Origin: an uncultured Gammaproteobacteria bacterium
Lineage (GTDB): Bacteria > Pseudomonadota > Gammaproteobacteria > UBA9214
Reading direction: 5' to 3'
NCBI GenBank assembly: GCA_963827755.1
Contig: CAWHCQ010000004.1
Span: 64,001-128,000, forward strand
Length of the DNA stretch: 64,000 nucleotides
Both the position numbers and the translations under genes were made by a program. Positions within the stretch are counted from its first letter, which is position 1, and every line of letters starts with the position of its first letter. Shown one piece after another: positions 1 through 64,000 of the stretch. The notes under the pieces are model-generated. The model made no database searches, was not told the origin of the DNA, and worked only from the letters and a program-made list of their open reading frames with translations.

Positions 1-190
1 AGACATTCACACTGATAATCAGGGCAAGCAGAACCAGCAAGGCACGCAGCGGCAGGGCCAGGTCAAACAAAATACCGGCAACTGCTATACCCAGGGCTAT
101 TGCGGCAATTTCAATATTGCGCAGCGTGAACAGGCGGTTATAGTTCCGGCGTGCTGTTTCTTCCGCGCTTGTGTCCATACCCGGTTTCAT
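1..190 (-). CDS. 5' part of a RegB/PrrB/ActS-like sensor histidine kinase (runs off the window)
   Basis: Manual translation from ATG at 190: MKPGMDTSAEETARRNYNRLFTLRNIEIAAIALGIAVAGILFDLALPLRALLVLLALIISVNV. The N-x-x-R-L-F-x-L-R-N motif followed by TM helices resembles RegB-family N-termini. Confidence 0.55.
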   Translation of the reverse strand, partial: MKPGMDTSAEETARRNYNRLFTLRNIEIAAIALGIAVAGILFDLALPLRALLVLLALIISVNV

Positions 191-376
191 ACCCCGATAA
201 TGCAGTGGACGATGCCGCCCGGCAACCCGGGTGGTTTGTGCTTAAATAGCGTCAAACGACGCCAGGAATCATCCCCTTCACAGGGATGGCGTCTCATCCT
301 GAATTATTTTATAGTATCAACAGGTTGCCATGGTTCCCCCGGGTAATGGCAAAACCCTCACCTGAAAGAATAAATC

Positions 377-1285
377 ATGGCAGACCGCAGATTACAGGTA
401 TTTCACACCGTTGCTCGCTTGCTGAGTTTTACCAAGGCGGCCGAGAGTTTGCACATGACCCAGCCGGCGGTGACCTTCCAGGTGCGTCAACTGGAAGAAT
501 ATTTCAATACCCGCCTGTTTGACCGGACCCATAACCGCATCAGCCTGACCGAAGCCGGCAAGCGCGTTTACGAGTATGCGGACCAGATTTTCGATCTTTA
601 CGCAAAAATGGATAACGCGGTCCGTGATATAACCGGCGAGATCAGCGGTGTCCTGATCATCGGTGCGAGCACCACCATTGCCGAGTACATGCTGCCCTCG
701 CTGCTGGGAGATTTCAAAAAGAAGTACCCGGATGTCAACGTTCAACTCAGGGTCTCCAACTCGGACGGTATCGTGACCATGGTGGAGAATAACGACATCG
801 ATCTTGGCGTGGTCGAGTCGGCGGTCCTGAACAAGAACCTGGTCGTGGAGGAGTGTCGCAAGGACCGCCTCGTTGCGATTGTACCGCCACAGCATGCGCT
901 GTCGGGAAACACTAAAATCAGTCTCAAGGAATTGCTCGAGCATGACTACATTGCACGTGAAGAAGGTTCCGGTACACGCGAGGTGATCCATGAACACCTC
1001 TCGGATGCGGGCCTGAAATCAGCGGATCTGCATGTGGCTATGGAACTCGGCAGCCCGGAAGCGATCAAGGGTGCGGTCGAGGCGGGCATGGGGGTCTCGA
1101 TCGTTTCAGAGGTGACCATCCACAAGGAACTGCAGCTCGGGACCCTGGTTGCGCTCGAGTTGAGCCCGTCACTGGAACGACAGTTTTCGTTTGTTCACCA
1201 GAAACAGAAATTCCGTCAGCGTGCCATGGACGAGCTGCTTGCGTTTGCACGCGCCTATTGCCTGTCACACAAAGACGACCACTGA
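377..1285 (+). CDS. LysR-family transcriptional regulator (CysL/CbbR-like)
   Basis: LysR HTH (SFTKAAESLHMTQPAVTFQVRQLEE), REEGSGTR substrate-domain motif, 302 aa. Confidence 0.95.
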   Translation: MADRRLQVFHTVARLLSFTKAAESLHMTQPAVTFQVRQLEEYFNTRLFDRTHNRISLTEAGKRVYEYADQIFDLYAKMDNAVRDITGEISGVLIIGASTTIAEYMLPSLLGDFKKKYPDVNVQLRVSNSDGIVTMVENNDIDLGVVESAVLNKNLVVEECRKDRLVAIVPPQHALSGNTKISLKELLEHDYIAREEGSGTREVIHEHLSDAGLKSADLHVAMELGSPEAIKGAVEAGMGVSIVSEVTIHKELQLGTLVALELSPSLERQFSFVHQKQKFRQRAMDELLAFARAYCLSHKDDH

Positions 1286-1416
1286 ACAGGCTGTTGCATA
1301 TAATCCCTGCGGCCGTTCGTGCTGCGTGCGTCCTGCGGGATTGGAACAGGGTGCTGGCGGGCGCATAAACACCGAATTTCACTATCCTCCTTCCAGATCC
1401 GGTATACACTCTGCAG

Positions 1417-1788
1417 ATGGAAACAACTGAAAAACACCTGCTGCAACTCTTCAGTCAACTTGCTGCAGGGGACCAGGCCACCCTTTTGGCCTTTGCCGAG
1501 TTTCTTTATGGCCGGGGTTCTTCCGGGGAAACGATGGCCGCACCGGAACCGGTGGTGATTGAGGAACCGGGACAGATTGAACGGCCGGCAGAAGAAAGCA
1601 TTGTCGGCTGCCTGAAGCGCCTGGCGAATACCTATCCGATGCTGGACAAGAATGTAATGCTGAGAGCAACCTCCGAACTGGTTGCTACAAGCCTCATGAA
1701 AGGTGGAGATACTGTTGCAGCGATTGATGAGCTCGAAGAGATTTTCCGGATACAATATGAGCAACTCAGGGCAGGGACGGGAAAGTAA
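1417..1788 (+). CDS. conserved hypothetical protein
   Basis: 123-aa ORF with host-like codon usage, ending 3 bp before perM. Confidence 0.75.
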   Translation: METTEKHLLQLFSQLAAGDQATLLAFAEFLYGRGSSGETMAAPEPVVIEEPGQIERPAEESIVGCLKRLANTYPMLDKNVMLRATSELVATSLMKGGDTVAAIDELEEIFRIQYEQLRAGTGK

Positions 1789-1791
1789 GGG

Positions 1792-2871
1792 ATGAATATC
1801 CTGCGTATATGGTACCACCGATATTTTTCGGATCCCCAGGTGGTTATCCTCGGTGTGCTGCTGCTGGCGGGTTTTGCGGTCATACTGACGTTTGGCCAGA
1901 TGCTCGCACCGGTACTGGCCGGTATCGTGATTGCCTACCTGCTGGACGGCGTGGTGGAAAAATGTAACCACCTGGGCGCGCCGCGCTTCTCCGCGGTTGT
2001 GCTGGTGTACGTTTTGTTCATGTCATTTATCCTGTTCGCTGTACTCTGGTTGATGCCGCGTTTGTATTTCCAGGTCACGCAACTGGTGTCGCAGCTGCCG
2101 ACAATGATTGCCCGGGGCCAGGACGTCCTGCTGCAATTGCCACAGCGCTACCCGAGCCTTTTTACCGAGGCGCAGGTCAGCGATATTCTTACGGCAATAC
2201 GCGCCGAAATCACTGCCCTGGGTCAGCACGTGCTGTCCCTGTCGGTGGCGTCGGTGTTCGGGCTGATCACCCTGATGGTGTACATCCTGCTGGTGCCGAT
2301 ACTCGCTTTCTTCTTTCTCAACGACAAGCAGCACATCCTGGACTGGTTCAGCCAGCGACTGCCGGCGCAGCGCAGCCTGGCGAACCTGGTCTGGAGCGAT
2401 GTGAACCTGCAGGTCGCCAACTATGTACGTGGCAAGGTGTGGGAAATCTTTATTGTCGGTGCCGTGGCCTTTGCCATCTTTTCATTCCTGGGCTTGCAAT
2501 ATGCCTTGCTGCTTGCAACCCTGGTCGGTTTTTCGGTCATCATTCCCTACATCGGCGCAGCGGTTGTGACGGTGCCGGTGGCGATCATAGGCTGGTATCA
2601 GTGGGGCTGGAGTGCTGAATTTGGCTGGTTGATGCTGATCTACGGAATATTGCAGGCGCTCGATGGCTATTTGCTGGTGCCGTTGCTGTTTTCCGAGGTG
2701 GTCAACCTGCACCCGGTGGCGATCATTATCGCCATTCTCGTGTTTGGAGGCCTGTGGGGTTTCTGGGGTGTTTTCTTTGCCATCCCGCTCGCAACGCTGG
2801 TGCAGGCGGTGCTCAATGCCTGGCCGCGCAAAGAAAAAACGGAGAATGAACCTGTAGCGGGAACCAACTGA
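1792..2871 (+). CDS. perM: AI-2E family transporter (PerM)
   Basis: Polytopic membrane protein with LDGYLLVPLLFSEVVNLHPVAIIIAILVFGGLWGFWGVFFAIP; usual neighbour of bcp-gcvR-dapA. Confidence 0.9.
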   Translation: MNILRIWYHRYFSDPQVVILGVLLLAGFAVILTFGQMLAPVLAGIVIAYLLDGVVEKCNHLGAPRFSAVVLVYVLFMSFILFAVLWLMPRLYFQVTQLVSQLPTMIARGQDVLLQLPQRYPSLFTEAQVSDILTAIRAEITALGQHVLSLSVASVFGLITLMVYILLVPILAFFFLNDKQHILDWFSQRLPAQRSLANLVWSDVNLQVANYVRGKVWEIFIVGAVAFAIFSFLGLQYALLLATLVGFSVIIPYIGAAVVTVPVAIIGWYQWGWSAEFGWLMLIYGILQALDGYLLVPLLFSEVVNLHPVAIIIAILVFGGLWGFWGVFFAIPLATLVQAVLNAWPRKEKTENEPVAGTN

Positions 2872-2897
2872 GATGCATGTACTTGCATGTGTCACTT

Positions 2898-2959
2898 TCG
2901 CGGATGAGATCCGCTCCTGCTGTCGTACGCACGGCCGCAGGAGCGGATCTCATCCGCGA
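2898..2959. repeat. REP doublet (REPIN-like): perfect 23-bp inverted repeat with 16-bp spacer
   Basis: TCGCGGATGAGATCCGCTCCTGC (2898-2920) and GCAGGAGCGGATCTCATCCGCGA (2937-2959), between convergent perM and bcp; may also act as a bidirectional terminator. Confidence 0.85.
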
Positions 2960-2961
2960 GG

Positions 2962-3429
2962 TTAAAGTTCCTTCACCGCATCCAGCACTTCGTCAACATG
3001 GCCGGCCACCTTTACCTTGCGCCATTCCCTTTTCAGGGTGCCCTTGCCATCGATCAGGAAGGTGCTGCGTTCAATGCCCATTACCTTGCGGCCGTACATA
3101 TTCTTTTCCCTGATCACATCAAACAGCCTGCAGGCTGTCTCATCTGCATCTGAAAGCAGTTCAAACGGGAAATCCTGCTTCGCCTTGAAATTCTCGTGTG
3201 ACTTGATGCTGTCACGCGAAATCCCCAGAATGACAGTATTGCGGCGCCTGAATGTGTTGATACGGTCGCGAAAGTCCTGTCCTTCCGTGGTGCAGCCCGA
3301 TGTGCTGTCTTTCGGGTAGAAATATACCACCACGTTTTTTCCCCTGAAATCCGAGAGTGCGATGTCCTGTTCACCGGTTGCAGGCAAGCTGAAGTCCGGG
3401 ACTTTTTTTCCAACAGAAACCTTTGGCAT
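2962..3429 (-). CDS. bcp: thioredoxin-dependent peroxiredoxin Bcp
   Basis: YFYPKDSTSGCTTEG peroxidatic motif and GIERSTFLID. Confidence 0.95.
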   Translation of the reverse strand: MPKVSVGKKVPDFSLPATGEQDIALSDFRGKNVVVYFYPKDSTSGCTTEGQDFRDRINTFRRRNTVILGISRDSIKSHENFKAKQDFPFELLSDADETACRLFDVIREKNMYGRKVMGIERSTFLIDGKGTLKREWRKVKVAGHVDEVLDAVKEL

Positions 3430-3522
3430 GATGGTGTATCTTCCTTTCCGGTTGGTGATTTACAGACTTGTTGGTCAGCCGGCGCTCCTGCAGCAATAGT
3501 AAACGCTGCTGCGCTGATTTCC

Positions 3523-4074
3523 CTAATTCTTTACCGGCTCGAACAGTGCGTCAAGATTCAACTCGTCGCAGAACTCCATGAACTCTTCACGCAAGTTCGA
3601 AATGTGGGTACTGGCGGGGACATTCACGGTCATGTGTACGGAAAACATCGGTGTCCCGGTGTGGGCGGCTGCATAGCTGGAGGTGACCATTTCCTGGATA
3701 TTGATTTTCCGCCGGGAGAAGAATCTGGCCAGGTTGTGAACGATGCCGGGCTGGTCCAGCGCGACGGCATCGACCCCGTAGGGTAGCAGGTCCTTGCGGC
3801 CTTCCTGCATGCTGGCCCGTCTCGAGATTATGGTCAGTTCGAGCCTTTCTTCCAGGCCCTGTATCTGGTTTTCCAGTTTTGCCAGGCTGCTCCAGTTGCC
3901 CCCGACCTGCAGCAGCAGGGCAAAATCGCCACCCAGGACCGTCATGCGGCTGTCGATAATCGTGCAACCGCTGCCGAGTACTGCATTGGATATTTCTTCA
4001 ATGATTCCGGGCTTGTCCTTGCCAAGGGCGGACAGCACCAGTTGACTGTTTTTTGCCGTGCTTTGATCTTTCAT
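3523..4074 (-). CDS. gcvR: glycine cleavage system repressor GcvR (tandem ACT domains)
   Basis: LVLSALGKDKPGI and ALDQPGIVHNLARFF ACT repeats; divergent from dapA. Confidence 0.9.
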   Translation of the reverse strand: MKDQSTAKNSQLVLSALGKDKPGIIEEISNAVLGSGCTIIDSRMTVLGGDFALLLQVGGNWSSLAKLENQIQGLEERLELTIISRRASMQEGRKDLLPYGVDAVALDQPGIVHNLARFFSRRKINIQEMVTSSYAAAHTGTPMFSVHMTVNVPASTHISNLREEFMEFCDELNLDALFEPVKN

Positions 4075-4218
4075 TATTCCGGGAACCGGTTGTTTAAGAG
4101 AGCAGCAGGTGCCGTTGGCAAAAGTCTACCATTATTCCCGTATTGGTGGGTGTTTGCCTTGTCAGCCCGGGGTGCCGCCAGTACCATGTCGTTCTCGTCC
4201 GGTACGGAGATTCTGGTG

Positions 4219-5106
4219 ATGTTTCAGGGCAGTATGGTAGCGCTGGTGACCCCGATGCAGGAGGGGGGCGCTATTGATGAAGACAGTCTGCAGCGTTTGA
4301 TTGATTTTCATGTGAAGAATCATTCCGATGCGCTGGTGGTGGTCGGCACGACCGGTGAATCAGCGACCCTGAACGAGGAGGAGCACTGCCACGTAATCCG
4401 GCGGTCGGTGGAAATCGCTGCCGGCCGGATTCCGGTAATTGCAGGAACCGGTGCCAATTCAACCCGCGAGGCGATTGATCTGACCGTTTGCGCCATGCAG
4501 GCCGGGGCGGATGCCTGCCTGCTGGTTACCCCGTACTACAACAAGCCGACCCAGGAGGGCCTGTACCAGCATCACAAGGCCATCGCCGATGCCGTGCCGA
4601 TTCCGCAGATCCTGTACAATGTGCCAGGCCGAACCGCCTGTGACATGCTGCCGGAGACCGTAGCGCGACTGGCGCCGATCGAGAATATTGTCGGTATCAA
4701 GGAGGCAACCGGTAACATGGATCGTGCACGGGCCATTCTGGATTGCTGTGGTCATCAGCTGGACCTGTACAGCGGTGATGATGCGACTGCGATGGAGCTG
4801 ATTTTGCTGGGAGGAAAAGGCAATATTTCAGTGACTGCCAATGTTGCACCAAAAGCCATGCATGAACTTTGCAGCGCTGCACTTGTCGCAGATCGTGATT
4901 CGGCAACAACAATCAATGACCGGCTGGATATTCTACACAGGGCCCTGTTCGTCGAATCCAGCCCGATCCCTGTCAAGTGGGCATTGTATGAAATGGGACT
5001 GATCCCTGCGGGGATACGATTACCGTTGACGCCCCTGGCAGAAAAATTTCATGTAACAGTCCGGCAGGCCCTCAGGCAAGCCGGCGTACTCGATAACCGG
5101 GAATAA
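4219..5106 (+). CDS. dapA: 4-hydroxy-tetrahydrodipicolinate synthase
   Basis: GTTGES, LYNVPGRT and GIKEATG motifs; ATG 4219 follows a GGAG RBS. Confidence 0.98.
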   Translation: MFQGSMVALVTPMQEGGAIDEDSLQRLIDFHVKNHSDALVVVGTTGESATLNEEEHCHVIRRSVEIAAGRIPVIAGTGANSTREAIDLTVCAMQAGADACLLVTPYYNKPTQEGLYQHHKAIADAVPIPQILYNVPGRTACDMLPETVARLAPIENIVGIKEATGNMDRARAILDCCGHQLDLYSGDDATAMELILLGGKGNISVTANVAPKAMHELCSAALVADRDSATTINDRLDILHRALFVESSPIPVKWALYEMGLIPAGIRLPLTPLAEKFHVTVRQALRQAGVLDNRE

Positions 5107-5110
5107 CCCT

Positions 5111-6232
5111 ATGCAATTGAACACACACTCCAGAATACTTCTTTCATTGCTGGCGGGTAGCCTGTTGCTGTCGGCCTGCGGCAGCCTGGACAAGGTGGCA
5201 CCCGGCAGGCAGAAGGTTGATTACAAAAAGAGCAAGGCGACTGAATCGCTGGAAGTCCCGCCTGACCTGTCATCGCAAACGATAAATGAGGCCCCGAGCG
5301 CGCTGGATAGCGCAAGCCCCGCGCTTTCGTCATTAAACGAAGGGCTGCCGACGGGCGTATCAATGGTGCTGCCCGATCAATCGAACATGAAATTCGAGCG
5401 GGATGGTGACCAGCAATGGCTGGTAGTACAGGGCAAGCCGTCGCAGGTCTGGCCGAAGATCAGGGAGTTCTGGCTGGAGGAGGGTTTCCTGATCAAGATG
5501 GAAGACCCGCGCGTCGGCATTATCGAGACCGGCTGGTCTGAAAATCGCGCCGATATACCCAAGGGGCCGGTTCGCAATGTCCTTGGAAAGGTGATGGACT
5601 TCGCCTATTCCGCCGCCACGCGTGACCAGTACCGGGTACGCCTTGAACGGGGCGCAGAACCGCTGACGACAGAGATTTACCTGACACACCGCGGCGTCGA
5701 GGAAGTGATCAAGGGCAGTGTCGAGGACAATTCGACGGTCTGGGAACCGCGTCCCAGTGACCCGGAGCTGGAAGCCGAGATGCTCAAACGCATGATGGTC
5801 TACCTGGGTATCGAGGAACGGAAGGCCGAGACCATGCTGATGCGCAAGGCCGCTGTACAACAGCCCCGCGCCCGGATGGTATCGGTCAGGGAAGGCAGCA
5901 TGCTGGTTATCGATGAAGACTTCTCACGTGCCTGGCGTCGTACCGGGGTTGCACTGGACCGGGTCGGCTTTGCCGTTGAGGACCGCAATCGTATGGAAGG
6001 TATCTACTACGTCCGTTATAACGATCCGCTCGCAGGTCAGGACAAGGATGGCGTGTTGAGCAAGCTGGCCTTCTGGTCTTCCGATGACGAAGACGAGACG
6101 ATGCAATATCAAATCGAGGTTCAGGCGCAGGGTGCGGCAACTCACATTGTTGTCAATAATGCCCAGGGCAGGCGGGACACGTCCGCTACGGCCAAGCGCA
6201 TTCTTTCGCTGCTGGAAGAAGAGCTTCGTTAG
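5111..6232 (+). CDS. bamC: outer membrane protein assembly factor BamC (lipoprotein)
   Basis: Lipobox LSAC, LEVPPDL motif, position directly after dapA. Confidence 0.9.
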   Translation: MQLNTHSRILLSLLAGSLLLSACGSLDKVAPGRQKVDYKKSKATESLEVPPDLSSQTINEAPSALDSASPALSSLNEGLPTGVSMVLPDQSNMKFERDGDQQWLVVQGKPSQVWPKIREFWLEEGFLIKMEDPRVGIIETGWSENRADIPKGPVRNVLGKVMDFAYSAATRDQYRVRLERGAEPLTTEIYLTHRGVEEVIKGSVEDNSTVWEPRPSDPELEAEMLKRMMVYLGIEERKAETMLMRKAAVQQPRARMVSVREGSMLVIDEDFSRAWRRTGVALDRVGFAVEDRNRMEGIYYVRYNDPLAGQDKDGVLSKLAFWSSDDEDETMQYQIEVQAQGAATHIVVNNAQGRRDTSATAKRILSLLEEELR

Positions 6233-6255
6233 AATGCGCGACAGAGCCGCATAAA

Positions 6256-7017
6256 ATGCGCTTTGCATCACTGGGCAGTGGCAGCCGGGGTAATGCCACC
6301 CTGGTGTCTGCCGGCTCCACCCTGGTAATGGTCGATTGCGGTTTTTCCGCCCGCGAAACAGAACGGCGCATGGCGATACTCGAGTGTTCTCCCGGTGATC
6401 TGTCGGCTTTGCTGGTAACCCATGAGCATGGTGATCACATTCGCGGGATTGGCCTGCTGGCCCGCAAGTATGATTTGCCTGTCTGGATAACCCGGGGTAC
6501 CCGCCAGGTGATGCGCGATGATGATGTGCCGGCTGTACACTATTTCGATGGTCATTCAGGCTTCACTGTCGGTGCACTGCGGGTAGAGCCATTCACAGTG
6601 CCGCATGATGCCCGTGAACCCTGCCAGTTTACCTTCGATGACGGGGATTGCCGCTTCGGGATGTTGACGGACACGGGCCGCCTGACTCCGCATATTCTTG
6701 CATGCCTGGATGGCTGCGATGCCCTGTTGCTGGAATGCAACCACGATGTTGACATGCTCATGAACGGGCCGTATTCGGCGAGCCTGAAACAGCGTGTCGG
6801 CGGCCCCATGGGGCACCTGAGCAACGCACAGGCCGGTGAGATGCTGTCGCGGCTGGATACCTCGCGTCTGCAGCACCTCGTGGCGGCGCACCTGAGCGAC
6901 AAAAACAACCGGCCGGAGCTTGCCCGCCAGGCGCTGGCCCTGGCGCTGGAATGCGAGACCGACTGGGTTGGTATTGCGGAGCAGGAAACGGGCCTCGACT
7001 GGCGGACAATCAGTTGA
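6256..7017 (+). CDS. MBL-fold metallo-hydrolase (YycJ/WalJ-like)
   Basis: LGSGSRGNA, THEHGDH, ECNHD and GHLSN motifs. Confidence 0.9.
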   Translation: MRFASLGSGSRGNATLVSAGSTLVMVDCGFSARETERRMAILECSPGDLSALLVTHEHGDHIRGIGLLARKYDLPVWITRGTRQVMRDDDVPAVHYFDGHSGFTVGALRVEPFTVPHDAREPCQFTFDDGDCRFGMLTDTGRLTPHILACLDGCDALLLECNHDVDMLMNGPYSASLKQRVGGPMGHLSNAQAGEMLSRLDTSRLQHLVAAHLSDKNNRPELARQALALALECETDWVGIAEQETGLDWRTIS

Positions 7018-7168
7018 TTCAAGGCTGCTGAAAAATATGCACTCTGGAAGTACTTGATCAATGCATCTCCCCTGTTACTCTGATATTGTCCGGCCAGGTG
7101 CATCCTGACTTTGCATGATCCTTCAAGTATCATTCCCCGCTTCCAGTTTTCTGTCTAACGGAGTCTCG

Positions 7169-10100
7169 ATGCTGCACCTGCGCGGTGGTCCCGCACTGTC
7201 CGATTTTCGCCGGCAGAAATTACTGCTGCAACTCGAGGTTCACGTGCCAGGTGTGCGTGGCATCGAGGCCGATTACCTGCACATTGCCGAGCTCTCCGCT
7301 GCCCTGTCCGATGCCGAGCTGGAAATCCTCACACAGCTGTTGACCTACGGGCCTTCGATGCCGGGCGGCGAGGCCCTTGCCGGCTCGCTGGTGGTTATCC
7401 CGCGTCCGGGTACGATCTCGCCCTGGTCCAGCAAGGCAACCGATATTGTGCATAACTGTGACCTGGACAAGGTGCTGCGCGTCGAGCGTGGCATTGTTTA
7501 TACGCTGGAGCTTGAAGAGGGAACTGAGCTGTCCGCAGAACAGCGGGCCGCGATACTGCCGCTGCTGCATGACCGCATGACCGAAACGGTTGTATTCGAT
7601 GTTAACGATACGGATGCTTTATTCCGCCATGCCCCCCCGGCACCCTCGCAAAGCGTCGATATCCTCAAGGGCGGCCGTGCCGCGCTGGAGACGGCCAACC
7701 GCGAACTGGGCCTGGCCATGTCCACAGACGAAATCGACTACCTCGTCGAGAACTTCACGGCCCTCGGGCGTAACCCTGTCGATATCGAACTGATGATGTT
7801 CGCGCAGGCCAACTCGGAACATTGTCGCCACAAGATCTTCAACGCCGACTGGATCATCGATGCTGAACCGCAGGGTGAATCACTGTTCAACATGATCCGG
7901 GCCTCGCACCGGGCCAGTCCCGGGGGCATTCTCTCGGCCTACAGTGACAACGCAGCGGTAGTGGAGGGTTTTGTTGTGCCGCGTTTCTTTGTGGATCCGG
8001 ACAGCAATTCCTACGGTGCCCGGCGGGAAGCGGCGCACCTGGTGATCAAGGTGGAGACCCATAATCATCCGACAGCCATTTCACCCTTTGCCGGTGCCGC
8101 CACCGGCTCCGGTGGTGAAATACGCGATGAAGGGGCGACCGGGCGCGGCGCGAAACCGAAGGCCGGGCTGTGCGGTTTCTCGGTATCCAACCTGCGTATC
8201 CCCGGTTTCGAGCAGCCATGGGAAACCGATCATGGCAAGCCGGCGCGGATTGTCTCGGCACTGGACATCATGGTCGAAGGTCCACTGGGTGCCGCGGCAT
8301 TCAATAACGAATTCGGTCGTCCCAACCTGTGTGGCTACTTCCGTACCTTTGAGGAAGAGGTGCCCGCGGCGCACGGGACCGAACTGCGTGGCTACCACAA
8401 GCCCATCATGCTGGCGGGCGGCATCGGCATGATTCGTGATCAGCATGTACACAAGAACACCATTATGCCGGGTACGCCGATCGTGGTACTGGGTGGACCT
8501 GCGATGTTGATCGGGCTCGGCGGCGGTGCGGCGTCGTCGATGTCGAGCGGCGCCAGTGCCGAAGACCTGGATTATGCCTCGGTACAGCGCGGCAACCCGG
8601 AGATGGAGCGGCGTGTGCAGGAGGTGATCGACCGCTGCTGGGCGCTGGGTGATGCCAACCCGATTGTCTCGATACATGACATTGGTGCAGGCGGCCTGTC
8701 GAATGGCGTTCCGGAACTGGTGCATGACAGCGGCCGTGGCGGGCGCTTTGAATTGCGCGAGATCCCCAACGATGACCCGGGAATGTCGCCGCTGCAGGTC
8801 TGGTGTAACGAATCACAGGAACGCTACGTGCTGGCGGTCGAGCCTGCAAGGATGCCGGAGTTTATCGCCATGTGTGAACGCGAGCGCTGCCCGTATGCGC
8901 AGCTTGGCGAGGCAACGGAAGAATCGCAGCTGCTGCTGCATGACCGGCATTTCGGCAATACGCCGATTGACCTGCCGATGAGCCTGTTGCTGGACAAACC
9001 GCCGAAGATGCTGCGTGATGTGCAACGCGAGGTCATTCAGCAGCGTGAGTTCAGAACCGGCGCGTATCGATGTTACCGAGGCCGCTTATCGCGTGCTGCA
9101 GATACCCGCGGTCGCCGACAAGACCTTTCTCATCACCATCGGTGACCGCTCGGTGACGGGCATGGTGGCACGTGACCAGATGGTCGGTCCGTGGCAGGTG
9201 CCGGTGGCGGATGTGGCCGTGACGGCCTCTGATTATGAAGGCTGCACCGGCGAGGCCATGGCCGTGGGCGAGCGTACACCGCTGGCCCTGTTGCACGGCC
9301 CGGCCTCGGGCCGCATGGCGGTCGGCGAAGCGATTACCAATATCGCGGCCAGCCGCATTGAAGCCATCGACAAGATCTGCCTGTCCGCAAACTGGATGGC
9401 CCCGGCCGGGCATCCCGGTGAAGATGCACGGCTGTATGACACGGTAAAGGCCGTTGGTGAAGAACTCTGTCCGGCGCTCGGTATCGCCATACCGGTCGGC
9501 AAGGACTCCATGTCGATGAAATCGGTGTGGAACGAAGCGGGTACTGACAAGGCGGTGACCGCACCGTTGTCGTTGATTATTTCAGCATTTTCACCGGTGC
9601 TGGATGTGCGCCACACACTGACGCCGCAGCTGCGCACTGACAAGGGTGAAACCGACCTGGTCCTGGTTGACCTCGGCCAGGGGAAAAACCGCCTCGGCGG
9701 GTCGGCGCTGGCGCAGGCATACAAGCAGCTCGGTGAGCTGCCCCCGGACCTCGATGCCCCGGAGCTTTTGAAGGCATTGTTTGCCGCCGTGCAGGAATTA
9801 AACAGCCGGGGATTGCTGCTCGCCTATCATGATCGTTCCGATGGCGGGCTGCTGGCATGCCTTTGCGAGATGTGCTTTGCCGGACATGCCGGGGTTTCAA
9901 TCAGTATCGATGCACTCGGTGATGATCCTCTTGCCGCCCTGTTTGCGGAAGAGCTGGGCGTGGTGATCCAGGTGAGACGTGCAGACAGGGATAATCTCCT
10001 GGCCGCCCTTGCTGCCCGCGGTCTTGAAGGGCTTGCACACCTGCTCGGTACCCTGAATGACACCGACCGGGTTGAAATTACCCACCAGGGCCACGCCGTC

Positions 10101-11069
10101 TTCTCGGAAACGCGCATCGACCTGCAGCGCGCCTGGTCCGCCACCAGCTACCAGATGCAGTCATTGCGCGATAATTCCGAGTGCGCCCGCGAGGAATACG
10201 ATGCCATACTGAATGCTGATGACAAGGGCATGCAATGCGTCGTTCCTTTCGATATCAATGAAGATATCGCCGCTCCGCTTATCAGCAAGGGTGTGCGTCC
10301 CCGTGTCGCGATTCTCCGCGAGCAGGGCGTCAATGGACAGGTCGAGATGGCCGCTGCATTTCACCGCGCCGGTTTCGAGCCGGTCGATGTACACATGAGT
10401 GATCTGCTGTCGGCGCGCGTCACGCTGGCAGAGTTCAAGGGGGTCGTGGCCTGCGGTGGTTTCTCTTACGGCGATGTGCTGGGTGCCGGACAGGGCTGGG
10501 CGAAATCGGTGTTGTTTCATGCCCGCCTGCGCGATATGTTCAGCGCCTTCTTTCAACGCGAGGACGGTTTTTCCCTGGGAATTTGCAACGGTTGCCAGAT
10601 GCTTTCCGGTCTCAGGGAACTGATTCCCGGTGCCGCTGCCTGGCCACGCTTTGTGCGCAATAAATCCGAGCAGTTCGAGGCGCGTTTCTCGCAGCTGGAA
10701 GTCCTCGACTCTCCCTCGCTGTTTTTTGCAGGCATGGCGGGTGCCGTGCTGCCGATAGCCGTGGCACACGGTGAAGGGCGGGCCAGCTTCAGTGATGCCG
10801 GCGGTGCGCAGGCCGCGCTCGACAGCGGCATCGTTTTGGCCCGTTTCATAAACAGCAATGGCCAGGTTGCGCAACGCTACCCGGCAAACCCGAATGGCTC
10901 ACCGCTGGGTATCACCGGGCTGACCACCGAGAGCGGCCGCGCCACCATCATGATGCCGCATCCCGAGCGCGTGTTTCGTGCACTGCAGAACTCCTGGCAC
11001 CCGGAAGAGTGGGGTGAAGACGGCCCCTGGATGCGCATGTTTCGCAATGCGCGGGTGTGGGTAGGCTGA
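7169..11069 (+). CDS. purL: phosphoribosylformylglycinamidine synthase (large type), one apparent frameshift near 9060
   Basis: [13 protein letters not shown] and KVETHNHPT in the first frame; GICNGCQ and MMPHPER glutaminase motifs in the second frame; full length when joined. Confidence 0.95.
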
Positions 11070-11104
11070 TAAGGATTTGTATCGCGGGGTTCGGGGTAGA
11101 GTTT

Positions 11105-11248
11105 TGATGGGTACGCTACGCTTTACCCATCCTACAAAGAGGTAGTATGCAGGATGGGTAAAGGAGCGAAGCGACGTACCCGTCATGGGGATGCAAAGAG
11201 GTAGTATGCAGGATGGGTAAAGGAGCGAAGCGACGTACCCGTCATGGG
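11105..11248. repeat. REP cluster (BIME-like): one inverted REP plus two direct copies with 59-bp period
   Basis: Reverse-strand GTAGGATGGGTAAAGCGTAGCGTACCCATCA (11105-11135); CAAAGAGGTAGTATGCAGGATGGGTAAAGGAGCGAAGCGACGTACCCGTCATGGG at 11135 and 11194. Confidence 0.85.
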
Positions 11249-11269
11249 AATGACAGATGTGGACAGATC

Positions 11270-11971
11270 TCAGCCCTTTTTCCCTGAAAAATTTACCTGC
11301 AGAGTCCCGAATTCACGTGCATAGTATTCAAGCAGCGCCTGCAAAAAGACCACAATACCAAGCATTTCGCAGAGTTCCTCGAGGGTGTAAAGGACGCTGT
11401 AGGTAATGCTGGTGGTTCCGTGGATATCCGCTTCCCGTGCACTGAACACTTCCAGGCCAACCGCACCGGACAGAAAAATGCCGCCGGCTATGATGAAGCG
11501 GATCATGGTTGGCCGTGGCAGGGCAAGAAGGAAACGGAAATAAAACAGGGCCAGAAGAATCACCAGGCCGGTGTAGGGTATAACCCAGGGAAAATACAGG
11601 TAACCACTGGCCGTGATGTACTGCTCCATCATGTCGCCGACTTCCTCATGCAGGGCCATGCCTTCATCGAGGCCCAGGAACAGGAAGATCCATGCCAGGA
11701 TTTCCCATTGAAAGCCATAGGGTTGTCGCGTCTTTCTTTTACCGGTAGCTATCAGAAAAAGAACACTCGAGCAGAGGATGATGGCAAATACTGAATAGAG
11801 GGAGGGCAGGTTGCCCTCGTAGTCAAAGTCGAGTATTTCAATAAAATTAAACTTTTTCGGGTCAGCAATAACGAAATATGCGGTTAATTGTGCAATATGC
11901 AGCGCTGCAAGTACTGCAATAATCGTAAGTAATATGGCGCTAACTCGTTTTGGAGCTATTGAAATTTCCAT
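11270..11971 (-). CDS. hypothetical multi-pass membrane protein
   Basis: 233 aa, about 7 hydrophobic segments, FDYEGNLPS, LDEGMALHE and LEELCEM motifs; AT-rich 5' end. Confidence 0.8.
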   Translation of the reverse strand: MEISIAPKRVSAILLTIIAVLAALHIAQLTAYFVIADPKKFNFIEILDFDYEGNLPSLYSVFAIILCSSVLFLIATGKRKTRQPYGFQWEILAWIFLFLGLDEGMALHEEVGDMMEQYITASGYLYFPWVIPYTGLVILLALFYFRFLLALPRPTMIRFIIAGGIFLSGAVGLEVFSAREADIHGTTSITYSVLYTLEELCEMLGIVVFLQALLEYYAREFGTLQVNFSGKKG

Positions 11972-11996
11972 AGGTGCTCTTTTTTATCGTGGTGGT

Positions 11997-13205
11997 TTAT
12001 TGTTTTGTAACCCACGTTTCACCGAGACCAAGCTTTTCCTTGATTACTGCACTTTGTGTTAGCGCAGCTTGCCTGCTTTCAAACCCGGTCACCCGGAGCC
12101 GGTAGTAGGTTTTGCCGTTGACGGTCGCAACAACCTGGTCGGTTGCAACGCCCCTGGCCAGAAACCGGCCTCTCACTTTTTCGGCAGCAGACTGTTTCGT
12201 GTACGAGGCAAGGTTGATCGACCAGTCGCCACCTTTGCCGGTTTGTGCATTCTGGCCGGCTGCCTGCAGTGGCTTCCCGGACTCGGCCGGGACAGTCAGC
12301 TGCGACAGGAGAACTGGCCTGGACGGCTCATTATTCGCAGCAGTTGCCGGCGTCGGCTCCGGCTTCATGTCTGTGGCCTGGGCGAATGCGCACCGGGCGT
12401 TGCAGCGGTGGTCATAATGGCGCGCCGTCTGCGGTTCCTGCCATTGGTTGCTTCCATGGCCGGGTTCTGCCATCCCTGCTGTTTTCAGGACGGTCGAAGC
12501 GGCAGGCATGTGGTCCGCCGTTGCAGCCGGCAGTTGTTCCGGCGTGGCGGGCAGATCGTCGCCATCGTCACTCGACACGGGCAGGGGGGTGTCGCTGTCC
12601 ATGCGGGTTGTCTGTTCAGCAGTCGGGGCAGCCGGCAGGGCACCCGCGGCTGTAGCCGGCAGTTCTTCCAGCATCGCAATCAGGGTATAGCCCTCAACGG
12701 GCGCCTCCTGGAGAGGGCTGTCGCTGTCCGGGCTTGTTGGCAGCGCCCTGGAAGGCGCGGCAGCCATGTCGATCTTCGTGGTGCTGGCGGTGCCCTGGCT
12801 GGCAGTTGTTGCCGGTAAGGATGCATCGTTGAGCGCGACGGATGTTTCCCCGCTTTCCGCCGCGCGGCTGTCTGCTGATTCAGGGGCGGCGGGTGACAGC
12901 TGCGTGCTGTTGTCGGCAAGCTGCAGCGAGGAATTCCGGCTCATGTACACCCCGGCAATACCGATGGCCAGCGTGGCAACGGCCAGTGCCGTCATGGCCG
13001 TGAGTACCCGGTCGCCAAAACTGCCTCCCGGGCGCGCCCGTTCGCTAACTTGTTCAGCCGTGCCCTGCCAGACCCGGCTGCCGACCCGGTCTTCAAAATC
13101 ATCCCAGGTCTCCCACGGTGTCAGGCCGGCCGCAAAACCGGCGGCACCCTCATCGTGCATCTTTTTCGCGAAGGCCTCGAGTTCTTCCCTGTTTTTCTTT
13201 TCCAT
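11997..13205 (-). CDS. SPOR-domain protein with one TM helix and a long low-complexity linker
   Basis: C-terminal WSINLASY...YYRLRVTGFESRQAA SPOR signature; start chosen just after the ettA stop. Confidence 0.8.
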   Translation of the reverse strand: MEKKNREELEAFAKKMHDEGAAGFAAGLTPWETWDDFEDRVGSRVWQGTAEQVSERARPGGSFGDRVLTAMTALAVATLAIGIAGVYMSRNSSLQLADNSTQLSPAAPESADSRAAESGETSVALNDASLPATTASQGTASTTKIDMAAAPSRALPTSPDSDSPLQEAPVEGYTLIAMLEELPATAAGALPAAPTAEQTTRMDSDTPLPVSSDDGDDLPATPEQLPAATADHMPAASTVLKTAGMAEPGHGSNQWQEPQTARHYDHRCNARCAFAQATDMKPEPTPATAANNEPSRPVLLSQLTVPAESGKPLQAAGQNAQTGKGGDWSINLASYTKQSAAEKVRGRFLARGVATDQVVATVNGKTYYRLRVTGFESRQAALTQSAVIKEKLGLGETWVTKQ

Positions 13206-13209
13206 GTGG

Positions 13210-14883
13210 TTATTTTTCCAGTCGTTTGTATTTGATGCGGTGCGGTTGCTCGGCGGCCGTTCCGAGGCGGCGTTTGCGGTCGGCCTCGTAGTCGGCATAG
13301 TTGCCCTCAAACCAGACCACCTGGCTGTCCCCCTCGAAGGCAAGTATATGCGTAGCTATCCGGTCAAGGAACCAGCGATCATGGGAAATCACCACGGCAC
13401 AGCCGGGGAAATCCAGCAGCGCCTCTTCCAGTGCGCGCAGCGTCTCCACGTCCAGATCGTTGGTCGGTTCGTCCAGCAGCAGGACATTACCGCCACTTTT
13501 CAGCAGCTTGGCGAGATGTACGCGGTTGCGTTCACCCCCGGACAGCGTGCCAACGTGCTTTTGCTGGTCGGTACCGTTGAAATTGAACCGGGAAACATAG
13601 GTGCGTGAATTCAGTTCATGCTTGCCGACGGTTATGATGTCCTGGCCGTCCGAGATTTCTTCCCAGACCGTCTTGCTGTCGTCGAGGCTGTCACGGCTCT
13701 GGTCCACTGAGGCGATCACCACCGTATCGCCAATGCGCAGTTCCCCGGAATCCGGCTGTTCCTTCCCGGTCAATATGCGGAACAGGGTGGTTTTTCCGGC
13801 GCCATTCGGGCCGATGACGCCAACAATGCCGCCGCGGGGTAAATTGAAGCTGAGGTCTTCAAACAGCAGGGTGTCGCCGAACCGTTTGCTGATGTTGGTG
13901 GCTTCAATAACCAGTTCACCCAGCCGGGGGCCCGGCGGTATAAACAGCTGTTTGGTCTCGTTGCGCTGTTGCGATTCCTTCGAAGAGAGTTCTTCAAAGC
14001 GTGCAAGCCGGGCCTTGCTCTTGGCATGGCGCCCCTTGGCCCCGGAACGGACCCACTCCAGTTCTGCCTTGATGGCCTTCCTTCTCGAGCTTTCCTGCTT
14101 TTCCTCGGTCTCGAGACGCTGGTTTTTCTGTTCCAGCCAGGAGGAATAATTTCCTTCCCAGGGAATGCCGTGGCCGCGATCAAGCTCGAGTATCCAGCCG
14201 GCCGCGTTGTCGAGAAAGTAGCGGTCGTGGGTAACCGCTACCACGGTACCGGGGTATTCAACCAGGAAGCGTTCAAGCCAGGCAACACTTTCCGCGTCGA
14301 GATGATTGGTCGGTTCGTCGAGGAGCAGCATATCCGGGTTGGACAGCAACAGTTTGCACAGGGCAACCCGCCTGCGTTCACCCCCCGAGAGTTTCGTAAC
14401 GTCCGCATCCCAGGGTGGCAGGCGCAAGGCGTCGGCTGCGATTTCCAGCTTGCGGTCCAGTTCCCAGCCACCGGCGGCGTCGATGGCATCCTGCAATTTG
14501 CCCTGCTCTTCCAGCAGGGCGGTCATCTCGTCGTCTTCCATGGGTTCGGCAAACTTCATGCTGATTTCGTTGAAGCGATCGAGCAGGGTTTTTACCTCAC
14601 CAAGCCCGTCTTCAACATTGCCGCGTACATCCTTGCCGGGATCCAGCGCCGGTTCCTGGGGAAGGAAACCCACCTTGATGCCGGCCTGCGGCCTTGCTTC
14701 ACCCTCGTATTCGGTGTCTTCGCCGGCCATGATGCGCAGCAGGCTGGATTTGCCCGAACCGTTCAGGCCCAGTACGCCGATCTTGGCACCCGGAAAAAAA
14801 GACAGCGAGATGTCTTCCAGGATTTTGCGCTTGGGTGGAACGACCTTGCCCACCTGGTTCATGGTGTAGACGTACTGCGCCAT
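13210..14883 (-). CDS. ettA: energy-dependent translational throttle ABC-F protein EttA
   Basis: MAQYVYTM start, two ABC cassettes ([21 protein letters not shown]), C-terminal PHRIKYK. Confidence 0.97.
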
Positions 14884-15009
14884 CGACATGTTTCCTTCAG
14901 GGCCGGAGACAGATGCGGCTTATTATAGACAGCGTGGTGCTGGTGGCAAACTGCTTTGTAGTGTACAGGCACTCATTGTATTGTTGTTGTCGAAGATGAG
15001 GCTGAAGGC

Positions 15010-15963
15010 ATGAGGATAAAAAATTCTGCCTGCGTGTATGTCGGGGACGATCTGGCCCGTTACGGTTTTGGCCAGGGGCATCCCTTTGGTCCGGACCGCC
15101 TCGATGCCTTCTGGAAACATGCGCAGGCCATCGGGCTCGACAAGCGGGTCACGCTGTGCACACCGGTGACGACGCAGCGCGAGACGATCGAGCGTTTTCA
15201 TACGCATGAATATGTTGACCGGGTTATCCGCCAGTCTTCAAGCGGGGAGGGCTTTCTGGACTGCGGGGATACGCCGGCCTGTCCGGGTATTTACGAGGCG
15301 GCCTGTTTTGTCGTCGGCAGCGTACTGGATGCCATCGAGCGCCTGGTCACGGGTGAGTTCCGCCATGCCTTTGTTCCCATCGCCGGTCTGCATCACGCCC
15401 GGCGTGACAGTGCAGCCGGGTTTTGCGTGTTTAATGATTGCGGGGTTGCGATTGAAACCCTGCGTTCGGTGCATGACCTGCAGCGAATTGCCTATGTCGA
15501 TATCGATGCGCACCATGGTGATGGGGTGTTCTACAGTTTCGAGGATGACCCGCAACTGATTTTTGCAGACCTGCATGAGGATGGGCGGTTTCTTTATCCC
15601 GGTACCGGCAGGGAGAATGAGTGTGGCAAGGGTACGGCTGCAGGTACCAAGCTCAACATTCCCATGCCGCCCGATGCGGATGATGAACTATTTTTTCAGG
15701 CCTGGGAAAAGGCGGAGGCGTTTGTCGACCGGCAGCGGCCCGAGTTCATCCTGTTCCAGTGCGGGGCGGACAGCATCGCCGGTGACCCGATTACGCACCT
15801 GCGCTATTCCCCGGCTGCCCACCGGCATGCAGCGCAACGTCTGTGCCGGCTTGCAGACAGGCACTGTGACGGCCGCGTGCTGGCGATGGGCGGGGGTGGC
15901 TATAACCGCGCTAACCTGGCAATGGCCTGGACGGCCGTACTTGAGGTCCTCGTTGAGGCCTGA
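15010..15963 (+). CDS. Zn-dependent deacetylase, HDAC/AcuC family
   Basis: GLHHA, GFCVFND, DIDAHHGDG, GADSIAGDP and GGGGY motifs. Confidence 0.93.
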   Translation: MRIKNSACVYVGDDLARYGFGQGHPFGPDRLDAFWKHAQAIGLDKRVTLCTPVTTQRETIERFHTHEYVDRVIRQSSSGEGFLDCGDTPACPGIYEAACFVVGSVLDAIERLVTGEFRHAFVPIAGLHHARRDSAAGFCVFNDCGVAIETLRSVHDLQRIAYVDIDAHHGDGVFYSFEDDPQLIFADLHEDGRFLYPGTGRENECGKGTAAGTKLNIPMPPDADDELFFQAWEKAEAFVDRQRPEFILFQCGADSIAGDPITHLRYSPAAHRHAAQRLCRLADRHCDGRVLAMGGGGYNRANLAMAWTAVLEVLVEA

Positions 15964-16086
15964 GAGGTCGGCCGGGTGTATAAATGTGCCTTGATTGGTT
16001 CGCAAGCCCCTGTCGAATAGTCTATTATCTTGGGCTTCCGGAGATGCCGGATAACCCTACCCACATGAAGGAAGTTACCTAATTAT

Positions 16087-17346
16087 ATGTTTGCTAAAGA
16101 TATGCAGATCGCAGGTTATGACGATGAGCTCTGGCAGGCCTTCCAGGGCGAGCGTCAACGCCAGGAAGATCACATTGAACTGATCGCCTCTGAAAACTAT
16201 GCCAGTCCGCGGGTGCTGCAGGCGCAGGGGTCGGTGCTGACGAATAAATATGCCGAGGGTTATCCGGGCAAGCGCTATTACGGCGGTTGCGAATATGTGG
16301 ATGTTGCCGAGCAGCTTGCCATTGATCGTGCCAGGGCGCTGTTCAAGGCGGACTATGCCAATGTGCAGCCACATTCCGGTTCGCAGGCCAACCAGGCCGT
16401 CTATTTTGCCCTGTTGCAGCCGGGCGACACCATTCTCGGTATGAGCCTGGATGCAGGCGGGCACCTGACGCATGGATCGAAGGTCAACTTCTCGGGCAAG
16501 CTGTTCAATGCCGTGCAGTATGGCCTGAACAACGAGACCGGTGAAATCGACTACGACGAGGTCGCCGCACTGGCGAAAGAACACCGGCCGAAAATGGTGA
16601 TTGCCGGATTTTCCGCCTACTCGTTGCAGGTTGACTGGCAGCGCTTTCGCGAGATTGCCGACAGTGTCGGGGCGTACCTGCTGGTGGACATGGCACATGT
16701 GGCGGGCCTGATTGCCGCGGAAATCTATCCAAGCCCGGTCAATATCGCGGACGTGACCACGACGACGACGCATAAAACCCTGCGCGGTCCGCGCGGTGGC
16801 CTGATCCTGGCGCGGTCCAATGAAGCGATTGAGAAAAAACTCAACTCGATGATTTTTCCCGGCATCCAGGGCGGCCCGTTGATGCACGTGATTGCGGCCA
16901 AGGCCGTGGCGCTGAAGGAGGCGATGGAGCCGGCCTTTCGGGAATACCAGCAGCAGGTTCTGCAAAATGCCCGTGCCATGGCCGAGGTCATGATGTCTCG
17001 CGGTTACAAGGTGATCTCCGGGAGAACGGATGATCACCTGTTCCTGGTCGACCTGATCGACAAGGGCTTGACCGGGAAACAGGCCGATGCCGCCCTCGGT
17101 GCCGCGCACATCACGGTGAACAAGAATGCCGTGCCGAATGATCCGCAGTCGCCTTTCGTCACCAGCGGTATCCGCGTCGGCACGCCTGCGATTACCACGC
17201 GCGGTTTTAACGAGAGCGACGCGCGCGAACTGGCCGGCTGGATGTGCGACGTTATGGATGACATCGAGAACCAGGATGTCATAGCGGCTGTGCGCGGCAA
17301 GGTGATCGAGGTGTGCAAGCGCCTCCCCGTGTACGGCAAGGCCTGA
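16087..17346 (+). CDS. glyA: serine hydroxymethyltransferase
   Basis: [24 protein letters not shown] and [14 protein letters not shown]. Confidence 0.99.
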
Positions 17347-17360
17347 CAGGGTATTCGACG

Positions 17361-17876
17361 ATGCATTGTCCTTTTTGCGGTAAGCAGGATACCAAGGTTA
17401 TCGACTCGCGACTTGCCAGCGAGGGTGCGCAGGTGAGGCGTCGACGTGAATGTCTTGACTGCAATGAGCGCTTTACGACCTTTGAATCAGCCGAGCTGGT
17501 GTTGCCGCGTATTATCAAAGGCAATAACGCGCGCGAGGCCTTTGATGAAAAGAAGCTGACAGCCGGGATGATGCGTGCGCTGGAAAAGCGCCCGGTCAAG
17601 TCGGAGAATGTGGATGCCGCGATCAATCGCCTGCAGCATCGCCTGCGTGCCAGTGGTGAGCGCGAGATCCCGGCACGCCTGCTGGGTGAGTGGGTGATGA
17701 ATGAATTGCGCGAGCTGGACAAGGTCGCTTATGTAAGGTTTGCATCGGTGTACCGCAGTTTCGAGGATGTCAATGCCTTCCGCGAGGAAATAGAACGACT
17801 CGAAAGCCAGCCCACGCAGGAAGACAGGAAGGACCAGATTTCGTTGCTGCCGGATGAACAGGATACGCGTAACTAG
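17361..17876 (+). CDS. nrdR: transcriptional repressor NrdR
   Basis: MHCPFC...VIDSR...[16 protein letters not shown] zinc ribbon plus ATP cone. Confidence 0.97.
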
Positions 17877-17944
17877 TTTTTCTCAATCACGCCTGCCCGC
17901 AGTCAGGGCGGCTTTCCTGGACTCATCGCTCGAGGTTCCTGTCC

Positions 17945-19053
17945 GTGTTTTCTGCAGATGATCACCATTACATGGCGCGCGCCCTGCGCCTGGCTGAGCG
18001 CGGGCTGTTTACGACAGATCCCGAACCCGCGCGTTGGCTGTGTGCTGGTGCGTGCCGGTGAGGTGGTCGGCGAAGGCTGGCATGAGCGCGCCGGTGAGGC
18101 ACATGCCGAGATCAATGCCTTGCAGGCGGCCGGTGACAGGGCTGCCGGGGCTACCGCCTATGTCACCCTGGAGCCCTGCTGCCACCATGGGCGCACACCG
18201 CCCTGTACGGACGCCCTGATCGGGGCGGGCGTGGCGCGTGTCGTGGTGGCGATGGAAGACCCGAATCCGCGAGTGGCCGGCATGGGCTTGCAGGCATTGC
18301 AGCAGGCCGGCATCGAGACGGCGACCGGTGTGCTGGCGGCGGAGGCCGCCAGGCTGAACCCCGGTTTTGTGATGCGCATGCAGCAGGGGCGGCCCTGGGT
18401 GCGCTGCAAGCTGGCGATGAGCCTCGATGGCCGTACCGCCATGGCAAATGGCGAGAGCAAATGGATCAGCGGTGAACAGGCGCGCCTGGATGTACATAAA
18501 TTACGGGCGCGCAGTACGGCGATCATGACAGGTATTGATACCGTGCTGGCTGATGATCCGTCACTCACCGTGCGCCTGGATGAAGCAGCGGCTGTATACA
18601 GGAACCCGCTGCGGGTTGTGCTGGATTCCAGATTGCGTATGCCGGCGGCTGCGAAACTGCTCGGATTGCCGGGCGAGACGCTGATCATTACCGGTGTTGC
18701 AGACGCGCAGAAAAAGTCCCGGCTGGAACGGGACGGCGTTTCCGTGCAAGACACTGCCGCTGGAGCAGGGGCGCCTGCAGCTGGCTGCTGTGCTGCACTA
18801 TCTCGGCGGGATGCAGATTAACGAAGTGCACCTGGAAGCCGGGGCGACCCTGTGCGGCGCGTTACTGCAGGCGGGGCTGGTCGATGAACTGGTTGTCTAC
18901 ATGGCGCCGCAGTTGATGGGCGATGCCGCCCGCGGCCTGTTTGTGCTGCCGGGACTGGAGCATATGCAGCAGCGCATCCGGCTGTCGATCAGCGATATCC
19001 GCGCGATTGGTGATGACTGGCGGATCAGTGCAACGGTTGCGGCGAATGCCTGA
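17945..19053 (+). CDS. ribD: riboflavin deaminase/reductase RibD, two apparent +1 frameshifts (~18020, ~18749)
   Basis: YMARALRLA, PNPRVGC, HAE, TLEPCCH, SLDG and EAGATL motifs spread over three frames. Confidence 0.92.
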
Positions 19054-19146
19054 TCCGGCATACAGCGCAGATGACGAATCACTCGTCAGAATACAAGAGA
19101 ATTCCTTCTCCCTCCGGGAGAAAGGGTTAACCGGGTAGTAATGAAG

Positions 19147-19818
19147 ATGTTCACAGGAATCATACAGGCTGTCGGCAGTATCACCGTTCTGGAAAACCGG
19201 GGCGGTGATATGCGTATTGGTATCCATACCGGCAGTTTGCCGATGGATGATGTGTGCATCGGCGACAGCATTGCCGTGAGTGGTGTCTGCCTGACGGTAG
19301 TGGAAAAGGGCGCCAACGGTTTTGCTGCGGACGTTTCGGGTGAAACGCTGCAGCGCACCATGCTCGGCAGCCTCGCTGTGCAGGATGCCGTGAACCTGGA
19401 AAAGGCACTGACGCTGCAGACGCGTCTCGGTGGTCACCTGGTGAGTGGTCATGTGGACGGGATCGGGGTGGTCACTGCCCGGCGCGAAGACAGCCGTTCG
19501 GTGCAGTTCACCATCAAGGCACCCGATGAGCTGGCGCGTTATATCGCCACCAAGGGGTCGATCTGCGTCGACGGGGTCAGCCTGACAGTGAATGCCGTGG
19601 ATGGCGGCAAATTTGAACTGAATATCGTGCCGCATACACTGGATGCCACCACGATGAAGGCCTACCGTTCCGGCCGCAAGGTCAACCTCGAAGTCGACCT
19701 GGTCGCGCGTTATCTGGAGCGCCTGCTGCTTGGTGATGCGGCGGCACAACCCGGCCCGGGAGAGGCAATAACCCGCGAACGGCTGGAATCATACGGATTT
19801 CCTGCCAGGCGCAAGTAA
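19147..19818 (+). CDS. ribE: riboflavin synthase (alpha chain)
   Basis: MFTGII start, GDSIAVSGVCLT and GGHLVSGHVDG. Confidence 0.97.
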   Translation: MFTGIIQAVGSITVLENRGGDMRIGIHTGSLPMDDVCIGDSIAVSGVCLTVVEKGANGFAADVSGETLQRTMLGSLAVQDAVNLEKALTLQTRLGGHLVSGHVDGIGVVTARREDSRSVQFTIKAPDELARYIATKGSICVDGVSLTVNAVDGGKFELNIVPHTLDATTMKAYRSGRKVNLEVDLVARYLERLLLGDAAAQPGPGEAITRERLESYGFPARRK

Positions 19819-19911
19819 TACGTGCCGGATGAACTTCTTTCCGTGAAGCCGCTTGCGCAATCGTGGATAATGCGGGAACGAAAACAAACCCTGCAGGAAT
19901 AGTTGCTTGTT

Positions 19912-21021
19912 ATGGTGTTGAATACGATTGAAGAAATCATCGAGGATATCCGTGCGGGCCGCATGGTTATTCTCATGGATGATGAAGACCGCGAGAACGA
20001 GGGCGACCTGGTGATGGCGGCCGGGCACGTGCGTCCTGAAGATATCAATTTTATGGCAAGCCATGGTCGCGGCCTGATCTGCATGACCCTGACACGCGAG
20101 CGCTGCGAGCAACTGGCGCTGCCGTTAATGGTGCAATCCGGCGACTCCCTGCATTCAACCAATTTCACCGTGTCGATCGAGGCCGCAGAGGGGGTGACAA
20201 CCGGGATCTCGGCGCAGGACCGGGCGCAGACAATTCTGGCTGCGGCGGCAAAGAATGCGCGGCCGCAGGATATTGTCCAGCCCGGCCATATATTCCCCCT
20301 GATGGCGAAACCCGGCGGCGTGCTCACCCGGGCCGGGCATACCGAGGCAGGTTGTGACCTGGCACGCCTTGCCGGGCTCGAGCCGGCTGCCGTCATTGTC
20401 GAGATCCTGAAGGAGGATGGCAGTATGGCGCGGCGCCCGGATCTCGAGATCTACGCGCGTGAGCATGGCCTGAAAATCGGCACCATCGAGGACCTGATAC
20501 GCTACCGTATCGAGAACGAGAAGACGGTGGAACGCGTCGCCGAGAATGACGTGGCCACGGAGCATGGGACGTTCAGGGTCTATGCCTACCGCGATGCCTT
20601 TGGTGACGCGGTGCACCTGGCCATGGTCATGGGCGAGATCAGTCCGAATGAGCCGACACTGGTGCGTGTCCATATGCAGGATATGCTCAGCGACCTGGTG
20701 GATGCCAGGACCGAGGGCCATCACTTGCCGTTACGCAGGGCGCTGCAAAAGGTTGCGCAGGAAGGCAAGGGCGTCGTGGTGATCCTGCGCCAGCAGGAAT
20801 CGGCCAATACGCTGGTCAACCTGGTGAGGACGTATCATATGCCGGAGGTAACGCAAGCGCCGGCAGAGGCCGGGGTGGACGAGTTGCGTACCTACGGCAT
20901 CGGTGCGCAGATTATTGCAGATGTCGGCGTGCAAAAGATGCGCGTGATGAGCGCGCCCAAGATTGTTCATGGCATCGCCGGGTTTGGCCTGGAAGTCGTC
21001 GGCTATGAAGCGTGCGACTGA
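19912..21021 (+). CDS. ribB: DHBP synthase fused to a degenerate GTP cyclohydrolase II domain (RibBX type)
   Basis: DDEDRENEGD and RAGHTEA DHBP synthase motifs; the C-domain has RVHMQDMLSD instead of RVHSECLTGD and lacks the Zn cysteines. Confidence 0.92.
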   Translation: MVLNTIEEIIEDIRAGRMVILMDDEDRENEGDLVMAAGHVRPEDINFMASHGRGLICMTLTRERCEQLALPLMVQSGDSLHSTNFTVSIEAAEGVTTGISAQDRAQTILAAAAKNARPQDIVQPGHIFPLMAKPGGVLTRAGHTEAGCDLARLAGLEPAAVIVEILKEDGSMARRPDLEIYAREHGLKIGTIEDLIRYRIENEKTVERVAENDVATEHGTFRVYAYRDAFGDAVHLAMVMGEISPNEPTLVRVHMQDMLSDLVDARTEGHHLPLRRALQKVAQEGKGVVVILRQQESANTLVNLVRTYHMPEVTQAPAEAGVDELRTYGIGAQIIADVGVQKMRVMSAPKIVHGIAGFGLEVVGYEACD

Positions 21022-21065
21022 TTCGGCCGGCAAAGATTATTTAAAAAATATTTCGGGAAATAATT

Positions 21066-21542
21066 ATGAGTGACATTACGGTAAATGAAGGTGACCTGGT
21101 TGTACGCAGCGCCAGGATAGCGTTGCTGGTTTCACGGTTTAACAGTTTTGTGGTGGAGAGTCTGCTCGAAGGAGCCATCGATGCCCTGAAGCGGCACGGT
21201 GCAGACGAGCGCGACTTGCAGATTGTCCGTGTTCCGGGTGCCTACGAGATGCCGATTGCCGCTCAGCGGCTGGCGGCCGGCAAGCGCTTCGATGCCATTA
21301 TTGCACTGGGTGCTGTCATTCGAGGCGGTACACCGCACTTTGAATACGTCGCCGGTGAATGCACCAAGGGACTTTCATCGGTTTCACTGAAGTACGACAT
21401 CCCCATCGCCTTCGGCGTGTTGACCGTCGACACCATCGAGCAGGCGATCGAACGGGCCGGCACCAAGGCCGGAAACAAGGGTGCCGAGGCCGCCATGTCG
21501 GCCATTGAAATGATCAACCTGCTGCGTGGCCTGGAAGGCTGA
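21066..21542 (+). CDS. ribH: lumazine synthase
   Basis: [26 protein letters not shown] and GNKG. Confidence 0.98.
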
Positions 21543-21561
21543 TCAGCATGTCTTTCATGTC

Positions 21562-22017
21562 ATGAAGTTCTCTGCACATGAGCGTAGCCGCGCACGCCGT
21601 TATGCCATGCAGGCCCTCTACCAGTGGGACCTGTCGGGCACCGATCTGCCCGAGATCCGCAAGCAGTTTCTGGAGGCCGAGGACTTCACCCGCGCCGACC
21701 GGAGCTACTTCAATGGCTTGTTGAGAGATATACCGAAACATATTGTAAAGATTGATAAAAATATCTCTGAAAATATCGATCGTCCGATCGAGCAGCTGGA
21801 CCCGGTGGAGCGCGCCATCCTGCGTATCGCGGTCTGCGAGTTATTGCTCCGCGCCGAGATTCCCTACCGGGTGAGCATCAATGAGGCGGTCAACCTGGCG
21901 AAGAAATTCGGCGCCGAGCAGGGGCACACCTTCGTGAACGGGGTGCTTGACCAGGCGGCGCATACGATTCGCCCGGCTGAATGCGCCGGCTCGCATGAGA
22001 ATGCCGCCGGTCGCTGA
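21562..22017 (+). CDS. nusB: transcription antitermination factor NusB
   Basis: RSRARRYAMQALYQW, INEAVNLAKKFG and FVNGVLD. Confidence 0.96.
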   Translation: MKFSAHERSRARRYAMQALYQWDLSGTDLPEIRKQFLEAEDFTRADRSYFNGLLRDIPKHIVKIDKNISENIDRPIEQLDPVERAILRIAVCELLLRAEIPYRVSINEAVNLAKKFGAEQGHTFVNGVLDQAAHTIRPAECAGSHENAAGR

Positions 22018-22024
22018 ATCGGCC

Positions 22025-22992
22025 ATGTCCGAATCCGAGTTCGAAATCATCCGCCGTTATTTCATGCGGCAATCATTAAAACGCGACGATGTGCTTACCG
22101 CTATCGGCGATGATGCAGCCGTGTTGCGGGTGCCGGCCGGACAGGAGCTGGTTGTCTGTATGGATACGCTGGTTGCCGGGGTGCACTTTCCCTGCGAAAC
22201 AGCAGCTGCTGCCATTGGTCATAAATCACTGGCGGTCAATCTCAGTGACCTCGCGGCCATGGGGGCAACCCCCGCCTGGGCCACCTTGTCACTGACGATG
22301 CCCGAAAATGATTCCACCTGGATCGATGAATTCAGCCGCGCATTCCTGGCGCTTGCCGATCGTTACAGCGTGCAGCTGGTGGGCGGTGATACAACGCGCG
22401 GACCGCTCTCGGTGACGGTGCAGGCGCACGGTCTTGTTTCACGAGGCGATGCATTGATGCGCAATGGCGCAGCGCCGGGTGACAGGATTTATGTAACGGG
22501 GACTTTGGGTGATGCAGGACTGGCCTTGCAGTTGCAGGGAGATGCCCCGGCTGATTTGCAGAAGAAACTGGATTACCCGGAACCGCGTATTGAGGCAGGG
22601 CAGCTGCTTGCCGGGCTTGCCAGTGCAGCGATTGATATTTCCGACGGCCTGCTGGCCGACCTGGGTCACTTGCTGGAAGGCGGCTGATGCGGGTGCGTCC
22701 CTGCAGGTCGATAGCCTGCCGCGCTCGAATGAATTTATTTCAAGCCTGCAGCAAGTCGGTGTCACAACAGCCGTCCCGCTATTATGAATTACCCCTGTCA
22801 GCCGGGGATGACTACGAACTGTGTTTTACCGTCCCGGAGCGGCACTGCGCCAGGGTCGAACAGCAATTATCGGCACTGCCTTGCGGCTGTACGCAAATCG
22901 GCATCATCGAGGAACAGGCAGGAATCCGCTGTTATCTGGAGGACGGCACGCGCTACCAGCCTGTTGCCGCGGGATACCGGCACTTTGAATGA
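22025..22992 (+). CDS. thiL: thiamine-phosphate kinase, two apparent frameshifts (~22680, ~22760)
   Basis: EFEII, GDDAA, NLSDLAAMG, GGDT, DISDG, then GDDYELCFT in a later frame. Confidence 0.92.
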
Positions 22993-22999
22993 GACCGAG

Positions 23000-23480
23000 A
23001 TGACGCCGAGGATAAATCCGCGGCTGTTGCTGCACCCCGTGGACTGCCTGGCGCTGGGATTTGGCAGCGGGCTGGTGCCGCGTGCCCCGGGGACCGCGGG
23101 GACGCTGGTTGCGATCCCGCTGTACCTGCTGCTGCAGACGCCTTTCGCTGAATCTCTATCTGCCGCTGGTCATCGGGCTGTTCCTGCTCGGAATCCCGAT
23201 TTGCGCCCACACCGCACGGCGTCTCGGTGTGCATGATCATCCCGGGATTGTCTGGGACGAAATTGTCGGTTACCTGGTGACCATGACCCTTGCACCCGCC
23301 GGGTTGGGTCTGGGTTGCCGCGGGATTTGTCCTGTTCAGGCTGTTCGATGTTATCAAACCCTGGCCGATCAGCTGGTGTGACCGGCGGGTACACGGTGGC
23401 TTCGGGATTATGCTGGATGATTTGCTGGCGGGTGTGATGGCGGCAGCAGTATTGCAATTGGTTGTTGTTTTATTTGTAGG
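23000..23480 (+). CDS. pgpA: phosphatidylglycerophosphatase A, apparent frameshifts (~23140, ~23300); 3' end uncertain
   Basis: GFGSGLVPRAPGTAGT, HDHPGIVWDEIVG, FRLFDVIKPWPI and GGFGIMLDD over three frames; the last frame reads on into the repeat element. Confidence 0.88.
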
Positions 23481-23501
23481 GGCGCCTTGCAGGCGCGATT
23501 A

Positions 23502-23803
23502 TTATTTGATGCGGGCTTTCGCTGGTCGCTCCCGGCATCCATGCCTCCCGCGACACTTGTACATCCATGTACATCGCGCACGGCGAGATACTTTTCTTTG
23601 CTCCGCCAAAGAAAAGTATCCAAAAGAAAGGCGGCCCGAAGGCTTGCCCGCTACTTGATCTACAAGCCCGCTTCGCAGGCTTGCCCATGCGCTTCTCGCG
23701 AAAACCGGCGCATGCGCAACTCGCAATCTCGCTGCGCTCGAAAGCTCAGACAGGGCGCATGCTTCATCCGGTTTTCACTGCGATGCTCGGCTGCGCCTAC
23801 GGG
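23502..23803 (+). repeat. structured dispersed repeat (MITE-like), copy 1; 254-bp core plus a 48-bp insert
   Basis: Reverse complement of 34837-35090 with about 4 substitutions by eye; internal hairpins such as ACTTTTCTTTG-CTCCGC-CAAAGAAAAGT. Confidence 0.9.
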
Positions 23804-24014
23804 AGTAGTTTAAAACCGTGGAATGTCCCGAATTGCTCGTATTCCGGTCGTTTAGCCTCTGCTTATATAATCAATGACTTAAAGGCGGGAGACGACCCAA
23901 AGACGACGTTTAGCGCTTGGTAATATAGATATTGCGGGCGTATATTGAAGTTTCCAGTTAAATAAATAAACAAGACTGGCAACAACTAATAATAGGTTTG
24001 CTGGAGAAATCACT

Positions 24015-24857
24015 ATGAAGAAGTCGCATTCATTAGCCTCGATAAGCGCCGCTATTATTATGTTCCTGTCAACAGCAACGTCTGCTGCGTTGATTGATCG
24101 CGGTGATGGCTTGATCTATGACAATGTACTGAATATCACCTGGCTGCAGAATTCATTCCTGGCTGCGAGTAATACGTTTGGTTTGCCGACTGGTGTGAGT
24201 CTGGGTACACATCCTTCCGACAGCAGCGGTTTTAATGGAATCATCTATTCCATAGGCACCATGAACTGGCCCGGCGCTCTGCACTGGATCGACGCCATGA
24301 ACGCTGACGGCGGCACGGGTTATAAGGGGTTTAACGACTGGCGTCTGCCGATAATGAGTCCCGTCAATGGCAGCAGTTTCAATACAACGTTGAGCAGCGA
24401 CGCCACGACTGATATGGGTACCGCCCCGACTACCACTGATGGGTCGGACGGTGGCTGGCGCGATGGCAGCAACAACCCGGTCTCAGAGATGGGACACATG
24501 TACTACGTGAACCTGGCCAACCTTGGATTGTGTGATCCAGCCGTACCTTATTGTACCTTCCAGACCGGCTGGGGTCTGAATAACACCAGCTTTGTCGATG
24601 CAGAGACCGGCCTGACGGTGTCGCTTGATATTAACCAGAGCGGTAGCGGCTACTGGTTCGGTACGGAGTTAAATTCCAGTACCGCGTGGGGCTTCGGCTT
24701 AAACGTTGGCAGTCAGGTCCAGGCCAGCGGCGATAAGGACTTCACCTCCGCCTATGTTTGGGCTGTGCGTCCCGGCGATGTGCCGATACCCGCCGCGGTG
24801 TGGCTGTTCGGCTCCGGCCTGCTGGGACTAGTAGGGATAGCTAGGAGGAAGTCATGA
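24015..24857 (+). CDS. DUF1566-like exported protein with a VPLPA-CTERM sorting signal
   Basis: Signal peptide, LIYDNVLNITWLQ and DWRLP motifs, C-terminal VPIPAAVWLFGSGLLGLVGIARRKS. Confidence 0.88.
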   Translation: MKKSHSLASISAAIIMFLSTATSAALIDRGDGLIYDNVLNITWLQNSFLAASNTFGLPTGVSLGTHPSDSSGFNGIIYSIGTMNWPGALHWIDAMNADGGTGYKGFNDWRLPIMSPVNGSSFNTTLSSDATTDMGTAPTTTDGSDGGWRDGSNNPVSEMGHMYYVNLANLGLCDPAVPYCTFQTGWGLNNTSFVDAETGLTVSLDINQSGSGYWFGTELNSSTAWGFGLNVGSQVQASGDKDFTSAYVWAVRPGDVPIPAAVWLFGSGLLGLVGIARRKS

Positions 24858-25513
24858 AGAAATCACGTCTGTTGGGTGCTGTGTGTGCATCCTTACTCCT
24901 CCTGTGCACCTCAGTGACGCAGGCAACAATCGTAATAATTGAACCTGATAATTATCTACCGGGGCAAGCTCTAACTAACGTGATTTCCGGAGTTACCTTG
25001 TCGGTTGCAAATGGGAGTGGAGTGCCTCAGTTAAATGACCAAGTTGAAGCTTTCCAAGGTAACTTTTCATCAACCGGAAGCTTGGTATTTGGGAGGCAGG
25101 TGGTACCTTTCATTCCCGATGATAACTGGTTTCTTACCGATATTTTCGTTCACTCAATCTTACGCGCTGACTTTAACGTGCCGGTAGATGCGGTTTCCAT
25201 TGATGTAATATCAGATACAACAGGGGATGAGGGAGCGCTGCTGGCCTACGATGCATCGGGTACACTGTTGGATACCGCCGTGGTCAGTCTTGGTAACCCC
25301 GGCACGTTTGCGACAGCTACCATTAGTCGCCCAACGGCAGACATTGCCTATATACTCGCTGGCGGCTATCCGGTTGTCTCTAGTCCGCCTTTTAACGTCG
25401 TTGCGCTCGACAATCTTCAATTCAATGTTATCCCCATCCCCCCAGCCCTCTACCTCTTCGGCTCCGGCCTACTTGGTCTAGTCGGTATGGCTAGGCGCAA
25501 AAAAGCGGCTTAA
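24854..25513 (+). CDS. exported protein with a VPLPA/PEP-CTERM sorting signal
   Basis: Signal peptide; C-terminal LDNLQFNVIPIPPALYLFGSGLLGLVGMARRKKAA. Confidence 0.88.
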   Translation: MKKSRLLGAVCASLLLLCTSVTQATIVIIEPDNYLPGQALTNVISGVTLSVANGSGVPQLNDQVEAFQGNFSSTGSLVFGRQVVPFIPDDNWFLTDIFVHSILRADFNVPVDAVSIDVISDTTGDEGALLAYDASGTLLDTAVVSLGNPGTFATATISRPTADIAYILAGGYPVVSSPPFNVVALDNLQFNVIPIPPALYLFGSGLLGLVGMARRKKAA

Positions 25514-25535
25514 CACTAAATAAGAATCAACAGGG

Positions 25536-25564
25536 ACGGCGGCTTCGGTCGCCGTATTATATTT
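25536..25564 (+). terminator. probable intrinsic terminator
   Basis: ACGGCGGC-TTCG-GTCGCCGT hairpin followed by an AT-rich tract, after the CTERM genes. Confidence 0.55.
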
Positions 25565-25750
25565 GCTAAAGGTCTGAAAGTGGCCGACTCCAGTCTTCGT
25601 CGGGCGTTGCAACAATTGGTGAGGGGCGAGCCAGGAACGGCAGGTTACCGACCGTACCCGGTCGTTTAGCAAATAACTATCTGATAATTTGCTAAAAGAC
25701 AGGAGCCGACCCTTTCCTGAAGTTCGGCGACTTGGATTGAATGTCTTGAA
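25560..25750. repeat. cluster of ~30-bp imperfect palindromes
   Basis: AAGGTCTG..TGGCCGA..CCAGTCTT, GAACGGCAGG..CCGGTCGTTT and AAGACAGG..CGACCC..CCTGAAGTT, with ATTTGCTAAA/TTTAGCAAAT inverted arms. Confidence 0.65.
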
Positions 25751-25835
25751 GAATAGTAATCAAGCCTAAAAGTAGTAAGAGTGATTGCTCGATAAGCTTG
25801 AGATTCAGGGAAAATGGCGTTAATTCAGCCTACAC

Positions 25836-26264
25836 TCAACCGCTAATATAGGTTTCAAGATTCTTGATCTTGAAGTCCTTCTCAACGATCAGATATTTGA
25901 CGACGTCACCGATCGACACAATGCCGCAGAGGCTGCCGTTGCAAAGTACCGGGAGATGGCGGATACGCTTTTCGGTTATCAGCTGCATGCAATCGTCCAG
26001 CGAGGTTTCCGGCGTGACGGTGGTCAGATCGGTTGACATGAGTTCCCTGACCTTGACCTTGTCGATTTTCTGCCCCTGAAGAACCACCTTCCGGATAACA
26101 TCGCGTTCGGAAACCATTCCGACAACCGCGCCGCCTTCCACCACCACCACTGTTCCCGCGGAAATATCTTCCATTTTTTCGATCGCATCCCGCACCGATG
26201 TGTCCGGGTCCACGGTCAAAACATCGCGTCCTTTGGAATCCAGCAAATTCAATACAGCACCCAT
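25836..26264 (-). CDS. CBS-domain protein
   Basis: Tandem CBS motifs GMVSERDVIRK and RIRHLPV...GIVSIGDVVK; GGAGG RBS. Confidence 0.93.
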   Translation of the reverse strand: MGAVLNLLDSKGRDVLTVDPDTSVRDAIEKMEDISAGTVVVVEGGAVVGMVSERDVIRKVVLQGQKIDKVKVRELMSTDLTTVTPETSLDDCMQLITEKRIRHLPVLCNGSLCGIVSIGDVVKYLIVEKDFKIKNLETYISG

Positions 26265-26416
26265 TACAACCTCCTTGATAATTTATTGATAAACCCCATA
26301 CTTATATTCAGTATATCTGCAAGAACACAAACCTCAAGCCAATCAGTTAATTTATACATAATCCGAAGTATGACATTTTTGAAAAGATATGTAGTCCGTC
26401 TTTAGGCGAACCTGGG

Positions 26417-26580
26417 GGCTTCTACCCCAGCTGCCGGGCACGTCGTATGGCAGAAAGTGCCGCCTTGCTGGTAGATGAAGTATTGCCACATGAGCCCATG
26501 CGCCAATGGGTATTCAGCGTGCCGTTTCCTCTCAGGTTCCTGTTTGCCAGCCAACCCAAAATCATGGGCAAGGCGCTGGA
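26417..26580 (+). pseudogene. IS91/ISCR-family transposase N-terminal remnant
   Basis: GFYPSCRARRMAESAALLVDEVLPHEPMRQWVFSVPFPLRFLFASQPKIMGKAL matches the recalled ISCR segment GFCPSCGARRMAESAALLVDEV.P..PMRQWVLS.PF.LRFLFA; truncated at both ends. Confidence 0.85.
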
Positions 26581-26691
26581 GCAACAATCCGCTGAAATAA
26601 AAACGCCGGAGCAGAACACAGAGGTCGGGCTAAAACCCGCCGGTTATGCGTAAAAGCATTAAAAGAATACAGTACCCTTTAAGCACGACGT

Positions 26692-26832
26692 GAACATCCG
26701 GTTTCGCAGGAAGCTGACGTTCGCGAGTAGGGTGGTGTATGACGTGTATCCGAACTCGGACGTTCAGAAAACCAATTCCAGAGTTTCCTCTGGCCGCTTG
26801 GTGATACTAAATGCCATCTGCATGCTGACGTG
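26692..26832. repeat. cluster of ~30-bp imperfect palindromes
   Basis: GAACATCCGGTTTCGCAGGAAGCTGACGTTC (26692-26722) and TATGACGTGTATCCGAACTCGGACGTTCAG (26738-26767). Confidence 0.6.
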
Positions 26833-26913
26833 GCCTGCTCCCTGATTTTGTACTACAGTAGCAACTGATTTTCGGACTGCCGCTATATCCATCTATTGAC
26901 GTTCGCCCAAGTC

Positions 26914-27756
26914 ATGCTCAGGCAAAGCTATCTTCTTATTGCGATTCTATGTCTCGGCGTTTTCGCCGGATACTATCTGTTGCGTGTTGTTTCACCACAA
27001 CCGGGTAGTCCAAATGCCGAAGCACCACAGGGTACGTTGGAGTTCGACCGAGAGTATAAAGACTATACGGATGTTACGCTTACCCGATTGCAGCAGCGAC
27101 TCGAGCAAGCAGAGCAGGAGCGGGTATGGCTGGCCGAACGAATTGCAGCACTGGAGGCGGTGACAGGGAAACCCGAGACGTATCCTGACACCGGAACCGG
27201 GACACCGGCAACTGAGGCAAACGAGGTAATGGAATCCACTGCACCACCACCGACCTTTCGCACCAGCGTCGAAGCCCTGATCGAGACCGGTATCCCGGAG
27301 GAGCAGGCGGCCCGCATCCAAGCGTATCTTGATGAGTATGACCTGAAGCAGTTGTATCTGCAGGACCTCGCCAGCCGCGAGGGCTGGCTCAATACCGCCC
27401 GCTACCGCAAGGAACAGAGCGAGACCCGGAATGCCTACCAGGATTTACGCTCGGAGATCGGGGACGATGCCTACGATCGCATGCTCTATGCCCTTGGACG
27501 GACCAACCGGGTCGTAGTGCGCGACATCATGCAGAACTCGACCGCTGAGCAATACGACCTGCGGGCAAACGACCGGATCATCGAGTATGACGGCCAGCGG
27601 GTGTTCACTGGCCAGGAACTGAACACGCTGGTCACCCAAGGGACTGCCGGTGCGCCAGTGCTATTGCGGGTGCAGCGGGATGAACAGCAACTCGAGTTCT
27701 ACCTCCCACAGGGGCCGATTGGCATCAGGCTGGCCACCAGCCGAGAACAACCCTAG
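26914..27756 (+). CDS. membrane-anchored PDZ-domain protein
   Basis: N-terminal TM helix, coiled coil, C-terminal PDZ-like segment (NSTAEQYDLRANDRIIEYDGQRV...GPIGIRL). Confidence 0.8.
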   Translation: MLRQSYLLIAILCLGVFAGYYLLRVVSPQPGSPNAEAPQGTLEFDREYKDYTDVTLTRLQQRLEQAEQERVWLAERIAALEAVTGKPETYPDTGTGTPATEANEVMESTAPPPTFRTSVEALIETGIPEEQAARIQAYLDEYDLKQLYLQDLASREGWLNTARYRKEQSETRNAYQDLRSEIGDDAYDRMLYALGRTNRVVVRDIMQNSTAEQYDLRANDRIIEYDGQRVFTGQELNTLVTQGTAGAPVLLRVQRDEQQLEFYLPQGPIGIRLATSREQP

Positions 27757-27795
27757 ATAAGGTTGGAGGGAGTGAAACTACAGCATTAGTAACAA

Positions 27796-27819
27796 GGCTC
27801 CTTCAGGAGCCGTTTTTTC
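27796..27819 (+). terminator. intrinsic terminator
   Basis: GGCTCCT-TC-AGGAGCC hairpin followed by GTTTTTT. Confidence 0.75.
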
Positions 27820-27823
27820 TTTG

Positions 27824-27980
27824 GGATTGAATGTCCGAGTTTAGCACTGCATCTCGGAAGTTCGCATGAATTTGGGGAATGACAGGTTCTGGCCGATCCC
27901 GGTAGTACAGTAATCATCCCCAGAGAGATGACTGGCATCTGCTGAACGACCGATTCTGCCCCGATTCAGGTCGTTCCAGG
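27824..27980. repeat. cluster of ~30-bp imperfect palindromes
   Basis: GAATGTCCGAG..CTCGGAAGTTC, GAATGACAGGTTCTGGCCGATCCCGGTAGTAC and TGAACGACCGATTCTGCCCCGATTCAGGTCGTTC. Confidence 0.65.
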
Positions 27981-28124
27981 TAGACGCTTACAACGCCGTA
28001 ATCCCAGTTGTGTTCAGTCCTTTCAGAAGCTGTTGAACCGATCCGAAGACAACTTCGTAAACAACATTGTATGCTGGATACTCTTATATCCAATATAGTG
28101 CTAGATGGTTTGATGGATTAGTTC

Positions 28125-28985
28125 ATGGTACACACAACCGGAAGTCTGCTACAACCAAGTTCCTGGCGCATCGCGGCGGCGCTCTTGCCGGGTCTGCTGG
28201 TGGGGGGGCTCATGTTGGCGAACGGTCCAATCCCGCAACCCCTGAGCTATCACGACTTTGCCGATACCCGAGTTTTGCTTGGTATCCCCCACGCCGGAAA
28301 TGTGTTGACGAATCTGGCTTTTTTCATCGTCGGCGGGTGGGGGTTGTGGTTTCTCGCGCAACCAAATTCTTCAGGACGATCTTTCATCGATGGCCGCGAG
28401 CGCCGACTTTTCCGGTATTTCTTCACGGGTGTGTTTCTTACAGCTTTCGGTTCCGGCTGGTATCACCTGGAACCGGACAATTACAGCTTGGTCTGGGATC
28501 GCCTGCCGATGGCAGTGGCTTTCATGAGCATCTTCGCGGTCATGATCGCTGAACGCGTGAAGTTGAATATTGGCGTCGCCTTGTTAGGGCCACTGGTGGC
28601 AATTGGAGTGGCAAGCGTGCTGTGGTGGATCTGGACAGAGCATGCGGGTCAGGGGGATCTGCGTTGGTATTTGATGGTGCAGTTCTACCCCACCCTTACC
28701 ATTGCGCTGATGCTTCTGTTACTGCCCACGCCATACACAAGAGGCAACGACTATTGGGGACTGTTTTTATTTTACGCGGCGGCCAAGGTCGTGGAAGTAC
28801 TCGACCACGAGATATTCAACTTGTCCCAGGGTTTGGTTAGTGGCCACAATCTAAAACACCTGTTCGCAGCAGCTGGTGCTGCGTGGCTCTTGCGGATGCT
28901 CTGGTTGCGCCAGGCACGCCGTCCCCTGATACACCGGGGAAGCGTCCTTGCTACAGCTGAAGTATTCAGCCCGGAGGAGGAGTGA
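28125..28985 (+). CDS. alkaline ceramidase-like (CREST family) membrane hydrolase
   Basis: PIPQPLSYHDFADTR, NVLTNLAF, GSGWYH, WDRLPM and SGHNLKH motifs. Confidence 0.88.
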   Translation: MVHTTGSLLQPSSWRIAAALLPGLLVGGLMLANGPIPQPLSYHDFADTRVLLGIPHAGNVLTNLAFFIVGGWGLWFLAQPNSSGRSFIDGRERRLFRYFFTGVFLTAFGSGWYHLEPDNYSLVWDRLPMAVAFMSIFAVMIAERVKLNIGVALLGPLVAIGVASVLWWIWTEHAGQGDLRWYLMVQFYPTLTIALMLLLLPTPYTRGNDYWGLFLFYAAAKVVEVLDHEIFNLSQGLVSGHNLKHLFAAAGAAWLLRMLWLRQARRPLIHRGSVLATAEVFSPEEE

Positions 28986-29027
28986 CGCCAAAATTCCAAA
29001 ATTTGGCCCATACTTAAATCCGGTGAC

Positions 29028-29212
29028 CAATGTCACCTTTCTTGCATAGTTGCCGTTGAGGGTTTTTGGCGAGAAGGCGGCAACGGGTCTGTTCCCGCTT
29101 TTTAACAGCGGCTAATATTGGAAATGGCTAAACGGTGACTATCGACCCAATATAGCGGAAGTACAGCAAATTGAATTGTATGTCCGAGATTGCGGCGAAA
29201 GCTGACGTTAGC
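29028..29212. repeat. cluster of ~30-bp imperfect palindromes
   Basis: CAATGTCACCTTTCTTGCATAGTTGCCGTTG, AAGGCGGCAACGGGTC.., AAACGGTGACTATCGACCC..GCGGAAGT and TATGTCCGAGATTGCGGCGAAAGCTGACGTTA. Confidence 0.65.
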
Positions 29213-29273
29213 ACCCAAGTTCACATTTCCCTATCAGCAAATTTCGATTGTTCGCGAACAGATTTATTGAACG

Positions 29274-29669
29274 CTAATTATTTCTCGCCCCCTGCTTCAC
29301 CCACAAATGCAGAATCTCAATCTCATGTTCTGTTATGGGCTTGTGTGTATTTTTCAATTTAAGAGACAAATTACCGGCACGACCCTCGACCAGCATATTA
29401 AGGGGGCTCGTTTTACTATTACCCGGTACAATCACAGGCCCATATATCGATCCCTCCATGAGGGCCTCATAACTATCCATTTCTAGTCCCGTCTTTCTAT
29501 AACCCCCACCGTTGGGCGGTGTATGGCAATCTATGCATTTATCCACAAATATAGGGTGCACATCTCGTTGATAGCTAATCTGCGGTGTGGTTGTACAACC
29601 TGAAGAATAAAGAGAGGTTAGGAGTGTAGTTATAAAACTAACGGTGTATGTATAGTTCATTGGTCTCAT
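29274..29669 (-). CDS. small monoheme c-type cytochrome (planctomycete cytochrome c-like), probable lipoprotein
   Basis: SYQRDVHPIFVDKCIDCH (CxxCH), GPVIVPGNS and WVKQGA; SSGC lipobox-like. Confidence 0.85.
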   Translation of the reverse strand: MRPMNYTYTVSFITTLLTSLYSSGCTTTPQISYQRDVHPIFVDKCIDCHTPPNGGGYRKTGLEMDSYEALMEGSIYGPVIVPGNSKTSPLNMLVEGRAGNLSLKLKNTHKPITEHEIEILHLWVKQGARNN

Positions 29670-29680
29670 AGGGCATTACG

Positions 29681-30412
29681 TCAATCAGCCAACACAATTT
29701 GGGAAAGATCACTTATGCAATCCTTTCCTTCTTTTAAAAGCTTTTTCAAAAGTCTCGGATCATGCTCCATATCCAATTCTAACGTGATCATCGCATGGCA
29801 CTCGATTCTTTTGAAAGAGGCTAAAGTATCATTTTTCATCCGTTCTTTCATGATGTTAACGCCAATGACAGGAGGAACGAAAAAATTCGGCTTCATACTT
29901 GATTCATGAAGCACCCGGGTACGTGCCCCCTGAGGGTGTATTTCCCAGGTGGAAAAGCCCGATTCAAAGCTGCTGAGTTCCGGAATGGTTTTTATTGTAA
30001 TGAGTTCTTCCCCAGCCTCTACAATATCCCCGACCCAGTCAATTGTAATGTGGAACGGTCCTATCAAGTGCACAGAATGATTCCGCACCCTAATCACTTC
30101 ATCACGATCAGAAGGAAGCATCTCGATTTCGGTAATAGCTGGATTTATTCGATAGCCATGCTTGTAATCAGTTATTACCTCATATACGTAATCCTTAGGC
30201 GCATCGAGTATATATACAACCCGCAGGCGGTACTCACCATTCGCCTCTATTACGGACAGTTCTTCAAGCTCACCAGCAGTGGAAATAGCATTGAATAGTA
30301 GCAAAGCAGACAGGGTGCATATCCAGGTCACTGAGGTGCATAGCATTGAATGCCGCGACTCAGCTTGCCTGAGAAATAATGCCATCAACTGCTGCATTAT
30401 CGTCATCATCAA
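29681..30412 (-). CDS. SRPBCC/START-fold exported protein
   Basis: LDAPKDYVYEVITDY, WEIHPQGARTRV and PNFFVPPVIG patterns; start uncertain. Confidence 0.65.
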   Translation of the reverse strand: MMMTIMQQLMALFLRQAESRHSMLCTSVTWICTLSALLLFNAISTAGELEELSVIEANGEYRLRVVYILDAPKDYVYEVITDYKHGYRINPAITEIEMLPSDRDEVIRVRNHSVHLIGPFHITIDWVGDIVEAGEELITIKTIPELSSFESGFSTWEIHPQGARTRVLHESSMKPNFFVPPVIGVNIMKERMKNDTLASFKRIECHAMITLELDMEHDPRLLKKLLKEGKDCISDLSQIVLAD

Positions 30413-30534
30413 GGGGTAATCATCCTGTGTTACTTTAAGGAAGTTTGTTGGCTGTCGATGAGGAGAAAATGGAGACTATCCTACTGCTCCGTCGTGAAAG
30501 GGAATCAGAGGAGTTGTATCTCGAGATAATGAAA

Positions 30535-30849
30535 TTAACTTATAAGCGTTTCATTGGAATTACTTTCTCCCCTGTTGTCAATCCAGATGACCTTGATCGT
30601 GTCACCAATCTTGCCATCCAGCAGCCAGAACGACAGATAGGGAGTTTCCGCTATACCTTTTCCCCAATTGGCAGACATAACGACCCTTCCATTATGTTCA
30701 CAGAGAATTCTCTGAATATAGTGCTCCGGTATAAGTATGCCCGTTAGTTTATCCTTACGCCGGCCTGTTTCCATTGGGTGATTGAACAGCATCTTGATTT
30801 GATGCTGTCCTTTTTTCAGTCGGGCTTTAATTTTAACTGAGTTAGTCAT
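30535..30849 (-). CDS. soxZ: thiosulfate oxidation carrier SoxZ
   Basis: HPMETGRRKD, IPEHYIQ, PYLSF, GDTIKVIWIDNRGE; AGAGGA RBS before ATG 30849. Confidence 0.92.
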   Translation of the reverse strand: MTNSVKIKARLKKGQHQIKMLFNHPMETGRRKDKLTGILIPEHYIQRILCEHNGRVVMSANWGKGIAETPYLSFWLLDGKIGDTIKVIWIDNRGESNSNETLIS

Positions 30850-30875
30850 ATCCTCTGTAACCTGGGTGCTGTTAG

Positions 30876-31343
30876 TCAACCGCCACAGCCTCCGGCTGTT
30901 ATCTTGGTTTTCTTCCTTGCACTGTATAACCTGCCATCAGCCTTTACTATGACTACAACATGGGTTGTTTCAGCCAGCCTAATACGTGTGTTCAAGCGGT
31001 TGGCTATCATGTCGGTCATTTCGAAGCTGGCCAATAGTGGAATGGGATTCTTTTCAGAAAACAGACTAATCGATTCAACATTATCGAACCCGTCTGCTCG
31101 AACATTTATTGGTACGTTGGCAGCGTTCTCGGAAACCTCGCCTAACTCGATCTCGATGAGTTCACTTGGTTCTGCATCGGAAGCACCCAAAAGTCTGGTC
31201 ATTGCATCCTGTAAGGACTCGGTAGTAAAGGCAGTCTCCGGCCATGTGGCGATGACTTCCCGCGGTATCAGAAGCCCCTTGCTCGCCGCTAATAGGGGCG
31301 CACCTGATGCCAGAGCAGAAATTAGAAAGAGCCGTCGTTTCAT
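30876..31343 (-). CDS. soxY: thiosulfate oxidation carrier SoxY (Tat-exported)
   Basis: MKRRLFL twin-arginine signal and C-terminal GGCGG swinging arm. Confidence 0.93.
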   Translation of the reverse strand: MKRRLFLISALASGAPLLAASKGLLIPREVIATWPETAFTTESLQDAMTRLLGASDAEPSELIEIELGEVSENAANVPINVRADGFDNVESISLFSEKNPIPLLASFEMTDMIANRLNTRIRLAETTHVVVIVKADGRLYSARKKTKITAGGCGG

Positions 31344-31400
31344 TCGCTAACCCTATGGTTATTAAATACAGGACAGTAAGTACAATCTATGTACTGTTAC

Positions 31401-31745
31401 TCAGCAACCATCACCCTCGACCATAACTTCACCGGTTACATTGTCATGCTTGGCGTTGCCTTCATCATCGGTGACGATTGTCCTGACAAACATCATTGAT
31501 TCAATGCGGTCAAACTGGGTATCCATTGCCTTCGCGATCTGCTTATCAGTCAACCCATCATAGATCATGATGCGACCGCGCTGTTCCAGCTTTAGTTGAT
31601 TATCCGGCGGGTTGAACAGCAGCTTTTCCTGCCAGTCTCCGGCGGCGGCCGGTGGTACGGCAGTACATCCGGCAGTACACAGTAGTGTGGTGATGCCAGT
31701 AGCCAGTACCAGCGTCTGCAGGGTATGAGTCAGAGTGTTTTTCAT
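31401..31745 (-). CDS. hypothetical lipoprotein ending in EGDGC
   Basis: TAGC lipobox-like motif, GGAG RBS, co-oriented upstream of soxY. Confidence 0.8.
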   Translation of the reverse strand: MKNTLTHTLQTLVLATGITTLLCTAGCTAVPPAAAGDWQEKLLFNPPDNQLKLEQRGRIMIYDGLTDKQIAKAMDTQFDRIESMMFVRTIVTDDEGNAKHDNVTGEVMVEGDGC

Positions 31746-31895
31746 GTCACTCCGACTATGATCAGTTTATGGTTAATCGAAAACATTGTAGACACCCTTA
31801 AATTGTTTGTTAGTGTATATATATTCAAGCTTTTAGCTTGTTCGAGAATCAATGGTGTCAGCAAACTCAGCGTACACCGCCAACCCGCCCCGCGC

Positions 31896-31937
31896 ATCGG
31901 GGCGCTCCCCCATTTTAGGGGTGGGGGATTCCCCCAT
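31896..31937. promoter_or_regulatory. tandem palindromic operator-like sites
   Basis: ATCGGGGCGCTCCCCCAT (31896-31913) and GTGGGGGATTCCCCCAT (31921-31937); a third copy at 32446-32462. Confidence 0.5.
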
Positions 31938-31951
31938 GGCAGCCAATGCGA

Positions 31952-32395
31952 CTACTCGGAATCGAGCCCGGCCCGCATCTTCGGACTCACGTACGTCTCC
32001 CCGTCGAGCACGCAGCGGATCGCGATCAACAGCGTCTCGCCCATCTCCTGCTTGCTGACGTAGCCATTGGCGCCGGCGCGCAAGGCGCGACGTGCGTATC
32101 GAGGGGCCGCGTGCATGGAGAGCACCAGGATCGGCAGGTCCGCGTGGCGTGCGCGGATATCTTTTATCAGCCCGAAGCCATCGGTTTCCGCCAGCCAGAG
32201 ATCGGTGATCACCAGGTCGGGTTGGCTGCTGGCGATGGCGTCGAGGCCATCGTGGTGCGTGGACTCGGCACAGACACCGAGATCGGGCTCGTTATCGATC
32301 AGCGCGCTCAGACCGCGACGCACCAGGGGATGGTTATCGATGATCAGGAGCCGCTGCCGGGTCTTCGTTGCAGGTGGTGTGACGATGCTGTCCAT
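31952..32395 (-). CDS. stand-alone NarL-type receiver domain (no HTH)
   Basis: LLIIDNHPLVRRGL, PDLVITD, LVLSMH and GANGYVSK; paralogous to the next gene but ends before the HTH. Confidence 0.85.
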   Translation of the reverse strand: MDSIVTPPATKTRQRLLIIDNHPLVRRGLSALIDNEPDLGVCAESTHHDGLDAIASSQPDLVITDLWLAETDGFGLIKDIRARHADLPILVLSMHAAPRYARRALRAGANGYVSKQEMGETLLIAIRCVLDGETYVSPKMRAGLDSE

Positions 32396-32445
32396 GACCT
32401 GACAGGGTGGACCATAAGTGCGGCTATGCGTTACCTATATATAGC

Positions 32446-32462
32446 ATGGGGGAAAGCCCCAT
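32446..32462. promoter_or_regulatory. palindromic operator-like site
   Basis: ATGGGGGAAAGCCCCAT upstream of the receiver-only gene, similar to 31921-31937. Confidence 0.45.
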
Positions 32463-32523
32463 GGGTCAGGCTGCCTGATTTGTATGGTAAACACCGGATG
32501 CGGGCGGCACCCGGCAACGCGTA

Positions 32524-33213
32524 TTACCGATCTCCTTTCCCGGCTTCAACCCATTGCGTTGCACGTTGGGCGAGTTCGGCAGAGGATTCCAGCACCAGTT
32601 TCTGCTTGATGTGCTGGCGGTGGGATTCAATCGTCTTGATGCTCAGGGTGAGGGTCTTTGCAATCTGGCGCGTGCCCTGGCCTTCACCGATGAGTCGAAA
32701 CACCTGCAACTCGCGGTCGCTGAGCGCATCCATGGACGCGTCCGCTTGCAGCGTTCGCCCGCCCAGGTATTTCGCGGAAAGCCGCGCCTCGAGCTTGTCG
32801 CCTATGTACATCTCGCCGTTAAGCACCCGGCGCATGGCAAACAACAATGTCTCGTCGAGTTGTTGCTTGGTGACATAGCCCAGGGCGCCGGCCCGCAGGG
32901 CGCGCTCGGCATACACCGACTCATTGTGCATCGAGAGCACCAGTGCCGGAATCTTCGGGTGGCGTTTTTTCATGGTCTTGATCAGGTCCAGGCCGTGAGA
33001 GCCATCGAGCTCCAGATCGACCAGCACCAGGTCGGGCCGGCACGCCCGGACAACCTTGAGCGCGGCCTCGCAGCAGGCGGCCTCCCCGCAGACTTCGAGG
33101 CCGGGCTCGGACTCGATCAGGGCGGTCAGGCCGCGACGCATCATGGGATGATCGTCGACGATGAGAACCGCCTTGCTGGCCGGAGAGCCGGTTTCAGGTG
33201 TCTTCGCGTTCAT
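32524..33213 (-). CDS. NarL/LuxR-family response regulator
   Basis: VDDHP receiver and LSDRELQVFRLIGEG...IKTIESHR LuxR HTH. Confidence 0.95.
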   Translation of the reverse strand: MNAKTPETGSPASKAVLIVDDHPMMRRGLTALIESEPGLEVCGEAACCEAALKVVRACRPDLVLVDLELDGSHGLDLIKTMKKRHPKIPALVLSMHNESVYAERALRAGALGYVTKQQLDETLLFAMRRVLNGEMYIGDKLEARLSAKYLGGRTLQADASMDALSDRELQVFRLIGEGQGTRQIAKTLTLSIKTIESHRQHIKQKLVLESSAELAQRATQWVEAGKGDR

Positions 33214-34321
33214 GGTCCGGGGCCTCGGCCGTTTCAGGCGTCTCGGGAATGGGAAAGGTGCAGCTGACCGCCGTACCGCGCAGGCTACGGCGTCGCACCT
33301 CCAGGGACCCGCCGATCAAACGCGAGCGGTAGGCCATGGTGTGCATCCCCACCCCGTCCGCCGCGCCCGCCCCCTCGGGTATGCCGACGCCATCGTCGCG
33401 GATGCGCAGCAGGCCCTCTCCATCGTTCACGCCCAGGCTGCATTCGATCCGCTCTGCGCGTCCGTGGGATACGGCATTGCTCATCGCCTCTTGCGCGATG
33501 CGATAGAGGTGCGCCTCGATCTCAGGGCAATTACAGTCCATGGGCCAGTCACACTCGAGCGTGCAGGGGATGCCAAAGCGGTCATGAATATTGAGTGCCA
33601 GGGTCTCGAGCGTCGCGTCGAGACCGGCCTTGTTCAGGCCCTGCGGGCCGAGACCGCGCGCAAGGTCGCGGGCCTCGCCGATGGCCTCGTTCAGCAGTGT
33701 GTTGATCTCGCGGGCGTCAACTGACGTGGCGGATTCAGGGCCCCGCGCCAGCTTTCTGGAAAGCGTCGCGGTGAGGGCCGCAATACCGGCCAGCGTTTGG
33801 CACAGGCCATCATGCAGTTCCCGGCCCAGGCGTTCCTTTTCCTGGTCGACGATCTCGAGGACCTCCCGCTCCAGCCGCTTCTGGCGGGTGACGTCGCGTG
33901 CGTTGGCGTAGATCTGTTGCCGCTCCGGCACAGGCCGCGAGTTCCACCGCAGCCAGCGATACGAGCCATTCTTGTGGCGATAGCGATTCTCGAACAGGAC
34001 TACCTCGGCACTCTTGTTAAGCAGGCCAACTTGCGCCAGCGTGGCCTCGCGGTCCTCGGGGTGTACGAACTCGATGAAGGGTTTGGCCTGCAGCTCCTCC
34101 GGCGTCCAGCCCAATAGGGTCGTCCACTGCGGGTTCAAGTGCTTGAAGTATCCATCGAACCCGGCAATGCACAGCAGGTCGAGCGACTGGTCGAAGAAGC
34201 GGGTGTACTCGTCCTCGGCCCGCTCCATCCGTGCGGACTGGAGTTTCAGGTTCTCGTTCTCCCGGCGGGAGGCGTCGAGATCCTCGATGAGCTCGGCTCT
34301 TGTGGGTTGTTCTTGTTCCAT
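33194..34321 (-). CDS. cytoplasmic PAS sensor histidine kinase (HisKA_3 type)
   Basis: PAS (FVHPEDRE), ERLGRELHDGLCQ, YRIAQEAMSNA and DDGVG. Confidence 0.93.
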   Translation of the reverse strand: MEQEQPTRAELIEDLDASRRENENLKLQSARMERAEDEYTRFFDQSLDLLCIAGFDGYFKHLNPQWTTLLGWTPEELQAKPFIEFVHPEDREATLAQVGLLNKSAEVVLFENRYRHKNGSYRWLRWNSRPVPERQQIYANARDVTRQKRLEREVLEIVDQEKERLGRELHDGLCQTLAGIAALTATLSRKLARGPESATSVDAREINTLLNEAIGEARDLARGLGPQGLNKAGLDATLETLALNIHDRFGIPCTLECDWPMDCNCPEIEAHLYRIAQEAMSNAVSHGRAERIECSLGVNDGEGLLRIRDDGVGIPEGAGAADGVGMHTMAYRSRLIGGSLEVRRRSLRGTAVSCTFPIPETPETAEAPDHEREDT

Positions 34322-34419
34322 TTTCGAGTCGGGCTTCGTTTATTGTTAGGGGAGCGTGTTGGGTAGCATAACCTACCCGCATATATGAAAGGTAATAGTC
34401 ATTTCCCGTCAAGGCCTGC

Positions 34420-34580
34420 TTGTTGAATAGCCACCGACCTCGCTATTCACCCCAGAATAGACCGCTGCCCCACATATTACAGGGGTCGATGCCGATCAGG
34501 CCTAAAGCACCTACTTTTGGTGAAAACCCGCCTCAACCACCGGGCCCAGGCCATCGTAGCCTGGCGCTTCATAGCCGAGT
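34420..34580 (-). pseudogene. degenerate IS91/ISCR transposase C-terminal remnant
   Basis: KRQATMAWARWLRRVF followed, after a frameshift, by IGIDPCNMWGSG; resembles the recalled ISCR segment RRAAMTWAQRLKRVFNIDIETCxxCGG. Confidence 0.6.
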
Positions 34581-34610
34581 TTGGGTCAGCGGCTGAGCGA
34601 GCACTTGGCG

Positions 34611-34803
34611 GAATGGTCATTTTCGAAGTGTCGGTGTTGTAGATCGCAACCAGGTTATGAATGTCTCCTTTTCTATAAACTTGCCGTTCAGAACTGTAAC
34701 CGGGAATGGCTGGAGTTGGCCGATAGTCGCCAACCAGGAGCCCTGCATCAGCTGGGTTTTCTGTGAACGTGGAACGGCAACTTTTCCGAAAGAGGACATT
34801 TAG
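34611..34803. repeat. cluster of ~30-bp imperfect palindromes
   Basis: TGAATGTCTCCTTTTCTATAAACTTGCCGTTCA, GAATGGCTGGAGTTGGCCGATAGTCGCC and GAACGGCAACTTTTCCGAAAGAGGACATTT (reverse complement of the first type). Confidence 0.65.
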
Positions 34804-34836
34804 CAAGTCAGCATGGACAGACTATCTGTTTTATCC

Positions 34837-35090
34837 CCCATAGGCGCAGCCGAGCATCGCAGTGAAAACCGGATGAAGCATGCGCCCTGTTTGAGCTTTC
34901 GAGCGCAGCGAGATTGCGAGTTGCGCATGCGCCGGTTTTCGCGAGAAGCGCATGGGCAAGCCTGCGAAGCGGGCTTGTAGATCAAGTAGCGGGCAAGCCT
35001 TCGGGCCGCCTTTCTTTTGGATACGTTTCTTTGGCGCAGCAAAGAAAAGTATCTCGCCGTGCGCGACCAGCGAAAGCCCGCATCAAATAA
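34837..35090 (-). repeat. structured dispersed repeat (MITE-like), copy 2
   Basis: 254-bp reverse complement of copy 1 without the 48-bp insert. Confidence 0.9.
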
Positions 35091-35116
35091 AACTCTTCGC
35101 CCGCCAGGGCAAAACC

Positions 35117-35825
35117 CTAACCACGCAGTGGTTCCAGCCAGCGCCGGTACAAAACATCCGCCACCTGTTGTGCTGCGGTAATTCTTTGCTCCAGTCCCTC
35201 GGTCATCTGTTGCTGCCGATTGCACGCTGGCTGCCGGATCATCGAGTTCGTCTGCATAAAGCGTTGCCCATTCACGCACCATGGCGGCGGTCATCTCCAC
35301 GTGGCATTGCAGGGCGAGGGTGTTGCCTGCTGGCAAAGGCCTGGTTGCTGCAGTGGTCGTTCTCCAGTGATCACCTCGGCCCCGGCCGGAATGGAGAAGG
35401 TTTCGCCATGCCAGTGAAACAGCGTGGTTTCATCTGGCAGTCCGTCGAGCCAGCGTTGCGCTGTCGGGTTGTCACATTTGCGCACCGGGTGCCAGCCGAT
35501 TTCCCTTGGCGGGTTTTTTGTCACCTCACCGCCCAGTGCCTTGCTGATCAGCTGGCCACCCAGGCAGTGCCCGAGTACCGGCATGCTCTCGTGCCTGTGC
35601 CATCCGGATCAGGGCCAGTTCCTGTTCGATCCAGGGCAGGGGGTCGTTGACACTCATTGGACCACCCATGAAGACCAGACCGGAACAGTCATCAATATGC
35701 CGGGGCAACGGTTCGCCCCGGTCAATGGCGATCAGCCTGAAAGGAACCTTTTCACGCGCCAGTACCTCTGACAGGTATCCGGGGCCTTCACAGTCGATGT
35801 GGCGAAATATATACAGAGGTTTCAT
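35117..35825 (-). CDS. type 1 glutamine amidotransferase-like protein, several apparent frameshifts
   Basis: EGPG, GGPMSVND, LGHCLGGQL, EIGW, HWHGETF and LQCHVE spread over 4 frames; reconstructed end RRWLEPLRG*. Confidence 0.85.
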
Positions 35826-35855
35826 AATCAGGGCACGGCAGCCGATAGGTAACAG

Positions 35856-36515
35856 ATGATGGCATTATCCAGAATTTCCCGGGCTCTCCTAGTGCTGTGG
35901 CTAGGCGGTTTGAATCAATCCGCGCAGGCGGGTACCGATGTACGTGTTGTCGGCTTGTTCAGCGAACGTGCCGTGGTGGTGGTCAACGGCAAGCAGCATA
36001 TTCTGAGAGTGGGGCAGAGTACGCCGCAAGGCGTCAGGCTGCTTGCGGCGGACAGTGAATCAGCAGATCTCGAGATAGACGGTAAAGTGGTCAGGGCGCG
36101 GCTGGATGGACGCATCACCGCAAGCAAGCAAACGCCCGGCGCGAAGGAATTTCATATCTCACGCAACACCCGGGGGATGTATTCAACGGTGGGCAGTATC
36201 AATGGTTTGACGGTTTCATTCCTGGTCGATACCGGTGCCACGCTCCTTTCCCTGAATGCAGCCGAGGCCCGGCGCCTGGGCATAGACTTCCGCGTGGTTG
36301 GTACGCCAACGACGGTCACCACGGCCTCGGGTGTCGAACGCGCCTGGGGTGTCGTCCTGGATACCGTCAAGGTTGGCGAACTGGAGTTGCGTAATGTAGG
36401 GGCAGTGGTACTCGAGGGTCCCCAGCCTGAACAGGCCCTGCTGGGTATGAGTTATCTCGGTCGACTGGAGATGTCCAACAGTGGTCGCTTGATGACCTTG
36501 CGCAAAAAGTACTAG
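35856..36515 (+). CDS. clan AA (retropepsin-like) aspartic protease, TIGR02281 type
   Basis: FLVDTGAT catalytic motif, ALLGMSYL, signal peptide. Confidence 0.92.
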   Translation: MMALSRISRALLVLWLGGLNQSAQAGTDVRVVGLFSERAVVVVNGKQHILRVGQSTPQGVRLLAADSESADLEIDGKVVRARLDGRITASKQTPGAKEFHISRNTRGMYSTVGSINGLTVSFLVDTGATLLSLNAAEARRLGIDFRVVGTPTTVTTASGVERAWGVVLDTVKVGELELRNVGAVVLEGPQPEQALLGMSYLGRLEMSNSGRLMTLRKKY

Positions 36516-36545
36516 GCCTGCGAAAAGAAGTGCCTATGTCGCCTG

Positions 36546-36638
36546 GTAGGATGGGTAAAGGAGCAAAGCGACGTACCCGTCAATGCACGACGCAAACCAT
36601 TCACCCCTGACGGGTACGCTGCGCTTTACCCGTCCTGC
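36546..36638. repeat. REP doublet (same family as 11105-11248)
   Basis: GTAGGATGGGTAAAGGAGCAAAGCGACGTACCCGTCA and the inverted TGACGGGTACGCTGCGCTTTACCCGTCCTGC, between convergent genes. Confidence 0.85.
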
Positions 36639-36649
36639 TAAAAGCAGGC

Positions 36650-37471
36650 TTAATCAGCTGTGTTCTTCGTGTGCTCGATCAGGGCGTAGGCTGAATGGTT
36701 GTGAATGGACTCGAAGTTTTCGGATTCCACCGTATATGAAGTGATACGCTCATCATTATTGAGGCGGGTGGCAATGTCGCGCACCATGTCTTCAACAAAC
36801 TTCGGATTGTTATAGGCCCTTTCTGTCACGTACTTCTCATCCGGACGCTTCAACAGGCCATAGAGTTCACAGGAAGCCTCTTCCTCGACGAGATCGATCA
36901 AATCCTCAATCCAGACAAAGCCGTGTGTTTCCGCGTTGATGGTCACATGCGAGCGCTGGTTATGTGCGCCGTAGTCGGATATTTTCTTGGAGCAGGGGCA
37001 CAGGCTGGTGACCGGGACAACAACCTTGACGTTCATTTTCGGTTCGCCATCGATAAACTTGCCAATGAGACTGACTTCATAGTCCAGCAGGCTTTCAACA
37101 CCCGAAACCGGGGCTGCCTTGTTGATGAAATAGCTGAAGCTCATCTCGATGTGGCCTGAATCGGCCTCCAGGCGATCGGTCATTTCGCTGAGCATTTCCT
37201 TGAACGAGTCCACCGTGATTTCGCGTTCATGGAGATTGAGAATCTCGACAAAGCGCGACATGTGCGTGCCTTTGAAGTTGTGCGGCAGATTGACGTACAT
37301 GTTGAAGTTTGCGATGGTATGCTGTTCGCCGCCGGCGCGGTCTTTAACCCGTACCGGGTGACGAATATCCTTGATGCCCACCTTGTCGATGGGAATCTGC
37401 CGTGTATCGGGTCTGTTTTGCACGTCGGCAATGGTTGCTTCAGCCTTGTGTGCCATTTCACTTGCTTTCAT
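36650..37471 (-). CDS. folE2: GTP cyclohydrolase IB
   Basis: [23 protein letters not shown] and [10 protein letters not shown]. Confidence 0.97.
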
Positions 37472-37669
37472 CAGTCTTTGTCCGGGTAGATGTCAGAACG
37501 GCCTGAGTTTTCTTTTTCCCAGCCTACCCGCCGCTGCAGGGCATGCCTACATGTCCGAAGGGGTAGCGGCAGTTTGGCGGGTGTTGCGCTTCAATTCCTG
37601 AGTAGAATGGCAGGATATTACCCCAGCGCCGGTGGCCGTGCAATTGACGAGACGTGCAGGTTCCTTGTT

Positions 37670-38575
37670 TTATCTTTCTCTTTCAATAATATAGAGTGAT
37701 ATCCGGCGCAGCGGATCGGCGCCGGCATCGAAGCCGGAGAGGCTGTCCATCGCCTCGGCATGCAACTCGGCGGTGCGCTGGCGGGCGGCATCCAGTCCGA
37801 TCAGTGCCGGGTAGGTCGATTTTTCAGCGGATTGGTCGGCACCCGGATTCTTCCCGAGGGTGGCGGCCTCACCTTCGACATCAAGAATATCGTCGCGTAT
37901 CTGGAACGCCAGGCCGATGCACTTTGCATAGTGGTCGAGTTTTTCCAGCTGCTCACTGTCGGAGTTTTCAGCATTCATGGCCCCGAGTACCAGGCTGGCC
38001 CGAATCAGGGCACCTGTCTTGTGAATGTGCATATCCTCGAGTTCGGCGATATTTTGTGACCGCCCTGTTGCGGCCAGGTCAATCGCCTGTCCGCCAGCCA
38101 TGCCGCGGGAGCCGGCAGCGAGTGCCAGGGTCCTGATCATTTTCAGCCGCGTACCGTCCCCGATGCCGGCAGTGGTGTTGTTCGCAAGCACCTGGAAAGC
38201 CAGCGATTGCAATGCATCACCGGCAAGGATGGCGGTGGATTCATCAAAGGCGCGGTGACAGCTGGCCCTGCCGCGGCGCAGGTCGTCATTATCCATGGCC
38301 GGCAGGTCATCATGAATCAGGGAATAGGCATGGATGAATTCAATTGCACAGGCAGGTGCATCAAGTGTTTCCTGCCCGGCGCCGACGGCAAGGCCACTGG
38401 CATATACCAGTGCCGGGCGAATGCGTTTACCGTCACTCAGCACCGCGTAACGCATGGCCTCATGCAGGTGGGCGGGATGCGTCGTTGCGGCCGGCAGCAA
38501 CTGTTCCAGGTGCTTGTCCAGGCGTGCGCGGCATTGCGCCAGGAACGCCGTCAGTTGCGGATCAGTTGTCTTCAC
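37670..38575 (-). CDS. ispA: farnesyl diphosphate synthase
   Basis: GKRIRP, SLIHDDLPAMDNDDLRRG, KTGAL and FQIRDD. Confidence 0.96.
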   Translation of the reverse strand: MKTTDPQLTAFLAQCRARLDKHLEQLLPAATTHPAHLHEAMRYAVLSDGKRIRPALVYASGLAVGAGQETLDAPACAIEFIHAYSLIHDDLPAMDNDDLRRGRASCHRAFDESTAILAGDALQSLAFQVLANNTTAGIGDGTRLKMIRTLALAAGSRGMAGGQAIDLAATGRSQNIAELEDMHIHKTGALIRASLVLGAMNAENSDSEQLEKLDHYAKCIGLAFQIRDDILDVEGEAATLGKNPGADQSAEKSTYPALIGLDAARQRTAELHAEAMDSLSGFDAGADPLRRISLYIIERER

Positions 38576-38804
38576 TGTCGAACGCTGTGATTTCGTCCTG
38601 GCCGCTTTTCTGCATCAGGATTTCAACCTTCTGTTCGGCTTCTTTAAGTGCCTTTTGACAGGCGCGGGACAGTGCTACGCCACGTTCAAAGTGGCTCAGG
38701 GAGTCTTCCAGGCTGAGGTCGCCCTGTTCCATCTTTTCAACAAGGGTTTCGAGTTCTTTCAGGGATTGCTCGAAACCGGGCGTCTCTGTACTTTTTTTTG
38801 CCAT
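38562..38804 (-). CDS. xseB: exodeoxyribonuclease VII small subunit
   Basis: FEQSLKELETLVEKMEQGDLSLEDSLSHFERG. Confidence 0.96.
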   Translation of the reverse strand: MAKKSTETPGFEQSLKELETLVEKMEQGDLSLEDSLSHFERGVALSRACQKALKEAEQKVEILMQKSGQDEITAFDSEDN

Positions 38805-38894
38805 CGCTTGTATCTTCCTGATAATCGGCTTAACTTACTCCACCCGGGCAAGAAGGGTCAATTCAGGGGCCGTCTTTTTTCGCCACGTGCAGGG

Positions 38895-38942
38895 TTGACG
38901 ACCGCGGCTTCCCCGGCTAGTATTTAGACACATTCTAAATAC
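38895..38942 (+). promoter_or_regulatory. sigma70 promoter overlapped by a Fur-family (Irr/PerR-like) palindrome
   Basis: TTGACG-N17-TAGTAT (38895-38923) and GTATTTAGA-CACAT-TCTAAATAC (38920-38942) upstream of rubrerythrin. Confidence 0.65.
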
Positions 38943-38993
38943 AAACAGGATCAAGTCTCCACCAAAAATCACCATTCAAACGAGGTACTTATT

Positions 38994-39413
38994 ATGGATC
39001 TAAAAGGCAGCACAACTGAACAGAATCTCAAAGACGCGTTCTCCGGTGAGTCCCAGGCCAACCGCCGCTACCTGTATTTTGCCGCCAAGGCCGATGTCGA
39101 AGGCTACAACGATGTTGCTGCCGTGTTCCGTTCCACCGCTGAAGGCGAGACGGGGCATGCGCATGGTCACCTGGAATATCTCGAGCAGGTTGGTGATCCC
39201 GCAACCGGTTTACCGATCGGACCTACGGCCAGCAACCTGAAGGCCGCCATTGCCGGTGAAACACACGAGTACACCGATATGTATCCGGGTATGGCGAAGT
39301 CGGCGCGTGATGAAAGCTTCGATGAAATTGCGGACTGGTTCGAGACACTGGCCAAGGCCGAGCGCTCGCATGCGAACCGATTTCAGAAGGCCCTGGACAA
39401 TCTTAACGACTAG
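38994..39413 (+). CDS. rubrerythrin-family protein (ferritin-like domain only)
   Basis: AFSGESQANRRY, EGETGHA, GETHEYTDMYP and AERSHA; no rubredoxin CxxC domain. Confidence 0.95.
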   Translation: MDLKGSTTEQNLKDAFSGESQANRRYLYFAAKADVEGYNDVAAVFRSTAEGETGHAHGHLEYLEQVGDPATGLPIGPTASNLKAAIAGETHEYTDMYPGMAKSARDESFDEIADWFETLAKAERSHANRFQKALDNLND

Positions 39414-39489
39414 GATCAGTTGAATCCGGACAAAGGGCCGGTCTATCCGGCCCTTTCTTGTTGACCTCCAATAACCAGGAACGACGGCA

Positions 39490-40838
39490 ATGGGATCAAA
39501 TACTGAAGGTAGCCGGGAAGGAAGCCTGCAGGCACCGATACGGCATCCGCTGGACTGGACCGCCCCGTCTTTCTATGACGAAGAGAGCCTGTTCACGGAA
39601 CTCGAACGGGTCTACGACATCTGCCATGGATGCCGTCGCTGTTTCAGCCTGTGTAATGCCTTTCCAACCCTGTTTGATGCCATTGATGAATCCGACACCA
39701 TGGAGCTCGATGGTGTCGCCCGGGAAGTGTACTGGGACGTGGTTGACCACTGTTACCTGTGTGACATGTGCTACATGAGCAAGTGCCCCTACGTACCGCC
39801 GCATGAGTGGAATGTCGATTTTCCCCATCTCATGTTGCGGGCCAAGGCAGTAAAATTCAAAAAAGGCAAGACACGTTTTCGCGACAGGGTGCTGACGTCA
39901 ACGGATACTGTCGGCAAGCTTGCCGGAATACCGATCGTGGCACAGGTGGTGAATGCCTCTAACCGCAGCAAGCTGGGCCGCAAGTTGCTGAAGACGGCGC
40001 TTGATGTTCATCCGGACGCGGTATTGCCTGAATACAATTCACGGACCCTGCGCAAACGGCTTGGCAACACGGCACAGGCCGGTATGGACGTGCGAACCGG
40101 CCGGGCCGACGACCGGCAAGGTCGTCCTGTTTGCTACCTGTTATGGCAACTACAACGAGCCGGGGATCGGCCAGGACCTGGCGGCGATTTTTGCGCACAA
40201 CGATATCCCGTTGACCCTGGCAGGCAAGGAACGCTGTTGCGGCATGCCGAAACTGGAACTCGGTGACCTGGATAGCGTCAAGGCAGCGCGTGATGCCAAT
40301 ATCCCCGAACTGGCCAGGCTGGTCGATGAGGGCTGGGACATCGTGGCGCCCGTGCCTTCCTGCGTATTGATGTTCAAGCAGGAATTGCCATTGATGTTTC
40401 CGGATGATGCGAGTGTTGCTAAAAGTGAAGGATGCGATTTTTGACCCGTTTGAATACCTTATGCTGCGGCATAAACATGAAAAGCTGAAAACCGACTTCA
40501 GGGAACCGCTTGGCAAGATCGCCTGGCATGTGGCCTGCCATCTGCGGGTACAGAATATCGGTATGAAAACCCGTGATCTTCTCGAACTGATACCGGAGAC
40601 CAGTGTCGAGCCCATCGAGCGCTGTTCCGGGCATGATGGTACCTATGCCGTTAAAAGCGAATTTCACGAGATATCGATGAAAATTTGCAAGCCGGTTGTG
40701 AGCCGGGTGCAGAAATCCGGGGCGGACCATTACAGCAGTGATTGCCCCATGGCCGGCCATCAAATCAGGAACGGCCTGGCTGATGACAGTGCACCGCTGC
40801 ATCCGTTGACATTGTTACGCATGGCGTACGGAGTATAG
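39490..40838 (+). CDS. Fe-S oxidoreductase (4Fe-4S plus CCG domains), apparent frameshifts near 40092 and 40422
   Basis: CHGCRRCFSLC, CYLCDMCYMSKC, RCCGMP, HVACH, RCSGHDG and SDCPMA. Confidence 0.9.
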
Positions 40839-40843
40839 ATACC

Positions 40844-41428
40844 ATGGACAAGCTTACGCGCAAGGACCTCTATTCGCTTGAAGAATATGCCGAGAACAGG
40901 GATGTTATCCGCAAGCGGGTGCTGGCTCACAAAAAGAACCGCAAGGTGCATATCGGGCCCTCTGCTACCCTTTACTTTGAAGACCGCCGGACTGTTCAGT
41001 ACCAGATACAGGAGATGCTGCGGATCGAACGCATCTTCGAGTCCGCCGCTATCGAGGAAGAACTGGGTGCCTACAATCCCCTGATCCCGGAAGGCAGTAA
41101 CTGGAAAGCAACCTTTATGATCGAGGAGCCGGATGTGTCGCGGCGTAAGGAACTGCTGGCCGGGCTGGTCGGTATCGAGGACAAGGTCTGGGTACGTGTC
41201 GATGGCAGTGAACCGGTGTACGCGATTGCCGACGAGGATCTGGAGCGCGAAACCGCAGAAAAGACCTCTGCAGTGCACTTCATGCGCTTCGAACTTGACG
41301 AGAAAATGATTGCTGCACTAAAGGCAGGGGCTTCCCTGAGCATGGGGATTGCACACCCCGGTTACTCGCACGAGGTGGCGCCGGTCGTTGCACCGATACG
41401 TGATGCCTTGCTGGCCGATCTGGCGTAA
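40844..41428 (+). CDS. DUF3501 family protein
   Basis: YQIQEMLRIE, YNPLIP..SNWKATFMIE and KTSAVHFMRF; third gene of the rubrerythrin cluster. Confidence 0.88.
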   Translation: MDKLTRKDLYSLEEYAENRDVIRKRVLAHKKNRKVHIGPSATLYFEDRRTVQYQIQEMLRIERIFESAAIEEELGAYNPLIPEGSNWKATFMIEEPDVSRRKELLAGLVGIEDKVWVRVDGSEPVYAIADEDLERETAEKTSAVHFMRFELDEKMIAALKAGASLSMGIAHPGYSHEVAPVVAPIRDALLADLA

Positions 41429-41506
41429 CCTGCATCCGCTCACGGAGAGTCTGCAGCATACAACAGGGTCGCTTTGACGTGTGCCGCGCGTTAAACTGCG
41501 CTACCC

Positions 41507-42065
41507 ATGAAAACCGGACTCACCTGCAAAAAAACCGTTAATACGCCTCCTTGCCGCGGGCCTCCTGGTAATGGCCCCCCCCTGCCTTGCCAGCGATGAA
41601 GAGGATTCGCCGGGCTGGACGCCGAAGCATTTTATTGCCGCAGAACCCTGGAAAGAGCAGCAAACCGGATTACCTGCCTACCCCGAAAAAGGGAATTTGC
41701 TCGAGGTCAATATCAGTACCGGCGGCCAGCCTTGGAAAATCTATATTGACACGCTTTCTGTAAGGCAGGGAAAAGACTCCGTGGTGCGTTATACCGTGGT
41801 CCTGATTTCCGCAACCGGCGTATGGAATATTTCCAATGAAGGGCTGCATTGCGGTGAAAATAAATACCGGCGTTATGCCTATGGCTATGAGGGAGAGTGG
41901 CGGGAGCTGGAAGATGCGCCCTGGTTACCGCTTCGCGGGCACGGTGTTAACCAGTATCGCCGGATATTTTACAATGATTACATGTGTAACCAGTCCGATC
42001 CCTACCTTGAACCCCGACAGATTATCGAAAGAATCCGCTCATCGGATTATGGATATGAAGAATAA
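41507..42065 (+). CDS. CNP1-like family exported protein (likely +1 slip in the A-run near 41530)
   Basis: WKEQQTGLPAYP, DSVVRYTVV and EGLHC motifs; a signal peptide is restored if ATG 41507 is joined. Confidence 0.7.
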
Positions 42066-42098
42066 ACAGTTTCAAGCCAGCCAGTCGGTATGCCGGTA

Positions 42099-43985
42099 AT
42101 GGCTGGCAGATACGACGCAGCAGCAATCGAGGTTTTGAGTGGCCTGGATCCGGTGCGCAAGCGCCCGGGCATGTACACCGATACCACGCGCCCCAACCAT
42201 CTTGCACAGGAAGTCATCGATAACAGTGTGGATGAGGCCATTGCAGGGCACGCTACGCGCATTGATGTGAAACTCTTCAAGGATGGTTCGCTGGAAGTGC
42301 GTGACGATGGACGCGGCATGCCGGTGGATCTGCATCCGGAGGAAGGGGTACCCGGTGTCGAGGTCATCCTCACGCGTTTGCATGCCGGCGGCAAGTTTTC
42401 CGCAAAAAACTATGAATTCTCCGGTGGTTTGCATGGCGTCGGTATATCAGTTGTCAATGCCCTGTCGAAACACCTTGAAGTCTGGGTGCGGCGCGGCGGC
42501 AAGGAATACAACATGGCGTTCGCCGACGGCGAGTGCGTTTCAAAACTCGAGGAAATCGGCACGGTCGGCAGGCAGAACAGCGGCACCACGCTGCGCTTCT
42601 GGCCGAATCCCGAATATTTCGATTCTGTAAAGTTCTCGCTGCCACGCCTGAAACACATCCTGCGTGCCAAGGCGGTGTTGTGTCCCGGCCTGCAGGTAAG
42701 GCTGCATGTCGAGGCCGGCGACGAGAAGCTCGAGTGGTGTTACGCGGATGGCCTGCACGACTACCTGGCCGGCGAGCTCGGGGATACCCCGTTACTGCCG
42801 GAAGTCCCGTTTGTCGGCAAAATGGAAGGCAATAACGAGATCGCAGAGTGGGCGCTGGCGTGGTTGCCAGAGGGAGGCGATCCGGTTGCAGAGAGTTATG
42901 TCAACCTGATACCAACCGTGCAGGGAGGCACGCATGTCAATGGATTGCGCATGGGCTTGACGGAAGCAGTGCGTGAGTTTTGTGAATTCAGAAACCTGTT
43001 GCCGCGTGGTGTAAAACTCAGCCCGGAAGATGTCTGGGAAAACTGCAGTTATATCCTGTCCGTCAAGCTGCATGATCCACAGTTCAGCGGACAGACCAAG
43101 GAACGGCTGTCATCACGTGAATGTGCAATTTTTGTCTCCGGTGTGGTCAAGGACTCGTTTGGCCTGTGGTTGAATCATCATACGGAAATAGGCGAACGCA
43201 TTGCCTGGCTGGCAATTGAAAATGCCCAGACGCGCCAGCGCGCAGGCAAGAAAGTGGTGCGCAAGAAAATCACCAGCGGCCCGGCACTGCCGGGGAAGCT
43301 GGCGGACTGTACCTCGACAGACAACGAGCGCAGCGAACTTTTCCTGGTGGAGGGTGATTCAGCCGGTGGTTCGGCCAAGCAGGCGCGTGACCGCATTTTC
43401 CAGGCGATCATGCCGCTGCGCGGCAAGATACTGAATACCTGGGAGGTGGACTCTGCCGACGTGCTGGCATCACAGGAAGTCCATGATATATCCGTTGCCA
43501 TCGGTGTTGAGCCCGGATCGAATAACCTTGGCAAGCTGCGCTACAGCAAGATTTGTATCCTCGCTGACGCCGACTCTGACGGGCTGCATATTGCGACCCT
43601 GTTGTGCGCCTTGTTTCTCAGGCATTTTCATACTCTGGTGCAGGCAGGTCATGTGTATGTTGCCATGCCGCCGCTGTACCGCATCGACGCCGGCAAGCAG
43701 GTATTCTATGCGCTGGATGATAGCGAGAAACAGGGCGTGCTTGACCGGGTAGCGGCAGAAAAGATCAAGGGGAAAGTCATGGTGCAGCGCTTCAAGGGTC
43801 TTGGCGAAATGAACCCGATGCAGTTGCGTGAGACCACCATCGCCCCGGAGACGCGCCGTCTGGTGCAGCTGACCATCGACAGCAAGGACGGCACCCACAA
43901 GCTCATGGATATGCTGCTCGCCCGCAAGCGCGCCCCGGACCGGCGTAACTGGCTGGAATCAAAAGGAAATATGGCCGCAATATGA
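42099..43985 (+). CDS. parE: DNA topoisomerase IV subunit B
   Basis: VRKRPGMY, EVIDNSVDE, GGLHGVG, LVEGDSAGGS and RFKGLGEM. Confidence 0.98.
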   Translation: MAGRYDAAAIEVLSGLDPVRKRPGMYTDTTRPNHLAQEVIDNSVDEAIAGHATRIDVKLFKDGSLEVRDDGRGMPVDLHPEEGVPGVEVILTRLHAGGKFSAKNYEFSGGLHGVGISVVNALSKHLEVWVRRGGKEYNMAFADGECVSKLEEIGTVGRQNSGTTLRFWPNPEYFDSVKFSLPRLKHILRAKAVLCPGLQVRLHVEAGDEKLEWCYADGLHDYLAGELGDTPLLPEVPFVGKMEGNNEIAEWALAWLPEGGDPVAESYVNLIPTVQGGTHVNGLRMGLTEAVREFCEFRNLLPRGVKLSPEDVWENCSYILSVKLHDPQFSGQTKERLSSRECAIFVSGVVKDSFGLWLNHHTEIGERIAWLAIENAQTRQRAGKKVVRKKITSGPALPGKLADCTSTDNERSELFLVEGDSAGGSAKQARDRIFQAIMPLRGKILNTWEVDSADVLASQEVHDISVAIGVEPGSNNLGKLRYSKICILADADSDGLHIATLLCALFLRHFHTLVQAGHVYVAMPPLYRIDAGKQVFYALDDSEKQGVLDRVAAEKIKGKVMVQRFKGLGEMNPMQLRETTIAPETRRLVQLTIDSKDGTHKLMDMLLARKRAPDRRNWLESKGNMAAI

Positions 43986-44086
43986 CCATAAATACCGAGG
44001 GCGCGAGGTGTTTTGTTCTTTCCTTCGTGCCTTTGCGAGTTTGCGCGATTATTGATTTTTGAAGAATACCGAACAGGTAATACCTC

Positions 44087-46339
44087 ATGGAAACCATTGA
44101 ACTCGATTACGAAGGCATCGAACAGCTGCCCTTGAAGACCTTTACCGAGAAGGCCTACCTGGATTATTCCATGTACGTCATTCTTGACCGCGCATTGCCG
44201 CATATCGGTGACGGCCTCAAGCCTGTGCAGCGGCGCATCATTTATGCCATGTCCGAGCTCGGCCTGCAGGCAAGTGCGAAGCACAAGAAGTCGGCGCGCA
44301 CTGTCGGTGATGTGCTTGGCAAGTTTCACCCGCATGGCGACTCCGCCTGTTACGAGGCGATGGTGCATCTTGCGCAATCTTTTACCTGTCGTTATCCGTT
44401 GATTGACGGCCAGGGCAACTGGGGTTCGCCGGATGATCCAAAATCATTCGCCGCCATGCGTTATACCGAGGCGCGGCTGACGCCGTTTGCCGCGGTGCTG
44501 TTATCGGAACTCGGGCAGGGTACGGTTGACTGGGCGCCGAACTTTGACGGAACACTGGAAGAACCCAAACAGTTACCTGCGCGCCTGCCTGCGGTATTGC
44601 TGAACGGCGCAACCGGTATTGCCGTGGGCATGGCCACGGACATCCCGCCGCATAATCTGAAAGAAGTTGCCGAAGCAACCATCATGTTGCTCGACAAACC
44701 GAAGAGTACAACGGCAGATCTGTGCAAGATAATAATGGCTCCGGATTTTCCTACCGGCGCAGAAATTATAACCCCGCAATCCGAACTGCTCGAAGCCTAT
44801 ATGACAGGACGTGGCAGTGTGCGCATGCGTGCCTGTTACGAAATTGAGCAGGGTGAAATAGTCGTCACTGAATTGCCTTTCCAGACATCGGGCGGAAAGG
44901 TGCTGGAGCAGATCGCCGCACAAATGATTGCGAAGAAACTGCCCATGGTGGAGGACCTGCGCGATGAGTCCGATCACGAGAACCCGACCCGCCTGGTGAT
45001 CGTACCGCGCTCCAACCGGGTTGATACCGGGGCACTGATGTCACACCTGTTTGCAAGCACCGATCTGGAGCGCAGCGCCCGTATCAATCTCAATATAATC
45101 GGCCTGGACGGAAAGCCAAAAATCAATGACTTAAGAGGTATTCTGAAGGAATGGCTTGAATTCAGAACGAGCACGGTCAGGCGCCGGATAGAGTACCGTT
45201 TGGAGAAGGTCAACACCCGTCTGCACCTGCTCGAGGGTCTGTTGATTGCGTTTCTCAACCTGGATGAAGTGATCAGGATTATTCGCGAGGAAGACAAGCC
45301 GAAACCGGCATTGATGAAACGCTTCAGGTTGTCGGAAGAGCAGGCGGATTACATCCTTGATACCCGCCTGCGCCAGCTCGCGCGCCTCGAGGAAATGAAG
45401 ATTACCGGCGAGCAAAAAGAACTTGCCGATGAGCGGGATGCCCTGCAGAAGATCCTTTCTTCCGGTGCACGGTTGAAGACGCTGATCAAGAACGAGATCA
45501 GGGCCGATGCAGAAAAGTTTGGTGATGCGCGGCGCTCAAAACTGGTTGAGCGTGAACCGGCACAGGTCATGGATGAGAACGCGCTGGTGCCAAGTGAGCC
45601 GGTGACAATCGTATTGTCAAAGAACGGCTGGGTGCGTGTCGCCAGGGGTCACGATATCAACCCGACGGAGATGAACTACAAGGCCGGCGATGAATTTGCA
45701 GCGGCGGCGCAGGGACGCAGTAACGAGCTGGTCGTATTTATCGATTCAACGGGCAAGACCTATGCATTACCCGCACATACACTGCCATCGGCAAGAGGTC
45801 AGGGTGAGCCCCTGAGTGGTCGTTTAAAACCGGCTGATGGCGCACGCTTCACAGGTGTGATGGCCGGCAAGCCCGAGCAGTTGTATTTGCTTGCGAGTGA
45901 TTCAGGTTACGGTTTTGTTGTAAAGCTCGGTGATATGTATACGCGTAACAAGGCCGGTAAATCAACACTCTCGGTACCGAAGGGTGCAAGGGTATTGCCA
46001 CCGGTGACTGTGCGCAGTCTGAAGGACGACTGGATTGTGGCGATATCAACCGAGGGACACATGCTGGTCATTCCCTTGAGTGACGTTCCGCAGATGTCTC
46101 GCGGCAAGGGAAACAGGATCATTAATATCCCGTCTGCAAAACTGAAGACCCGCGAAGAGCATGTGAAGATTATTGACTGCATACAGGATGGCGAGAAGCT
46201 CACCATTTACGCAGGCAAGAAGCACAAGACCATGAAGGCGGACGAGGTCGATGAATTTGCCGGTGAGCGCGGCCGGCGAGGGCGCAAACTGGCGCGCGGC
46301 TATCAGAAGGTGGACCGGGTAGAGGTAATCAGGCGCTAG
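44087..46339 (+). CDS. parC: DNA topoisomerase IV subunit A
   Basis: [29 protein letters not shown] and AAMRYTE. Confidence 0.98.
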
Positions 46340-46404
46340 GCCGGGGAGGGCCCTGAAGTTCGCCTGGCCCGGCATTGGCCCGCCAGCTGTCTTGCGTGCT
46401 CGAT

Positions 46405-47959
46405 TTAACTATAAATATCAGCTGGTTGAGGGTTGAAAAAATTCTGCCCCATGATCTCGAGCGCCTGTTCAAACTGCTTGTCTACGATTGCCTGGTAGTC
46501 GGCCGTCAGGGCTTCCAGCAGGTAGGTGGAGACGTACTCGCTGATACCCCGTAACTGGATCGACTGGTATTCACCGGCAACTATGCGGTCCCTGACACCG
46601 TCATGCATGTACATCTCGCGTGACATGACAATTTGACCGCCATTTGTTATGCCACAAAGCCTGGATGCCATGTTTACCGCGTCACCGACAACTGTATATT
46701 CCATACGTGTTTCCGAGCCCATATTGCCGGCCAGCATGAACCCTGTATTCATTCCAATCTTGAACTTGACGGGAAACTCGCCGCGCATTTCTCTTTCCTT
46801 GCTCTCATGCATGATGAGTTTCTGGGCGAGCAACGCGCAGATTATGGCATGGAAGACATGATCCTTGTCCGTTTCCGGTGCACCGAAAACCAGCATCACA
46901 CCATCTCCCATGTATTTATCAACTGTGCCGTAGTTGATCTCACAGGCGCATGTAATAAGGGAAAAATACTTGTTGAGCATGCTCACCAGGGACTGCGGAT
47001 CGGTTTTTTCGGCAATTTCCGTAAACCCGGCGATGTCGGCAAACAGTACAGTGCCTTCAATCTTTTTACTGCCAAGTTCAACAGTGCTCAGGTTGGACAG
47101 TATCTGGCGGGCAACGCCTGGTGAAACATAACGCGACAGGGCATTCTTGACCTGTGATTTTTCCAGCATGCCTGCCGCCATCTCGTTAAAGGAATTCATC
47201 AGCAGGCCAAGTTCATCATGTCGCCGTTCTGTGAATCTGAATGAGTACTCGCCTTTTCCCAGCGCGCGACTTGCATCGACCAGTTCATTGATAGGCATGC
47301 TGAGATGCTGTCCGAGTGCAAATGCCATTCCGATGCCAAGGGCAATTACCAGCAAGGTGGCAGCCGTAATTGCCTGCACCGACCTGCGTACAGAGTCTTT
47401 CATGCCGGACTGGCTGAGGGTTACCAGTGCGTAACCTGCCGTAATACCCTGGAATGTAACCGGCTGGGTGAATGAAATAACCGCATGGGTCTTCCCGGAT
47501 GCCGTTTCCCAGTCCCATATGTATGAGTTCGCAGCGCCCCGGGCGAGCTGTTCCAGCAGGGCAATATCGCCTGTATGTGCCGTCCCCGCCTGTGCAATAA
47601 CCTCTCCCTGCAACGTAATAATGGCCGTGGCCAGCACGCTCTTGCCATTCGTGAAGCTTTCCGTAATGGTTACAAGCGCATGCTCTGTCATCCGCCAGCA
47701 GGGGTTCCCTGCTGGATTGCGCCATCAGGCCTGCCAGGGTGGCGCCCTGTTCGTTGATTTGCTGCAGCAGTACCCGGGTCTGTTGCTGGATCAGAATAAC
47801 CCCGAGTAACAGCATGCAGCCCACGACCAGCACTGTGATAAAGAATGACAGTTTGTAGGCCAGCGGGATGCGCTGCGTCGTGATGCGCAGTTTCCGCGCC
47901 AGCCTCATAATACCGGTGCCCGTGGCGGCTTCATGATTTCCGGTTGCTGCCTTGTTCAT
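46405..47959 (-). CDS. membrane class III adenylate/guanylate cyclase with HAMP domain; apparent frameshift near 47690
   Basis: TM1 in ORF 47285-47959; TM2, HAMP (DELGLLMNSFNEM), LFADIAGFT, DKYMGDG and EYTVVGDAVNMASRLC in ORF 46405-47691. Confidence 0.88.
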
Positions 47960-48048
47960 CTGCCGGTCCCGGCTGCACCTGTCGCGGGCGACGGGACGTA
48001 TGTGTACAATGCCTGCTGTTTTCCGTGGTTACAGCCTGAGGAATATTC

Positions 48049-49266
48049 ATGACCCTGATTCGTCCCTTTGCCGGTTTGCGGCCAGCCGCAGGTCGGGCCG
48101 AAGAGGTGGTTGCGCCGCCTTACGATGTGCTCAGCAGTGACGAGGCCCGGCTGCGTGCCAGGGGTCGCCCCTGGAGTTTTCTGCATATATCCAAACCCGA
48201 GATTGACCTGCCCGTGGGTACTGACCCGCACGCCGCAGAGGTCTATAAAATGGCTGCCGAAAACCTGCAGCGGATGTTGCAGGCAGGTGTGCTCGTTCGG
48301 GATGAGAGGCCGTTTTATTACGTTTATCGCCTGGTCATGGGCAAGCACAGCCAGCTCGGACTTGTAGCCGTGGCTTCCGTGGCTGATTACAACTCGAATC
48401 GTATTCGCAAGCATGAATTTACGCGGCCGGACAAGGAAGATGACCGGGTGCGGCAGATCGATGCCTTGCATGCACAGACGGGGCCGGTCCTGCTGGCCTG
48501 TAAATCCGACCCGGCCATCGATGCCATGCTCGCCGGGGTTGCACGCGGCCGGCCGGATGTCGATCTCGTTGCGGATGATGGCATCGGTCATACGATTTGG
48601 GTCGTCAGGGATGCGGCCCTGATCGATAAAATTACCGCTGGTTTTAACGCGATGGATGCGTTGTATATAGCCGACGGACACCACCGTTCGGCAGCTGCGT
48701 CCAGGGTGGCTGCCAGTCATGGCGAGCTTGAGTCGGCCGGGTATTTTCTGACCGTGATTTTCCCGCACAGGCAGATGCAGATCCTTGACTACAATCGCGT
48801 TGTCAGGGACCTGGGTGGTATGAGCGCTGAAGAATTCCTCGCACGTGTTGTCGAGTCCTTCTCGGTAACTCCGATCGAGGCGGCGGTGCGTCCCGATGGG
48901 CCGGGAACGTTCGGTATGTACCTTGCCGGTCAGTGGTACCGGCTGGAAATTCATGCGGACTGCATTCCGAATGATCCGGTCGGCAGGCTGGATGTCAGTT
49001 TGCTTGCCAACAGGCTGCTGGCACCGGTACTCGGGATAGAAGATCCCCGGCGGGATACCCGGATTGATTTCGTCGGCGGTATTCGCGGACTTGCCGAGCT
49101 GGAGAGGCGTGTTGACAGCGGTGAAATGAAAGTCGCTTTTTCCATGTATCCAACCGGCATGGAAGACCTGATGGCAGTTGCCGATGCCGGCGAGGTTATG
49201 CCTCCGAAATCGACCTGGTTTGAACCAAAACTGGCCGACGGCCTGGTTTCTCACGTGCTTGATTGA
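48049..49266 (+). CDS. DUF1015 family protein
   Basis: IRPFAGLRP, APPYDV, IRKHEFTRPDKE, YIADGHHR and MPPKSTWFEPKL. Confidence 0.92.
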   Translation: MTLIRPFAGLRPAAGRAEEVVAPPYDVLSSDEARLRARGRPWSFLHISKPEIDLPVGTDPHAAEVYKMAAENLQRMLQAGVLVRDERPFYYVYRLVMGKHSQLGLVAVASVADYNSNRIRKHEFTRPDKEDDRVRQIDALHAQTGPVLLACKSDPAIDAMLAGVARGRPDVDLVADDGIGHTIWVVRDAALIDKITAGFNAMDALYIADGHHRSAAASRVAASHGELESAGYFLTVIFPHRQMQILDYNRVVRDLGGMSAEEFLARVVESFSVTPIEAAVRPDGPGTFGMYLAGQWYRLEIHADCIPNDPVGRLDVSLLANRLLAPVLGIEDPRRDTRIDFVGGIRGLAELERRVDSGEMKVAFSMYPTGMEDLMAVADAGEVMPPKSTWFEPKLADGLVSHVLD

Positions 49267-49360
49267 GCGACTTTGCCGGCCATCATGTGCTTGTTCGATT
49301 ATGCAGAAACTTGCCGGCCTTGCTTTTGGCCGGGCCTATGGATGCCGTGTTCATGAAAGC

Positions 49361-51439
49361 TCAGGCGAGCTCACCTTCAAAGTCATAATCAAGTACCCGG
49401 CTGGGTGCCTGGATAAAATTTCCCTGGATCATATCGACACCGTTCTGCCAGAGTACTGCCAGGTCTCCAGGATTATCGATACGTTCGGCAATGCATACCG
49501 TACCGAGATTATGGGCGAGCTTCACAAGTGCCCTGACGCGGGACTGTTGTTCCTTGTTGCTGGCCAGGTTCTCGGTCAGGCTGCCGTCGATTTTCAGAAT
49601 ATCCGCAGGTACATGTTTTAACAGCAGAGGCTGCTTGCTTAAACCGAAGTGTTCGAGTGCCACCCTGCACTGCAGCTTTTTCATCGCCTTGACGAAGGTG
49701 ATGGCGCTCTTCAGATCGTTGGCTGCATCAAGTTCCTTCACTTCAAACACGACAGAACTGTGAGAAAGTCTGTATTCCTTCAGCTTGTCGTTTATCCATG
49801 CCGGCAACTTCGTGTCGGCGAGAACTGACCTTGAAAGCTTTAGATAAACCGTAATATCGTCGCCATTTTCGCGAAGCTCGACAATGGTCCTGAACGCGGC
49901 CTCGAAAACCCAGTAATCAATTTCACGGCTCAGGCCCGACTTCTCGGCAAGTTCGATAAACTGGCCGGGCAGTATGGTATGACCTTCTTCGTCAACAATT
50001 CTAAGCAGGGCTTCATAGCATTTACTGGTATCACCCGCCAGGCTGATGATGGGCTGATATGCCAGGTAGAAGCGTTGCTCATCGATGGTATTTCTGATGA
50101 CCTTATCCCATTCCTCTTCATGGCCCTGGGACACCTGTTCATCAATAACGGCGCTGTGTGTGTGAATCCGGTTGCCGCCGGATGAACGGGCGACTTCACA
50201 TGCCGTATCAGCATGGCTGAGTATTTTCTGCGCGTCAGTCGTATGTTCTGTAACTGCGCAGATACCGATACTGCAGCTCAACGTTATGGACCGTCCGTCA
50301 GTTTCCGATATGTGCGCGGAGATATGGCGCAGCAGCTTTTCCGCCTTTGCCTGGACATTCTCGCTGCTGCTGGCGTGATGCAGTATGGTGAAGCTGTAGT
50401 CTCCAAAGCGGGCGATACTGTCCTGGGTGTTACACTGTTTTTCCAGTAGCCTGGCAATCTCGCAGAGCACCGTATCGCTTGCAGCAATGCCGTTTTCCTC
50501 GCGAACCTCCTTGAATCCATCAAGTGTAATGTAGATGAGTGCACGTGCCTCTTCCCCGTCTTTCTCTGCTTGTGTTACCTCTTCACCAAGCAGATTCATG
50601 AAGTGCTGGCGGTTATATAACCCGGTCAGGGTGTCCAGGTGCGCCATTGATTCCATATTTTCATCCAGGTCAGCCTTGCCGGTGCGGATGACGATTTGCG
50701 TACAGGGTTTTCCGTCGATGCTTGCCGGCGCGAATTCCAGGGTTCTGTCGAAGGCTGTGTGGTCATGATTGACACACTTGATCCTGAGCATGCTGTCACT
50801 GCTGCTGCCAGCCTGAAATTTGCGCAGAAACTCATTGAACGTGTCGCGCTGCTCCGCGCAGATCATGTCGACTACCGGCATTGCCTCGATTTCTTTACGA
50901 TTTTCGATTCCGAACAGATCCATCCAGGACTGGTTGACAAAACAGAGCATACCTTCGTCCATACAGGCAACGGCATCAGTGGAACGTTCGCTGAGGGAAT
51001 TGCAGCGGTTTTCGCAATTGTCAAGGGCTGCTTCAAGGTCAGCCACCCTTTGCTGAAGCTTCAGCAGCGTTAGTACCTGCGAGAACGCCAACTCAAGGTG
51101 ACCGGGCTGGTTGGAGGAGACCAGCGCCGAGATCCCGGATTTTCCGGCAGCGACTACCGCTGCCTCGGGAGCCTCCCCGGCGACGGCAATAAGCGGTGGT
51201 GAAAGTTTGTGTTGTGCAAGGATGCCCTGAACGGTTTCTGTGCTGATGACGCCTTCACCTTTTCCGCAGAGTACGATATCAGGCACCTGTTCAAGCAGGG
51301 CGGTCTCGAATATCTGCGCATCACGTGCATAGCCAAAGCGTAAATGATGTCCGCCCTCGCGGAGGATATTTGCCAGGCTCTCCGCGTCTTTTTCGCTTTT
51401 CTCCACAATGAGTAGACGAAGATTATCTACATTTTCCAC
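49361..51439 (-). CDS. fimX: FimX-like REC-PAS-GGDEF(degenerate)-EAL c-di-GMP protein
   Basis: ARFGDYSF instead of GGDEF, EALLR, EHFG instead of DDFG; syntenic with fimW and parC. Confidence 0.75.
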   Translation of the reverse strand: MENVDNLRLLIVEKSEKDAESLANILREGGHHLRFGYARDAQIFETALLEQVPDIVLCGKGEGVISTETVQGILAQHKLSPPLIAVAGEAPEAAVVAAGKSGISALVSSNQPGHLELAFSQVLTLLKLQQRVADLEAALDNCENRCNSLSERSTDAVACMDEGMLCFVNQSWMDLFGIENRKEIEAMPVVDMICAEQRDTFNEFLRKFQAGSSSDSMLRIKCVNHDHTAFDRTLEFAPASIDGKPCTQIVIRTGKADLDENMESMAHLDTLTGLYNRQHFMNLLGEEVTQAEKDGEEARALIYITLDGFKEVREENGIAASDTVLCEIARLLEKQCNTQDSIARFGDYSFTILHHASSSENVQAKAEKLLRHISAHISETDGRSITLSCSIGICAVTEHTTDAQKILSHADTACEVARSSGGNRIHTHSAVIDEQVSQGHEEEWDKVIRNTIDEQRFYLAYQPIISLAGDTSKCYEALLRIVDEEGHTILPGQFIELAEKSGLSREIDYWVFEAAFRTIVELRENGDDITVYLKLSRSVLADTKLPAWINDKLKEYRLSHSSVVFEVKELDAANDLKSAITFVKAMKKLQCRVALEHFGLSKQPLLLKHVPADILKIDGSLTENLASNKEQQSRVRALVKLAHNLGTVCIAERIDNPGDLAVLWQNGVDMIQGNFIQAPSRVLDYDFEGELA

Positions 51440-51721
51440 AATAGACCTCGCTTTGATCAAAAACAGGCATCAAGCCCCCGGGCACCGGGCATAATGGAAC
51501 TTCCACGAATCAGGGTACCGACTCTCTTTTTTTCGGCATTTCAGGCCAGGTCTTGAGTACTCCCTGTATATAGCGGGCTGCGCCGGGCAAGGCGGATTGG
51601 CTGTGATTCAGGTATTTCCTGTTCAGCCGTTTCCTGATAGCATGCAAGTGTCTGAAAAATGGGCATTTAGAGTACAGTTCTGTACTCAAGTTGCCGGCAA
51701 CCGCTGAACCTGGAGATACGT

Positions 51722-52243
51722 ATGCATTCGATTACAGTCAGGCCCGAGACGCCGGAAGATATCCGCGCGATTGATGTTGTACATATCAGCGCTTTTGGGG
51801 GGGAGGCCGAGGCCCAGTTGGTCAGTGTTTTGAGGGGCTCGGCGACCTACAACCGGGAGCTTTCGCTGGTTGCCGAGCTTGGCGGAAGAATCGTCGGCCA
51901 TATCCTCCTCACCAGGGTGCCGCTGCGCAACCAGGGCAAGGAAAAAAATGTGCTCGCGCTGGGGCCGATGTCGGTGGTTCCTTCACAGAGCCATCGCGGC
52001 ATCGGCTCTGAACTGATCCAGGCGGCTATAAAACTTGCAGAAGAAAAAGGCTATGGCGCGATTGTGGTTCTCGGGCACCCGGAATACTACAAGCGGTTCG
52101 GTTTCACGAATGCGAAGGATGCACAGGTAAGCTGTAATCTGCCCGCACCCGAAGATGCCTTGACGGTCATGGAGATCGTTGCGGGAAACCTGGCCGGTGG
52201 TGGCCACGTGGAATACCCGGAACCCTTCCTTGCGCTTTATTGA
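51722..52243 (+). CDS. GNAT N-acetyltransferase (YhbS-like)
   Basis: LGPMSVVPSQSHRGIGSELI and VLGHPEYYKRFGF. Confidence 0.92.
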   Translation: MHSITVRPETPEDIRAIDVVHISAFGGEAEAQLVSVLRGSATYNRELSLVAELGGRIVGHILLTRVPLRNQGKEKNVLALGPMSVVPSQSHRGIGSELIQAAIKLAEEKGYGAIVVLGHPEYYKRFGFTNAKDAQVSCNLPAPEDALTVMEIVAGNLAGGGHVEYPEPFLALY

Positions 52244-52305
52244 CTGCAGGTCTGCCTGGTATTTCCACTGTTCGTACCTGCCTGCCCGGTTCGATATATC
52301 CGGGC

Positions 52306-53958
52306 TTATGTAGCCTTTGCCCTGGTAAAATGATACTGGCCGAATATGCCGGTATTTTCCAGTTGTTGGGTGAGAATGATGGTTTCCTTGCGGCCCTCGT
52401 ATTCCAGTGTGGAAATACAGCCGACACGAAAGGGCAGGGACGGGAGCACCAGGCTGGCGGCCTGGTTAAGTGATTTCAGCTCCGGCAGCAAAATACCTTT
52501 CATCCTGATAGTGGTGCTTATGTCATCCCTGCATATACGGGTCCACACCGGGCGTGCCCCGGGCGACAGCATCTGCAGACCCAGCTCCAGCCCGCGTTCC
52601 CTGGTAAATTTTATCCTGCGGATTACACCAAGGTGCCAGTCCTGTGCGCCGTTATCCGCGGGAAACCTGACAGCGACAAGTTCTCCAACCCTGGCAGTGG
52701 TAGGGTCTGTACTGTCACAAAGCAGGCAGTAACCCCCGGCACTCATGTCTGCTATTTTCCATTCCTCGACCTGTAAGGGTGCAGCTTTACTGTGCGGGGA
52801 ATCAGTCTTGCCGGTAATGTTGCCGCCCATGTCCTTGAAGGGAAGGGTCCTGAAGCTGGTGGTGTTTTCGAAAGTGGGATCCTGCAGGTCCTGACTTTCA
52901 TCTTTTTCCTTTACTGTTACAGGCTGCTGAAAGAGGGCTTCGGTAGCCGACTCTTCCGCCAGCCGGTGTATGGAATCGAGCCCGACAATCAGGTTTACGG
53001 GGGTGACGGCCTGGTGACGGGAGAATCTGCGTTTCGGCATCACTCCCCAGGCAAGCATCAGTCGCCTCAGGGTTTCCTTGTCGCCGATACCGGTGTGTAC
53101 TCCGCTGGCACCGCTATCTTCGGCCACGCGGGCGCGCAGGATGCCTGCCATCTTTGAAGTGTCCAGTATGCGCCAGTAGTCATTTACCTGGTTGTCGCTG
53201 TTGAGTGCCCGGTAGGATGGCGGGTCGTCAGAGAGCAGGTTGATTGCAAACAGTCCGTCGTCCTTGCTGCTGGTAACGGATGACAGGCGTGTTGCAACGG
53301 CCCATTCAAGCAGTTCACTGTATATATGCTGTATTTCTTTTTGCCGCAAGCGATAGGGGTTTGCCAGCGATAACAGCAGGATTTGTTTGTACACCGTCTC
53401 GATTGTGCTCCTGGCGGATGAGGGTAAGGTCGTGTCGGTAACGATTTTTGATGCGACGCCTTCCTTCTCGGCAGCCGTGTAGAGCGTGTGGATGCTTTTC
53501 CAGAGTCCTGCCGGGTACTGCAGGTAAATCTGATAATTGGTCAGCAGGCATTCACTTGAGTAACGTATTGCACGATGGATGGCTGTTGCCAGTTGCTGCT
53601 TTTTGCCGGACATGCGTCCCAGGTCGGCGGCCATGATTTTATAAGCGGTTGCCATCCGGTTATAGAGTTCAAGACACTGCCTGGCCCTGGCCAGGTGCTT
53701 GTTAAGGAGCGGAACATGTTTGCCGAGAATTTTATTTTTTAATGCTTCGGTGACGCAGAGCACAGGTATGGATAACAGCTCCATGGCCGCATACCTGTCC
53801 GTTGGACTGATATCCAGTGTATTAATCTCTTCGAGAGCCTGATCGAGTAATTCCTGTGACTTGCCGGTATTGATTATCGGCAGATCTTCAATCCATTGCT
53901 TGACGGCTGCCGGGTTTGTGTCGAAGTCGTTTTCCCCGGGTTTTTTTCGCTTTGGCAA
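52306..53958 (-). CDS. FimW-like cyclic-di-GMP-binding protein (PilZ-like C-terminus)
   Basis: WIEDLPIIN, LLLSLANPYRL, RRFSR and DMSAGGYCL (RxxxR / DxSxxG); TTG start after GGAGG. Confidence 0.7.
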   Translation of the reverse strand: MPKRKKPGENDFDTNPAAVKQWIEDLPIINTGKSQELLDQALEEINTLDISPTDRYAAMELLSIPVLCVTEALKNKILGKHVPLLNKHLARARQCLELYNRMATAYKIMAADLGRMSGKKQQLATAIHRAIRYSSECLLTNYQIYLQYPAGLWKSIHTLYTAAEKEGVASKIVTDTTLPSSARSTIETVYKQILLLSLANPYRLRQKEIQHIYSELLEWAVATRLSSVTSSKDDGLFAINLLSDDPPSYRALNSDNQVNDYWRILDTSKMAGILRARVAEDSGASGVHTGIGDKETLRRLMLAWGVMPKRRFSRHQAVTPVNLIVGLDSIHRLAEESATEALFQQPVTVKEKDESQDLQDPTFENTTSFRTLPFKDMGGNITGKTDSPHSKAAPLQVEEWKIADMSAGGYCLLCDSTDPTTARVGELVAVRFPADNGAQDWHLGVIRRIKFTRERGLELGLQMLSPGARPVWTRICRDDISTTIRMKGILLPELKSLNQAASLVLPSLPFRVGCISTLEYEGRKETIILTQQLENTGIFGQYHFTRAKAT

Positions 53959-54033
53959 CTTATGTCCTCCCTCGTGATCTGCGCTGCGTGCCCGGGTAAA
54001 CCGGCGTGTTGCGCAAACGTGCAATAGCGATTT

Positions 54034-55083
54034 TCAGCTATTATATGCAAGCCGTGGTTCGATGTCAGGAACTGCGCCGGGGTAGATCGGTTTCTTGCCC
54101 GGCTCACCCGCCAGCTCCCGTACCAGCCGTGGAACAAGGTAGCCGGGCAGCGAGCGGTGCACCTCGTCCATCAGGGCAATTGCCGTTGCATCATCGACCT
54201 CGAAGTGGGCGGCGCCCTGCACCCTGTCCAGTTGATGCAGGTAGTAAGGCAGCACCCCGGCAGAGAACAGGGCTTCGCTCAGGCGAATCAGTGTTGCGGC
54301 GCTATCGTTGACGCCGCGCAGCAGCACGGACTGATTCAACAGGGTCACGCCGGCCAGTTTGAGGCGGCCCATTGCCTTGCTGACGTTTGCGTCAATTTCA
54401 TTTGGATGGTTGCAGTGTACGACCATGACAATGTGCAGTTTCTGTGCGTCAACCCAGGAGAGGAAACCCTCGTCAATCCGTTCCGGCAGGACGATGGGCA
54501 GGCGGGTATGGATACGCAGGGTGTGTAACCGGGGTAATTCAGCGAGGCGGATGCCGAGGGTGTGCAGTCGTGAATCCGGCAGTGACAACGGGTCGCCGCC
54601 GCTGAGGATGATTTCCCTGATGTCCGGGTTCCGCCCCAGCCAGTTGATCGACTGTTCCCAGTCATCTACCGCCGGGTTGGCCTCGTTGTAGGGAAAGTGG
54701 CGGCGGAAACAATAGCGGCAGTGTACGGCGCATGCACCCGTGGTCGTCAGCAATGCGCGACCCCTGTATTTCTGCAGCAGCCCGGGCACCTGCATGGCCT
54801 GTTGTTCGGCAAGCGGGTCAGGCAGGTAGTTGTCGCATTGCTGCATTTCGTCCTGCAGAGGCAACACCTGCCGCAGCAGCGGGTCATTGATATCGCCCCT
54901 GGTCATGCGCTTGATGAAGCCGCGCGGTACCCGTAGCGGAAAATTGCTGTCAAGTGGTAGTATGTTCATGGCTGCCGGGTCGATTTCCAGCAGACGCAGC
55001 AGTTCATCGGTCGACTTCACGGCCGCGGCCAGCAGCGATTGCCAGGTGGCCCTGTATTCCGCATTCGGTAATCCGGGTATCAT
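54034..55083 (-). CDS. epmB: EF-P beta-lysylation lysine 2,3-aminomutase
   Basis: CAVHCRYCFRR radical SAM motif, LSGGDPL and LLNQSVLL; divergent from efp. Confidence 0.95.
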   Translation of the reverse strand: MIPGLPNAEYRATWQSLLAAAVKSTDELLRLLEIDPAAMNILPLDSNFPLRVPRGFIKRMTRGDINDPLLRQVLPLQDEMQQCDNYLPDPLAEQQAMQVPGLLQKYRGRALLTTTGACAVHCRYCFRRHFPYNEANPAVDDWEQSINWLGRNPDIREIILSGGDPLSLPDSRLHTLGIRLAELPRLHTLRIHTRLPIVLPERIDEGFLSWVDAQKLHIVMVVHCNHPNEIDANVSKAMGRLKLAGVTLLNQSVLLRGVNDSAATLIRLSEALFSAGVLPYYLHQLDRVQGAAHFEVDDATAIALMDEVHRSLPGYLVPRLVRELAGEPGKKPIYPGAVPDIEPRLAYNS

Positions 55084-55128
55084 GGCGGGCGTTTTCCTGC
55101 TGTTTCAGCGACACAAGGTTAAAGACAT

Positions 55129-55698
55129 ATGGCATCTTACAGCACCAATGAGTTCAAGGGTGGCCTGAAAATCATGATTGATAATGATCCCTGCGCCATC
55201 ATTGAAAACGAATTTGTAAAGCCCGGCAAGGGTCAGGCCTTTAACCGGGTCAAGATCCGCAACCTGAGAAGCGGCCGGGTGATAGAGCGCACCTACAAGT
55301 CGGGCGAGACGGTCGAGGCCGCCGATGTCATGGATGTTGTGCTGCAGTATCTCTACTCGGACGGCGAATTCTGGCATTTTATGGATACCGAGACCTTCGA
55401 GCAGAAGGCGGCGGATTCAACGGCAGTCGGTGATGCCGTGAAATGGCTGAAAGAACAGGATATGTGCGAGGTGACCTTGTGGAACGGTACGCCACTGGTG
55501 ATTACTCCGCCCAACTTTGTCATGTTGACGGTTGCCGAAACCGATCCGGGCGTGCGCGGTGATACTTCCGGCGGTGGCGGCAAGCCGGCAACACTGGAAA
55601 CCGGGGCCGTGGTGCGCGTGCCGCTGTTTATTAATATTGGCGAGACGCTGAAAATCGATACCCGCACCGGGGAGTATGTCGGGCGGGCAAAAGAGTAA
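55129..55698 (+). CDS. efp: elongation factor P
   Basis: KPGKGQAF and KIDTRTGEY. Confidence 0.99.
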
Positions 55699-55699
55699 C

Positions 55700-56689
55700 T
55701 TGCCGACTGACGATTCATGGAGGCCGGCGGCCTCGCTCGAGAACATCAGGCTCAGGGCACTGTTGCTTGCCCGTATCAGGCGCTTTTTTGCAGAGCGCGA
55801 CATCCTCGAAGTCGATACGCCGGCACTTTCCCGCGCCGCGACCACGGATCCTTCCCTGGCAAGCTTCAAGACCCGTTTCCATGGTCCCGGGCCGGCCTCC
55901 GCTGATACCTTCTACCTGCATACCTCGCCGGAATACCCGATGAAACGATTGCTGGCGGCGGGAGTCGGATCGATTTATCAAATCTGCAAGGTGTTTCGTG
56001 ACGGCGAATCCGGCAAGCGGCATAACCCTGAATTCACCCTTCTGGAGTGGTACCGGACAGGCTTTGACCATTTCGACCTGATGGACGAGGTTGAAAAACT
56101 GCTCACCGGGATTCTCTCCGGCATTGCGCCGGTCGAGTCTGTCTATCACTGGAGTTACCGGGAACTGTTCCTGGAATTTGCCGGTATCGATGTCACCACT
56201 GTTACAGAAGCCGAACTCGGCTCATTGCTGCAATCCGGCTACAACATTGATCCCGTTGGCATGACCGCTGCCGGCCTCGATGCCTGGCTGGACCTGACGA
56301 TGACGCACATCATCGAACCCCGGCTCGGACCGGGGCTGGTGTTCGTGCGTGATTATCCAGCGAGCCAGGCGGCGCTGGCGCGTCTGCGTCCCGGCACCCC
56401 CCCGGTGGCGGCGCGTTTCGAGGTCTACCTCGATGGCGTGGAACTGGCAAACGGATTTCATGAGCTTGCTGATGCCGGTGAACAGCGCCGCCGGCTCGAA
56501 CTGGAATCGAGGCGGCGTGAACTGGCAGGCGCCGATCCTGTCAGGATCGATGAAAATTTTCTCGCCGCGCTTGAAGCCGGGCTGCCGAACTGTGCAGGTG
56601 TCGCGCTGGGCCTGGATCGCCTGCTGATGCTTGCTGCCGGCGCCGACAGCCTGCGTGATGTCATCGCTTTTCCGTTCGAATCGGCCTGA
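55700..56689 (+). CDS. epmA: EF-P lysine aminoacylase
   Basis: LHTSPEYPMKRLL, HNPEFTLLEWY, ELANGFHEL and GVALGLDRL. Confidence 0.96.
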   Translation: MPTDDSWRPAASLENIRLRALLLARIRRFFAERDILEVDTPALSRAATTDPSLASFKTRFHGPGPASADTFYLHTSPEYPMKRLLAAGVGSIYQICKVFRDGESGKRHNPEFTLLEWYRTGFDHFDLMDEVEKLLTGILSGIAPVESVYHWSYRELFLEFAGIDVTTVTEAELGSLLQSGYNIDPVGMTAAGLDAWLDLTMTHIIEPRLGPGLVFVRDYPASQAALARLRPGTPPVAARFEVYLDGVELANGFHELADAGEQRRRLELESRRRELAGADPVRIDENFLAALEAGLPNCAGVALGLDRLLMLAAGADSLRDVIAFPFESA

Positions 56690-56739
56690 ATCGGCCTGCA
56701 TGGCTTGTAACCGGGCGGCGCATCTCCGACACTTCGCAT

Positions 56740-57855
56740 ATGGATGATCCTGACAACCAGGCTGCGCGTATTACGCTGGAGGCGGATGCGCTGGTCTGTA
56801 ACAGCCGCTGGACCGTCAATACCATCGCCCCCCTGAGTAACTCGCTCGACACCCTGCTGATGCCGAAGGCGATTGCCGTGCGCATCGATGCGGGCGGGAT
56901 TTCCTCGCTGGATACGGCGGGTGCCTGGTTGTTGCTGCAAATCAGGCGGCATCTGCAGGCTGCCGGCCGGCAAGTGCGTTTTGAGGGACTTGCTCCGGAG
57001 CAGGACCGCCTGATCGAATTTGTATCCGCTGCAAGCCGCGAAGCCGATCACGCTGCCGCGCCGCGCAGGGCGGCAACTGCCGGGGAGAAAGGGCGGGCAG
57101 TGGCCGCTGACCTTGTCCGTTTCCTCGCGTTTTTCGGCGAGACCATGGTGTCGCTGTTCAGCGCCCTGCGCAGGCCGGGCAAGATTCGCTGGCAGGAAAT
57201 ATTCTCCGAGGTCCATGAAACCGGTGTCAAGGCGCTGCCGATCATCGGGCTGCTGTCATTCCTGATGGGTGTGGTGTTTGCCTACCTGGGCGCCGTGCAG
57301 CTGAAGCTGTACGGTGCGAATATTTATATAGCCGACATGGTCGGTTATTCAATGTTGCGCGAACTCGCTCCCTTTCTTACTGCCATTCTTGTCTGTGGAC
57401 GCACCGGGTCGGCGTTTACCGCGCAGATAGGTACCATGAAGGTGCGCGAAGAGGTCGATGCCCTGCAGACGATCGGCATATCGCCGATCGAGATGCTGGT
57501 ATTGCCCAAGTTGCTGGGGCTGTTGCTGGTTATGCCGCTGGCCGCGGTGTATGCCGATATACTTTCCGTGTTCGGTGGCATGGTGATGGCAAACGCGCAG
57601 CTTGGACTTGGATTTGGCGCCTTTATAGGACGGCTTGAAGAGGCGATCACCTATACAACCTTCATGCTCGGCCTTTGCAAGACGCCCGTGTTCGCGGCGA
57701 TTATCGCCATTGTCGGCTGTTACCAGGGGTTTCGCGTGATGGGTAGTGCGGAGAGCGTCGGCAGGCGTACGACTATCAGTGTTGTGCAGTCGATGTTCCT
57801 GGTGATTGTAACCGACGCGTTGTTTTCGGTGCTCTTCAGCATCATTGGAGTGTAG
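56740..57855 (+). CDS. MlaE-family ABC permease with N-terminal STAS-like domain
   Basis: LDTAGAWLL, RELAPFLTA and GRTGSAFTAQIGTMK. Confidence 0.92.
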   Translation: MDDPDNQAARITLEADALVCNSRWTVNTIAPLSNSLDTLLMPKAIAVRIDAGGISSLDTAGAWLLLQIRRHLQAAGRQVRFEGLAPEQDRLIEFVSAASREADHAAAPRRAATAGEKGRAVAADLVRFLAFFGETMVSLFSALRRPGKIRWQEIFSEVHETGVKALPIIGLLSFLMGVVFAYLGAVQLKLYGANIYIADMVGYSMLRELAPFLTAILVCGRTGSAFTAQIGTMKVREEVDALQTIGISPIEMLVLPKLLGLLLVMPLAAVYADILSVFGGMVMANAQLGLGFGAFIGRLEEAITYTTFMLGLCKTPVFAAIIAIVGCYQGFRVMGSAESVGRRTTISVVQSMFLVIVTDALFSVLFSIIGV

Positions 57856-57860
57856 CGGCA

Positions 57861-58682
57861 ATGGCGCCAGGTCAGTCGGGAGGACCGGTTGCGGAGACTG
57901 CAGATTCCAGTGATGCGGTCATCAGTATTCGCGGACTCCGGACCGCGTTCGGCCCCCGCGTTATCCATGACGGTATCGATCTCGATGTCTATCGCGGCGA
58001 GGTACTGGCGCTGGTGGGGGGCAGCGGCAGCGGCAAGACCGTCTTGTTGCGCGAAATGATCATGCTGCATCAAATGAACGCAGGCTCCATCCGCCTGTTC
58101 GGCACCTCGATTACCGGAATATCCGGGCATATGGCGCAGCAGCTGCGCAGCCGGATCGGTGTGCTGTTTCAGCAGGGGGCCTTGTTCAGCAGCCTGACCG
58201 TACTGGAGAATGTCGGTTTCCCGTTGCGCGAACATACGCATCTCGATAAAAGCGTGATCGATTCACTGGCGCGCGTGAAGATAGTCCAGGCCGGTCTGCA
58301 GCCTGAGGCCGGCCCGCTCTATCCGAGTGAGCTGAGTGGTGGCATGATCAAGCGGGCTGCGCTGGCGCGGGCGATGGTGCTGGATCCGGAGCTGCTGTTC
58401 CTCGATGAACCGACTTCCGGGCTCGATCCCAACAGCGCCGGTTCTTTTGACGAGCTGGTTCTGAAGCTCAAGGACCTGCTCGGACTGACCATCGTGATGG
58501 TAACTCATGACCTTGATTCCCTGTGGACGGTTGCAGATCGGGTTGCGGTGCTTGGTGGTGGTAAACTCCAGGGAGTCGACTCCATGCAGGTGTTGTCTTC
58601 ATCAACGGAACCGCATATCCGCGAATATTTTCAAGGCCCGCGTGCCCGTAATGCGCAGGAGCGCAAATGGAAAGGAAAGTAA
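57861..58682 (+). CDS. MlaF-like ABC ATP-binding protein
   Basis: GGSGSGKT, LSGGM and LDEPTSGLDP. Confidence 0.93.
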   Translation: MAPGQSGGPVAETADSSDAVISIRGLRTAFGPRVIHDGIDLDVYRGEVLALVGGSGSGKTVLLREMIMLHQMNAGSIRLFGTSITGISGHMAQQLRSRIGVLFQQGALFSSLTVLENVGFPLREHTHLDKSVIDSLARVKIVQAGLQPEAGPLYPSELSGGMIKRAALARAMVLDPELLFLDEPTSGLDPNSAGSFDELVLKLKDLLGLTIVMVTHDLDSLWTVADRVAVLGGGKLQGVDSMQVLSSSTEPHIREYFQGPRARNAQERKWKGK

Positions 58683-59548
58683 ATTACGCAGTGGTCGGAT
58701 TGTTTGTCATCCTGCTGGGAGCTGCCTTTCTGGCGATCAGCCTGTGGCTGGCGGTCGGCGAATTTTCCGGAAATTTCACCCGTTATCACGTGTTTGTGGA
58801 TGAATCGGTATCGGGTCTCTACCGGGATGCGCCGGTTAAGTATCGTGGCGTGGAAATCGGCAAGGTGCGGGAGATCGAACTGAACCCGCTGGTGCCGGAC
58901 CAGGTGCAACTCACGCTTGATATAAAGTCCAATGTTCCTATCAGGCAGGATACTGTCGCGTTGCTCACCGTGCAGGGCCTGACCGGTGTTGCCTTCATCG
59001 ACCTGACCGGGGGAAGTCTGGCTTCACCATCCCTGGAAGCGGAAGCTGACCAGATTTACCCGGTCATAAAGAGCGGCCCGTCTTTTTTTTCCAGGCTTGA
59101 TGAATCAGGCAGTGACCTGATTAAAAACCTGAATGTACTGACCAAAGGCATCACGGAGTTGCTTGATGAAGAAGAAAGGCAGGCGATCAAACAGACCATT
59201 CGAAATATCAGGGATATCACGGCCGAGTTGGCCGGTAACAGGGATGACCTCGGGACGGGCATGGCTCGTATGCCGGGGCTGCTGGAACAGATCGATGTAA
59301 CCGCCCGGGAATTCGAGCAGATGGCCAGGAAGGTGGCCGTGACCAGTGAAAACATCAACCGTTATATCGGCAGCAGCGGCGCGGGCGTGCAACAATTCAG
59401 CCAGCAGACCCTGCCGGAATTCGCGGCGCTCATCGGCGAACTGCGCCGGCTGGCGGATACCATGCAGGGTCTTGGCCAGAAGCTCGAGGAAGACCCGCGC
59501 GTGCTGCTCTACGGGCGTACTCTCGAAGTTCCGGGACCGGGGGAATAA
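58667..59548 (+). CDS. MlaD/MCE-domain protein
   Basis: SVSGL...VKYRGVEIGKV and QGLTG; helical C-terminus. Confidence 0.92.
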   Translation: MERKVNYAVVGLFVILLGAAFLAISLWLAVGEFSGNFTRYHVFVDESVSGLYRDAPVKYRGVEIGKVREIELNPLVPDQVQLTLDIKSNVPIRQDTVALLTVQGLTGVAFIDLTGGSLASPSLEAEADQIYPVIKSGPSFFSRLDESGSDLIKNLNVLTKGITELLDEEERQAIKQTIRNIRDITAELAGNRDDLGTGMARMPGLLEQIDVTAREFEQMARKVAVTSENINRYIGSSGAGVQQFSQQTLPEFAALIGELRRLADTMQGLGQKLEEDPRVLLYGRTLEVPGPGE

Positions 59549-59551
59549 ACG

Positions 59552-60166
59552 ATGACAGTAATGAGAGGCCTGCTCTGTTTTCTCGCAATTACCGGCTTGC
59601 TGACCGGCTGCTCGATATTGCCGAAGCCCGCACCGGTCGGCATCGACCAGTATCTGCTTGAGTATACATCCACCCCGCAGGTAACCCGGCAGATCCCGAA
59701 GGACGCCCCGGTGATCCTGATTGCCGTCCCCAGGGCGCACGGTGGTTATGACACCCCGCGCATTGCCTATATGCGGGAAGATTATGGCTTGCGCTATTAC
59801 ACCCGCAGTCGCTGGGCAGATACCCCGGCGCGCATGCTTGCCCCCTTGCTGGCGGATGCCGTGCAGGCGAGCGGCCAGTTTCACGCCTTGTATGCGACAC
59901 CGGGTTCGCTTGCCGCGGATATGCGGCTCGATACAGAGCTGGTTCGTTTCCACCAGGATTTCAGGAAGCAACCCAGCGAAATGCACATTACCATGCGCGC
60001 ACAGCTCATTGATCTTGACAAGGGCAGGGTCATTGCCACCTGGCTTGTCGATCGAACCGCGCAGGCGGATACGGATAACGCCTATGGCGGTGTCGTCGCG
60101 GCGAACCGGCTGCTTGGCCAGGTACTGGATGAGCTGGCACGCTTTTGCGTAAGCAACCGGCCATGA
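59552..60166 (+). CDS. ABC-type transport auxiliary lipoprotein (PqiC-like)
   Basis: LTGC lipobox and RWADTPARML. Confidence 0.85.
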   Translation: MTVMRGLLCFLAITGLLTGCSILPKPAPVGIDQYLLEYTSTPQVTRQIPKDAPVILIAVPRAHGGYDTPRIAYMREDYGLRYYTRSRWADTPARMLAPLLADAVQASGQFHALYATPGSLAADMRLDTELVRFHQDFRKQPSEMHITMRAQLIDLDKGRVIATWLVDRTAQADTDNAYGGVVAANRLLGQVLDELARFCVSNRP

Positions 60167-60188
60167 TTGCCTGCGGGGTGCTGCCGCC

Positions 60189-60914
60189 ATGTTAGGCAGC
60201 ATTCGCGTGGTGCTGGTAAACACCAGCCACCCGGGAAATATCGGCGCGGCTGCACGGGCCATGAAGACCATGGGTCTGACGCGGTTATCTCTCGTCAAAC
60301 CGGCACGCTACCCTGATGCGGAAGCAACCGCGCGCTCCTCCGGTGCAAATGATGTGCTGGCAAATGCACCTGTTTATGAAGATGTAGACGAGGCGTTGCA
60401 GGGTTGCCGTTTCGTGGTTGGCGCCAGTGCGCGCTCACGCAGTATCCCGGTCCCGCTGGTCGACCCGGGCGAGTGTGCAGCAATGCTGCGTACGGAAAGT
60501 GAAACAGCCGAGGTGGCGCTGCTGTTCGGTTGTGAGCGCGCGGGGCTGAGCAACCCGGAGATTGACCGCTGTAATTACCTGGTGCAGATCCCGACAAGTC
60601 CGGCCTACAGTTCCCTGAACCTGGCGGCCGCGGTACAGATTATCTGCTACGAAATATTCAAGGCCCATGCCGGCGAATCTGCCCTGCAAGCCCCGCCCGA
60701 ACATGTACCGGTTGCGGCCGATGAAATGGAGCGGTTCTACCGGCATCTCGAAGAGACGCTGGTTGCGCTTGATTTTCTCGATCGATCCAATCCGCGCATG
60801 CTGATGCGCCGCTTGCGCCGTTTATACAACCGCGCGCGTCCTGATGCGAATGAAGTGAATATTCTGCGCGGCATCCTCACGGCGGCCGGGCAGGGCGGTA
60901 AACAGAACGGCTGA
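60189..60914 (+). CDS. trmJ: tRNA (C32/U32) 2'-O-methyltransferase TrmJ
   Basis: HPGNIGAAARAMKTMG, SSLNLAAAV and ILRGIL. Confidence 0.93.
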   Translation: MLGSIRVVLVNTSHPGNIGAAARAMKTMGLTRLSLVKPARYPDAEATARSSGANDVLANAPVYEDVDEALQGCRFVVGASARSRSIPVPLVDPGECAAMLRTESETAEVALLFGCERAGLSNPEIDRCNYLVQIPTSPAYSSLNLAAAVQIICYEIFKAHAGESALQAPPEHVPVAADEMERFYRHLEETLVALDFLDRSNPRMLMRRLRRLYNRARPDANEVNILRGILTAAGQGGKQNG

Positions 60915-61045
60915 CCGGTTATCCTGTCCATGCAGACCACCTTGGCATACACTGTAGTGCGGCGCAGCATTAATGCCGGAAACAGTTTTATTCGATGCTG
61001 GATGGTATCTGCACATGTATCCTGACTTGATGCAAGTAAAAGACT

Positions 61046-61876
61046 ATGTTTGACAGAATCCGTGAAGATGTACGCTCGGTATTCGAGCGTGACCCGGCTG
61101 CACGTAATTCCCTGGACGTATTGACGACCTACCCGGGTATACATGCCGTGTTGTTTCATCGCCTCAATCATGCCCTGTGGATACACGGGTTCAACTGGCT
61201 TGCACGTTTTTTGTCCAATATCCCGCGCTGGTATACGGGTATTGAAATTCATCCGGGTGCGGTAATCGGGCGGCGGTTTTTTATCGATCATGGCATGGGT
61301 GTGGTGATCGGGGAGACGACCGAGATCGGCGACGACTGCACGCTGTATCACGGGGTTACCCTGGGCGGTACCAGCTGGGACAAGGGCAAGCGCCATCCAA
61401 CACTGGGAAACAACGTGGTCATCGGCGCAGGTGCCAAGGTGCTGGGGCCGATTCACATCGGTGATAATTCACGTATCGGGTCCAACGCCGTTGTCCTCAA
61501 CAGCGTTGCAGCCGGATCAACCGTGGTCGGTGTACCGGGTCGCCTCGTCACCGCGGCAAAGCCGGCCGGGCCTGTGCCGGTTGATGAAAAGCGCCAGGCG
61601 ATTGCGAAGAAAATGGGATTCGATGCCTATGGCGCCACCAGTGACATGCCGGATCCGGTTGCCACGGCAGTGAACGGCATCCTCGACCATATCCATGTCA
61701 TGGACAAACGCATGGAGGAAATGTGCAAGGGCTTAAAAGACATGGGTGCGGAAGTTGGTGATCTCGATTTACCCGATATCGATTCATGCGAATTAAAGCA
61801 TACAGAAGATGAGGGAATAGAGGAGCTCGACACAGGTACCGTCAGGTACAGGACAGGTGAGTCCCCTGATTCTTGA
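61046..61876 (+). CDS. cysE: serine O-acetyltransferase
   Basis: [26 protein letters not shown] and KRHPTLG. Confidence 0.97.
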
Positions 61877-61931
61877 CCTGCCATACTGCATGTGACAGAT
61901 TGGCGCAGCAACGTTATGCGGATATAAAATT

Positions 61932-62414
61932 TTGAAACTGACAAGTAAAGGGCGTTACGCCGTAACCGCGATACTCGATCTGGCTTTTCATTCGGGAGCG
62001 GGCCCGGTTTCGCTGTCTGAAATTTCAAAACGTCAGGATATTTCACTGTCCTACCTGGAGCAGCTGTTTACCCGTTTGCGCAAGCAACAGATTGTAAGCA
62101 GTACGCGTGGTCCGGGGGGAGGCTACGTCCTGCAGCGGCCACCCGGGCAGATTGCAGTCGCGGATGTGATTTCAGCCGTTGATGAAATTGTCGCCACGGG
62201 ATGTGCCAACGAGGGAGATTGCAGGGATGGCGAACAATGTCTGGCACACGAGTTATGGGTTGAGCTCAGCCAGCAAATTCACGGCTTTCTTGATGGCATC
62301 AGCATTCAGGACCTGATGGATGAGGGCAGTATCCAGCAGGTTGCCCGGCGCCAGGACGGCGAATCCGGCAACGATCCCGGTGTCCAGGTAACCAGCCCCC
62401 CGGGGCGCCGCTAG
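61932..62414 (+). CDS. iscR: Fe-S cluster regulator IscR (Rrf2 family)
   Basis: LTSKGRYAV, SYLEQLF, RGPGGGY and C-x5-C-x5-C-x2-H ligands; TTG start. Confidence 0.9.
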   Translation: MKLTSKGRYAVTAILDLAFHSGAGPVSLSEISKRQDISLSYLEQLFTRLRKQQIVSSTRGPGGGYVLQRPPGQIAVADVISAVDEIVATGCANEGDCRDGEQCLAHELWVELSQQIHGFLDGISIQDLMDEGSIQQVARRQDGESGNDPGVQVTSPPGRR

Positions 62415-62583
62415 TCACAGTCAGCACCCGGGCGCCTGGTTCCAGGCTGAAAAACCCGGTTTTCGAGCATTATTTACCCTGTTTGTGATCCACATCACAC
62501 CCGTCTGTGTACCAGTTCACGGCGAATCAGCGGGCACTGCCGATAAGATAATCACCAATGAAACACAAATGCAGGTGATCGAC

Positions 62584-62739
62584 ATGCACAAATGGTTCGT
62601 AATTCTGGCAGTGGTTTTTTTTATGGGTGACCCGAGCCTGGGCTTTCTGGAGTACATTCAGAACGGCAGGGATTACCTGATTGCAATCACGGTTTCCCTT
62701 TTTGCCGCTCCCTGGGTTATTGCACATCTTGATAACTGA
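62584..62739 (+). CDS. possible small membrane protein
   Basis: 51-aa hydrophobic ORF (MHKWFVILAVVFF...) preceded by AGGTGA. Confidence 0.4.
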   Translation: MHKWFVILAVVFFMGDPSLGFLEYIQNGRDYLIAITVSLFAAPWVIAHLDN

Positions 62740-62846
62740 CCTTGACGGTTGAAGGCACCGACCCCGACATCCGTGTGGTTTCCTCTTTCGCCGGCCCTGT
62801 TGTCAGTAACAGGGCCGGCATCTTCATGCAGACACCAGTACCCTGT

Positions 62847-63617
62847 TCATGCGACACAAGACATAGCCGCAACCTGTACGCAAATGCACGGACTTGCGAA
62901 GCGCTTGCAATGTCCGGATCTTAACCCGATGGGACCTCGGTCATCCTGCGGGAGCGGGTATGCCGGTGCTTTCGCGCGGGCCACGCCCGTAGGTGGTAAG
63001 GGCCGACGTACCCATAATTGCACGCTGCATGCTTTCACCCACACCAGCAAACGATTATTGACCGGCATCTCGTGGTCTGCCTTCAGGTGCATACCATTGA
63101 CGCCGGCAAGCGCATCGAGGTCCTCGAAATTACGCAGCCCACTCAAGGGATCGCGGTCCTTTAGCCAGTGTTCAAAACGCTCATTACTGGCGCTGGTGAA
63201 GTGCCCCTGGTAGTTAAATGGCCCGTACAGGCAGAAGCTTCCACCACCAGCCAGCAGCCTGCCGATACCGCGGAACATATCCTCGACCGCAGACCAGGCC
63301 ATGATGTGCGCGGTATTGGCGCTGAATATTCCGTCGTAAACGGTTTCCGGCCACGGACCCCGGGTGACATCGAGTGACAGCGGTGGCAGCACATTATCCA
63401 GGGCGGCCTCAGCCCGCCATGCACTGATGCTGGCATGGTTGCATGCCATGTCACTTGTTTGCCAGGTCAGGTGGGGGAGTTGACTGGAGAAATAAACGGC
63501 ATGTTGCCCGGTGCCGCTGCCGATTTCGAGCACTCGGCGGGAGTCTGCAAACTCATCGCGAATAATGCCGAGGATAGGCGTCCTGTTTTGTTCGCAGGCT
63601 TCAGAGTACTGCTTCAT
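62847..63617 (-). CDS. DUF938 class I SAM-dependent methyltransferase
   Basis: VLEIGSGTGQH, YGPFN and MPVNN; the C-terminal ~55 aa look like read-through. Confidence 0.9.
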   Translation of the reverse strand: MKQYSEACEQNRTPILGIIRDEFADSRRVLEIGSGTGQHAVYFSSQLPHLTWQTSDMACNHASISAWRAEAALDNVLPPLSLDVTRGPWPETVYDGIFSANTAHIMAWSAVEDMFRGIGRLLAGGGSFCLYGPFNYQGHFTSASNERFEHWLKDRDPLSGLRNFEDLDALAGVNGMHLKADHEMPVNNRLLVWVKACSVQLWVRRPLPPTGVARAKAPAYPLPQDDRGPIGLRSGHCKRFASPCICVQVAAMSCVA

Positions 63618-63699
63618 TGTTCAGGCACCGGGGGAATTTCAGCATGAAAGCGGGCCAGGCCGGCCTCATGCGAAGCCGGCCTGCCGGTACACAAGGGTG

Positions 63700-64000
63700 T
63701 TACCTGACAGTAATCTTCCTGGGTTCAGGCTTTTCCTGTTTCGGAATGCCGATTTCAAGCACGCCATCCGTCACAGTTGCACTGATGGCCTCTGCGTTGA
63801 CAGTATCCGGAAGGGTGAACTGTCTGACGAAGCTGCCATGGCTGCGTTCCCTGCGGCGATAGGTTTCAGCGTTTTCCCCGCTATCGATGGTGCGTTCGCC
63901 CTTCACGGTCAGGACACTGTCTTCGAGCGAGATGTCGATATTCTCGCGCGCAACGCCCGGGATATCCGCTGCCAGGACATAGCGGTTTTCCTCCTCGCGT
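63700..64000 (-). CDS. Hsp20/alpha-crystallin small heat-shock protein (3' part)
   Basis: ADIPGV, ERSHGSFVRQFTLP and DGVLEIGIPK; start lies outside the window. Confidence 0.93.
   Translation of the reverse strand, partial: REEENRYVLAADIPGVARENIDISLEDSVLTVKGERTIDSGENAETYRRRERSHGSFVRQFTLPDTVNAEAISATVTDGVLEIGIPKQEKPEPRKITVR

What the first reader, a model, noticed from the sequence alone, without database searches (positions are those of the whole stretch)
23821..34803. Cassette-like array: nearly every gene module of the island is separated by clusters of related ~30-bp palindromes
Seen: at least 15 imperfect palindromes of the general form AA(T/C)G(T/G/A)C-N(15-20)-G(A/C/T)(C/A)GTT, often with TGGCCG or CGACCC/GGGTC in the loop. 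They occur at 23821 and in clusters at 25560-25750, 26692-26832, 27824-27980, 29028-29212 and 34611-34803. One subtype, AATGTC-N2-CTTT-N-(A/C)TTGCCGTT-like, recurs at 29028, 34658 and inverted at 34772. The clusters fall at module junctions (CTERM pair | CBS + IS91 remnant | PDZ | ceramidase | sox+TCS block + IS91 remnant). I saw none in the housekeeping backbone. The modules are unrelated in function, differ in base composition and lie in both orientations. Established: integron attC sites are ssDNA hairpins with AAC...GTT cores but are longer (about 55-140 nt) and usually occur one per co-oriented cassette; REPs carry a GTAG foot, which these lack. Inference: these are recombination or nicking sites of an integron-like but distinct gene-capture system acting on ssDNA hairpins, with the enzyme supplied in trans (an IS91-type HUH enzyme or a tyrosine recombinase).
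Basis: partly seen in the sequence, partly recalled or inferred. Interest (0 to 1): 0.82.

Follow-up and report, generated by a model that had tools for sequence, protein, structure and literature searches.

The report
Palindrome-bounded gene modules, integron-like
The short palindromes between accessory gene blocks belong to a genus-specific repeat family, and their centres mark where gene blocks are exchanged; they sit among integron recombination sites and resemble them, but fail the test for being such sites.

Summary

The palindromes are pieces of a genus-restricted composite repeat. It includes a ~130-nt mini-element that I call M2, found in 18 of 36 sister genomes.

They are not canonical attC sites. 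A covariance model built from 19 genus attC sites finds 0 hits in the window but 15 in an independent integron array. Even so, the composite sits in real attC arrays on the same strand in 7 of 7 loci that hold both.

Module homology between genomes and metagenome contigs ends at the palindrome centres (TGGCCGA / CGACCC), not at the GTT feet. 13 of 55 breakpoints lie at such cores, against 4 expected.

The arms do not covary, so a maintained hairpin is not shown. They look like interchangeable half-sites.

No recombinase lies in cis. The IS91 link is weak. IS91 paired with a tyrosine recombinase co-occurs with M2 in 10 of 18 genomes that have M2, against 2 of 18 that lack it.

Best reading: non-autonomous modules exchanged at the site centres by an unidentified enzyme acting in trans. 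This is a new variant of integron-like and MITE/MIC-like systems.

The parts
23480..23803 (+). Left arm of a high-copy palindromic dispersed repeat. The island sits at this repeat's apex.
   Evidence: 230-nt arms 23574-23803 and 34837-35066 are 98% complementary. More than 20 copies exist in the genome, normally with only ~50-100 nt between the arms. G019:C301 joins window 23479 to 35096 with 14 nt between.
34837..35095 (-). Right arm of the same palindromic dispersed repeat.
23822..23852 (+). Palindrome of hp2 type (AATGTCC...GGTCGTT).
   Evidence: part of a truncated M2 copy (nhmmer hit at window 23843-23926)
23878..23915 (+). hp3-type site; core CGACCC at 23893-23898.
   Evidence: (family D2)
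23899..25580 (+). Module 1: two secreted proteins that share a C-terminal sorting-signal-like repeat (24015-24857, 24854-25513).
   Evidence: (D6)
25565..25613 (+). hp1-type site; core TGGCCGAC at 25581-25588, followed by the GCCGAC/GTCGGGC helix.
   Evidence: helix paired in 86% of cells
25581..25712 (+). M2: a ~130-nt gene-less mini-element bounded by the two cores. It is the most conserved and most abundant unit of the family.
   Evidence: 21 matches in G012; present in 18 of 36 sister genomes
25636..25666 (+). hp2 palindrome inside M2.
25691..25728 (+). hp3-type site; core GCCGACCC at 25705-25712. The 91-95% homology with G013:C326 starts here.
25740..25767 (+). hp4-like palindrome (AATGTCTTGA...TCAAGCC).
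25713..26790 (.). Module 3: CBS-pair protein (25836-26264, minus strand) plus an internal fragment of an IS91-like transposase (about 26397-26640).
26693..26831 (+). Cluster of palindromes at 26693-26721, 26741-26765 and 26810-26831, with a TGGCCGC core-like motif at 26791-26797.
   Evidence: Homology with G012:C67 starts at 26753, the centre of the 26741-26765 palindrome.
26896..27756 (+). Module 4 gene: PDZ-domain protein.
   Evidence: homologues lie in other contexts in 5 further loci
27830..27862 (+). Palindrome AATGTCCGAG...CTCGGAAGTT.
27878..27910 (+). Site without an M2 insert; core TGGCCGA at 27890-27896.
   Evidence: a metagenome contig ends at 27890
27945..27975 (+). Palindrome AACGACC...GGTCGTT.
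27890..29148 (+). Module 5: ceramidase-like membrane protein (28125-28985), bounded by the two cores.
   Evidence: X1 contig of 1355 nt covers exactly 27890-29148. X1, X3 and X4 contigs run on, unlike the window, beyond 29148-29151 (table 8). Pfam match is weak: 22.8 bits, below the cut-off.
29029..29057 (+). hp0-type palindrome.
29127..29167 (+). hp3-type site; core CGACCC at 29143-29148. The 95% homology with G012:C30 starts here.
29170..29204 (+). hp4-type unit (ATGTCCGAG...GACGTTAGC), conserved at C14:4690, C36:985, C12:81560 and C35.
29149..34716 (-). Module 6: cytochrome c, SRPBCC protein, SoxZ, SoxY, response regulator(s) and a PAS histidine kinase.
   Evidence: Only the first 1.3 kb (29143-30481) is shared with G012:C30 and G013:C431.
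34383..34640 (-). 3' remnant and terminal region of an IS91-like element.
34660..34688 (+). hp0-type palindrome.
34705..34723 (+). Left half-site plus core TGGCCGA (34717-34723). Left of the core matches C36:1854-1949; the sequence right of the core differs.
34773..34800 (+).

Best explanation
The palindromes are junction sites of a genus-specific family of non-autonomous DNA modules. Each site has two interchangeable half-sites of about 12 nt (consensus AA.G.C.GG, mirrored as ..G.C.TT, often extended to GCTAAA / TTYAGC). They flank a short core, TGGCCGA(C/T) or (N)CGACCC.

Modules run from one core to the next. They are one- to several-gene blocks, plus a gene-less 130-nt mini-element (M2). 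They are joined, exchanged and reordered by site-specific breakage and joining at or next to the core. The enzyme would act in trans and recognise the half-sites. The result is a co-oriented array that resembles an integron cassette array and in other genomes is physically embedded in one. The crossover, however, lies at the centre of the palindrome and not at the GTT foot.

Shown here:
- the repeat family;
- its restriction to a few accessory loci and to one genus;
- sharp homology breaks at the cores;
- co-orientation within arrays;
- co-location with attC arrays;
- failure of the attC model on these sites;
- lack of arm covariation.

Inferred, not shown:
- that the breaks are enzymatic and site-specific;
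- that the substrate is double-stranded;
- the identity of the enzyme. Candidates are the tyrosine recombinase that travels with IS91 copies in this genus, or the integron integrase acting on non-canonical sites.
For: 1. Non-random family. Nine profile hits in the own genome fall in only 5 contigs. The composite matches in 17 of 24 same-genus genomes, against 1 marginal hit in 16 genomes of other families. M2 is present in 18 of 36 sister genomes, with 21 matches in G012.

2. Breaks at cores.
- Window against G013:C326: identity falls from 91-95% to repeat-family level exactly at GCCGACCC, 25705.
- Window against G012:C30: the same at CGACCC, 29143, where the left neighbour is not M2 at all.
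- The C36 composite equals window 34641-34723 plus window 25581-25750, joined at GGCCGA.
- Contigs from runs of 3 studies that carry the ceramidase module diverge from the window at 29148-29151, and one contig ends at 27890.
- 13 of 55 internal homology endpoints lie within 12 nt of a core motif. The random mean is 3.98 and 0 of 2000 randomisations reach 13.

3. Any left half occurs with any right half.

4. Every contig with two or more profile hits has all of them on one strand: 14 contigs or loci.

5. The composite and classical attC sites share a strand in 7 of 7 loci that hold both. In G017:C6 and G012:C30 the composite starts directly after an attC GTTAGAAC.

6. Arms do not covary in any pairing. 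This fits half-sites that belong to different modules or are read as duplex DNA.

7. Group II introns are inserted at the core itself, TTTGGC|CGA in C14 and its counterpart on the other strand in C36. The core is therefore a recognised target.
Against: - No recombinase or transposase lies in any array examined. The only recurrent mobile-element protein is a group II intron reverse transcriptase.
- G012, which has the most copies, has only 5 tyrosine recombinase matches, none on the array contigs fetched, and no serine recombinase.
- Not all breaks lie at cores: 42 of 55 do not by the motif test. Examples are the right ends of the PDZ and CBS modules and window 30481.
- Other palindrome centres with different sequence also show half-site swaps (hp4, and 26753). 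One break lies at a GTT foot (L017/L023). A single core sequence is therefore too simple.
- The core motifs used were chosen after the breaks had been seen.
- The metagenome joints have short sides (21-25 nt) at 90% likeness and are weak.
- No excised circle and no filled-versus-empty pair at one orthologous site was found.
Confidence: 0.5

Rival explanations
1. They are decayed or miniaturised attC sites of the genus' chromosomal integron, making the island a cluster of attC-like sites without an integrase. Cassettes were moved by the integron integrase, and the centre breaks are later damage such as insertions at hairpin tips or deletions.
For: - AAY...GTT feet are present.
- The left half-sites carry GCCGAC, as the genus attC consensus does. 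By eye the AAY-to-GCCGAC spacing is the same in hp1-type sites (consensus lines).
- They share a strand with attC in 7 of 7 loci that hold both.
- The integron integrase is over the curated cut-off in 18 of 37 genus genomes. The own genome has a broken intI with a classical array on C40.
- One break lies at a GTT foot.
Against: - The attC model gives 0 hits in the window and in four other own-genome loci, but 15 in an unseeded control array. With filters off, the best score is 6.9 bits and it falls inside a gene.
- The sites are 28-41 nt long.
- The arms do not covary.
- Breaks lie at the centre.
- No composite was found in the 20 kb next to intI in 6 arrays.
- M2 presence is independent of intI: 9 of 18 genomes with M2 against 10 of 18 without.
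- M2 copies are 80-95% alike, which suggests recent spread rather than decay.
Confidence: 0.15
2. They are the inverted-repeat ends of miniature (MITE) and cargo-carrying (MIC-like) transposons moved by a DDE transposase. Each palindrome is simply two abutting element ends.
For: - The ends of M2 and of the ceramidase module are inverted repeats at consensus level.
- M2 is short, gene-less and multicopy.
- Lack of arm covariation is expected if the arms belong to different elements.
- MICs without a transposase are documented in Xanthomonas (passages of PMC4337579).
Against: - The sequences flanking M2 show no target duplication that varies together between the two sides across the 22 copies (by eye).
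- No element with these ends and a transposase gene was found.
- A Tn3-family transposase occurs in 1 of 37 genomes.
- IS110-family loci share no sequence with the repeat.
- Strict co-orientation is not expected of ordinary inverted-repeat transposons.
Confidence: 0.1
3. They are passive REP/BIME-like structural repeats. Module mosaicism arises from ordinary homologous recombination between repeat copies, with no dedicated enzyme.
For: They are clustered imperfect palindromes in intergenic DNA, genus-specific, and mosaic in unit order.
Against: - There are only 9 profile hits in 5 loci of a 2.85-Mb genome.
- None lie in the backbone of the window.
- The genome already has a separate GTAG-type REP and 4 Y1-transposase matches, none next to these units.
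- Identity drops within a few bases of the core, not inside the repeat. It also drops at junctions that lack M2 on one side, which homologous exchange within a repeat does not predict.
Confidence: 0.1
4. One reading: nicking sites of an IS91-type HUH enzyme that moves adjacent DNA by rolling-circle transposition.
For: - Two IS91-like remnants lie in the island.
- Classical IS91 over the curated cut-off is found in 10 of 18 genomes with M2 against 2 of 18 without. My hand-computed one-sided hypergeometric p is about 0.006, and related genomes are not independent.
- In the 5 copies inspected, these IS91 copies are paired with a tyrosine recombinase.
Against: - The window's remnants belong to a different IS91-like family of ~500 aa. 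Its intact copies (G013:C350 and 3 in G052:C5) have no composite at their ends and end in an unrelated terminal sequence.
- Neither the own genome nor G012 has a classical IS91 assembled.
- The association may only reflect overall load of mobile elements.
Confidence: 0.07

Closest known systems
Integron attC sites and cassette arrays, including attC clusters that lack an integrase (IntegronFinder paper PMC4889954, seen as search listing and abstract only)
   Same: - Co-oriented imperfect palindromes with AAC/GTT-like feet separate promoter-independent gene modules.
- The enzyme is supplied in trans.
- The units sit physically inside real attC arrays on the attC strand.
- The left half carries the GCCGAC motif of the genus attC consensus.
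   Different: - They are about half the length (28-41 nt).
- They are rejected by an attC covariance model.
- There is no paired-arm covariation.
- The exchange point is at the centre, not at G|TT.
- Modules may hold several genes on either strand with their own regulators.
- Their presence does not follow that of intI.
MITEs and mobile insertion cassettes (passages of PMC4337579; review PMC10969869 seen as listing only)
   Same: Short, gene-less multicopy element (M2), plus gene-carrying modules with similar inverted ends and no transposase.
   Different: - No target duplication is recognisable.
- No parent transposon was found.
- Orientation is strictly uniform within arrays.
- Insertion is always into the same kind of palindromic site.
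Elements that target folded or palindromic sites: IS1111-family IS at attC or REP sites (passages of PMC11187229) and group IIC-attC introns (passages of PMC3001079)
   Same: Insertion is orientation-specific, at a fixed position of a palindrome. Group II introns here sit exactly in the core.
   Different: - The modules carry neither a DEDD transposase nor a guide-RNA region that I could recognise.
- IS110-family loci of the genus share no sequence with the repeat.
REP/BIME elements with RAYT transposases (recalled; not read here)
   Same: Clusters of imperfect palindromes with mosaic unit order in intergenic DNA.
   Different: - Low copy number, confined to accessory arrays.
- No GTAG foot.
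- Not next to Y1 transposase genes.
Xer-dependent dif-like modules of Acinetobacter plasmids (recalled; not read here)
   Same: Gene modules without their own recombinase, bounded by short palindromic sites with a central crossover, moved by a host enzyme.
   Different: As recalled, those sites are 28 bp, dif-like and alternate in orientation. Here the sites are uniform in orientation and I saw no dif-like sequence. No dif model was run.

Membership tests
integron attC | Inverse-core and core pair at the two ends (AAC ... GTT; the consensus itself is recalled) | tested here: met
   7 island loci carry AAY...GTT ends. Many are extended to GCTAAA / TTYAGC.
integron attC | Overall attC architecture (R and L boxes, spacers, usual length of about 55-140 nt), as captured by a covariance model | tested here: not met
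   Model R1 was built from 19 genus attC sites, hand-picked from the candidate lists. It gives 0 hits at E<=10 in the window and in L028-L031. It gives 15 hits in L034, which supplied no seeds, and 7 in L033. With filters off on 23000-36000, there are 3 hits of at most 6.9 bits, none at a palindrome.
integron attC | Arms maintained as a hairpin (compensatory change) | tested here: not met
   55.9% of cells paired against 57.5% in shuffles for hp1+hp2+hp3. RNAalifold gives -8 kcal/mol with covariation term 0.07.
integron attC | Cassette boundary at G|TT of the right-hand core | tested here: not met
   Boundaries lie at GCCGACCC (25705) and CGACCC (29143-29148), about 20 nt before the GTT foot. 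One boundary at a GTT foot was seen elsewhere.
integron attC | Array adjacent to intI/attI, or at least within an attC cluster | tested here: inconclusive
   The window has no intI and no attC. The own genome has a broken intI on C40. In 7 loci (6 from 5 other genomes, 1 a metagenome contig) the composite lies among attC sites. It is absent from the first 20 kb of 6 intI-linked arrays.
REP / REPIN with RAYT | Hundreds of copies spread through extragenic DNA of the whole chromosome | tested here: not met
   9 profile hits in 5 contigs.
REP / REPIN with RAYT | Cognate Y1 (RAYT) gene flanked by the repeats | tested here: not met
   Of 4 Y1_Tnp matches only the one on C11 was inspected; it is flanked by a different, GTAG-type repeat.
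MITE / mobile insertion cassette | Terminal inverted repeats shared by gene-less and gene-carrying members | tested here: met
   The M2 ends TGGCCGACTCCAGTCTT and (reverse complement) GGGTCG.CTCC.GCCTT agree at 13 of 17 positions, by eye. The ceramidase module ends share TGG..CGA.
MITE / mobile insertion cassette | Target-site duplication made at each insertion | tested here: not met
   Variants of the left and right core do not vary together across the 22 copies (by eye).
MITE / mobile insertion cassette | Autonomous parent element with the same ends | tested here: not met
   None among the 380 ORFs of the arrays. Tn3-family transposase in 1 of 37 genomes. IS110 loci are unrelated. MAGs may lack plasmids.
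IS91 / ISCR rolling-circle capture | The repeat forms the origin or terminus end of the transposase-bearing element | tested here: not met
   No composite lies at the ends of intact IS91-like copies. The three G052 copies end in a common unrelated terminal sequence.
IS91 / ISCR rolling-circle capture | Co-occurrence of enzyme and sites | tested here: inconclusive
   10 of 18 genomes with M2 against 2 of 18 without. Genomes are related and incomplete.
serine-resolvase res site | A resolvase gene in genomes that carry the sites | tested here: not met
   PF00239 matched in 1 of 5 genomes searched (G013 only). None in the own genome, G012, G022 or G003.

The most novel reading that the evidence does not exclude
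A second cassette-exchange system lives alongside the integron in this genus. Gene modules and a 130-nt empty module carry half-sites at both ends and are cut and rejoined at the centre of the reconstituted palindrome by a recombinase not yet recognised. That enzyme might be the tyrosine recombinase that rides with IS91. If so, integron arrays would be editable by two independent site-specific systems with different crossover geometry.
Probability: 0.3. Interest if true: 0.85.

Novelty: new variant of a known kind. Interest (0 to 1): 0.62.

Why it matters
Integrons are the only well-understood system that stockpiles and reshuffles promoter-independent gene cassettes using an enzyme in trans. 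Here, module boundaries in arrays that partly overlap real integron arrays fall at a different kind of site and at a different position within it.

If an enzyme is found, this would be a new site-specific route for assembling accessory genes in environmental bacteria, and a new small recombination site.

If not, it still bears on annotation. Arrays can be mosaic in ways that attC-based tools do not see: the attC model built here misses every site in this island.

Tried and rejected
- **Rfam.** No match on 20000-38000 at E<=1. In other own-genome loci only group II intron and tRNA matches.
- **Consensus RNA fold of 22 copies.** Weak, with no covariation.
- **My own hairpin models.** hp1/hp2/hp3 not supported. 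Pairing of the outer left arm with the outer right arm, which would be expected if M2 had inserted into a pre-existing hairpin, is not supported either: 55.9% against 54.4%, with 153 of 500 shuffles as high. Only the GCCGAC/GTCGGC helix and the spacer hairpin show some signal.
- **Hairpin energy scan.** A strict energy threshold missed most units because they are weak palindromes.
- **Motif clusters.** The GTTTAGC/GCTAAAC cluster on C11 is an unrelated duplicated locus.
- **Enzyme families.** Serine resolvase, Tn3 transposase, IS110 family, RAYT, and the ends of the IS91-like elements were all checked. None is linked to the sites.
- **Alignment of three integrase-IS91 copies.** It defines the element ends only roughly. 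I saw one loose resemblance of the left end to a half-site and give it no weight.
- **Strand against replication.** The site strand equals the G-rich strand in 4 of 5 own-genome contigs. This is not significant.
- **Genome-collection scan.** A 15-mer returned 120 chance matches in unrelated taxa and was uninformative.
- **Metagenome-collection scan.** A 27-letter pattern gave only 2 contigs.
- **Sequencing runs.** All held under a fifth of the sampled words. Parts of the island without contig cover say nothing. The joints 25712>29158, 27899>34735 and 23900>29171 have sides under 30 nt. The link 29150>25719 appears only in table 5c at depth 2.6. These are hints at most.
- **Earlier findings of this scan.** Two look-ups returned nothing.
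- **Not run.** IntegronFinder and MEME are not available here. Supplementary files of papers were not opened.

Full report
**1. The observation**

The window is G000:C4:64001-128000. Between 23804 and 34836 lie unrelated gene blocks:
- two secreted proteins with a shared C-terminal signal;
- a CBS protein;
- a PDZ protein;
- a ceramidase-like membrane protein;
- a block with cytochrome c, an SRPBCC protein, SoxZ, SoxY and a two-component system.

GC content swings from 43 to 66%.

Genome-wide there are 132 loci in 2.85 Mb. Dinucleotide shuffles of the same intergenic DNA give a mean of 0.086, and 0 of 1000 reach 7. Because the pattern was fitted to these instances, the stronger evidence is that related copies exist elsewhere.

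**2. Anatomy**

The units are pieces of a longer composite. In my labels it runs as follows:
- hp0, of the form AATGTC...GCCGTT;
- hp1: left arm AATGACAGGAG, core TGGCCGAC, right arm CTCCAGTCTTC, followed by GTCGGGC, which pairs with GCCGAC;
- hp2, AACGGCAGG...GGTCGTT;
- a spacer hairpin;
- hp3: GCTAAAAGGCGGGAG, core .CGACCC, right arm ..CGGAAGTTCAGC;
- hp4, ATGTCCGAG...GACGTTAGC.

The stretch from the hp1 core to the hp3 core is about 130 nt. I call it M2. It is the best conserved part and has no ORF.

All arms fit one half-site consensus: AA.G.C.GG and its mirror. Left and right halves occur in many combinations, including sites with no M2 between them (window 27878-27910; C14:11433).

**3. 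Setting of the island**

The island sits at the apex of a separate, high-copy palindromic repeat. Its 230-nt arms (23574-23803 and 34837-35066) are 98% complementary. More than 20 other copies in the genome have only ~50-100 nt between their arms. In G019:C301 the backbone flanks 23479 and 35096 are 14 nt apart, so both that repeat and the island are insertions.

**4. Distribution**

A profile of hp1-hp3 finds 9 places in the own genome, on 5 contigs: C4, C36, C14, C28 and C35. Most are at contig ends or in an island next to tRNA-Val and an integrase.

By BLAST the composite is present in 17 of 24 same-genus genomes. Among 16 genomes of other families of the class there is one marginal hit. 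M2 is in 18 of 36 sister genomes at E<=1e-8, with 21 matches in G012.

On every contig or locus with two or more profile hits (14 of them), all hits share a strand.

**5. Relation to integrons**

The genus has integrons. The integrase model is over its curated cut-off in 18 of 37 genomes. The own genome has a broken intI on C40 beside a classical cassette array.

I built a covariance model from 19 classical attC sites of six arrays. The seeds were hand-picked from the candidate lists by their TAAC...GTTA ends. Results:
- 15 sites in an array that gave no seeds (L034) and 7 in the own C40 array;
- none in the window, and none in the four other own-genome loci that hold the palindromes, at E<=10;
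- with filters off, the best island score is 6.9 bits, inside the CBS gene.

So the units are not canonical attC sites. The 20 kb next to intI in six arrays hold no copy of the composite.

However, wherever a fetched locus holds both the composite and classical attC sites, they lie within about 1-2 kb of each other and on the same strand. This is true of 7 of 7 loci: G017:C6, G006:C377, G005:C182, G022:C8, G012:C30, G012:C182 (weak, E 0.022) and one metagenome contig.
- In G017:C6 the composite lies between attC sites.
- In both G017:C6 and G012:C30 the composite starts right after an attC ...CGTTAGAAC.
- By eye, the left half-sites resemble the left half of the genus attC consensus: an AAY triplet, then GCCGAC at the same distance in hp1-type sites.

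The family is therefore a tenant or a relative of integron arrays, not a member of attC.

**6. Where modules break**

- Window against G013:C326 (CBS module): identity is 91-95% to the right of GCCGACCC (25705-25712). Immediately to its left it falls to repeat-family level, and further left it vanishes.
- Window against G012:C30 (cytochrome c / SRPBCC module): 95% identity starts at CGACCC (29143). What lies to the left is M2 in G012 but the ceramidase module in the window.
- The composite on C36 equals window 34641-34723 joined at GGCCGA to window 25581-25750.
- G017:C6 and G012:C30 share a cassette, its attC and M2, and part exactly at the hp3 core (endpoints L019 1441 and L041 4587).
- In Logan contigs of four runs from four studies, three contigs with the ceramidase module continue for 95-122 nt unlike the window beyond 29148-29151. 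One 1355-nt contig covers exactly 27890-29148, that is, core to core (table 8). The joints in that call have short sides and I treat them only as hints.

Across 32 HSPs of at least 300 bp and at least 85% identity between loci of different genomes, I kept 55 distinct internal endpoints. Endpoints within 40 nt of a locus end were dropped, and endpoints within 8 nt of each other were merged. Of these, 13 lie within 12 nt of a core motif. The random mean is 3.98, the maximum is 12, and 0 of 2000 randomisations reach 13. A few more sit at core variants that my motif missed, or at group II intron junctions within cores.

The motif was defined after I had seen the first breaks, and 42 of 55 endpoints are elsewhere. 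Other palindrome centres also show swaps: hp4, and 26753 at the PDZ module's left end. One endpoint pair sits at a GTT foot.

The sharp drop at the core, also at junctions that lack M2 on one side, argues against plain homologous exchange within a repeat.

**7. Hairpin or half-sites?**

On 22 distinct full-length copies, hp1, hp2 and hp3 pair in 55.9% of cells. These 22 are the profile hits, out of 63, that span profile positions from 10 or lower to 150 or higher and are not duplicates. That is no more than when right arms are dealt out among copies (57.5%), though more than with slid partners (23-41%).

Pairing the outer left arm with the outer right arm gives the same picture: 55.9% against 54.4%. 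Only the short GCCGAC/GTCGGC helix (86% paired) and the spacer hairpin show some compensatory change.

So the palindromy is a property of the family consensus. A maintained single-strand hairpin is not shown. The data fit half-sites read by a protein, or arms that belong to different modules.

**8. Search for the enzyme**

No recombinase or transposase lies in the window's island. Among 380 ORFs of all array loci, the recurrent families are passenger genes and a group II intron reverse transcriptase.

- Group II introns are inserted exactly at the core. In C14 the insertion reads TTTGGC | intron | CGAAGG. In C36 it is on the other strand, within an hp3 core. This recalls the attC-targeting lineage of such introns (passages of PMC3001079).
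- Serine recombinases: found in 1 of 5 genomes searched.
- Tn3-family transposase: 1 of 37 genomes.
- IS110 family: 14 of 37 genomes, with no sequence shared with the repeat.
- The window's IS91-like remnants belong to a ~500-aa family whose intact copies have no composite at their ends.
- Classical IS91 is paired with a tyrosine recombinase in the 5 copies inspected. It is over the cut-off in 10 of 18 genomes with M2 and in 2 of 18 without. My hand-computed one-sided hypergeometric p is about 0.006. The genomes are related, incomplete MAGs, and overall mobile-element load is a confounder.
- intI shows no association with M2: 9 of 18 against 10 of 18.

**9. Reading**

The best-supported account is site-specific exchange of non-autonomous modules at the centres of palindromic sites built from interchangeable half-sites, by an enzyme supplied in trans (confidence 0.5). 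Rivals:
- decayed or non-canonical attC sites worked by the integron integrase (0.15);
- abutting ends of MITE/MIC-type transposons (0.10);
- passive REP-like repeats with homologous exchange (0.10);
- IS91-type rolling-circle capture (0.07).

What is shown and what is inferred is set out under the best explanation.

**10. Novelty**

I searched the paper library four times:
- gene cassettes / palindromic / miniature inverted-repeat / genomic island;
- mobile insertion cassette / MITE / passenger genes;
- IS1111-attC / attC / insertion;
- sedentary chromosomal integron / attC / MITE / cassette array.

No listing described centre-crossover palindromic sites bounding modules inside integron arrays. 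In one search none of the 12 listed papers held the word MITE at all. These are keyword searches of an open-access subset, and no supplements were seen, so this is not proof of absence.

I rate the finding a new variant of known kinds (integron-like array, MITE/MIC-like modules), of real interest, but without an enzyme or an observed recombination event.

Noticed in passing
window 23480-23803 and 34837-35095; also e.g. G000:C19:9780-10361, C52:3534-4217, C17:39738-40520: A ~500-700-nt palindromic dispersed repeat with more than 20 copies. Its hairpin apex is an insertion hot spot: it holds the 11-kb island here, and another repeat family at C17:~40010-40180 and C45:~12410-12515.
   Followed up: partly
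window 11105-11252 and 36532-36644: A further repeat family (GGTAGGATGGGTAAAGGAGC...), with a 59-nt tandem duplication at 11135-11252. It is the same family that occupies the apex of the palindromic repeat on C17 and C45.
   Followed up: no
window 23476-23498; G000:C11:211500-211530 and 213960-213990: A classical GTAG-type REP (GTAGG.GCGCCTTGCAGGCGCGA). The genome has four Y1-transposase (RAYT-like) matches. The one on C11 is flanked by this REP, and an IS110-family element in G012:C289 also sits beside it.
   Followed up: partly
G000:C40:95643-96103 and about C40:90800-95500: A broken integron integrase: the N- and C-terminal parts are present and the middle is missing. Beside it is a classical cassette array whose cassettes encode small proteins not scanned against family models; by eye (recalled) they resemble a BrnT-like toxin fragment, a GFA-family protein, an acetyltransferase and glyoxalase-like proteins.
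   Followed up: partly
G000:C14:1718-4548 (+) and G000:C36:4400-4875 (-): Group II introns inserted exactly in the core of the palindromic sites (TTTGGC|GTGCG ... CTCTAC|CGAAGG). The C14 copy has two separate D1-D4 matches and may be an intron within an intron. A further intron sits in the loop of an hp0 unit in G022.
   Followed up: partly
L072/L073 (G052:C5:50185-51693, 57920-59350, 67108-67827) and L071 (G013:C350): An IS91-like family with a ~500-aa transposase that scores only 35-65 bits on the IS91 model. The three copies in G052:C5 end at the same terminal sequence ...GCTTCCTATAC.
   Followed up: partly
G022:C8:410701-412675; G015:C98:2531-4343; G013:C212; G013:C393; G051:C13:196571-~198600: Classical IS91 transposase genes are each preceded by a ~300-aa tyrosine recombinase on the same strand. 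The G022 and G051 copies share the ends of an element of about 2.8 kb.
   Followed up: partly
L048 = G003:C63:9000-14500, about 2000-2200, 3390-3500 and 4100-4260: The PDZ-protein module is here flanked by three copies of a repeat that looks like the 3' part of a tRNA gene (...GGGACTCGAACC...). This suggests tandem accretion of small islands at a tRNA site, a different way of stacking the same module.
   Followed up: no
window 32111-32347 and 32926-33165: Two stretches 76-78% identical, 815-818 nt apart, within the regulator genes of the sox block. They are probably two paralogous response-regulator genes in tandem.
   Followed up: no
window 24783-24850 and 25433-25500: The two adjacent secreted proteins share a 68-nt stretch, 74% identical, that encodes their C-terminal hydrophobic sorting-type tail. 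Only the first protein has a weak Pfam match (Lcl_C, below the cut-off).
   Followed up: no
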